From: Spirochaetales bacterium
GTDB taxonomy: Bacteria; Spirochaetota; Spirochaetia; DSM-27196; SLST01
Assembly: GCA_030642995.1 (NCBI GenBank)
Contig: DAOWMR010000015.1
Coordinates: 1 to 17,622 of the forward strand
Length of the DNA: 17,622 nucleotides
Reading direction: 5' to 3'
Shown here: positions 1 to 17,622 of the stretch, piece by piece
How positions within the stretch are numbered: position 1 is the first letter of the stretch
How the letters are laid out: the number at the start of each line of letters is the position of its first letter
Translations under genes and position numbers: made by a program
Notes under the pieces: model-generated
Databases searched by the model: none
The model's input: the letters and a program-made list of their open reading frames with translations, nothing else
Told to the model about the DNA's origin: nothing

Positions 1-629
1 CTCGGCCGGGAGCCTGAGTTTGTCTCGTCCCGGGGCGGCGGAGATAGCAACAATCTCAACCGGAAAGGTCTCCGAAACGTTGTATTCGGGCTTGGGATGC
101 ACAACATCCACAGCCCCGACGAGTACCTCATGGAAGAGCAAATCTTCGACGCTGTCGATCTGCTTCGAGAGATCGTCTTTCCCCCCAGCTGAACCCGCGG
201 ATACCCCAGCAGGTCTCCCACAGCCCCCCCCCCGACACCGATCGTCGTGAAGCTTTCGGACAGCTCCGTCCGTCTCTTCAACCCGTTCTGTTTTATGTTC
301 GGGTCCACGAAAGCCCCGGCCGGCGGAAAGTCATACCCGTCGAACGATGGAGACGGCAGGCCGGGTTCCTCAAGGTGAAATGGTCTTTGGTCGGTTCGCC
401 AAACGGAACCGAACGGGTCCCGTGCCCTCCCTTCGTCTATGGGTTCCTGTTTCCGCCTATCAATGCCGCAGCATTTCACGATGTAGGGAACGAGTCCTTC
501 CAGCCACGAATCACTGCCATAGTGCTCGGTGAGCCGCTCTACCACGCCGCCCTCAAATCCGAGCGTATACGGGACGGGATTCGTGGGATGGTGTTGGATT
601 TGCTCCAGGACAATCTTGCGCGGTGTCAT
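1..629 (-). CDS. URO-D (uroporphyrinogen decarboxylase / MtaA-like methyltransferase) family protein; 5' portion only, apparently frameshifted (possible pseudogene or homopolymer sequencing error)
   Basis: Hand translation of the minus strand from ATG 629..627 gives MTPRKIVLEQIQHHPTNPVPYTLGFEGG... The start has an SD (AAGGAG, 6-nt spacer). This N-terminus is typical of URO-D family proteins (MTPxERVLxAL...RVP). The protein-like reading moves to a second frame after the C9 run at 225-233 (..TTIGVGGG / LWETCWGIRGFSWG) and to a third frame after the C6 run at 181-186 (KDDLSKQIDSVEDLLFHEVLVGAVDVVHPKPEYNVSETFPVEIVAISAAPGRDKLRLPAE..). The gene continues past the window start. It is not in the supplied ORF track because no stop lies inside the window. 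Confidence 0.4.
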   Translation of the reverse strand, partial: MTPRKIVLEQIQHHPTNPVPYTLGFEGGVVERLTEHYGSDSWLEGLVPYIVKCCGIDRRKQEPIDEGRARDPFGSVWRTDQRPFHLEEPGLPSPSFDGYDFPPAGAFVDPNIKQNGLKRRTELSESFTTIGVGGGAVGDLLGYPRVQLGGKTISRSRSTASKICSSMRYSSGLWMLCIPSPNTTFRRPFRLRLLLSPPPRDETNSGSRP

Positions 630-781
630 GGGTTTCTCCTTGTTGGACGTCCGGGATGACGATACAGAGAGCTTCTTCTTTGCGATTGTATTTCATACTA
701 TTCAATCAATGAATGCAAATTCTGGAGCTGTGGAGCTGAAAACTGACTGATATCAACGAGCGAGATCCAAAACCAGGGGTT

Positions 782-1702
782 GTGAAGAAATGGGTGGTTG
801 CCACCCGTCCATTTGCCCTGCCGGCTTCCACCATGCCGGTGATTTTCGGATTTGTACTGGCCGTTACCATCGGATCAGCAGCCCCCAACTGGGTTCTGTT
901 CTTGATCAGTTTGCCGGCTATGGCGATTCTGCATACCGGCGCCAATCTGCTGAATGATGCCTATGATTACCAAAAAGGAATCGATCGCCGTGTAAACCCC
1001 GTCAGCGGCGGCGTGGTCCGAAAGTGGATAACACCCCGCGAAGCCAAGGTAGCCGGATTCGCCTTTCTCCTGATCGGATTGTTGATGGGGTTGTACATAG
1101 TTTCGGTAGTAGGGATGGCAATCTTCTGGATTGGATTGATTGGTGTGTCTATTGGAATCCTGTATAGCTGGGGGCCGCTGCCGCTGAAATTCAATGCCCT
1201 TGGCGATCTGGCGGTATTCCTCAATTTCGGCGTTCTTGGAGCACTGGGGTCCTGGACGGTTCAGACCGGCTCAGTTTCCTGGGTACCTGCAATCTGGGCG
1301 ATGCCGATGTCGCTGCTGGTGGTGGCGATCCTGCATGCCAACAACTGGCGTGATATTGCGGATGACAGTGCATCCGGAATACGAACCATGGCCAATTTGC
1401 TGGGCGATCCGATTTCGGCACACTACTATTCGGTGCTGCTATTCGGCCCCTTCGCACTCATCATCCTACTGATCATCACCACACGGCTGGTCGATCTCGG
1501 ACCGGAGATGCCCTGGTCGTTTCTGGTAACGCTGCTTGCCGTCCCCGCTGCAATGAAACTCAACCGCAAGGGTCGCCGGAGACATACTTCCGAACAGCCG
1601 CTGGATTTCCTGGCCCTGGATGGAGCTACTGCACAATTCAATCTCCAGTTTGGATTGCTCGGCATTGCGGCCCTGATTATCGATGGTTATTTGCCGTTCT
1701 GA
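782..1702 (+). CDS. menA: 1,4-dihydroxy-2-naphthoate polyprenyltransferase (UbiA superfamily, MenA-like)
   Basis: 306-aa polytopic membrane protein. It has the first Asp-rich motif NDAYDYQKGID and a C-terminal motif HANNWRDIADDSASGIRTMANLLG that matches the MenA NxxNLRDIxxDxxxGKxTL(V)xxLG region. A GTG start at 782 was chosen by the ORF track. The SD spacing is short, so the exact start is uncertain. Confidence 0.75.
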   Translation: MKKWVVATRPFALPASTMPVIFGFVLAVTIGSAAPNWVLFLISLPAMAILHTGANLLNDAYDYQKGIDRRVNPVSGGVVRKWITPREAKVAGFAFLLIGLLMGLYIVSVVGMAIFWIGLIGVSIGILYSWGPLPLKFNALGDLAVFLNFGVLGALGSWTVQTGSVSWVPAIWAMPMSLLVVAILHANNWRDIADDSASGIRTMANLLGDPISAHYYSVLLFGPFALIILLIITTRLVDLGPEMPWSFLVTLLAVPAAMKLNRKGRRRHTSEQPLDFLALDGATAQFNLQFGLLGIAALIIDGYLPF

Positions 1703-1730
1703 GTTTCGTAACTGCGGGTGGTTCGATACA

Positions 1731-3407
1731 ATGCGACCAATGAAACCCAAATTCGCGCGTGTCAGGAATCCCGCCCGAAGCTCGGTCTTCCCCGGAGGCA
1801 GTGAGATCCTCCGCAATCCTCAGCTCAACAAGGGCACTGCCTTCACTGATATGGAGAGAGACGCGCTCGGGATTCGAGGGCTCGTGCCGCCCAGAGTTCA
1901 CACTATCGAGGAGCAGTGCCGACGTTCTCTGGAGAACTTTGCCCGGAAGCCCGACGATCTGGAGCGCTACATCTACATGACGGCTCTCCAGGATCGGAAT
2001 GAAACCCTGTTCTACAAGCTGGTGGCGGATAATCTCGAAGAAATGCTGCCGATCATCTACACCCCAACGGTCGGACAGGCATGCATGGAGTACGGTCATA
2101 TACTCCGGCGCTCGCGGGGCCTTTTCATCTCTGCCCGGGATCGGGGCCGCATTGCCGAGGTGCTGGCAAACTGGCCGCACTCGAACATCCGGATTGTCGT
2201 AGTCACCGACGGAGAGCGGATTCTTGGTCTCGGAGACCTGGGTGCAAATGGTATGGGTATCCCTGTCGGCAAGGCCTCTCTCTACACGGCCTGCGGCGGA
2301 CTGGACCCCTCGGCTTGCCTTCCGGTTACGCTGGACGTTGGAACCGAGAACGAGATATTGCTCGAAGATGAGCTCTACCTCGGAATCCGCCGGCATCGCG
2401 TACGTGGAGATGCCTACCTGGAACTCTTTGAGGAATTCGTTGACGCGATACGAGAGATCTTCCCGCATGCAGTGCTCCAGTGCGAGGACTTCGCGACGGA
2501 AAACGCCTTTGGCCTTTTGGAACGTTACCGGGACCGCCTCTGCCTGTTCAACGACGACATCCAGGGGACGGCGGCTGTTGTTCTTGCCGGACTCTACTCG
2601 GCCGTGCGCATCACCGGGGGGGCTTTCAAAGACCAGCGCATTCTCTTTCTCGGAGCGGGGGAAGCCGGGATTGGTGCCGGAGAGCTCATCGCCTCAGCCC
2701 TGCTTGACGAGGAGCTGTCCGAAGACGCCGCCCGCGAGCGGTGTTGGTTTGTGGATTCCAAAGGGTTGATCGTCCGGTCGCGGTCCAACCTCCCGGAGCG
2801 CAAACGGCGGTTTGCTCACGACTACCGGGAAATCTCTGATTTCCCGACCGCGGTCGCAGCCCTTAAACCGACGGCGATCATCGGTGCATCCGGGCAGCCC
2901 GGGATGTTCTCTCAGTCGGTCCTGGAGACGATGGCGGAAATCAACGCGAGACCGATCATTTTCGCGTTGTCCAATCCTACCTCCAAGTCCGAATGCACGG
3001 CCGAGGAGGCCTATAGACACACCGGGGGTACGGCCGTATTCGCTTCCGGAAGTCCCTTTGAGCCGGTCCGTATCGGGGAGAACACGTACGTCACCGGACA
3101 GGGCAACAACGTGTATGTCTTTCCCGGAGTCGGTCTTGGAGCGGTCACCGCATCGGCGCGCCATATAACCGACAGCATGTTCCTGGCCGCCGCACGAGCC
3201 GTGGCTTCGCAGGTGTCGGATGCCGAGCTGGAGACCGGGCAGATATTCCCTTCACTGCCGCGGATCCACGAGGTGTCCCTCTCGGTCGCAGTGGCAACGG
3301 CTGAGATTGCGTACCGGGATGGGCTGACCGCAGAGGAGCGGCCGGACGATCTGGAGAGGCAGATTCGAGAGTCGATGTACCGCCCGGAATACCGGGCCTA
3401 CGCGTAA
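1731..3407 (+). CDS. maeA: NAD-dependent malic enzyme (malate dehydrogenase, oxaloacetate-decarboxylating)
   Basis: 558 aa. Malic-enzyme signatures are present: PQLNKGTAFT, IYTPTVGQAC, VVTDGERILGLGDLG, GIPVGKASLYTACGG, FNDDIQGTAAV, and a C-terminal PEYRAYA (compare E. coli SfcA AEYRDY). Start ATG 1731 (MRPMKPKF) is preferred over the track ATG 1683, which overlaps the menA end. Confidence 0.9.
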   Translation: MRPMKPKFARVRNPARSSVFPGGSEILRNPQLNKGTAFTDMERDALGIRGLVPPRVHTIEEQCRRSLENFARKPDDLERYIYMTALQDRNETLFYKLVADNLEEMLPIIYTPTVGQACMEYGHILRRSRGLFISARDRGRIAEVLANWPHSNIRIVVVTDGERILGLGDLGANGMGIPVGKASLYTACGGLDPSACLPVTLDVGTENEILLEDELYLGIRRHRVRGDAYLELFEEFVDAIREIFPHAVLQCEDFATENAFGLLERYRDRLCLFNDDIQGTAAVVLAGLYSAVRITGGAFKDQRILFLGAGEAGIGAGELIASALLDEELSEDAARERCWFVDSKGLIVRSRSNLPERKRRFAHDYREISDFPTAVAALKPTAIIGASGQPGMFSQSVLETMAEINARPIIFALSNPTSKSECTAEEAYRHTGGTAVFASGSPFEPVRIGENTYVTGQGNNVYVFPGVGLGAVTASARHITDSMFLAAARAVASQVSDAELETGQIFPSLPRIHEVSLSVAVATAEIAYRDGLTAEERPDDLERQIRESMYRPEYRAYA

Positions 3408-3442
3408 GCTCGCCGAGCCTCCGTGGCAGTGTAACTCTCACA

Positions 3443-4318
3443 TTAACCGCAGATACCCAGGAGAATTTCTCGGATCGGCCCGATATCATCATCATCCGAC
3501 GGGGAACCGAGTATGTGATCTTCGGAGAAGACTATCGAATCACGCAATTCGTCCTGAGCCTTCAGGGTCATCCTGTCATACATGAAGTGAACCTTGTTCG
3601 CCAGAGCCGTTTTGTCTCTGTTGCATTCTTCCCAGTTTGTCAGGATATTCGCATCGAAGTACGCCAGAGAATCAGCGTCGGTCACGACATCTGCCAGGTC
3701 GTTAAGGTTCAACGGCTGCTCAATTTCCGACTGCTTGAGCTGATTCATTCCGTCCTGCTTTTCTCCACCCAGTTCATGCCTGAGAATCAAATAGCGAAGG
3801 TCGTTCGCAAACCCGACGGGGAAATAGCAGCCGTTTCGGGATGCCTGATCAAGAAGTTCCTGCGCTCTTAACGACGAGTTGCGTGCATGTTCTTTCTTGT
3901 GCTCCCGGTAAGTTTCAGGATCGTGCCGTGCTTCCACTTCCCCCATTGTCATCTTGTGCGGGAAAGAGCGGTCTGAATCGTGGAGATGACCAGCGGTTCG
4001 GACGAGTTCAATCGCATACCCGCTAATCCTGAGTTTCATTCCGAGCCTCACGGCAGTTGCTGCGGTGATTTCGGCATGGAGGTAGTCTATGGTGCCGGTT
4101 GTGGGATTGGATATCCTGCTCTGAAGGTATTCGGCGGAAAGGAACTGCGCCCTGTGCAGGCGGATGATTTCGCGGACAGTGTCAGGGTGTATTGCGTCAA
4201 CTCTCACTTCTGGAATTGTGAACCCGATCAATTCCTCATATTTGCCGGCGAGGAAACTGAAGGTTGCGTCCGAAAGATGAAAGGCCTTGTTCTGAAGCGC
4301 TTTGAGTATTTCGTCCAA
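3443..4318 (-). CDS. hypothetical protein with HD-domain-like metal-binding motifs (putative phosphohydrolase)
   Basis: 291 aa, soluble, last gene of the minus-strand operon. Motifs are spaced as in the HD superfamily: DYLHAE, ~35 aa, GHLHDSDR, then RHD, HKKEH and a distal DADSLAYFD. It has a TTG start with a GGGAGA SD. The family call is tentative. Confidence 0.4.
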   Translation of the reverse strand: MDEILKALQNKAFHLSDATFSFLAGKYEELIGFTIPEVRVDAIHPDTVREIIRLHRAQFLSAEYLQSRISNPTTGTIDYLHAEITAATAVRLGMKLRISGYAIELVRTAGHLHDSDRSFPHKMTMGEVEARHDPETYREHKKEHARNSSLRAQELLDQASRNGCYFPVGFANDLRYLILRHELGGEKQDGMNQLKQSEIEQPLNLNDLADVVTDADSLAYFDANILTNWEECNRDKTALANKVHFMYDRMTLKAQDELRDSIVFSEDHILGSPSDDDDIGPIREILLGICG

Positions 4319-4370
4319 GCTATCTCCCGGTATGTATTCGCGAGACTACTCTCCCTGCATGTCTGCGACT

Positions 4371-4580
4371 CTACCTCACCAGCAGCCAGATCCCGACGCC
4401 GATCGCCGCGGCGCCGAAGATGTAGAAGAATATCGCAGTCCCTGTTTCACCGAGCACCTTGATGAATGCCTGAATCTTGCCCATGTTCCATATGCTCTGT
4501 GGCTTCTTGGTGAAGGTCAGAAAGAAAACGAACACGCCGTATAGAACCAGAAATATCCCCAGCAATGCCAAACCGTTCAT
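4371..4580 (-). CDS. small membrane protein (69 aa, two predicted TM helices)
   Basis: ORF MNGLALLGIFLVLYGVFVFF...AIFFYIFGAAAIGVGIWLLVR has two hydrophobic helices. It has a good SD (GAGGAG, 7-nt spacer). It sits between the ABC permease and the HD-like gene in the same orientation. Confidence 0.55.
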   Translation of the reverse strand: MNGLALLGIFLVLYGVFVFFLTFTKKPQSIWNMGKIQAFIKVLGETGTAIFFYIFGAAAIGVGIWLLVR

Positions 4581-4604
4581 ATGTCCACTCCTCTTCTCTG
4601 TTGA

Positions 4605-5609
4605 TTATTGTAGACCGTTCCTGATTCTCTTGTTCAGGAACAGAAAAACCAGCGCGGTAATTGCCAGAACGAAACCGCTGTTCCTGAGGATCAATCCCCA
4701 GGTCGCCTCGTTGAGAATGATAGCATCCAGTGCTTTGTAGGCCCAGTAGAAGGGCGACCAGTAGAGCGCGATTTGCCAGCTGTCCGAGAGGAAGATGGCG
4801 CCGAACACCGAGCCGAAAACGGGGATAAACACGATCTTCATACTTGCCACGGCCTCAATGGGTTCGGTGTTAACCACGCCGATGCTGAATCCGATGATGA
4901 TTCCGATAAATGCAACGCTGATGAAGGATAGGGCAACCATGCCGTAGTTGATGTGTTCGAATCCCAGTATCCAGACAATGCCGAAGGCTCCGACAATCGG
5001 CACCAAAAAGGCAATTACGCTCTTTCCTATGATGAACTCTGTCTTCGAGATGGGAGCGACATTGATTGCCGATAGCGTGTTGCTCATCTTCTCTTCAACA
5101 AGGTTCAGGGTGATCAGCATCCCGCCGAAAACCGCACAGAAGATGATGAGGAAATTTGCTCCGTGCTGTTTGAGCGGCGAGAGTTTCCAGCCGATGTCCG
5201 ATATCCGCACCTCAACGGGGAGAACGACACCCTCATTTTCCAGGGCGTTCACCACCGACTGCAGCATTTGGAGGCCACCAGTTGTCTCATTACCCTGCTG
5301 GATGATGGTGTAACCGTCCTGTGTATTGACCAGTCCGAAGAAATCGTCGGTCTTCCGCACGCGGGCGTTGATACGTTCGATGTCCTCCAGCACCTCTACC
5401 TTGCCGTACCCCTCCAGGTACTCAATCACGATGAGATCAACCGAAGGATCAACCGCAATATTGATCGTCGTCGAACCGGCTCCCGGGATAATGACCTTGA
5501 GGAGGAGGAGGGCAAGCAGGAACGGTGCAATGCTGATATACAGGATGAGAAAATCTCGGGTACCGCTCTTCAGGTCTCTGCGGGTTACCGCCAAGATTCT
5601 TTTCAACAT
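4605..5609 (-). CDS. ABC-2 family transporter permease (second permease)
   Basis: About 6 TM helices with a large first extracytoplasmic loop, typical of ABC-2 permeases. Start moved to ATG 5609 ([13 protein letters not shown]) with a GAGGAGAG SD. The track start at 5654 would overlap the upstream permease by 31 nt. Confidence 0.75.
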
Positions 5610-5623
5610 ATGGTTACTCTCCT

Positions 5624-6658
5624 CTATACCGTCAGAGTTTTCTTGAAGCGCCAATTTGACAGCAGAAAGAAAACAACTCCGGCCAGCGTGAAGCCGAGGA
5701 CGTTCGCGTAGATGTACCCTAGGTTGCCGGCCTCATACAGGGTCTCCCTGAATGCAAAGAGCATGGGATAGGAAGGCAGGATCCTGATGATCAGCGGAGA
5801 GAATGCGGGGTTGTAGTAGGACACCGCGGCGAAGGCGAGGACGATGATGCTCATGTACAGCCATCCCATCGCTTTTGTCATGGTGTTGAAGAAACTGGCG
5901 ATGAACAGCCCGAGCGCCGATCCAAAGACGTTCGTAGCGATCAACAGCAGAATGAGGTGCAGGTAGTGGGCCTTGAGTCCTGCGATAAACGCCGCTGCGA
6001 TCAACCCCGACAACAGCCCCGTTACCAGTATGACCCCCACCTTGCCCAGCAGGTAGTGCCAGACTTTGGCAGGAGTGACCGCGAATGCTCGTATCGTGCC
6101 TTCTTCCTTGTCCAGAAAGATGTATGAAGCGATGATAAACAGCCCCATGAACGCAGCGTTCAGCGCCAGGAAAACCGGAAGCATGTTCAGGCGGTCGGAC
6201 AGTTTTTCGACGTTGCCTTCGAGAGTCGTGACGGTTGTCACGTTCTCGTATCCCGGCATTTCTGCCGCGAACCCGGACTCAATCGAGGTTTTGATGATGT
6301 TCCGGAATTTCTCGTCCTCGTACCCCTGCAGGATGTAGTCATAGACGATTCTGCCGTCTTCCAGACCAACGGCCAGACCAACACTGCCGCGGTCATTCGC
6401 GAGTTCGGTTTCCACTTCCTCTCTGGAGGGCAGAAGAATGATGTCGTATCCCTCCTGGGTGAGAGATTCTTCGGCGGCGGCCTGATAGGGTCCTTCCAGA
6501 TCAAGATGCGCGTACACGGTCACCTTTGGCTCGAAATACTCAGGAACGGCAAGAAGCATGACCGCGACGAAAACAAGCGCAAAACCGATCTCGATGTAGA
6601 TATAGAATCCCTTCAGCGATAACTGCATGTCCTTAAGAAAACTGTAGAGCAGTTTCAT
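5624..6658 (-). CDS. ABC-2 family transporter permease (first permease)
   Basis: 344-aa polytopic membrane protein. It has an N-terminal TM helix, a ~150-aa extracytoplasmic loop and then 5 TM helices. Its start abuts the stop of the ABC ATPase gene (6660). Confidence 0.75.
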
Positions 6659-6659
6659 C

Positions 6660-7514
6660 TTACTGAAGCCCCTTGCCGGTCACCTTGATGAAGATCTCTT
6701 CCAGGGTCGCTTCTTTGGTGTGCATCATCTCCACCTTGCCGGAGTTGACGATGTCATTCAGGTGGTGCATGTCCTTTTCGTCGATGAATGACAGGCGCTC
6801 TTTCTTCACGTCGCCGTTGTCCCGGTATTCCACTTCCACGAGTTGTTCCCCGTGCTGGAGCTTGAGGTTTCTCGGGGAATCGATGAGCTTGATCTCGCCG
6901 TCGATGATGAATGCGACGCGGTCGCAGAGTTCATCGGCGACAAACATGTTGTGGGTAGTGAGGAACACCGTCGTTCCCTTTTCCTTCTCACCCTTCACGA
7001 TCTCCTTGATGACGCTTGCAATTGCCGGGTCCAGGCCGGTGGTCGGCTCGTCAAGGAACCACATTTCGGGACTGTTGAGCATGCTTCGTGCAAAAGTAAG
7101 CCGGTGCTTCATGCCCTTGGAGTATTCTCCTGCCCGCTGTGTTGCGACGTGGTCCAGACCAACAAGCTCGAGCAACTCCTTCGGGTCTCGGGTGGGCACG
7201 TCAAAGAGCCTCCGGTAGAACTCGAGGTTCTCCAGCCCCGTGAGCTTGCCGTACACGTTGGACTGTTCGAAGGAGACACCGATCTTGTTGAACATGGCCC
7301 GGGGTGCCTTCTTCACATCGTAGCCTGCGACGGTGACGTTTCCCTTCTGCAGTGGAAGAAGGCCGGTCATGACACCCTGGGTTGTGGATTTGCCGGCGCC
7401 CGAAGGCCCGAGGAATCCGAAAACCTCACCCTTGGCAATTTCGAAACTTGCGTCCCGTACTGCGTATTTCTCATTATGAGAATAGGAATGATACAGCCCT
7501 TCAACCCTGATCAT
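6660..7514 (-). CDS. ABC transporter ATP-binding protein (ABC-2/DrrA-like)
   Basis: Walker A GPSGAGKST, signature/Walker B YSKGMKHRLTFARSML..FLDEPTTGLD, H-loop TTH. Start ATG 7514 (MIRVEGLYHSY) with an AAGGAG SD. The track GTG at 7535 contains that SD and is therefore unlikely. The start overlaps the SPFH gene end by about 14 nt. Confidence 0.9.
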   Translation of the reverse strand: MIRVEGLYHSYSHNEKYAVRDASFEIAKGEVFGFLGPSGAGKSTTQGVMTGLLPLQKGNVTVAGYDVKKAPRAMFNKIGVSFEQSNVYGKLTGLENLEFYRRLFDVPTRDPKELLELVGLDHVATQRAGEYSKGMKHRLTFARSMLNSPEMWFLDEPTTGLDPAIASVIKEIVKGEKEKGTTVFLTTHNMFVADELCDRVAFIIDGEIKLIDSPRNLKLQHGEQLVEVEYRDNGDVKKERLSFIDEKDMHHLNDIVNSGKVEMMHTKEATLEEIFIKVTGKGLQ

Positions 7515-8655
7515 CGTTCTGCGACTCCTTTTCACTTGATTCTTCGTCTGCCGGATTCCCGGCCCCCGGCTCTTGTAGCACCTGCTTTCCGTATGCGCTC
7601 GCTCCGAGCACCGTTCCGATGTTCATCGATTCCAGAGCGGAAGCGGGCACCAGCACCAACCCGCCCTTGTCCCGCATGCTTTCGTATATCATGTTCATGG
7701 CCCGCAGTTGCAGCGCCACCGGATCATCCCGATATTGCTCCGCAGCCTTCTTGAACGCTCCGGCAATCTCCACCTCGGCCGAACCGAGAATGATGCGAGA
7801 GCCCCGCTCCCGTTCGGCCTGTGCCTGACGGCTGAGAGCGTCCTCGAGCTCCGAGGGAATCAGGATCTCCTTGAACTCGACGGAGATGATGGTGATTCCC
7901 CATGGGTTGGTCTTGGCATCGACGATCTGCTGGATCTCGCCGCCGAGCCTTTCTCGTTCGCTGAGCAGCGTGGTCAGATCATTTGAACCAATGCTTGCCC
8001 TGAGGGCAGTTTGTGCGCTGAGCGACACCGCCTCCTCGAAGTTCTCCACTTCGAGCACGGCTTTTTGCGCGTCCCAGACCATCCAGAAAGCCAGCGCGTC
8101 TACATTCACCGGGACGGTGTCCCGCGTGAGGCTCTTCTCCGCCGAAAAGTCTGTCACCCGGATTCTCGTATCCACATAGCTGGCGGCCGAATCGATGAGC
8201 GGAAACAGGAGCAGCGCGCCGGGGCCCCGCACCTTGTGGAACTTGCCCAGCCGCAACACGATGATTTTGTCCCACTGGCTGATTACCTCCACGCCCGGCG
8301 CGATGAGAAAGCCGATTGTCAGCACGGCTGCCGCATACTGCAGATCGGTGCCGAACACTACGGGCAGCACCGCCCAGATACCGGCGATGATGGCGATAAC
8401 CATCGGCCAGTACGGCAGGATAAACAATACGGCGGCGGCTGCGATGACTCCGGCGGCCAGGTACGACGTCGTCTCGGGGTCCGGGAGCGAGGTTATCAGT
8501 GCCTGAACTCCAAGACCGAGGGCGATGAAAACCAGGATGACCAACGCCGATATGGTGTTGAATCTGAAATGCCCCCGTTGGCGTCCGTTTGGATGAGTTT
8601 TCCTCTGTGCCGTAAACAGGTTCGAGTGAGACCCAATTGCCTTTGTCATGTTCAT
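7501..8655 (-). CDS. SPFH/band-7 (stomatin/prohibitin-like) domain protein with a ~130-aa polytopic N-terminal extension and an acidic C-terminal tail
   Basis: The core IIVLRLGKFHKVRGPGALLLFPLIDS...TRDTVPVNVDALAFW...ERERLGGEIQQIVDAKTNPWGITIISVEFKEI is a classic SPFH domain. The N-terminus has 3-4 hydrophobic helices. The C-terminus is PADEESSEKESQNDDQG. The start ATG overlaps the GntR stop (ATGA at 8652-8655). Confidence 0.8.
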   Translation of the reverse strand: MNMTKAIGSHSNLFTAQRKTHPNGRQRGHFRFNTISALVILVFIALGLGVQALITSLPDPETTSYLAAGVIAAAAVLFILPYWPMVIAIIAGIWAVLPVVFGTDLQYAAAVLTIGFLIAPGVEVISQWDKIIVLRLGKFHKVRGPGALLLFPLIDSAASYVDTRIRVTDFSAEKSLTRDTVPVNVDALAFWMVWDAQKAVLEVENFEEAVSLSAQTALRASIGSNDLTTLLSERERLGGEIQQIVDAKTNPWGITIISVEFKEILIPSELEDALSRQAQAERERGSRIILGSAEVEIAGAFKKAAEQYRDDPVALQLRAMNMIYESMRDKGGLVLVPASALESMNIGTVLGASAYGKQVLQEPGAGNPADEESSEKESQNDDQG

Positions 8656-9059
8656 GTGGTTGCATCCTCCTTGAGGATCGAGAGATACTCAGCCGCTTCA
8701 ACAACGCTGAATCCATACGAAGAAGCCGTGGCCAGGAAAGTGCGAACCAACCCCGCCAGAATCTGTTTACGTTCCTGGGCCGTAAGCTCGATTTTCTTCT
8801 CGCTGATGAAAGTGCCCGTACCCTGCTGCGTATTGACGATCCCGCGGATTTCCAGCTCGCTGTACGCCCGTGCGACGGTATTCGGGTTGATCTTCAGGTC
8901 CACCGCCAGGGCTCGCACCGTCGGCAATTGGTTTCCCGTCCGCAATCTGCCGTCGGCGATGGCCAATTGTGTCTGCATAATGATTTGCCGGTAGAAAGGA
9001 ACTCCGCTCGTCGGATCGAGGAGAAAATGAATACCGCCGGGTTGCCGTTCAGTTGTCAT
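8652..9059 (-). CDS. GntR-family transcriptional regulator, YtrA subfamily (short C-terminal domain)
   Basis: 135 aa. The N-terminal winged HTH (GVPFYRQIIMQTQLAIADGRLRTGNQLPTVRALAVDLKINPNTVARAYSELEIRGIV) is typical of GntR. The C-terminal region is very short (~50 aa), as in YtrA-type regulators that head ABC-transporter operons. It is the first gene of the 7-gene minus-strand operon. Confidence 0.85.
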   Translation of the reverse strand: MTTERQPGGIHFLLDPTSGVPFYRQIIMQTQLAIADGRLRTGNQLPTVRALAVDLKINPNTVARAYSELEIRGIVNTQQGTGTFISEKKIELTAQERKQILAGLVRTFLATASSYGFSVVEAAEYLSILKEDATT

Positions 9060-9073
9060 AGACCGAACCCCTG

Positions 9074-9095
9074 TTGTACTGAATCGTTAGTACAA
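9074..9095. promoter_or_regulatory. candidate GntR operator: inverted repeat TTGTACT-N8-AGTACAA. A third AGTACAAT half-site lies at 9164-9171 and overlaps the putative ctaB -10
   Basis: Perfect 7-bp inverted repeat with a GTAC core, as GntR-family operators commonly have. It lies just downstream of a putative minus-strand promoter (-35 TTGCTG at 9128..9123, 17-nt spacer, -10 TATACT at 9105..9100) and 15-36 nt upstream of the GntR start codon. Confidence 0.45.
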
Positions 9096-9222
9096 TAGAA
9101 GTATAGGGCAGGTTTCGATTTACAGCAAGTGTATTCTGCGTGGTGGCAGCAAGGTTAAATTCGAGTACAATTTCAAGGTCTGGATGCGCAACACCGCCGG
9201 ACAATCACACAGGGAAAATCGG

Positions 9223-10137
9223 ATGGCCACGCAACGACGAACCATTGACGACACACGCAAACATCTGACGGCCAAACTGCGTCTCTACTGGAAGCTGATC
9301 AAGAGTCTCCAGACCGGATTGCTCCTTGCGACCGGCGTGGCGGGCTTCATGAGCGCCCGTTGCCCGGCTCTGGACTGGCGGACGCTACTAGGCATGTCCG
9401 GCAGCCTGTTTCTGGCGATAAGCGGCAGCACCGTTCTCAACATGTGGTACGACCGCGACATCGACGCGAAAATGCTGCGCACGTATTGGCGCCCGTTGCC
9501 ATCAGGCGGGGTCAGCCCGCGTGAGACTGTCGTGCTCGGCCTTGTGCTTTCCATACTGGGAGTGGGGTGGGCCGTAGCTATGCAACCGCTCTACGGACTC
9601 GTTGTGTTTGCCGGGCTGTTCATTGACGTCGTGGTCTACACGATCTGGCTCAAACGACGCACCGCCTGGTCCATTGTGTGGGGTGGGATCTCCGGCGGGA
9701 TGCCGATCCTGGCCGGGCGGGTGCTTGGCATTGCCGCTCTGACGGGAGTGGGGCAGATTGACCTGATCGGAGTTTTGCTGTCGCTGGGGATACTGTTCTG
9801 GATTCCCACCCACATCATGACGTTCAACATGCGCTATCATGATGACTATCAGACCGCGGGCGTGCCCACGTTCCCCTTAGCCTACAGTTTTCAGATGACG
9901 CGGGTGACTATCGCGGTGTCCAGTCTCATTGCGGCTCTGACGATGGGTGGAGCAGTAATGCTTCTCGGCATGACCTGGGGATACTTGCGGTTGCTGGCTG
10001 TGCTCAGCACAGCGCTACTCCTGATGGCCGTCTACAGCGTGGCCCGTCCTTCAGAGAAGATGAACTTTGGTCTCTTCAAGTACGCATCGATCTACATGTT
10101 GAGTCTGATGCTCTTGCTCGTCCTGGGGGCGATATGA
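9223..10137 (+). CDS. ctaB: protoheme IX farnesyltransferase (heme O synthase)
   Basis: UbiA-family membrane protein with the diagnostic heme O synthase motif LNMWYDRDIDAKMLRTYWRPLPSGG (compare N-x-YIDRDID-x-KM-x-RT-x-xRxLxxG). ATG 9223 has an AGGGA SD and a putative -10 TACAAT at 9166-9171. The track start 9184 would leave almost no leader, so 9223 is preferred. Confidence 0.85.
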   Translation: MATQRRTIDDTRKHLTAKLRLYWKLIKSLQTGLLLATGVAGFMSARCPALDWRTLLGMSGSLFLAISGSTVLNMWYDRDIDAKMLRTYWRPLPSGGVSPRETVVLGLVLSILGVGWAVAMQPLYGLVVFAGLFIDVVVYTIWLKRRTAWSIVWGGISGGMPILAGRVLGIAALTGVGQIDLIGVLLSLGILFWIPTHIMTFNMRYHDDYQTAGVPTFPLAYSFQMTRVTIAVSSLIAALTMGGAVMLLGMTWGYLRLLAVLSTALLLMAVYSVARPSEKMNFGLFKYASIYMLSLMLLLVLGAI

Positions 10138-10739
10138 AAAAGATCTCCGTCCTTGACCGGATAGTGCTTCTGATCGTCGGAGTGTTAGCGGCCTATCAGA
10201 TAGTCGTGGGGATCGAGGGATTCTGCACGCTGACCGTCTTGTGCTACACGATCGCCTTCGGCGTGCTTATGTTCGCCGCGCTGCTGTTCATCATCTTTGG
10301 GTTTGACATCCTGGACAGCAAGCTGGTCGTCATCGTGGCTGCGACCATCCCGCTCATCTTGTCGCTGGCACTCATCGCTGAATATCTGCCGTCTGTCAGG
10401 ACGGTGTACATGGCGTTTGCCGTCGTCGGATTCGGTGCGCTTGCCGTCACCCGGTATACCGCCTCCGGTGCTGTTGCGACGGTCGTTCTGGCTACGGTAC
10501 ACGGGATCGCCGGGCTGTTGATCTTCAGCCTGCCGATCATTATTGCCGTGCAGGGAAAGACTTCGCCGGGCTTCGCGTTGGTGGGAGTCGGCGGGGCGTT
10601 AATTGGCACCGGCGGGTCGCTGCTCCTCTTCCTGAAATTGGGCAGGCCTATCCTGTCAAGAGATACGATTTTCACCGTGCTGCCCGTGTTGCTGCTGTTC
10701 ATGACGGCGGCATTCGTGGCCGGGTTGGCGATGCGGTGA
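10134..10739 (+). CDS. uncharacterised polytopic membrane protein (201 aa, ~6 TM), translationally coupled to ctaB
   Basis: Its ATG overlaps the ctaB TGA (ATGA at 10134-10137). The protein is hydrophobic throughout and has no recognisable catalytic motif. Confidence 0.5.
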   Translation: MKKISVLDRIVLLIVGVLAAYQIVVGIEGFCTLTVLCYTIAFGVLMFAALLFIIFGFDILDSKLVVIVAATIPLILSLALIAEYLPSVRTVYMAFAVVGFGALAVTRYTASGAVATVVLATVHGIAGLLIFSLPIIIAVQGKTSPGFALVGVGGALIGTGGSLLLFLKLGRPILSRDTIFTVLPVLLLFMTAAFVAGLAMR

Positions 10740-10748
10740 GGGATTGAG

Positions 10749-11180
10749 ATGGTTGGGAATGAACGCCGGCTCTATGCACTGGCAGGGATCATGTGGAGTG
10801 GCGTCGGTGGCTACCTGGTTTTTCTGGCTTATGGTTGGCTCAAGGCGTTACCCTCATTACGTACCGTTCTTCTCGCAATCGCAGCGGTTCTATTTGCGCT
10901 GGTGATCTACCGTTTTGGCTTCTCTAATCTTGCGAAGAAGAACATCAAACGCATTTCGCTGCTCGAAGGCCGAGTATTCATCTGGGCATTTCAGAGTTGG
11001 CAAAGCTACATCATTATCCCGGTTATGATCGGTTTGGGCATCTTTCTCCGTAACTCACCGCTGCCAAAGCAGTATCTGGCCATCATGTACATCGGCATTG
11101 GTGGCGGCTTATTCTTGTCGAGCCTGCACTACTATGTTTGGCTCGTGCGACCATCTGAGTTGGAAAGGAGTGATGAGTGA
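10749..11180 (+). CDS. uncharacterised membrane protein (143 aa, ~4 TM)
   Basis: A hydrophobic ORF 10 nt downstream of the previous gene with a GAGGGA SD. No family recognised. Confidence 0.45.
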   Translation: MVGNERRLYALAGIMWSGVGGYLVFLAYGWLKALPSLRTVLLAIAAVLFALVIYRFGFSNLAKKNIKRISLLEGRVFIWAFQSWQSYIIIPVMIGLGIFLRNSPLPKQYLAIMYIGIGGGLFLSSLHYYVWLVRPSELERSDE

Positions 11181-11857
11181 TGAATACAATGGCCAAGATC
11201 TTGTGGGTGATCGCAATCATACTGATTGGACTGACGGCGGCAATAACGCTGGTGAGCGGCATCGGTACGTACTGCGTTGCCTGGAACGCCGAGCAATACG
11301 CGGAATTTGCCAACTTTGAGCCGTACAAACCGCTCTACAAGGCGATTGTCGTTCTCACGATTATGGTCGCGCTCGTTGCTGTCGTGGATGTTTATGGCAT
11401 GATACGACGCAAGAAGTGGGCGTACCTGGCCACGCTGTTCACGCTGATCGCAGGTATTGTCGTGGGTGGTACGCACGTGTATTACTCGACCATGTTGCGG
11501 GGAACCGGTATGCCGGGTACCGTCCGGGTTTATCTCTCAGTACTCACACTCGTCGTCCTGCTATTGCTGCGGATTCCCGGCATCTGGCAGGCGATCAACT
11601 CCGGGAAACCATCTGCGGGATCGGGGGCTGGAACGGCAGCCGGTCTGGCGATGAGTGTGTGTGGATTGGCCGTCGTTGCGACGCCCATGTGGGCCGGCCC
11701 GACGCATACTTCTGCCGGCTACAATTGGGTGAATGTCCTGTTGGTGCCCCTGATTGTGGGTGGCGTGGTGTTGATGCTGGCGGGGATAAGTCTGTTGGTG
11801 TTTCCCAAACTGCAAGTGCGTATCGGGAAGCGTCCCCAACCAGTCACGGCACATTAG
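11180..11857 (+). CDS. uncharacterised membrane protein (225 aa, ~6 TM, Gly/Ala-rich central loop)
   Basis: ATG 11180 has an AAGGAG SD (9-nt spacer) and overlaps the upstream TGA by 1 nt. The track GTG start is at 11177. Its stop TAG (11855-11857) overlaps the stop TAA (11856..11854) of the convergent FGE-like gene. Confidence 0.5.
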   Translation: MNTMAKILWVIAIILIGLTAAITLVSGIGTYCVAWNAEQYAEFANFEPYKPLYKAIVVLTIMVALVAVVDVYGMIRRKKWAYLATLFTLIAGIVVGGTHVYYSTMLRGTGMPGTVRVYLSVLTLVVLLLLRIPGIWQAINSGKPSAGSGAGTAAGLAMSVCGLAVVATPMWAGPTHTSAGYNWVNVLLVPLIVGGVVLMLAGISLLVFPKLQVRIGKRPQPVTAH

Positions 11858-12819
11858 GGATTGCGAGCACAACGGAATCCAACTGCCGGACCATAGTACA
11901 CCGGCCCGGCGCTATTCTGTTTCCAGACACGCAGATCCATTTCATAGGTATAAAAACTGCCGCCGCGCATATGACGATAATGCTGGTTCGAGAAATCATC
12001 TCCAACCCACTGCCAGACATTCCCGGCCATGTCATAGAGGCCGTACGGGCTGGCCGAATCGAGTGTTTCGTAATCTTCGTAGGTGTCACCGTTGTAGAAA
12101 CCCACGGGAGTGGTATTGCCCAGCTTCCCAAACATCTTTTCGAACAAGTCGAAAGAAGAATAGGAATTGGCGTTGTTGCCATGAATTTCAGTGCCCCAGG
12201 GGAAAGGCAATCCATACCCGTCCACTAGTTTGGTACCACGAGCGGCTTTCTCCCATTCGGTATCACTGGGGAGCCGCCAACCGTAGAACTCGGCGTACGC
12301 ATTGGCGCCGAACCATGAGACCATTGTCATGGGGTGATTGGCGTATTCAGGGATTGCTGTGAATGATTGCCCATTAAAGGTCAACCGCAAGCCTTCTTCA
12401 TCCAGCGGGATGTAGAGTTTGTCCCCGGCCTTGATTTCAAACTCGTGCTTGTAACCCTGGAAAGGTTCGCCTGCATAGAAACCATACACACCTTCAAGAA
12501 CCGCAACGGATTCCCCGAACTCAACTTCCACCTCACCCACACCAATCTCGCCGGCAGCCAAAGCTTCGTTGAGAAAATCGGCATACTGTTGGTTGGTTAC
12601 GTCGGTGACCATGATCTCATAGTCGTAGTCGACCATGGTCATGTGATCGTGCTGCCCGTAGGGGAACTCACCGGCGGGAATGACAGCCCAGGAATCGGGG
12701 TCAATCCCGGTATCGATAGAGGGCGGTACAATTGCTCCGACGCTGGATGTCGGCGTACAGGCGGTTGTCAACAAAGCAAGCACCGTAAGCAAGATCATGA
12801 GATGTATCAAACGTTTCAT
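11854..12819 (-). CDS. formylglycine-generating-enzyme (FGE/SUMF1) family domain lipoprotein
   Basis: FGE-sulfatase domain signatures: WAVIPAGEFPYG, VTNQQYADFLN, GWRLPSDTEWEKAARG, YDMAGNVWQWVGD, RGGSFY, VGFRCARNP. There is an N-terminal signal peptide with a lipobox-like LLTTAC. Its ATG overlaps the stop of the upstream membrane protein (ATGA at 12816-12819). Confidence 0.85.
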   Translation of the reverse strand: MKRLIHLMILLTVLALLTTACTPTSSVGAIVPPSIDTGIDPDSWAVIPAGEFPYGQHDHMTMVDYDYEIMVTDVTNQQYADFLNEALAAGEIGVGEVEVEFGESVAVLEGVYGFYAGEPFQGYKHEFEIKAGDKLYIPLDEEGLRLTFNGQSFTAIPEYANHPMTMVSWFGANAYAEFYGWRLPSDTEWEKAARGTKLVDGYGLPFPWGTEIHGNNANSYSSFDLFEKMFGKLGNTTPVGFYNGDTYEDYETLDSASPYGLYDMAGNVWQWVGDDFSNQHYRHMRGGSFYTYEMDLRVWKQNSAGPVYYGPAVGFRCARNP

Positions 12820-14357
12820 TCTGACACCCCCTTCAGGGTTTCTTCGAGTTTTTCCAGTTTTCGCTTCTGTTCTGCGATTTCAGACTCGGCGCTGAGTTTC
12901 GTCTCAGCCGCCAGTTCCTGCGCCCAGCGGCCGTTCCTGGTGAGGAGATCGTACAATCGCCACAGCATGAAGACACACAGAATGATGAGCACAACCCCCA
13001 GGCCGATATCGGTCAACAGCATGGTCCAGTTGACGATGGATTGCTGCGCAACTTCGGTGACGAAGAGGCGCTTCATCGAAAAGATAGTCACCGCGCCAAA
13101 AGCCAGATCGGACATCAGGATCAATACCCACCCGAACCATTTGCGGGCTTTGCCCTTCAGGCCCGACAGATCCGCGAAATACATCAGGATGATGGTTGCG
13201 ATCAGCGCTGCGAGGATGTGCCAGTGTCCGGTAAGGGTGACCCGTTCTTCCCGATGCGGCCAGACACGGAATATCTCCTCCAATTTGACTGCCAGAAAAA
13301 TGCCAACGCCACTGACGGTAAAATTCATGAAGACCATCTGCCAACCCGGGCCGAACTTCAACGGGTCGTGCAGGAGCGCCTTGATTTTCTGCCAGGCGTT
13401 GGGTTTTTCGATACCCAGTTCCGCGATGCGATTCTTGATTTGTTGATCCCAGGAGAAGATCACATATAGCAGGGCGGCTGTCATCACCAGGACGGACCCA
13501 ATATAGATGATGTTGTGTGCCCACGTGAACCACACAATGGACAGCGCGCCAATCGTGATCACAATTGTGCCGGAAATCATCAGCCACATGGCGATCTTGT
13601 GGAAGATCCCTTTGAACTTCATCCAGCGGCCCACAATCAATGTGAGGGCGACCGCGATCAGGGTCAGCATGATATGCAGGTGGCCTACAATGGCCTTCTG
13701 CAAAGCTGTCTTCAGGGGGATGCGGATCAGGTCTTCCGCCAGGAAGGTTTCGTGGCCGTTACCCCAATACGAGCCGGTCACCGCGCCAAAAGAAGCGGAG
13801 ATCAACGCGGCAGCAACCATCACGAAGAAGGCGGCTCGCTCCAGATCAATACCTTTCCGGGTGTGTGCGTAGGGCGAATCCTCCGGCAAGAGGTATTCCT
13901 TTTTCCAGGGCCACAACGCGGCGCCTAACAGCAAACCCGCGAAGAAGACTAACGACTGGCCAACCAGGAACAGACCGTGGTAGACGAAATTGTGGCCAAA
14001 GTAGCCAAAGATCAAGCCGAAAATGATAGCCGTCAAATAGCCGATGGTGATGGTGGTGTTGATCATGGTCTGTTCGTGTTTTTTCATCGGCACCATACCG
14101 GTGATGAAATACACTTCAATTGCCAGGATCGTCATGGCAATGGTGTGATAGAGCATGATGATTCGCCCTTCACGTTCAGCCTGAACCAAATCCATATTGA
14201 GGAGGCGGACGGTGATGTCTCTGACACCCCATTCGACCATCGGGCCGGAGAGCGTTCCCCAGACGGCGGTTGCCACCGCAACGACAGCCATTGCGACCAG
14301 CGCCAATCCCTTGGTCGAAGTGAAGAGATAGGTAAGTCGTTTTTTTAGTCCTTGCAT
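12816..14357 (-). CDS. uncharacterised 12-TM histidine-rich integral membrane protein with a C-terminal coiled-coil tail
   Basis: 513 aa from ATG 14357 (GGAGG SD, 7-nt spacer). The track TTG start is at 14381. Twelve hydrophobic helices are predicted. Intramembrane or helix-edge histidines occur at TM2 (LYHTIAM), after TM3 (GHNFVYHG), TM6 (GHLHIML), after TM7 (AHN) and at TM10 (GHWHIL). The C-terminus ELAAETKLSAESEIAEQKRKLEKLEETLKGVSE is a charged heptad-like region. No named family recognised. Confidence 0.6.
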   Translation of the reverse strand: MQGLKKRLTYLFTSTKGLALVAMAVVAVATAVWGTLSGPMVEWGVRDITVRLLNMDLVQAEREGRIIMLYHTIAMTILAIEVYFITGMVPMKKHEQTMINTTITIGYLTAIIFGLIFGYFGHNFVYHGLFLVGQSLVFFAGLLLGAALWPWKKEYLLPEDSPYAHTRKGIDLERAAFFVMVAAALISASFGAVTGSYWGNGHETFLAEDLIRIPLKTALQKAIVGHLHIMLTLIAVALTLIVGRWMKFKGIFHKIAMWLMISGTIVITIGALSIVWFTWAHNIIYIGSVLVMTAALLYVIFSWDQQIKNRIAELGIEKPNAWQKIKALLHDPLKFGPGWQMVFMNFTVSGVGIFLAVKLEEIFRVWPHREERVTLTGHWHILAALIATIILMYFADLSGLKGKARKWFGWVLILMSDLAFGAVTIFSMKRLFVTEVAQQSIVNWTMLLTDIGLGVVLIILCVFMLWRLYDLLTRNGRWAQELAAETKLSAESEIAEQKRKLEKLEETLKGVSE

Positions 14358-14439
14358 ATCTATGCCTCCAAATAGGGACAAACAGTCAACTTGATTGTGA
14401 AAGGTTCCACGAAGTTATCATGAAATATCGAGAGAGTCC

Positions 14440-14453
14440 TTGACCAAGGTCAA
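14440..14453. promoter_or_regulatory. perfect 14-bp palindrome TTGACCAAGGTCAA (operator copy 1) with a conserved flank, upstream of the histidine-rich membrane protein gene
   Basis: TTGACC-AA-GGTCAA is a perfect inverted repeat, 89 nt upstream of ATG 14357. Its left half could double as a -35 (TTGACC, 18-nt spacer, GATATT on the minus strand). A second copy is at 16257-16270. Confidence 0.6.
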
Positions 14454-14469
14454 GTTCCAAGGAAACCAC

Positions 14470-14497
14470 CCCCTCTCCGGCAAGAACCAGAGAGGGG
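14470..14497 (-). terminator. candidate rho-independent terminator for the upstream two-gene minus-strand unit
   Basis: GC-rich stem CCCCTCTCCGG / CCAGAGAGGGG (11 bp, one mismatch) with a 6-nt loop. On the minus-strand transcript it is followed by GUGGUUUCCUUGG (a weak U-tract). It lies 46 nt downstream of the stop at 14544 and just upstream of the operator/promoter for the next gene. Confidence 0.4.
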
Positions 14498-14543
14498 CGA
14501 TCTCGCGGGCGAAGGCAGAAGAAGGATTTACCCTGACTTCAGA

Positions 14544-15341
14544 TCAACTTTCGTGTTCACCGGAGTCTGCAATCAGCTTCTGTGTGCCTGGCAGCAAGAT
14601 GATGACAAGAAGCACCGTGCTGATAACCGGAGCCGGCAAGAACATTGAGAATCGACCCAATTGCACCGTGTTGGTGATTCCCATCGGGTAAGCACCCATC
14701 ATGGACATCATGGCTGCAAAAACACCCAACGGCACAGTCCACTTCTTCTTCTTGAGGACAGCAAAGATGAACATTGCCCAGGCGGCGGCGCCCCACCAGG
14801 TAACTTGCTGCGACATGGCAAACATACCGTTCATGAAGCTATCGTCCACGGACAACTGGAAATAGGCAATCACGCCGACCCCGTCCATAAACGTCAAGAC
14901 ATATGCCAAACCGGCCACAAAGAGCAGGGCGATGACCTTCATTTTGACACGGCCAATCAGCAGCATACCAAACCATAGAACGGTCGCCAGCAGGAAGACC
15001 CAAATCGTGGGAAAAGGCATCCCGATGCTGGAGGGTGGGATGATCGGGAAAAAGCCGACAAGCATCTGGACGGTGGCCGCCACAGTACCCCAGAACCAGG
15101 CCCATTCCAGTTTTTTCACGAAGCCGTAGAGCACGGCCCCCCACAATGCGCCGGCAGTTATGCCCAGCCAGCCAAGCAGGGCGAAGACGATCTGAACAGT
15201 AACGGCTTCATCCGGGCGACCACCGGCAATTTTGCCCGCAATGGTCGGGTTGTAGATGTCCGCCATCAAGTAGAATGTCAGCAATCCGGTCAGGACACCG
15301 ACTATGGCGAGTACAATACCGAGCTTATTGTTTCCTTTCAT
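14544..15341 (-). CDS. uncharacterised Trp-rich polytopic membrane protein (265 aa, ~8 TM), paralog of the upstream gene
   Basis: ATG 15341 has a GGAGA SD (6-nt spacer), 8 nt after the upstream stop. The track start is at 15362. It shares N-terminal VLAIVGVLTGLL, central K-EW-F, GMPFPT, TWW and KKKKW with the 15352-16188 product (VLAIVIGLL, KGEEW, GFPIP, TWW, KRKGWW). Confidence 0.55.
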   Translation of the reverse strand: MKGNNKLGIVLAIVGVLTGLLTFYLMADIYNPTIAGKIAGGRPDEAVTVQIVFALLGWLGITAGALWGAVLYGFVKKLEWAWFWGTVAATVQMLVGFFPIIPPSSIGMPFPTIWVFLLATVLWFGMLLIGRVKMKVIALLFVAGLAYVLTFMDGVGVIAYFQLSVDDSFMNGMFAMSQQVTWWGAAAWAMFIFAVLKKKKWTVPLGVFAAMMSMMGAYPMGITNTVQLGRFSMFLPAPVISTVLLVIILLPGTQKLIADSGEHES

Positions 15342-15351
15342 GATGATTCTC

Positions 15352-16188
15352 CTATTGATCATCCTTGATCAGCTTCTTCTTGAAATACGGAACCAACGTG
15401 AAGAAAAGGACGCCGATGGACAACAGTGCACCGTAAAGATAGTCCATCGTCTTCGTGCGGATAAACTGCGTGGGGGCGTCAATCGCCAGGATGGCAACCG
15501 CAGCAATGACGGCAAACCACCAGCCTTTGCGTTTGCCGACAGCCAACAGCGGAATGGAGATGACCAGCAGGATAACCGCCACCCAGTTAACCTCACCGGC
15601 CCAGCTGAACAACCACCACGTGAAGTCCTGATACATGGGATATCCAGGGCGGGTCCACATGGTTCGCTGGGCGCCAATACCGATGGTGAAGGCGTGAGTA
15701 GCCAACATGCCGATGAAAGTCAGGGCGCCGAAACGAGTCCACTTTTGCATTCTTTCGGCCTTGCGCAGGAAAATGAAGCTCCAATAACCTACCAGACCAG
15801 TGACCGAAATCAACAGCGGGATCGGGAAGCCGTCCACCCAACTGACGTACGGGAGGAACATGAACATACCGCCAATTGCAGGCAGCGCAAACAGAGTTAC
15901 GGCAAGCGGATAGGTCCACTCTTCGCCTTTCCTGATTTCTTGTGAGATCACGATCAGGGCGGCGCCTGCGACAAAAATGACGGCTCGCCAGATCGGATAG
16001 AAGAAATCAAAGAGCGGAATCCCGCTTTCAAACGTGGGGTGACCGGCGTTGATATGATCGATCAACCCGACCAATACTCGTTCAAGCGATTTCTGGACGA
16101 TGAAAGGGACCACGCCCACCATCAACAGGCCAATAACAATGGCGAGAACCGACATGACCGTTCGGTTTTTCTGTGAAGTTTCTTTCAT
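15352..16188 (-). CDS. uncharacterised Trp-rich polytopic membrane protein (278 aa, ~8 TM), paralog of the downstream gene
   Basis: ATG 16188 (MKETSQKN) has an AGGAGAG SD (7-nt spacer). The track start at 16227 lacks an SD. The protein is hydrophobic and has a DHINAGHPTFESG loop. See the paralog evidence above. Confidence 0.55.
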   Translation of the reverse strand: MKETSQKNRTVMSVLAIVIGLLMVGVVPFIVQKSLERVLVGLIDHINAGHPTFESGIPLFDFFYPIWRAVIFVAGAALIVISQEIRKGEEWTYPLAVTLFALPAIGGMFMFLPYVSWVDGFPIPLLISVTGLVGYWSFIFLRKAERMQKWTRFGALTFIGMLATHAFTIGIGAQRTMWTRPGYPMYQDFTWWLFSWAGEVNWVAVILLVISIPLLAVGKRKGWWFAVIAAVAILAIDAPTQFIRTKTMDYLYGALLSIGVLFFTLVPYFKKKLIKDDQ

Positions 16189-16256
16189 TTTCACTCTCCT
16201 AGGAAAAAAATTGCGTTCTAGTGTCATGAGAATCGCAGATAAATTCGAAAGAGTAA

Positions 16257-16270
16257 TTGACCCAGGTCAA
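16257..16270. promoter_or_regulatory. perfect 14-bp palindrome TTGACCCAGGTCAA (operator copy 2) in the divergent region between the membrane-protein unit and the RpiR gene
   Basis: It has the same TTGACC-N2-GGTCAA architecture as 14440-14453. The 17 nt on its low-coordinate side (tcgaaagagtaa) resemble the flank of copy 1 (tcgagagagtcc). Over 31 nt the two copies are 24/31 identical. It lies 75 nt upstream of ATG 16188. Confidence 0.6.
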
Positions 16271-16373
16271 TCGCGGGGGCAGCACGATCAACGCCGACGG
16301 GCGACATCATCCCCCAAAACAGAAATAAAACTTGCAGTGATTGAGCAAGAAGAAAGAAACTTTCCAAAAATCG

Positions 16374-16403
16374 TTGACAAAGGAATATTTCGGTACCCAT
16401 AAT
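16374..16403 (+). promoter_or_regulatory. sigma70-like promoter for the RpiR gene (TTGACA-N18-CATAAT)
   Basis: TTGACA at 16374-16379 and CATAAT at 16398-16403. The predicted transcription start is ~25 nt upstream of ATG 16438. Motif-based only. Confidence 0.4.
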
Positions 16404-16437
16404 GGGAAACACCGAAAGAGAACGGGAAGGAACCGAA

Positions 16438-17328
16438 ATGATAACAAAATCAGACAGCTATCATCAGATCATTGAAGTATATGACGATCTGTCTAGACAG
16501 CAGAAGAAGATTGCTGATGGGATCATCAATCGGTGCGACGAGATCGTCTTCTTTTCAATTACCCAGCTCGCGAATTTTCTCGGGGTGAGCGAAGCTACGA
16601 TTGTCCGGTTTGCTCAGCATCTGGGGCACAAGGGCTTCCCCGAACTGAAGGAAGACCTGGTGAAGTACTACCGGGAATATCTTACTCCCGGGGCACGGAT
16701 GAGACGATCCATTGAAGAATTCCCCGATGACCCTCTTCTGTATAAGAGCCATGCGGCACGTGAGATACAGCTGCTGGAGGAATCGCTCCAGGCAGTTGAC
16801 AACGATAGTTTTGTTCAAGCTGTTGAAGCGATCGTTCAGGCCGAGCGGATATTTCTTTTCGGTAACGGAGGGAATGAATGCCTTGCCAATCATCTCACCT
16901 TTCGTCTCTCCCGTTTCAAGTTGAAAGCCATACAGCAATCCGTTTCGGGAAAAAATCTCTTTGAAAAATTCCTGCAGATAGAAAAGAGCGATCTCATAAT
17001 CGCCTATCATTTCTATAAACCAACAATAGACTTCAGGCGGCTCATGGAGGTGAGTGCTGAACGGGAGGTTCCTGTTCTCCTCATGACTGATTCCCTCGTG
17101 CCGCCGATGATTCGTCACGCCAAAATCGTTCTTTTTGCTCCGAGGGGCTCAGCCGGGACCTTCCATTCTCAGGTTGTCCCAATGGCCATCAACAACGCCC
17201 TGATAAATGGCGTAGCCAGCAAGCTCGGGAACAAGGCTGTGAAGGCATTACAGGAGTTGAGTGATATGAGGCAAAAACATTATTTCAGTGACTTTTCCTC
17301 ACTGATATCACATGAAAACGATCAATGA
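16438..17328 (+). CDS. RpiR/MurR-family transcriptional regulator (N-terminal HTH_6 + C-terminal SIS domain)
   Basis: The HTH FSITQLANFLGVSEATIVRFAQHLGHKGFPELK is characteristic of RpiR. The C-terminal region (IFLFGNGGNECLANHL...) is SIS-like. ATG 16438 (MITKSDSY) with a GGAAGG SD gives 296 aa, typical for the family. The track start at 16402 adds 12 aa. Confidence 0.85.
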   Translation: MITKSDSYHQIIEVYDDLSRQQKKIADGIINRCDEIVFFSITQLANFLGVSEATIVRFAQHLGHKGFPELKEDLVKYYREYLTPGARMRRSIEEFPDDPLLYKSHAAREIQLLEESLQAVDNDSFVQAVEAIVQAERIFLFGNGGNECLANHLTFRLSRFKLKAIQQSVSGKNLFEKFLQIEKSDLIIAYHFYKPTIDFRRLMEVSAEREVPVLLMTDSLVPPMIRHAKIVLFAPRGSAGTFHSQVVPMAINNALINGVASKLGNKAVKALQELSDMRQKHYFSDFSSLISHENDQ

Positions 17329-17622
17329 ACCACGAAATTCTCCTCGGCGCAGTTTGCTATCAGGAGTATTCCAGAGACTATCTTGATTTTCTTGAACTAG
17401 CGGCCGAGCTCAAACTCTCCTGGGTCGAGTTCAAATACGAACCACCTCTCTGTTATCGAAGTAGATCGCGCAGATATGTCGATATTCGGAAACAGGCTGA
17501 TGATTTCGGAATCAACCTGTCCATGCACACCGCATTTGACGGTTTGAATATCGCCTCCCTGGATGACAAGGAGCGAGCCCGGTCTCTTGATACTGTACAG
17601 GAGTCGATTGATGCAGCTGCGC
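17325..17622 (+). CDS. sugar phosphate isomerase/epimerase (xylose-isomerase-like TIM barrel) family protein, N-terminal part only
   Basis: Hand translation from ATG 17325 gives MNHEILLGAVCYQEYSRDYLDFLELAAELKLSWVEFKY...ADDFGINLSMHTAFDGLNIASLDDKERARSLDTVQESIDAA, a typical AP-endonuclease-2/xylose-isomerase-like barrel N-terminus. The ATG overlaps the RpiR TGA (ATGA). The ORF runs to the window end, so the track did not list it. Confidence 0.6.
   Translation, partial: MNHEILLGAVCYQEYSRDYLDFLELAAELKLSWVEFKYEPPLCYRSRSRRYVDIRKQADDFGINLSMHTAFDGLNIASLDDKERARSLDTVQESIDAAA

Follow-up and report, generated by a model that had tools for sequence, protein, structure and literature searches.

A YtrA-type GntR and stomatin-like SPFH gene pair upstream of an ABC-2 exporter cassette in a Spirochaetales genome

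GntR regulators of the YtrA subfamily (e.g. those of B. subtilis ytrABCDEF and S. aureus pmtR-pmtABCD, M. tuberculosis Rv1152, and S. acidocaldarius YtrA) are small proteins of about 125-135 aa, with a winged helix-turn-helix domain and a short C-terminal dimerisation region. Typically the regulator is encoded by the first gene of its own ABC operon, or in S. acidocaldarius of an operon with membrane-protein genes; YtrA regulators typically repress their ABC operons, their operators are long promoter palindromes (about 24 bp), and they have no known physiological ligand (PMC6746942). Prokaryotic stomatins and slipins (P. horikoshii PH1511, E. coli QmcA, SPFH1 of Hinderhofer et al. 2009) have an N-terminal membrane anchor, a Band_7 domain and a C-terminal helical region, and NfeD is described as the conserved operon partner of SPFH proteins, with no mention of GntR or ABC genes (PMC2636767). 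Exporters of the 'fluoroquinolone export' type (M. tuberculosis Rv2686c-Rv2688c; FLQE3_permease) and of the DrrAB type combine one DrrA-like ATPase with two ABC-2 permeases. The psp and lia systems are membrane-protection systems with a stress-type regulator.

Here we analyse a 17,622-nucleotide stretch of a Spirochaetales bacterium (the window) in which genes of the first three types stand side by side. We put at about 60% the probability that this is a composite operon, made of two modules that are each conserved in their own right and with an unrelated HD gene after it, in which GntR would repress its own operon and a stomatin cage and an exporter would be made together.

Genes, junctions and control region

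The features are as follows, in the direction of transcription:

9123..9128, minus strand: candidate -35 TTGCTG, read from the sequence, with a 17-nt spacer to the -10
9100..9105, minus strand: candidate -10 TATACT, directly upstream of the operator, suggested by phylogenetic footprint
9074..9095, unstranded: 22-bp palindrome TTGTACTAACGATTCAGTACAA (consensus TTGTACTAA-N4-TTAGTACAA), predicted operator
8652..9059, minus strand: YtrA-subfamily GntR repressor, 135 aa (PF00392 at 53 bits)
7501..8655, minus strand: stomatin-like SPFH protein, 384 aa (Band_7 at 115 bits)
6660..7514, minus strand: DrrA-like ABC ATPase (ABC_tran at 92 bits); ATG start with GGAG 9 nt upstream
5624..6658, minus strand: ABC-2 permease 1 (ABC2_membrane_3), with weak FLQE3_permease similarity
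4605..5609, minus strand: ABC-2 permease 2 (ABC2_membrane_3)
4371..4580, minus strand: 69-aa protein with two TM helices, the fourth conserved cassette gene
3443..4318, minus strand: adjacent gene for an HD-like phosphohydrolase, 291 aa, with a TTG start and its own GGGAG ribosome binding site

The seven ORFs share the minus strand, and the ORFs, profile matches and a direct reading of the junctions bear out the coordinates, junctions and domains given for these genes in the sequence-only reading. The GntR and SPFH genes overlap by 4 nt (ATGA) and the SPFH and ATPase genes by 14 nt (an alternative ATPase start is the GTG at 7535); the remaining junctions, also on the minus strand, are a 1-nt gap between the ATPase and permease 1, a 14-nt gap with AGGAG inside it between the permeases, 24 nt between permease 2 and the 69-aa gene, and 52 nt between the 69-aa and HD-like genes. 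A scan of the window sequence revealed no convincing promoter or terminator among the seven genes, and the RNA folds 3' of the 69-aa gene (z = -1.3) and of the HD gene (z = -0.06) do not rise above shuffled sequences.

The window's -35 hexamer is weak (3/6 matches) and was missed by a consensus scan; in relatives a clear TTGACA occupies the corresponding position, and the closest ones (L004-L006) keep a CTATATT spaced from the operator just as the window's -10 is. The 22-bp palindrome is the predicted site for the YtrA-type repressor and would span the likely transcription start. Nowhere else does the window come within 3 mismatches of the consensus, and 200 shuffles put the expected number of such sites at 0; at the same stringency, 56 of 77 related loci have a match in the 200 nt ahead of GntR. 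Just 59 such sites were counted over 1.2 Mb of loci; they fall in 58 loci, 57 with one and one with two. The second clade carries a related motif. The palindrome, which lies between the promoter hexamers or just after them, is conserved and locus-specific. Autorepression is to be expected here, because a long palindromic operator appears to lie on the promoter as in YtrA operons.

The GntR-SPFH pair

The best solved relatives of the regulator are the small YtrA-like proteins 3NEU, 4R1H, 3BY6, 4HAM and 6SBS, and together with its 135-aa size they support its earlier assignment to the YtrA type. It resembles the NCBIfam Rv1152 and PmtR models over its full length but scores below both cutoffs (74 versus 170 and 62 versus 200, respectively), which rules it out as an equivalog of either.

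The comparison took in about 160 loci: out of at least 558 matches in genomes and at least 302 in metagenomes, the best 80 of each set. Of the 151 loci with upstream DNA, about 150 have GntR ahead of SPFH, nearly always directly adjacent; on the same strand GntR precedes SPFH in 78/78 such genome loci (L036, with about 175 nt between the genes, is the exception to direct adjacency) and in about 72/73 metagenome loci. Of 80 loci scored (78 scan loci, L003 and the window), 48 have a start codon that yields the 4-nt overlap. Besides spirochaetes, the pair is present in MAGs assigned by their labels to at least four further phyla (Gemmatimonadota, Holophagae, Latescibacterota and Myxococcota), and it is a strongly conserved two-gene unit with its own predicted DNA operator. 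Cultured carriers include Sphaerochaeta halotolerans 4-11, Sphaerochaeta sp. S2 and Marispirochaeta associata JC231. The SPFH gene is thus no fortuitous insertion, since it adjoins the regulator in essentially every relative, and the window departs from described YtrA operons in that the regulator is always followed by a stomatin-like SPFH gene and not by an ATPase. We found no description of a repressor-stomatin pairing in the searchable literature, nor any paper on such a unit, in agreement with the earlier view that it is undescribed.

Because GntR-SPFH recurs in about 150 independent loci, and the order ATPase, permease 1, permease 2 and 68-aa gene recurs as well, chance cannot plausibly account for the order of the first six genes. 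That the adjacency is fortuitous, or that the region is an anti-phage defence island, is therefore extremely improbable: generic ATPase matches to PADLOC models are all that speaks for the latter, PADLOC has no match for the GntR, SPFH, permease, 69-aa or HD proteins, and conservation of the adjacency across several phyla refutes the notion.

The SPFH protein is closest among solved structures to the PH stomatin 3BK6 (7e-39), human stomatin cages and QmcA, with HflK/C also among its relatives; it aligns to human stomatin at residues 109-337 and to QmcA at 116-290. Whereas stomatins have a single anchor or hairpin, it has four N-terminal TM helices (34-54, 60-79, 83-101 and 106-130, placed on a low-confidence AF2 model with a poor pLDDT of 50) and an FRF motif. 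This motif, predicted to be cytoplasmic, is juxtamembrane, before TM1, and is invariant in both clades, with DFRF as the equivalent in the second; R27, F32, N33 and S36 are invariant residues. The four helices and a positive-inside charge distribution suggest that the N-terminus, SPFH and coiled-coil parts most likely face the cytoplasm, and by homology to stomatin and QmcA the protein most likely assembles as a similar ring or cage on the inner membrane face.

The partner of this protein is a transcription factor, in contrast to stomatins with NfeD; neither an NfeD nor a protease gene is conserved near the module in the loci examined. This bears on the idea that the SPFH protein is an HflK/C- or QmcA-like cage regulating an FtsH or Lon encoded elsewhere, with the exporters merely co-regulated stress genes. 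Its solved relatives QmcA and HflK/C fit such a role, as does locus L098, with a Lon protease gene on the same strand some 200 nt further downstream, but with no conserved protease or NfeD neighbour, and NCBIfam HflK and HflC scores far below their cutoffs, we consider it very unlikely.

The SPFH protein might instead be the sensory partner of a ligand-less YtrA repressor, its membrane-anchored, cytoplasm-facing assembly binding or releasing the repressor according to membrane state in an anti-repressor or sequestration circuit likened to PspA-PspF, with the exporters as outputs. The pair is invariant and often alone while its cargo varies, the ATGA-type coupling favours a fixed stoichiometry, the FRF motif is invariant, and YtrA regulators are without a known physiological ligand (PMC6746942). 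GntR and SPFH distances also correlate (r = 0.78; the neighbour-joining tree carries no support values), but shared descent alone can account for this, the SPFH orientation rests on inference, and a plain autorepressed operon with SPFH as its main product fits the same data. We regard a sensory role as unlikely, if worth entertaining.

Exporters downstream of the pair

Exporter type is exchangeable after GntR-SPFH, or the exporter is absent, which is a second departure from YtrA operons. In most Spirochaetota a MacB/FtsX exporter and a LolA-like protein follow the pair, in other phyla usually a lipoprotein of about 525 aa (at least 20 second-clade loci) or nothing, and in a minority of loci, including the window, an ABC-2 cassette; many loci have opposite-strand genes directly after SPFH. 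Among the 82 genome-set loci (80 scan loci, L003 and the window), 58 have MacB/FtsX, six ABC-2 and 18 neither, and some of the last may hold unrecognised cargo because classes were assigned by phmmer searches of six-frame ORFs with a small set of queries (the ABC-2 pair of L075 was recognised later). SPFH-to-ATPase junctions are mostly -4 to +3 nt (60 loci).

The ATPase has its best NCBIfam match in the DrrA subfamily (243 bits, cutoff 312) and the permease similarity to FLQE3_permease (36.6, cutoff 60) is likewise sub-cutoff; one homologue is labelled 'fluoroquinolone transport system permease' by JGI. The cassette also differs from fluoroquinolone and DrrAB exporters in its ABC2_membrane_3 permeases and in its conserved fourth gene, whose 69-aa product has a single Pfam match, to DUF1206, below threshold. 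A gene of 68/69 aa comes after permease 2 in the locus of P0007, in L004-L006 and L064, and in L167, L168 and L170, which are Firmicutes and unlabelled loci; the complete four-gene order is found in Spirochaetota, two Firmicutes genomes and two unlabelled metagenome contigs.

In Clostridium sp., Alkalibaculum sp. and one unlabelled metagenome contig the cassette is under a TetR regulator without SPFH, and in another unlabelled contig it has no adjacent regulator. The Clostridium sp. ATPase and permeases 1 and 2 are 80, 67 and 64% identical to those of the window, compared with 81, 65 and 66% in the spirochaete L004 (SPFH 74%) and 76, 61 and 60% in L028 (SPFH 51%), so that the identities of the cassette do not track those of SPFH. 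These four genes are thus a portable, independent unit. The view of the locus as a ytrABCD core with an inserted SPFH gene is accordingly not supported: the invariant core is GntR-SPFH, often alone or before a different exporter, and the cassette occurs independently.

The HD-like gene and the composite operon

The HD-like protein is a divergent HD phosphohydrolase. It scores 19.1 bits against Pfam HD, under the cutoff of 22, its AF2 model (pLDDT 93.9) weakly matches HD hydrolases, and H81, H111, H113, D114, H144, H181 and D216 are invariant. It had been taken as appended to the operon, but its homologues occupy unrelated gene contexts, and in the orthologous loci scanned SPFH is kept beside the regulator while the HD gene is missing from every other GntR-SPFH locus. 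An 88%-identical relative retains the malic-enzyme neighbour and has different upstream genes, window homology beginning at about 4342. The gene belongs to a neighbouring HD-malic-enzyme block outside the conserved unit, synteny breaking at that point; at most it would be carried along by read-through from the operon.

These results also bear on the proposal of a dedicated seven-gene unit for microdomain-associated efflux or immunity, with SPFH as an obligate scaffold subunit of the ABC-2 exporter. The tight SPFH-ATPase coupling in the window and its closest relatives, the co-orientation of all genes and the failure to find an internal terminator in the window are in keeping with it, but the three TetR-linked cassettes lack SPFH, the SPFH family mostly precedes MacB/FtsX cassettes, a lipoprotein or nothing, and the HD part is largely refuted by the absence of the gene from every other locus and by the synteny break directly upstream of it. 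Since the core is GntR-SPFH, the cassette independent and the HD gene unlinked, obligate scaffolding is distinctly unlikely; a looser arrangement, with a stomatin cage co-expressed with exchangeable exporters, is possible.

In the composite operon that we favour, module 1 (9128..7501) would be a YtrA-type GntR translationally coupled to the four-TM SPFH protein, with a promoter overlapped by its operator, and module 2 (7514..4371) the ABC-2 cassette, captured downstream and translationally coupled to it. Most likely a GntR dimer on the palindrome shuts off its own operon. Characterised YtrA/PmtR-type systems are de-repressed by membrane or envelope perturbation, and similar perturbation would probably lift repression here; the cage and exporter would then be produced together, the cage perhaps organising or protecting a membrane patch or the transporter, and the exporter expelling the offending amphipathic compound. 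We infer that the module is most likely an autorepressed one of membrane-stress type, with a cytoplasm-facing stomatin cage co-expressed with whichever envelope exporter is attached.

Such an arrangement recalls SPFH stress operons (e.g. the sigmaW-dependent yuaFGI/floT of B. subtilis), which likewise have a membrane scaffold, a stress-type regulator and co-expressed envelope proteins (PMC2636767). The window, however, is without an NfeD/YuaF-like partner, and in contrast to yuaFGI/floT, psp and lia its regulator is a cis-encoded YtrA repressor translationally coupled to the SPFH gene. The likeness to these systems is one of analogy, the regulatory parts not being homologous.

A conserved regulator–stomatin gene pair and its predicted operator

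Seven co-oriented open reading frames occupy the minus strand between 9059 and 3443, as defined by ORF calls and searches of Pfam and NCBIfam, and the ORF coordinates, domain matches and sequence at the junctions bear out the layout proposed in the sequence-only reading.

Genes of the seven-ORF block, their junctions and the flanking genes
9059..8652, minus strand: GntR regulator, 135 aa (PF00392, 53 bits)
GntR/SPFH junction: ATGA, 4-nt overlap
8655..7501, minus strand: SPFH protein, 384 aa (Band_7, 115 bits)
SPFH/ATPase junction: 14-nt overlap, with GGAG 5′ of the ATG
7514..6660, minus strand: ABC ATPase, 284 aa (ABC_tran, 92 bits; DrrA subfamily, 243 bits, below the cutoff of 312)
ATPase/permease 1 junction: 1 nt
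6658..5624, minus strand: permease 1, 344 aa (ABC2_membrane_3)
Permease 1/permease 2 junction: 14 nt, with AGGAG within
5609..4605, minus strand: permease 2, 334 aa (ABC2_membrane_3)
Permease 2/69-aa gene junction: 24 nt
4580..4371, minus strand: small membrane protein, 69 aa, two TM helices (sub-threshold DUF1206 match only)
69-aa gene/HD-like gene junction: 52 nt
4318..3443, minus strand: HD-like protein, 291 aa (Pfam HD, 19.1 bits, below the cutoff of 22)
1683..3407: malic-enzyme gene, convergent flank of the block
9184..10137, plus strand: UbiA-family prenyltransferase gene, divergent flank

A scan for consensus promoters and terminators, together with RNA folds, gave no significant internal signal within the operon, and Rfam and tRNA scans of the whole window returned no match.

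The SPFH protein has a 100% identical copy on a metagenome scaffold and thousands of relatives, of which the named ones are annotated as 'slipin family protein' and come from Spirochaetales or Spirochaetota MAGs at 60–90% identity. Two sets of loci were searched as six-frame ORFs, using the window proteins and the proteins of a relative with a MacB-type exporter. The genome set derives from an alignment-based scan in which each GTDB species was represented by a single genome, and comprises the best 80 loci of at least 558 relatives; these are mostly from Spirochaetota (including Sphaerochaeta, Alkalispirochaeta, Marispirochaeta and Thalassospirochaeta), with a few from MAGs labelled Gemmatimonadota, Holophagae, Latescibacterota and Myxococcota. 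The metagenome set is the best 80 of at least 302 matches from a contig scan with the non-spirochaete SPFH branch as query.

In all 78 loci of the genome set (best 80 of at least 558) that include upstream DNA there is a same-strand GntR gene 5′ of the SPFH gene, and the remaining two start within SPFH and are hence outside this count. The two genes directly adjoin each other except at one locus with a short GntR ORF (L036), in which ~175 nt separate them. The same order is present in ~72 of 73 loci from the best 80 of at least 302 metagenome matches, with one exception (L159) and one locus with a gap of 600 nt (L138). A start codon permitting a 4-nt overlap, mostly as ATGA, is available in 48 of 80 scored loci (78 scan loci, the window, and L003, a relative with the MacB-type exporter), and in nearly all of the others the best candidate SPFH start gives an overlap or gap of 30 nt or less. 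Chance adjacency is rejected by the constancy of this order, and the hunch that the SPFH gene belongs in the operon was right, since it sits beside GntR in essentially all relatives examined. Pairwise distances for GntR and SPFH are correlated (r = 0.78), which fits co-inheritance of the two, short of proving interaction. From these comparisons, the conserved core is GntR–SPFH.

The regulator has the features of the YtrA subfamily, with an N-terminal winged helix-turn-helix (residues 23–85; PF00392 score 53 bits, cutoff 27), a short C-terminal effector/oligomerisation region and a total length in the range of ~120–135 aa. It aligns over nearly its full length to 3NEU (residues 19–126 onto 11–117 of 125) and to the YtrA-type proteins 4R1H, 3BY6, 4HAM and 6SBS, and is similar also to the NCBIfam models for Rv1152 and PmtR. 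Its gene is the first of the operon with an ABC exporter behind it, and there is a long palindrome, the predicted operator, at its own promoter. YtrA-type repressors are widespread, and their pairing with membrane proteins in actinomycetes is reportedly the subject of Tsypik et al. (2016). One relative (L132:10733-12054, minus strand) has a classical YtrA-like GntR gene followed directly by an ABC ATPase, with no SPFH, a few kb from a GntR–SPFH pair, and both operon styles therefore coexist in one genome.

The palindrome TTGTACTAACGATTCAGTACAA is 22 bp long (9095..9074) and ends 14 nt ahead of the GntR ATG, with a TATACT hexamer 4 nt before its start and a TTGCTG hexamer another 17 nt upstream. 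No other site in the window comes within three mismatches of TTGTACTAA-N4-TTAGTACAA (the match is at 9074-9095), and none is expected by chance. A site meeting the same mismatch limit lies within 200 nt upstream of GntR in 56 of 77 related loci, and 1.2 Mb of fetched loci contain 59 such sites in total, distributed over 58 loci (57 with one, and one with two). In Sphaerochaeta a consensus TTGACA immediately precedes the palindrome, and in the non-spirochaete clade there is a related motif, ATTGTACTA-N5/6-TAGAACA, at −10 distance behind TTGACA. YtrA-type repressors have a long palindrome of about 24 bp overlapping the promoter or start site (PMC6746942). Because they use such palindromes, and because the window GntR aligns near full length to solved YtrA-type proteins, we infer with good support that it is autorepressed through the 9074-9095 site. 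The UbiA-family gene at 9184-10137 is transcribed divergently from the GntR promoter region, sharing with it a 124-nt intergenic spacer.

Exchangeable envelope cargo and a portable ABC-2 cassette

The genes behind the pair were compared in 82 loci (the 80 scan loci, which are the best of at least 558, plus L003 and the window). A MacB-type cassette is present in 58 of these, and in 48 of 57 it is a complete five-gene set encoding an ATPase, two FtsX permeases, a TP_0789/LolA-like protein and a ~437-aa protein of no known family, for which Pfam searches up to E = 10 gave no meaningful match. This is the commonest cargo (L003:11227-16654 and about 57 other Spirochaetota loci), and its composition would fit export of the lipoprotein or lipid type better than drug efflux. 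The ABC-2 cassette follows the pair in six loci, including the window, and the other 18 have neither; in several of these 18 an opposite-strand gene lies directly after SPFH, and the pair is therefore a two-gene operon. An ATPase gene behind SPFH mostly begins either within the end of the SPFH frame or immediately after it. In a neighbour-joining tree of SPFH proteins, constructed without support values, the ABC-2 loci fall at three separate places amid the MacB-type loci. Exporter cassettes are thus swapped behind a fixed regulatory module, and for annotation the pair predicts that envelope export cargo follows.

The window operon was earlier read as a ytrABCD core with an SPFH gene inserted, and the regulator–ATPase–two-permease order does recall such operons. 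This does not hold for the relatives, where GntR–SPFH is invariant and what follows differs between loci, and insertion of SPFH into a pre-existing YtrA–ABC operon is rejected, since the pair is constant and the exporter exchangeable or absent.

A third kind of cargo is the usual follower in the non-spirochaete clade, a predicted lipoprotein of ~525 aa with no Pfam family, found at 20 loci or more. The sequence carries a lipoprotein signal (…LLVAC), and its sole Pfam match in a search up to E = 10 is to DUF3352 (E = 0.01). One copy is at L087:8181-9749 (plus strand), and others are in L089, L091, L097, L099, L114, L117, L121, L123, L130, L132, L141, L151 and L154. Less often in this clade the pair is followed by an ATPase and a single ABC-2 permease, or by nothing. 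In one locus of this clade (L098:7600-10035, plus strand) a same-strand Lon protease gene lies ~200 nt downstream of SPFH, the sole protease observed beside the module. In two close relatives of the window locus (L005:6272-8069 and L006:1933-3543) there is an extra ATPase-like ORF (~95 bits to the ABC-2 ATPase), with more sequence, between SPFH and the ABC-2 cassette.

The window cassette encodes an ABC-2 (type V) exporter, with ABC_tran at 92 bits and ABC2_membrane_3 at 52 and 75 bits in the permeases against a cutoff of 31.6. No NCBIfam model names the two permeases, and the match of an ABC-2 permease to the fluoroquinolone-export permease family (PF24686) is 36.6 bits, below the gathering threshold of 60. 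The homologues of permease 1 include proteins of Clostridium sp. DL1XJH146 and Alkalibaculum sp. M08DMB, and in both of these and one unlabelled metagenome contig the four-gene order is kept, with a TetR gene first and no SPFH (L167:4490-8472, L168:4510-8275 and L170:4491-8268). These TetR-linked cassettes encode an ATPase of 284–292 aa, permeases of 344 and 333 aa, and a 68-aa protein. On a second unlabelled contig the ATPase gene and the two permease genes have no regulator beside them, and a 40-aa ORF is called where the 68-aa gene is expected.

The Clostridium ATPase, permease 1 and permease 2 are 80, 67 and 64% identical to those of the window. The corresponding values are 81, 65 and 66% for one spirochaete locus (L004; SPFH 74%) and 76, 61 and 60% for another (L028; SPFH 51%), such that the Clostridium cassette is as near to that of the window as is L004's, and nearer than L028's. 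The history of the cassette therefore differs from that of the GntR–SPFH pair. By these comparisons the ABC-2 cassette is a portable module to which the 69-aa gene belongs, and the 80% ATPase identity across phyla points to horizontal transfer. That the closest cassettes outside Spirochaetota are TetR-linked is indirect evidence against the transporter genes being simple orthologues of YtrB/C/D(/E/F) of the B. subtilis ytrABCDEF operon. PADLOC returned generic ATPase matches to the ABC ATPase alone, with none for the other six proteins; with no signature protein matching a defence model, an anti-phage defence island is rejected.

The stomatin-like protein and a possible sensing circuit

The SPFH protein matches Band_7 at 115 bits against a Pfam threshold of 23.6, and its closest relatives are the stomatins, including PH1511, the human stomatin 16-mer structures and QmcA. 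The nearest structures are PH stomatin (7e-39), human stomatin (~1e-34) and QmcA (3e-27), with HflK at just 3e-6, and the protein is under all NCBIfam equivalog cutoffs (HflK 66.6 against 159.4, HflC 35 against 134.4, and FloT 15.7 against 700). Four hydrophobic helices at its N-terminus (34–54, 60–79, 83–101 and 106–130) set it apart from ordinary slipins; they are conserved in alignments and present in a low-confidence AF2 model. This monomer model, built from a 30-sequence alignment with a pLDDT of 50, is good for helix counting only, and also predicts long helices at 268–307 and 312–330; a ring or cage of the stomatin type would form through a C-terminal coiled coil. With the N-terminal 125 aa as query, HMMER returned 12 matches among 1.84 billion representatives, mostly fragments, which are uninformative on family size. 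The motif that closes the basic N-terminal tail is an invariant FRF, within RGHFRFN among spirochaetes and (A/G)DFRF in the non-spirochaete clade. Because the helix number is even and basic residues lie before TM1 and after TM4, we expect N-terminus and SPFH domain alike to face the cytoplasm; a cytoplasmic placement is reported for QmcA.

Bacterial stomatins are widespread, and to our knowledge most have no defined client beyond links to NfeD and FtsH. NfeD is the classical SPFH operon partner (PMC2636767). Whereas SPFH1/2/5 typically have this partner, the window SPFH has GntR, and there is no NfeD Pfam match in the operon proteins or in the SPFH N-terminal extension (searched to E = 10), and in three relatives no gene called up to 10 kb away encodes NfeD.

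The likely scheme is that a YtrA dimer would repress its own operon at the palindrome, and a membrane or envelope signal would relieve this, such that the stomatin assembly and exporter are made together and the assembly may organise or protect the membrane, or the exporter. A more specific version, to which we assign a probability of roughly one in seven, is that GntR–SPFH is a self-contained membrane-state sensor, in which the cytoplasm-facing stomatin, through its invariant juxtamembrane FRF motif or its cage, would capture or release the ligand-less repressor upon membrane perturbation, thereby inducing itself and the attached envelope exporter. Control of the repressor by SPFH is attractive because the pair is often alone and because, as of a 2019 study, a physiological ligand had been identified for no YtrA member (PMC6746942). 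If correct, a YtrA regulator would for the first time have a demonstrated signal-input mechanism, and a bacterial stomatin a defined molecular role. Two long-standing gaps, the YtrA ligand (as of 2019) and the stomatin client, meet in this strictly conserved pair. Cultured strains carry it (Sphaerochaeta halotolerans 4-11, L082; Sphaerochaeta sp. S2, L056; Marispirochaeta associata JC231, L061), and with such a concrete system, open to genetics, one can ask what induces the operon, whether the stomatin feeds back on the regulator, and whether the cage acts on ABC exporters.

The component families are ordinary and the 'YtrA plus ABC exporter' operon is a known kind. As far as the searchable literature tells, what is new is an invariant, translationally coupled YtrA–stomatin module with its own predicted operator and swappable cargo, of which we found no description in searchable full text; the original suggestion that an SPFH/YtrA/ABC unit is undescribed agrees with this, no relevant paper having been found there.

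An unrelated HD-like neighbour and other flanking genes

Among the loci searched, the HD-like gene is beside GntR–SPFH in the window alone, and an operon relative of 80% identity stops at the 68-aa gene, beyond which lie convergent dehydrogenase genes. The family is small (60 matches, with all named members from Spirochaetes), and its members are found with PRK-family kinase, MFS and metallo-beta-lactamase-fold genes, or in LacI/GH130 loci. In a relative of 88% identity the HD gene is still next to a convergent malic-enzyme gene, and upstream there are genes for a 154-aa lipoprotein and another membrane protein. The proposal that the HD protein is an appended part of the unit is thus not sustained, other GntR–SPFH loci lacking it and its homologues being in unrelated contexts, and membership is rejected given the retained malic-enzyme neighbour and differing upstream genes. 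Read-through from the operon is possible, because no terminator is evident. Similarity to the 88%-identical relative begins at ~4342, within the 52-nt spacer 5′ of the HD gene; the synteny break (window ~4342-4371, L171:1423-1453) lies in this spacer, so that, compared with this relative, the six-gene block from GntR to the 69-aa gene has the look of an insertion or a deletion.

We read the protein as a divergent HD hydrolase. The HD phosphohydrolase superfamily is marked by an H...HD...D metal-binding motif and the HD fold. The Pfam HD match is below threshold (19.1 against 22) and a profile of the family matched no PDB sequence. Across 23 homologues the residues H81, H111, H113, D114, H144, H181 and D216 do not vary, and the best Foldseek matches of the AF2 model (pLDDT 93.9) are all HD hydrolases (PgpH, YpgQ, YqeK, YfbR and GppA), at weak values (E ~0.03, TM-scores 0.3–0.6). 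Judged from the neighbours, the substrate is probably nucleotide-like. In the loci of the homologues P0133 and P0149 (L086:8001-9721) the HD-like genes repeatedly adjoin PRK-family (uridine-kinase-like), MFS and metallo-beta-lactamase-fold genes, the last with a Pfam match to Anti-Pycsar Apyc1-like proteins, which hints at nucleoside or cyclic-nucleotide metabolism.

ORFs of 201, 143, 226, 521, 272 and 291 aa at 10134-11857 (plus strand), 12816-14381 (minus strand) and 14544-16227 (minus strand) have no Pfam match at E ≤ 1e-5, and an FGE-sulfatase-domain gene lies at 11854-12819 (minus strand). Two UbiA-family prenyltransferase paralogues, at 782-1702 and 9184-10137 (both plus strand), bracket the region.

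Follow-up and report, generated by a model that had tools for sequence, protein, structure and literature searches.

A predicted heme-copper oxidase-type membrane protein with a linked FGE-fold lipoprotein and heme O synthase-like gene in a Spirochaetales bacterium

A 513-residue, 12-TM membrane protein, here termed M513, is tied genetically to an FGE-fold lipoprotein, small membrane proteins and a gene of the heme O synthase type. Its structure model has the 12-helix fold of the catalytic subunit (subunit I) of the heme-copper oxidases (HCOs). We propose, with a probability of roughly 0.6, that the module is an undescribed family of the HCO superfamily, probably an NO- or O2-reducing enzyme with heme O. 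The locus belongs to a Spirochaetales bacterium (contig DAOWMR010000015.1, assembly GCA_030642995.1); positions 1 to 17,622, a stretch of 17,622 nucleotides called the window below, were analyzed. A sequence-only reading had earlier singled out the locus as a membrane module. What it observed is confirmed as real, and its interpretation is partly supported.

Organization of the locus

The four minus-strand genes previously described as two units are present, and their open reading frames match that description. The upstream pair, parA (15352..16188) and parB (14544..15341), encodes Trp-rich 2x4-TM membrane proteins. The downstream pair encodes M513 (12816..14357), whose ATG is preceded by GGAGG, and the FGE/SUMF-fold lipoprotein (11854..12819); the reported ATGA stop/start overlap of these two genes is real. 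The reading frame of parB extends to 15362, the likelier start being the ATG at 15341 behind AGGAGA. The coordinates of parA are those of the ORF call; its homologs start with MKETSQ, and the predicted transcription start upstream of it argues for initiation at the ATG at 16188.

All four genes belong to the module, but so does a plus-strand block at 9184..11857, so the limits first given to it (11854-16270) were too narrow. The block consists of the gene of a UbiA prenyltransferase of the CtaB/CyoE, heme O synthase-like type (9184..10137) and the genes of three small membrane proteins: the polytopic mem201 (10134..10739), mem143 (10749..11180) and mem226 (11177..11857), the stop codon of which overlaps that of the FGE-like gene. 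The block is convergent to the M513 and FGE-like genes here and colinear with them in most genomes with related loci. MenA is also encoded in the window.

The paralogy claimed for parA and parB holds at the profile level (hhalign probability 97.5%, E = 8e-12, 248 columns) but not in pairwise BLASTP, which gives a non-significant E of 0.2. No conserved metal ligands were found in parA. The membrane proteins are rightly called Trp-rich, with 12 tryptophans in the 278 residues of parA, 11 in the 272 of parB and 19 in the 513 of M513. To call M513 His-rich was an overstatement: it has 14 histidines in 513 residues, and the notable point is that seven of them are conserved. Automatic JGI naming labels some M513 homologs as MFS permeases.

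Fold of M513

In Foldseek searches with the M513 model the top rank fell independently to subunit I of the ba3 oxidase (TM 0.54-0.61). Confidence in the model is moderate (pLDDT 75.7, with three loops below 50). In fold and length the model resembles the catalytic subunits of the superfamily, namely cbb3 CcoN (3mk7), cNOR NorB (4xyd), ba3 subunit I (3eh3/1xme) and COX1, and M513 is predicted from it to be a very divergent homolog of these subunits.

The relationship is invisible to sequence comparison. The Pfam COX1 profile (PF00115) matched none of 17 family members at E values up to 1, phmmer and hmmsearch against the PDB with M513 returned nothing, and hhalign of the M513 profile against HCO profiles gave probabilities below 1%. 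The earlier statement that none of the membrane proteins matches a recognised family needs correcting for M513: its sequence has no COX1 match, but its model has the fold of HCO subunit I. This fold makes the redox system first envisaged more specific rather than refuting it.

The fold match might instead be convergent or a modelling artefact, the module being an unrelated membrane system such as a transporter or a sensor, with the FGE-like protein as the catalyst of a maturation system. The lack of sequence-level homology between M513 and the HCOs, the weak Foldseek E-values (0.04) and the MFS permease names of some homologs all speak for this explanation. We regard it as very unlikely. Profile searches placed M513 in no transporter family.

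Histidines and putative cofactor sites

The conserved histidines of M513 are H71 (TM2), H127 (TM4), H226 and H228 (TM6), H281 (at the TM7/8 junction), and H378 and H380 (TM10). Relatives down to 22% identity all keep H127, H226, H228, H281 and H378, and nearly all keep H71 and H380. Five of the six canonical HCO histidine ligands appear to be kept in their canonical motif context, ligands being assigned by helix position and local motifs on a model of moderate confidence. H71 and H380, candidate ligands of a low-spin heme and each at least 90% conserved, lie at the same helix depth as bovine H61 and H378. H378 of M513, the first histidine of the TM10 HxH and a candidate proximal ligand of a high-spin heme, is invariant within H-W-H, which corresponds to bovine H-F-H by position only. 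The other motifs compare with those of bovine COX1 as G-H-L-H-I-M with G-H-P-E-V-Y and W-A-H-N with W-A-H-H. M513 shares with the HCO catalytic subunits the TM2 histidine, the G-H of TM6, the W-A-H of TM7/8, the HxH of TM10 and a link to heme O synthesis; it differs from them in having two additional invariant histidines, H127 and H228.

The three-histidine CuB/FeB site is incomplete in M513: G-H226 and W-A-H281 are there, but the position of the second histidine of the HH pair holds an asparagine in the window and is variable across the family. H228 might substitute for the lost ligand. The cross-linked His-Tyr cofactor is absent, position i+4 being Met230, and no tyrosine near the site is conserved across the M513 family; Y285 is conserved in the close clade only. 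Nor is there a glutamate at H226+4, where cNOR and qNOR carry their FeB ligand; the conserved E208 and D209 lie in the loop that precedes the TM6 site.

The loss of the cross-linked tyrosine and of one CuB histidine leads us to guess that M513 reduces or detoxifies NO or some similar small oxidant, or scavenges O2 at a low level; proton-pumping O2 respiration is not expected. It is unlikely that M513 is a high-affinity terminal oxidase, one that would use heme O and the altered copper site to scavenge oxygen traces in the mostly anaerobic Anaerolineae. Every HCO oxygen reductase known so far depends on the His-Tyr cofactor and on three histidines at CuB (PMC11214002), whereas M513 has a methionine at the tyrosine position and lacks both a family-wide tyrosine and the second CuB histidine.

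Other divergent HCO families were described recently. In the eNOR, sNOR, gNOR, nNOR and NOD families of Murali et al. (2024) the active-site tyrosine is missing and the active site is altered, one active-site histidine being swapped as well in gNOR; these families are proposed NO reductases of largely uncultured taxa (PMC11214002). M513 is like them in its relation to the HCOs, its lack of the tyrosine and its altered site. It differs in that those families could be placed in the HCO sequence alignment and tree, whereas M513 escapes sequence profiles, and in its partner proteins, since eNOR, sNOR, gNOR and nNOR encode second subunits of the CuA or cupredoxin type (PMC11214002).

The FGE-fold lipoprotein

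The assignment of the protein encoded downstream of M513 as an FGE-domain lipoprotein is borne out by the Pfam FGE-sulfatase domain (PF03781, E = 2e-36, residues 43-319) and by Cys21 at the end of the signal peptide, a residue shared by at least 93% of 77 homologs. His59 and His125 are conserved and specific to the family. The copper-binding catalytic cysteine pair, C-x4-C, is absent: FLCHESYC of the T. curvata FGE aligns with FYTYEM. Among solved structures the best match is SUMF2/pFGE, a paralog without activity (1y4j, E = 5e-14). Without the catalytic cysteines, a role as an FGE-type maturase or oxygenase is unlikely. In combining the FGE-sulfatase fold with the loss of the copper-binding pair the protein resembles pFGE/SUMF2, PorK/GldK and NirV; like PorK/GldK it is a lipoprotein, and like the NirV gene its gene adjoins that of a (putative) metalloenzyme rather than of a sulfatase. 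A sulfatase partner is lacking, as first noted, both in the window and among the recurrent neighbor families of 82 related loci.

The FGE-like gene directly follows the M513 gene in all 82 related loci, as the co-localisation proposed at the outset would have it. In one lineage the two proteins are fused through an extra TM helix (P0122, found on at least seven contigs). It is this specific coupling to an HCO-fold membrane protein that sets the protein apart from other orphan FGE-fold proteins. Of the 'metal/heme-dependent redox or maturation system' first suggested, the adjacency and the fusion support a redox module of M513 and the lipoprotein, but the part of an FGE-type maturase is made unlikely by the missing cysteine pair. 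The lipoprotein is proposed to be an extracytoplasmic partner subunit of M513. The FGE partner is missing from all 78 distant loci with M513-like genes and is thus not essential to the M513 family.

Heme O synthase, accessory proteins and distribution

The UbiA protein scores 205.2 bits (E = 1.6e-60) against the heme O synthase profile TIGR01473, just below the trusted cutoff of 210.3, and carries the conserved DRDIDxxMxRT-type motif of these enzymes, NMWYDRDIDAKMLRT. Its gene is linked to M513 in 75 of the 82 related loci and to M513 relatives of about 30% identity, some of them archaeal. In 18 of 48 distant loci it is the next gene after an M513-like gene, and in Hodarchaeales (Asgard archaea) it likewise follows one directly. 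The most deeply conserved partner is mem201, M513-linked in 69 of the 82 loci; its counterparts in Hodarchaeales and Infirmifilum (hhalign 98.9% and 99.4%) lie beside M513-like genes. It has an invariant histidine, His123, and no Pfam or PDB match. The gene of mem226 occurs in 48 of the 82 loci, and mem143 is only an occasional member (15/82). In 47 of the 82 loci parB lies upstream of M513 at a distance of up to 10 kb, and in distant clades it directly precedes M513-like genes.

A redox subunit II, whether a CuA cupredoxin or a cytochrome c, is not encoded in the window; where HCO complexes have such a subunit, the M513 operon has the FGE-fold lipoprotein. The neighbors of M513 in related loci include a polyferredoxin with the Pfam Fer4_5 domain (25 loci), a lipoprotein cytochrome c (no more than 12 of 81) and DUF4405 (10). 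Locus L001 has a Cu-ATPase with an HMA protein, and in four distant loci a canonical, tyrosine-less HCO is encoded immediately upstream of the M513-like gene. This redox and copper context speaks for the proposed HCO-type enzyme.

The neighborhoods bear on a further explanation, in which M513 carries electrons with two hemes, handles heme O or modifies heme, or assists the assembly of other oxidases or of the FGE-fold protein. A heme O synthase gene beside a histidine-bearing membrane protein recalls CtaB-CtaA, and in the four distant loci just named the M513-like gene directly follows that of a canonical HCO. Two bis-His hemes could also result from the incomplete CuB site together with the additional HxH of TM6; if that HxH made the second heme six-coordinate, M513 would be an electron carrier rather than a catalyst. 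Against this, most related loci have no canonical HCO nearby, the predicted fold is that of the catalytic subunit and not of CtaA, and the very high conservation of the M513 sequence (72-88% across the order) and its own regulated operon fit an enzyme core. We therefore consider a carrier or assembly role quite unlikely.

The family comprises more than 3,000 proteins in a database clustered at 90% identity. In a collection of one genome per species, relatives occur at 471 matching places, mostly in Anaerolineae, an abundant group of sediments, digesters and wastewater. Members are also found in Hodarchaeales and in the cultured archaeon Infirmifilum lucidum.

Regulation

The perfect palindrome TTGACC-N2-GGTCAA occurs exactly twice in the window, and none of 200 shuffles gave even one copy. 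As first described, the copies precede the two units and have flanking positions in common; both are intergenic. They read TTGAC-CTTG-GTCAA on the minus strand upstream of M513 (14440..14453) and TTGAC-CTGG-GTCAA upstream of parA (16257..16270). Each is followed by a predicted extended -10 on the minus strand, TG-A-TAACTT at 14412..14420 for M513 and TG-C-GATTCT at 16229..16237 for parA, with transcription starts predicted near 14405 and 16222. The center of the M513 box lies about 41.5 nt before the predicted start, and this position suggests that the palindromes are sites of a CRP/FNR-type activator. The 'duplicated operator' first proposed is thus right in that one type of site is common to both units, but the sites look like class II CRP/FNR boxes in sequence and position rather than a repressor operator.

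Only the closest relative has the exact palindrome, but a related box at the same position is found in 40 of 81 other related loci. The consensus of these 40 loci, TTTGnCTTTTnnnAAAGAC-N13-TGTGnTAnnnT, has its 5-N4-5 box at -41.5; the layout of the M513 promoter, with its predicted start, was deduced from it, the -10 lying at the same offset from the box as TGTGnTAnnnT. The boxes resemble class II FNR/CRP promoters in the 14-bp 5-N4-5 TTGAC-N4-GTCAA near -41.5, the degenerate, overlapped -35 and the extended -10. They differ in that the starts are predicted, the half-site drifts between genomes, and no CRP/FNR regulator gene is found in the window; genes of this family lie within 10 kb in 45 of the 82 related loci.

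Related boxes precede parA and parB homologs, and those of the form TTGCG-TTAA-CGCAA match the NnrR-type consensus. NnrS, a member of the NnrR regulon, is a 12-TM protein that contains heme and copper and is expressed from a box of the CRP/FNR family, and M513 is like it as a polytopic, histidine-bearing membrane protein under such a box. M513 differs in its fold match, which is to HCO subunit I, and the Pfam NnrS profile did not match the M513 family at E values up to 1. For NnrS no link with a heme O synthase or an FGE-fold protein is known.

Between parB and the M513 promoter a stable GC-rich hairpin (minus strand, about 14462..14504) is a probable terminator. The 91-nt intergenic stretch that bears it (14455-14545) folds at -40.6 kcal/mol (z = -2.86), and none of 200 shuffles was as stable. 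The hairpin first described is there, but its U-tract is weak and a terminator scan did not call it.

Proposed mechanism

In an M513 enzyme reducing NO or O2, a low-spin heme would be bound by H71 and H380, and a high-spin heme O, the product of the linked synthase, by H378. In the altered site H226 and H281 would hold a non-heme metal, possibly helped by H228 or M230. The FGE-fold lipoprotein would lie on the outer side of the membrane, where a cupredoxin or cytochrome c subunit II is usual, as a cap that provides structure, binds substrate or handles metal, and mem201 with its invariant His123, parA and parB would be accessory membrane subunits. Menaquinol is the probable source of electrons, in keeping with the MenA encoded in the window; in other genomes they may arrive through a NapH/CcoG-like polyferredoxin or the lipoprotein cytochrome c. 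A CRP/FNR-family sensor acting on both boxes would activate both operons in response to redox, O2 or NO.

A bolder version, which we hold to be unlikely, is that an HCO-fold heme O core has recruited the FGE-fold domain into an enzyme of a chemistry new to the superfamily, in which, for example, the hemes feed electrons or an activated oxidant to a substrate on the outer-face cap. Such an enzyme would represent a deep, unseen HCO branch common to Chloroflexota, Asgard archaea and Thermoproteota and would bear on the origin of oxygen and NO reductases.

Significance

HCOs carry out aerobic respiration and much of the biological reduction of NO, which produces N2O, and the inventory of HCOs in genomes is drawn from sequence profiles. 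The M513 family is widespread yet has been missed by such profiles, and the module points to an undescribed branch of this central family of respiratory enzymes. Cultured hosts exist, which makes the hypothesis directly testable. If M513 does bind heme O and reduce NO or O2, the superfamily would be enlarged by an active-site architecture and a type of partner subunit that are both new to it, the rooting of O2 and NO reductase evolution would gain a very deep branch, and metabolic reconstructions of 'strict anaerobes' would change.

Organization of the genes

The four minus-strand open reading frames that the sequence-only reading had recognized at 11854-16188 are all present as described there. 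The first encodes parA (15352-16188), one of two Trp-rich membrane proteins; its homologs begin with MKETSQ, and an alternative ATG at 16227 lies upstream of the predicted transcription start. The open reading frame of the second, parB, spans 14544-15362 on the same strand, and the ATG at 15341, preceded by AGGAGA, is the likelier start. The M513 gene (12816-14357, minus strand), which has GGAGG ahead of its ATG, encodes a 513-residue protein. Its stop codon is overlapped, as ATGA, by the ATG of the gene for the FGE-like lipoprotein (11854-12819, minus strand). The UbiA block (9184-11857, plus strand), consisting of a heme O synthase-like prenyltransferase gene (UbiA) and small membrane protein genes beside it, is inverted relative to most genomes, and the stop codons of one of these small genes, mem226, and of the FGE-like gene overlap in the window.

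parA and parB, which had been taken for two paralogous proteins of about eight transmembrane (TM) helices, have no BLASTP similarity (E = 0.2), yet a full-length alignment is obtained between profiles of 32 and 39 homologs (hhalign probability 97.5%, E = 8e-12). The paralogy thus holds at the profile level only; it is real but old. Of the hairpin terminator proposed between the two transcription units, the hairpin is confirmed and its role as a terminator is probable. A stable hairpin is located between parB and the first palindrome, where the 91-nt intergenic stretch folds at -40.6 kcal/mol (z = -2.9); the hairpin has only a weak U-tract and was not called in the terminator scan.

The upstream genes are ordinary: the menaquinone prenyltransferase MenA (782-1702), an NAD-malic enzyme (1683-3407) and an SPFH/HflK-like protein (7501-8655). 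An ATP-binding protein (6660-7535) has a DrrA-type ABC protein as its best NCBIfam match, and two unannotated membrane open reading frames at 4605-6658 resemble its permeases. Long antisense open reading frames opposite the membrane protein genes, for example at 12367-13446 and 15304-15945 (both plus strand), have low-complexity translations rich in Arg, Ser and Pro; most likely they do not code for protein and only shadow the real genes.

Fold and putative ligands of M513

M513 had been described as belonging to no recognized family, and all searches of Pfam, NCBIfam and PDB sequences, with the single sequence and with a profile, are consistent with that description. The same searches gave no match for 16 relatives with identity down to 22%, and they assigned no family to mem201 (a small membrane protein encoded beside UbiA), parA or parB. 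The protein is nevertheless strongly conserved, with more than 3,188 protein matches. The best 120 of these are 72-88% identical and 504-540 residues long, nearly all of 510-513 residues; the named proteins among them, annotated as 'hypothetical', are from MAGs of Anaerolineales or Chloroflexota.

An AlphaFold2 model of M513, calculated from 35 sequences without templates (pLDDT 75.7, pTM 0.81), has 12 TM helices and a C-terminal helix, arranged in the fold of the heme-copper oxidase/oxidoreductase (HCO) superfamily. When the model was compared with solved chains, the highest score, 21.9, was obtained with CcoN of the cbb3 oxidase (385 residues aligned, 11% identity), followed by NorB of cNOR (19.1), six COX1, ba3, bo3 and caa3 chains (17.0-18.5) and qNOR (14.5). 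The next matches, unrelated helical bundles, scored 11.3 or less. Foldseek independently placed subunit I of the T. thermophilus ba3 oxidase at the top (TM-score 0.54-0.61), with weak E-values.

The conserved histidines of the model are located in TM2, TM4, TM6, the TM7/8 junction and TM10. H127, H226, H228, H281 and H378 are invariant among relatives of 22-58% identity, and for H71 and H380 conservation among them is 90% or higher. Local motifs of M513 and bovine COX1 (a sequence identical to 1occ_A) agree at all four ligand-bearing sites: L-Y-H71 corresponds to T-A-H61 in TM2, G-H226-L-H228-I-M230 to G-H240-P-E242-V-Y244 in TM6, W-A-H281-N to W-A-H290-H291 at the TM7/8 junction, and H378-W-H380 to H376-F-H378 in TM10. 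Based on this agreement, M513 would keep five of the six canonical HCO ligands in their motif context. The second histidine of CuB, the non-heme metal site, is missing, a Met occupies the position of the cross-linked Tyr, and H127 and H228 are additional invariant histidines. A non-catalytic role for M513, as a di-heme carrier or heme O-handling protein, is quite unlikely.

The relationship is invisible to profile methods. Comparison of the family profile with bovine COX1 and with HCO sequences from the fetched loci gave hhalign probabilities below 1%, and a forced global alignment was uninformative. A spurious fold match would fit these results and the weak Foldseek E-values; it is very improbable. 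M513 appears to be a hidden member of the HCO superfamily, visible through its modeled fold and short motifs only.

The FGE-like protein

The FGE-like protein has the FGE-sulfatase fold (E = 2e-36); among solved structures, the inactive paralog SUMF2/pFGE is closest to it. In an alignment with bacterial FGE, the copper-binding FLCHESYC is replaced by FYTYEM, and the protein is therefore probably no formylglycine-generating enzyme. No sulfatase is linked to it, as had been noted before. Its family-specific conserved residues include H59 and H125.

Composition of the module

The comparison of gene content covered at most 10 kb on each side of M513 in 82 related loci, of which L001 and L002 are from encoding contigs and the other 80 from one-per-species genomes. 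The FGE-like gene is found directly 3' of M513 in all 82. It is followed by UbiA in 75 loci, mem201 in 69 and mem226 in 48, in that order; mem143 occurs in 15, in variable position. Upstream of M513, parB is present in 47 of the loci and parA in 32. M513, the FGE-like gene, UbiA, mem201 and mem226 share one strand in most genomes, the inverted UbiA block being found in the window and its closest relative, L003. Against the equivalog model for heme O synthase, UbiA reaches 205 bits (cutoff 210); its sequence includes the DRDIDxxMxRT motif. A regex search found no canonical HCO in these 82 loci.

Clustering of all open reading frames near M513 revealed further recurrent neighbors. A membrane polyferredoxin, typically encoded between parA and parB, occurs in 25 loci (e.g. 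L014:8276-9130 and L033:8127-9005). It has a Pfam Fer4_5 domain and two motifs each of the CX3CP and 4Fe-4S types, and we read it as NapH/CcoG-like. In the window, where this gene is missing, parA and parB abut. A lipoprotein monoheme cytochrome c is encoded in 12 loci, DUF4405 in 10 and CRP/FNR-family regulators in 45.

Two mem201-like genes are often found in the same locus (100 members in 64 loci). One of the related loci, L050, belongs to a MAG that bears the name of Brevefilum fermentans, a cultured species. Two M513-FGE-UbiA clusters are found on different contigs of one MAG (L023 and L029, both isolate ERP019367_co2_135), which indicates paralogous modules in some genomes. L003 (JAHOYX010000112.1), whose M513 is 88% identical to that of the window and which shares the inverted order, was deposited as a 'Spirochaetales bacterium' MAG. 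All other close relatives are Anaerolineae or Chloroflexota, and the L003 contig is probably mis-binned.

Distant relatives

When 1.84 billion cluster representatives were searched exhaustively with the profile, only 343 M513 matches were obtained, mostly fragments. The full-length ones, with identities near 30%, include proteins of Candidatus Hodarchaeales (Asgard archaea) and QOJ79028.1 of the cultured archaeon Infirmifilum lucidum (Thermoproteota). The gene order in Hodarchaeales (L085/L086) is mem201-like, M513-like, heme O synthase-like, and in I. lucidum (L089, CP062310.1) a mem201-like gene is located directly 5' of the M513-like gene. Among 78 distant loci (71 from a metagenome scan and seven from encoding-contig look-ups), UbiA is immediately downstream of the M513-like gene in 18 of the 48 with enough sequence, and a parA/B-like gene immediately upstream in 11 of 50; an FGE gene is present in none of the 78. 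These deep-relative neighborhoods show M513 to be anciently linked with heme O synthase, with mem201 and with parA/B, and the FGE partner to be a later but tight addition. The tightness is seen in P0122 (785 residues, 54% identical), in which M513 is fused to an FGE domain via an extra hydrophobic helix, which would place this domain outside the cell. The fusion occurs on at least seven contigs, near UbiA, a ferredoxin-domain gene and DUF423.

In four distant loci (L111, L121, L125 and L132) a Pfam-COX1 HCO is encoded immediately upstream of the M513-like gene. This canonical HCO has no active-site Tyr (G-H-P-L-N) and is preceded by a 140-residue open reading frame, cupredoxin-like by eye, with no Pfam match. 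Its reading as a gNOR, with Asp for His, was rejected, the alignment showing a normal G-H-P without Tyr. Hemerythrin-domain and CRP-family genes were observed in other distant loci (L120, L156 and L157).

Promoters

Each unit had been said to follow the same palindrome under one regulator. TTGACC-N2-GGTCAA occurs exactly twice in the window, at 14440-14453 and 16257-16270, in upstream intergenic regions with flanking positions in common; none of 200 dinucleotide-preserving shuffles had even one copy. The exact form, TTGA[CT]-N4-[AG]TCAA, is retained in L003 only (as TTGATCTCAGTCAA), and a broader motif analysis was therefore made. Related boxes were found at the same position in 40 other loci, with the consensus TTTGnCTTTTnnnAAAGAC-N13-TGTGnTAnnnT. 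TGnTAnnnT is read as an extended -10 element, which centers a 5-N4-5 box (TTGnn-N4-nnCAA) at -41.5, with a conserved GAC at -33 to -31; in the window, transcription is predicted to start near 14405 and 16222. The predicted layout is that of class II FNR/CRP-activated promoters. In the window, a TG plus a TAnnnT-like hexamer is located at 14412-14420 (TGATAACTT) and 16229-16237 (TGCGATTCT), at an identical offset from the two palindromes. Promoters of parA/parB homologs elsewhere have TTTGCTTTAAAGCAAAGAC or TTTGCGTTAACGCAAAGAC with the same spacing; the latter includes TTGCG-N4-CGCAA, which we take to be an NnrR-type box. In the first copy, TTGACC could also be read as an ordinary -35 element, separated by 18 nt from GATATT; the fit of this reading is poorer for the second copy and for the 40-locus consensus.

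The palindromes thus look like putative activator sites that drift in sequence between genomes, and the shared promoter architecture makes a single regulator for both units plausible. There is no CRP/FNR gene within the window, the divergent neighbor of parA being a MurR/RpiR-family regulator (16402-17328). The TTGACC-N2-GGTCAA box is missing from the inverted UbiA block, which may therefore be under a control different from that of the M513 and parA units. Another palindrome, TTGTACT-N8-AGTACAA (9074-9095), precedes the heme O synthase-like gene by about 90 nt.

In at least 10 of the 40 related promoters, including those of L009, L043, L054, L029, L021, L005, L028, L050 and L072, a perfect inverted repeat of 8-12 bp, located within the 75 nt downstream of the box, brackets the predicted -10. 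Its arms differ between genomes and stay complementary (e.g. CGCTGGCCCGGC...GCCGGGCCAGCG). This repeat, which the window lacks, may act as a second operator, as a leader structure or as a promoter-overlapping terminator for the gene upstream.

Proposed function and relation to known families

We postulate that M513 holds a low-spin heme between H71 and H380 and a high-spin heme O on H378, the latter beside an altered non-heme metal site formed by H226, H281 and perhaps H228 or M230. Subunit II would be replaced by the FGE-fold lipoprotein as an outer cap. Electrons would come from menaquinol (MenA is encoded in the window) and, in other genomes, from the polyferredoxin or cytochrome c. By published criteria, a missing His-Tyr cofactor counts against proton-pumping O2 reduction (PMC11214002), and M513 is therefore unlikely to be such a reductase. 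Its activity would most likely be to reduce or detoxify NO, or to scavenge O2; that M513 is an O2-scavenging oxidase as such is rather unlikely.

The divergent HCO families described in recent work were recognized and classified from sequence alignments and phylogeny, and in four of them, eNOR, sNOR, gNOR and nNOR, the second subunit is of the CuA type or a cupredoxin (PMC11214002). The M513 family differs from them in both sequence detectability and second subunit. No description of it was found in the literature open without subscription. We rate the M513 family as new within the HCO superfamily, and its active-site pattern and set of subunits as new as well. I. lucidum, which is cultured and has a complete 1.6-Mb genome, could serve as an experimental system for the family.

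Follow-up and report, generated by a model that had tools for sequence, protein, structure and literature searches.

The window, meaning the whole analysed stretch of 17,622 nucleotides (17.6 kb) from a Spirochaetales bacterium, has two overlapping gene pairs on its minus strand. One encodes the 278-aa membrane protein M291 (15352–16188), whose orthologues in 53 metagenome loci are 70–81% identical, and the 272-aa membrane protein M272 (14544–15362). The other encodes the 513-aa membrane protein M513 (12816–14357) and a lipoprotein with an FGE-sulfatase domain (11854–12819; PF03781, E 2e-36), which is syntenic with M513 in nearly all of 80 genome loci. Because the M291 and M272 genes overlap by 11 nt and the M513 and FGE genes by 4 nt, each pair is taken as one operon.

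On the plus strand, an RpiR/MurR-family regulator gene (16438–17328) heads an operon of its own. The heme O synthase unit (9184–11857, plus strand) is inverted and convergent with FGE at the end of the minus-strand part (11854–16188), whereas the 80 relatives have all of these genes in same-strand order. A further minus-strand operon (4605–9059) encodes a short GntR-family regulator (YtrA-like, 135 aa), an SPFH/Band 7 protein, an ABC ATPase and two ABC-2 permeases, and is unrelated to the elements described below.

Two 14-bp palindromes lie at 14440–14453 (site 1, TTGACCAAGGTCAA) and 16257–16270 (site 2, TTGACCCAGGTCAA), where the sequence-only reading had located them. Both are in intergenic DNA, 5′ of minus-strand genes, and read on that strand as TTGACCTTGGTCAA (box 1, upstream of the M513 gene) and TTGACCTGGGTCAA (box 2, upstream of the M291-M272 operon). 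Box 1 ends 82 nt ahead of the M513 ATG (14357) and box 2 ends 68 nt ahead of the M291 ATG (16188), within the 65–90 nt given earlier. Each is an FNR-type inverted repeat, TTGAC-N4-GTCAA, with 5-bp half-sites and a 4-bp gap.

The pattern TTGACCNNGGTCAA matches exactly twice in the window and never in 200 dinucleotide-preserving shuffles. With two mismatches allowed, it gains one more match, within coding sequence. The observation of two identical palindromes is real. A terminator-like hairpin (14470–14497, minus strand; 11-nt arms, 91% complementary) ends the operon upstream and sets it apart from box 1, which speaks for box 1 being part of a promoter. The hairpin is kept in the closest relative, L143, with perfectly complementary arms.

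At 743–756, an FNR-like site with one mismatch, CTGACTGATATCAA, precedes the GTG of a second UbiA-family gene (782–1702) by 26 nt. It was rejected as a box at -41.5 because it is too near the start codon and because such sites are no commoner than chance would allow (6 observed vs 2.3 expected).

What is conserved in the boxes was defined by aligning the M513 promoters (A2) and the M291 promoters (A3) of close relatives, the contigs with M513 at least 88% identical (L143, L148, L150 and L083). The box of the M513 promoter, TTGACCTTGGTCAA in the window, reads TTGACCTCGGTCAA in L143, TTGATCTTGGTCAA in L148, TTGACTGCGATCAA in L150 and TTGATCTCAGTCAA in L083. That of the M291 promoter, TTGACCTGGGTCAA in the window, reads TTGACTTACGTCAA in L143 and TTGACGTCGGTCAA in L148, with no entry for L150 and L083. 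In the five M513-promoter and three M291-promoter versions the TTGAY and RTCAA half-sites are kept while all four central bases vary.

Since the half-sites are held and the centre varies, the functional unit is TTGAY-N4-RTCAA, of the FNR/Anr/Dnr/HcpR1 type. The unit proposed before, TTGACC-N2-GGTCAA, is therefore too long, as its positions 6 and 9 are variable among the close relatives. The footprint nevertheless supports the core of that proposal, a regulatory box of the CRP/FNR type and FNR spacing common to the two promoters.

Downstream of the boxes, both promoters have a sigma-70 extended -10, with TG one base upstream of the hexamer, A at its position 2 and T at its position 6. They are TG-A-TAACTT at 14412–14420 (promoter 1, predicted start near 14405) and TG-C-GATTCT at 16229–16237 (promoter 2, predicted start near 16222), on the minus strand and in the same register. 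In A2 the -10 keeps its TG, its TA and its last T without exception, and in A3 TCTG.GATTCTC is likewise unchanged. At index 34–42, counted with the box centre at 7.5, TG-n-TAnnnT is shared by the two promoters of the window, those of the close relatives, and 53/80 M513 and 40/53 M291 orthologous promoters.

The -35 positions of the window promoters, AGGACT and ATTACT, are weak, with 3/6 consensus bases each. Directly after box 1 comes GGAC (14436–14439, minus strand), the counterpart of AGAC in the relatives. Its G and A are invariant in A2, and AGAC stands at index 15–18 in 36/53 orthologous promoters. If the start lies 7 nt past the conserved -10 hexamer (index 37–42), as predicted from sequence, the box centre falls exactly at -41.5. 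This fixed distance to the conserved extended -10 thus gives a predicted box position of about -41.5, that of class II activators.

The same geometry extends to distant relatives, in which TTGnC-N4-GnCAA is followed usually by AGAC, then by 13 variable bases and by TGTG-n-TAnnnT, in which a TRTG-type motif precedes the extended -10. Site 1 is in register with it as TTGACCTTGGTCAA GGAC N13 CA-TG-A-TAACTT. A composite scan for the box (at least 6/8) and TG..TA...T (5/5) at fixed spacing gave 63 matches in the 80 loci, across Anaerolineae, vs 1–6 in shuffles. In the equivalent listing that includes the window, almost all matches are upstream of M513, M291, M272, CRP-family or cytochrome genes.

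Conservation of the boxes upstream of orthologous genes had been named as a check. The half-sites are kept in the close relatives, and the exact TTGAC-N4-GTCAA occurs at the orthologous positions in none of the 80 Anaerolineae-type loci. Non-conservation was rejected as an explanation, as their upstream regions show the same architecture with other box sequences. At the corresponding places, the Anaerolineae have TTGCGTTAAAGCAA and TTGnCTTTTAATAA, and the M291-orthologue box in the 53 metagenome loci is mostly TTGCGTTAA(A/G)GCAA.

The M513 box of the Anaerolineae is often degenerate in its right half. Because of this and of the differing boxes, the continuity of the regulator across the lineages is not certain. 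An offset palindrome, G.CTTT-N4-AAAG.C with a 3-nt shift, was tried as the Anaerolineae M513 unit and discarded because it misfits site 2 and the M291 promoters.

We consider it likely that the boxes are class II activator sites of the FNR/Dnr/HcpR1 type, serving a CRP/FNR regulator encoded outside the window and driving oxidase- or NO-reductase-like operons. A dimer of this regulator would bind each box through TTGAY half-sites, contact RNA polymerase from about -41.5 and activate transcription in the class II fashion. The predicted box position at -41.5, the extended -10 and the weak -35 together argue for such activation. The M291-M272 and M513-FGE operons would then be turned on together, probably in response to redox, O2 or NO.

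The predicted position agrees with E. coli, in which 19/23 of the promoters activated by FNR carry the site at -41.5 ± 4 (PMC3688515). The left half of the palindrome had been placed at the -35 by the sequence-only reading, but the conserved -10 lies 11 nt further downstream than this implies, and the box abuts the -35 from upstream. We infer activation over repression.

The opposite action, in which TTGACC is the -35 with a -10 (GATATT or GAATTT) 18 nt on, so that the box covers the -35 and spacer and the bound CRP/FNR-family dimer blocks RNA polymerase, is unlikely. It does draw on a TTGACC that matches TTGACA at 5/6, on a consensus scan that chose TTGACC-18-GATATT at site 1 and on the known repression by FNR from sites between -35 and +1 (PMC3688515). 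However, the scan-chosen -10 of site 1 is not conserved; relatives have GATGTT, GTACTT, GGCGTT and TGGTAG in its place, and site 2 has GAATTT with 2/6. The downstream TG-n-TAnnnT is, by contrast, invariant in the close relatives and general in about 90 orthologous promoters.

Consistent with the earlier remark that the window lacks a CRP/FNR-family gene, a search for the family's domain in its 18 main ORFs found none. Elsewhere such genes accompany the cluster. CRP/FNR-family ORFs, a BLAST-defined cluster of 54 ORFs with a representative that has the cNMP_binding and HTH_Crp_2 domains, lie within 6 kb of M513 in 37/80 genome loci, and their homologues occur in 36/53 metagenome loci. The paralogues of the relatives have several types of recognition helix.

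The helix type goes along with the box. TTGAC-N4-GTCAA with at most one mismatch lies within 350 nt of 12/21 paralogues with Pro-Glu at the positions equivalent to CRP 180–181 but of only 3/62 paralogues with other residue pairs there, counts that are not phylogenetically independent and are confounded by synteny and shared ancestry. In the predicted HcpR1 group, the change of R180 to Ser or Pro accompanies wyTTGACnnnnGTCAArw, or TTGACnnnnGTCAA (PMC1274295). Our association matches this published rule and is thus a specificity match, the HcpR1 group being itself a computational prediction (PMC1274295).

The C/G bases of the half-sites had been regarded as a specificity variant. They are not new, as TTGACnnnnGTCAA is the published predicted consensus of HcpR1 and is within the usage of Anr boxes (PMC1274295, PMC4974557). 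The Anr box is itself written TTGac-N4-gtCAA (PMC4974557). The window half-sites agree with the HcpR1/Anr form at 10/10 and with the E. coli FNR consensus at 8/10 positions.

As to E. coli FNR, its class II promoters (TTGAT-N4-ATCAA at -41.5) likewise have a 14-bp inverted repeat with 5-bp half-sites and N4, centred about -41.5 from the start (predicted here) beside a weak -35. The relatives of this lineage also use TTGAT/ATCAA besides TTGAC/GTCAA. Unlike E. coli FNR sites, the window half-site ends in C rather than T, and the host is a spirochaete with an Anaerolineae-typical cluster. The E. coli CRP sites (TGTGA-N6-TCACA) share the protein family and the logic of a dimer on a palindrome, but the window boxes differ from them by a T in place of G at the discriminating position and by an N4 instead of an N6 centre.

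The genes of cbb3 oxidase and nor are typical targets of the Anr/Dnr regulons, and the predicted fold of M513 is that of such targets, although M513 is too diverged for a Pfam COX1 match. The Pseudomonas Anr/Dnr boxes upstream of respiratory genes (TTGAT/C-N4-A/GTCAA) have the same degenerate consensus as the window (PMC4974557). The predicted HcpR1 motif wyTTGACnnnnGTCAArw (Rodionov et al. 2005, PMC1274295) has a core identical to the window's TTGAC-N4-GTCAA, and in the relatives such boxes adjoin CRP/FNR paralogues with Pro 180 and Glu 181. In contrast to HcpR1, the window targets are oxidase-like membrane proteins and the flanking wy/rw fit only partly. The HcpR-regulon targets hcp (hybrid cluster protein) and frdX were found neither in the window nor in the conserved cluster, so only the motif is alike.

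M291, M272 and M513 have no match in Pfam or NCBIfam. The fold predicted for M513 resembles that of the catalytic subunit in heme-copper oxidases and NO reductases; a PDB sequence search with the M513 profile gave no match and the fold search alone was informative. Homologues of M513 number more than 3000, at about 75% identity, and come almost entirely from Anaerolineae or Chloroflexota. Of the nine genes of the conserved cluster (M291-M272-M513-FGE, UbiA317, T201, T143, T226), six could be assigned to no family.

The conserved order of the cluster in the 80 genome loci is M291, M272, a NapH-like ferredoxin or T201 paralogue, M513, FGE, UbiA317, T201, T226 and T143. UbiA317 scores as a heme O synthase with 205 bits for TIGR01473, of which the cut-off is 210, and the loci of relatives add a NapH-like ferredoxin and multihaem cytochromes. 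We infer from the predicted fold and these neighbours that the conserved cluster would encode a divergent membrane complex resembling heme-copper oxidases or NO reductases. Heme-copper oxidases and NO reductases are classic FNR-type targets. The M513 fold, and a heme O synthase gene in the same cluster, make the M513-FGE and M291-M272 operons plausible FNR-type targets.

The cognate regulator could instead be the divergently encoded RpiR-family protein, the palindrome being its operator, as had been suggested. Box 2 is indeed within the intergenic region common to the RpiR gene, and L143, with an RpiR 94% identical, has the same arrangement of RpiR and boxes. A regulator swap is conceivable too, as a CRP-family gene occupies this neighbouring position in Anaerolineae. 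However, an RpiR gene is adjacent in 0/80 genome and 0/53 metagenome orthologous loci, and in L148, with M513 more than 90% identical, both boxes persist next to a GGDEF gene that takes the place of RpiR. The box is also of the FNR type in sequence, spacing and position, contrary to an RpiR operator.

The RpiR gene has, moreover, its own conserved setting without the boxes. Its closest homologues (72–94% identical) are labelled Spirochaetales or Spirochaetaceae. Its orthologues in L145, L146 and L147 (72–77% identical) have different upstream neighbours and no TTGnC-N4-GnCAA within 17 kb. Their conserved sugar-phosphate operon runs RpiR, AP_endonuc_2, PGM/PMM, two binding proteins, phytase and ABC transporter, and the AP_endonuc_2 gene is next after RpiR also in the window.

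The promoter of the window's RpiR gene, TTGACA-18-CATAAT (16374–16403), is outside the element, and its -10 CATAAT is inside another palindrome, TTTCGGTACCCATAATGGGAAACACCGAAA (16388–16417), which is not the box. L143 conserves most of that palindrome, which is a candidate for the auto-operator of RpiR. Together with L148 and the conserved boxless operon, this own palindrome points to RpiR as a neighbour by rearrangement rather than the cognate regulator, a role that we regard as very improbable for it.

The similarity of the two promoters extends beyond the boxes. The 24/31 identity reported for them holds, with 13/14 in the box and 11/17 in the next 17 nt on the minus strand. It includes a shared spacer element, ACTCTCTCGA at 14428–14437 (minus strand) with its twin ACTCTTTCGA at 16245–16254. 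As ACTCTYTCGA, the element is found only at the two promoters, yet this count is not below chance, and it was rejected as a separate motif for this lack of rarity. It is kept in L143 and partly in L148 but absent from L150 and L083.

When related promoters are compared in pairs, the 9/13 spacer identity of the window falls within the highest ~2%. The promoter pairs within the genomes of relatives have a median of 3/13 and their two boxes differ, while L143 has GGACTCTYYCGA at both promoters. Of the claim that the whole promoter-operator was duplicated or is conserved, it can be said that the positions are ancient. The near-identity of box and spacer in this sub-lineage suggests that they may have been homogenised locally.

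A recent copy would also account for the unusual 24/31 nt if TTGACC, being -35-like, were a plain -35 and the palindromes arose by chance or promoter copying with no dedicated regulator involved. We give this little credence. Both half-sites are kept in three to five diverged relatives despite the variable centre, and a bare -35 needs no downstream half GTCAA. The absence of the pattern from all 200 shuffles speaks against chance, and a 30-nt spacer puts the conserved -10 too far from TTGACC.

It is barely credible that the palindrome is transcribed into a functional RNA hairpin, for instance as a leader or processing signal, and is not a protein-binding DNA site: although it could pair as a perfect stem of 6 bp around a 2-nt loop, or of 5 bp around a 4-nt loop, and strong variable inverted repeats lie nearby in many Anaerolineae M513 promoters, the reading was rejected for the missing covariation (pairs 4/11 complementary in 8/53 M513 promoters, pairs 5/10 in 9/34 M291 promoters, and positions 5/10 or 6/9 non-complementary in L143, L148 and L150) and the ordinary folding of the window regions (z = -0.6 and -0.9), besides the terminator-like hairpin that already stands just upstream of box 1 and the lack of an Rfam family match, a gathering-threshold Rfam scan of the window and nine loci having found only a tRNA.

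The boxes are best read as sites for a CRP/FNR activator encoded outside the window, a real regulatory element of an already known kind in a new setting. Its setting differs between the lineages. In the Anaerolineae, a CRP-like paralogue (helix TREMVCR; R-E---R) is immediately upstream of M291, often divergent, and the M291/M272 promoters have a second palindrome, which fits the CRP consensus TGTGA-N6-TCACA and covers the -10 and +1. Examples of the latter are L013:420, L019:1756, L041:4932, L051:1458, L066:720, L070:2351 and most of L085–L141 upstream of M291. The window lineage has neither the TGTGA-N6-TCACA sites nor an adjoining TREMVCR CRP-like paralogue.

The -10 of 17/53 Anaerolineae M513 promoters lies inside a strong inverted repeat (z < -3) whose sequence varies, about 60–120 nt upstream of M513 (for example in L005, L009, L021, L028, L043, L050, L054 and L068). 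The 5′ arm takes up the promoter spacer and the 3′ arm falls in the 5′ UTR, in many cases with a T-run after it. The repeat may act as a promoter-overlapping terminator of read-through. The window promoters do not have it.

The closest genome match of M513 is in L003, labelled 'Spirochaetales bacterium', at 88%, and outside such spirochaete-labelled relatives the oxidase-like cluster is overwhelmingly that of Anaerolineae. Like the labels of the RpiR homologues, the L003 label points to a spirochaete as the probable source of the window. These labels of metagenome-assembled genomes and the synteny suggest horizontal transfer. Tentatively, an Anaerolineae-type cluster was transferred to a spirochaete and lost its CRP gene and its TGTGA-N6-TCACA and TTGCG..CGCAA sites, and its promoters were rewired, and partly homogenised, to TTGAY-N4-RTCAA for a resident FNR/Dnr-like regulator. 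We hold this course of events to be possible rather than probable.

In summary, the position of the boxes is ancient, while their sequence and the neighbouring regulator differ between the Anaerolineae and the spirochaete lineage. As bacterial control sites go, the box element is of a standard kind. The promoter series across the relatives offers a clean example of operator turnover at a fixed promoter geometry, and the boxes link an uncharacterised, very widespread cluster of membrane proteins to FNR-type control. Taken with the oxidase- or NO-reductase-like fold and the heme O synthase, this control raises the idea that the cluster may serve respiration or detoxification at low O2 or NO.
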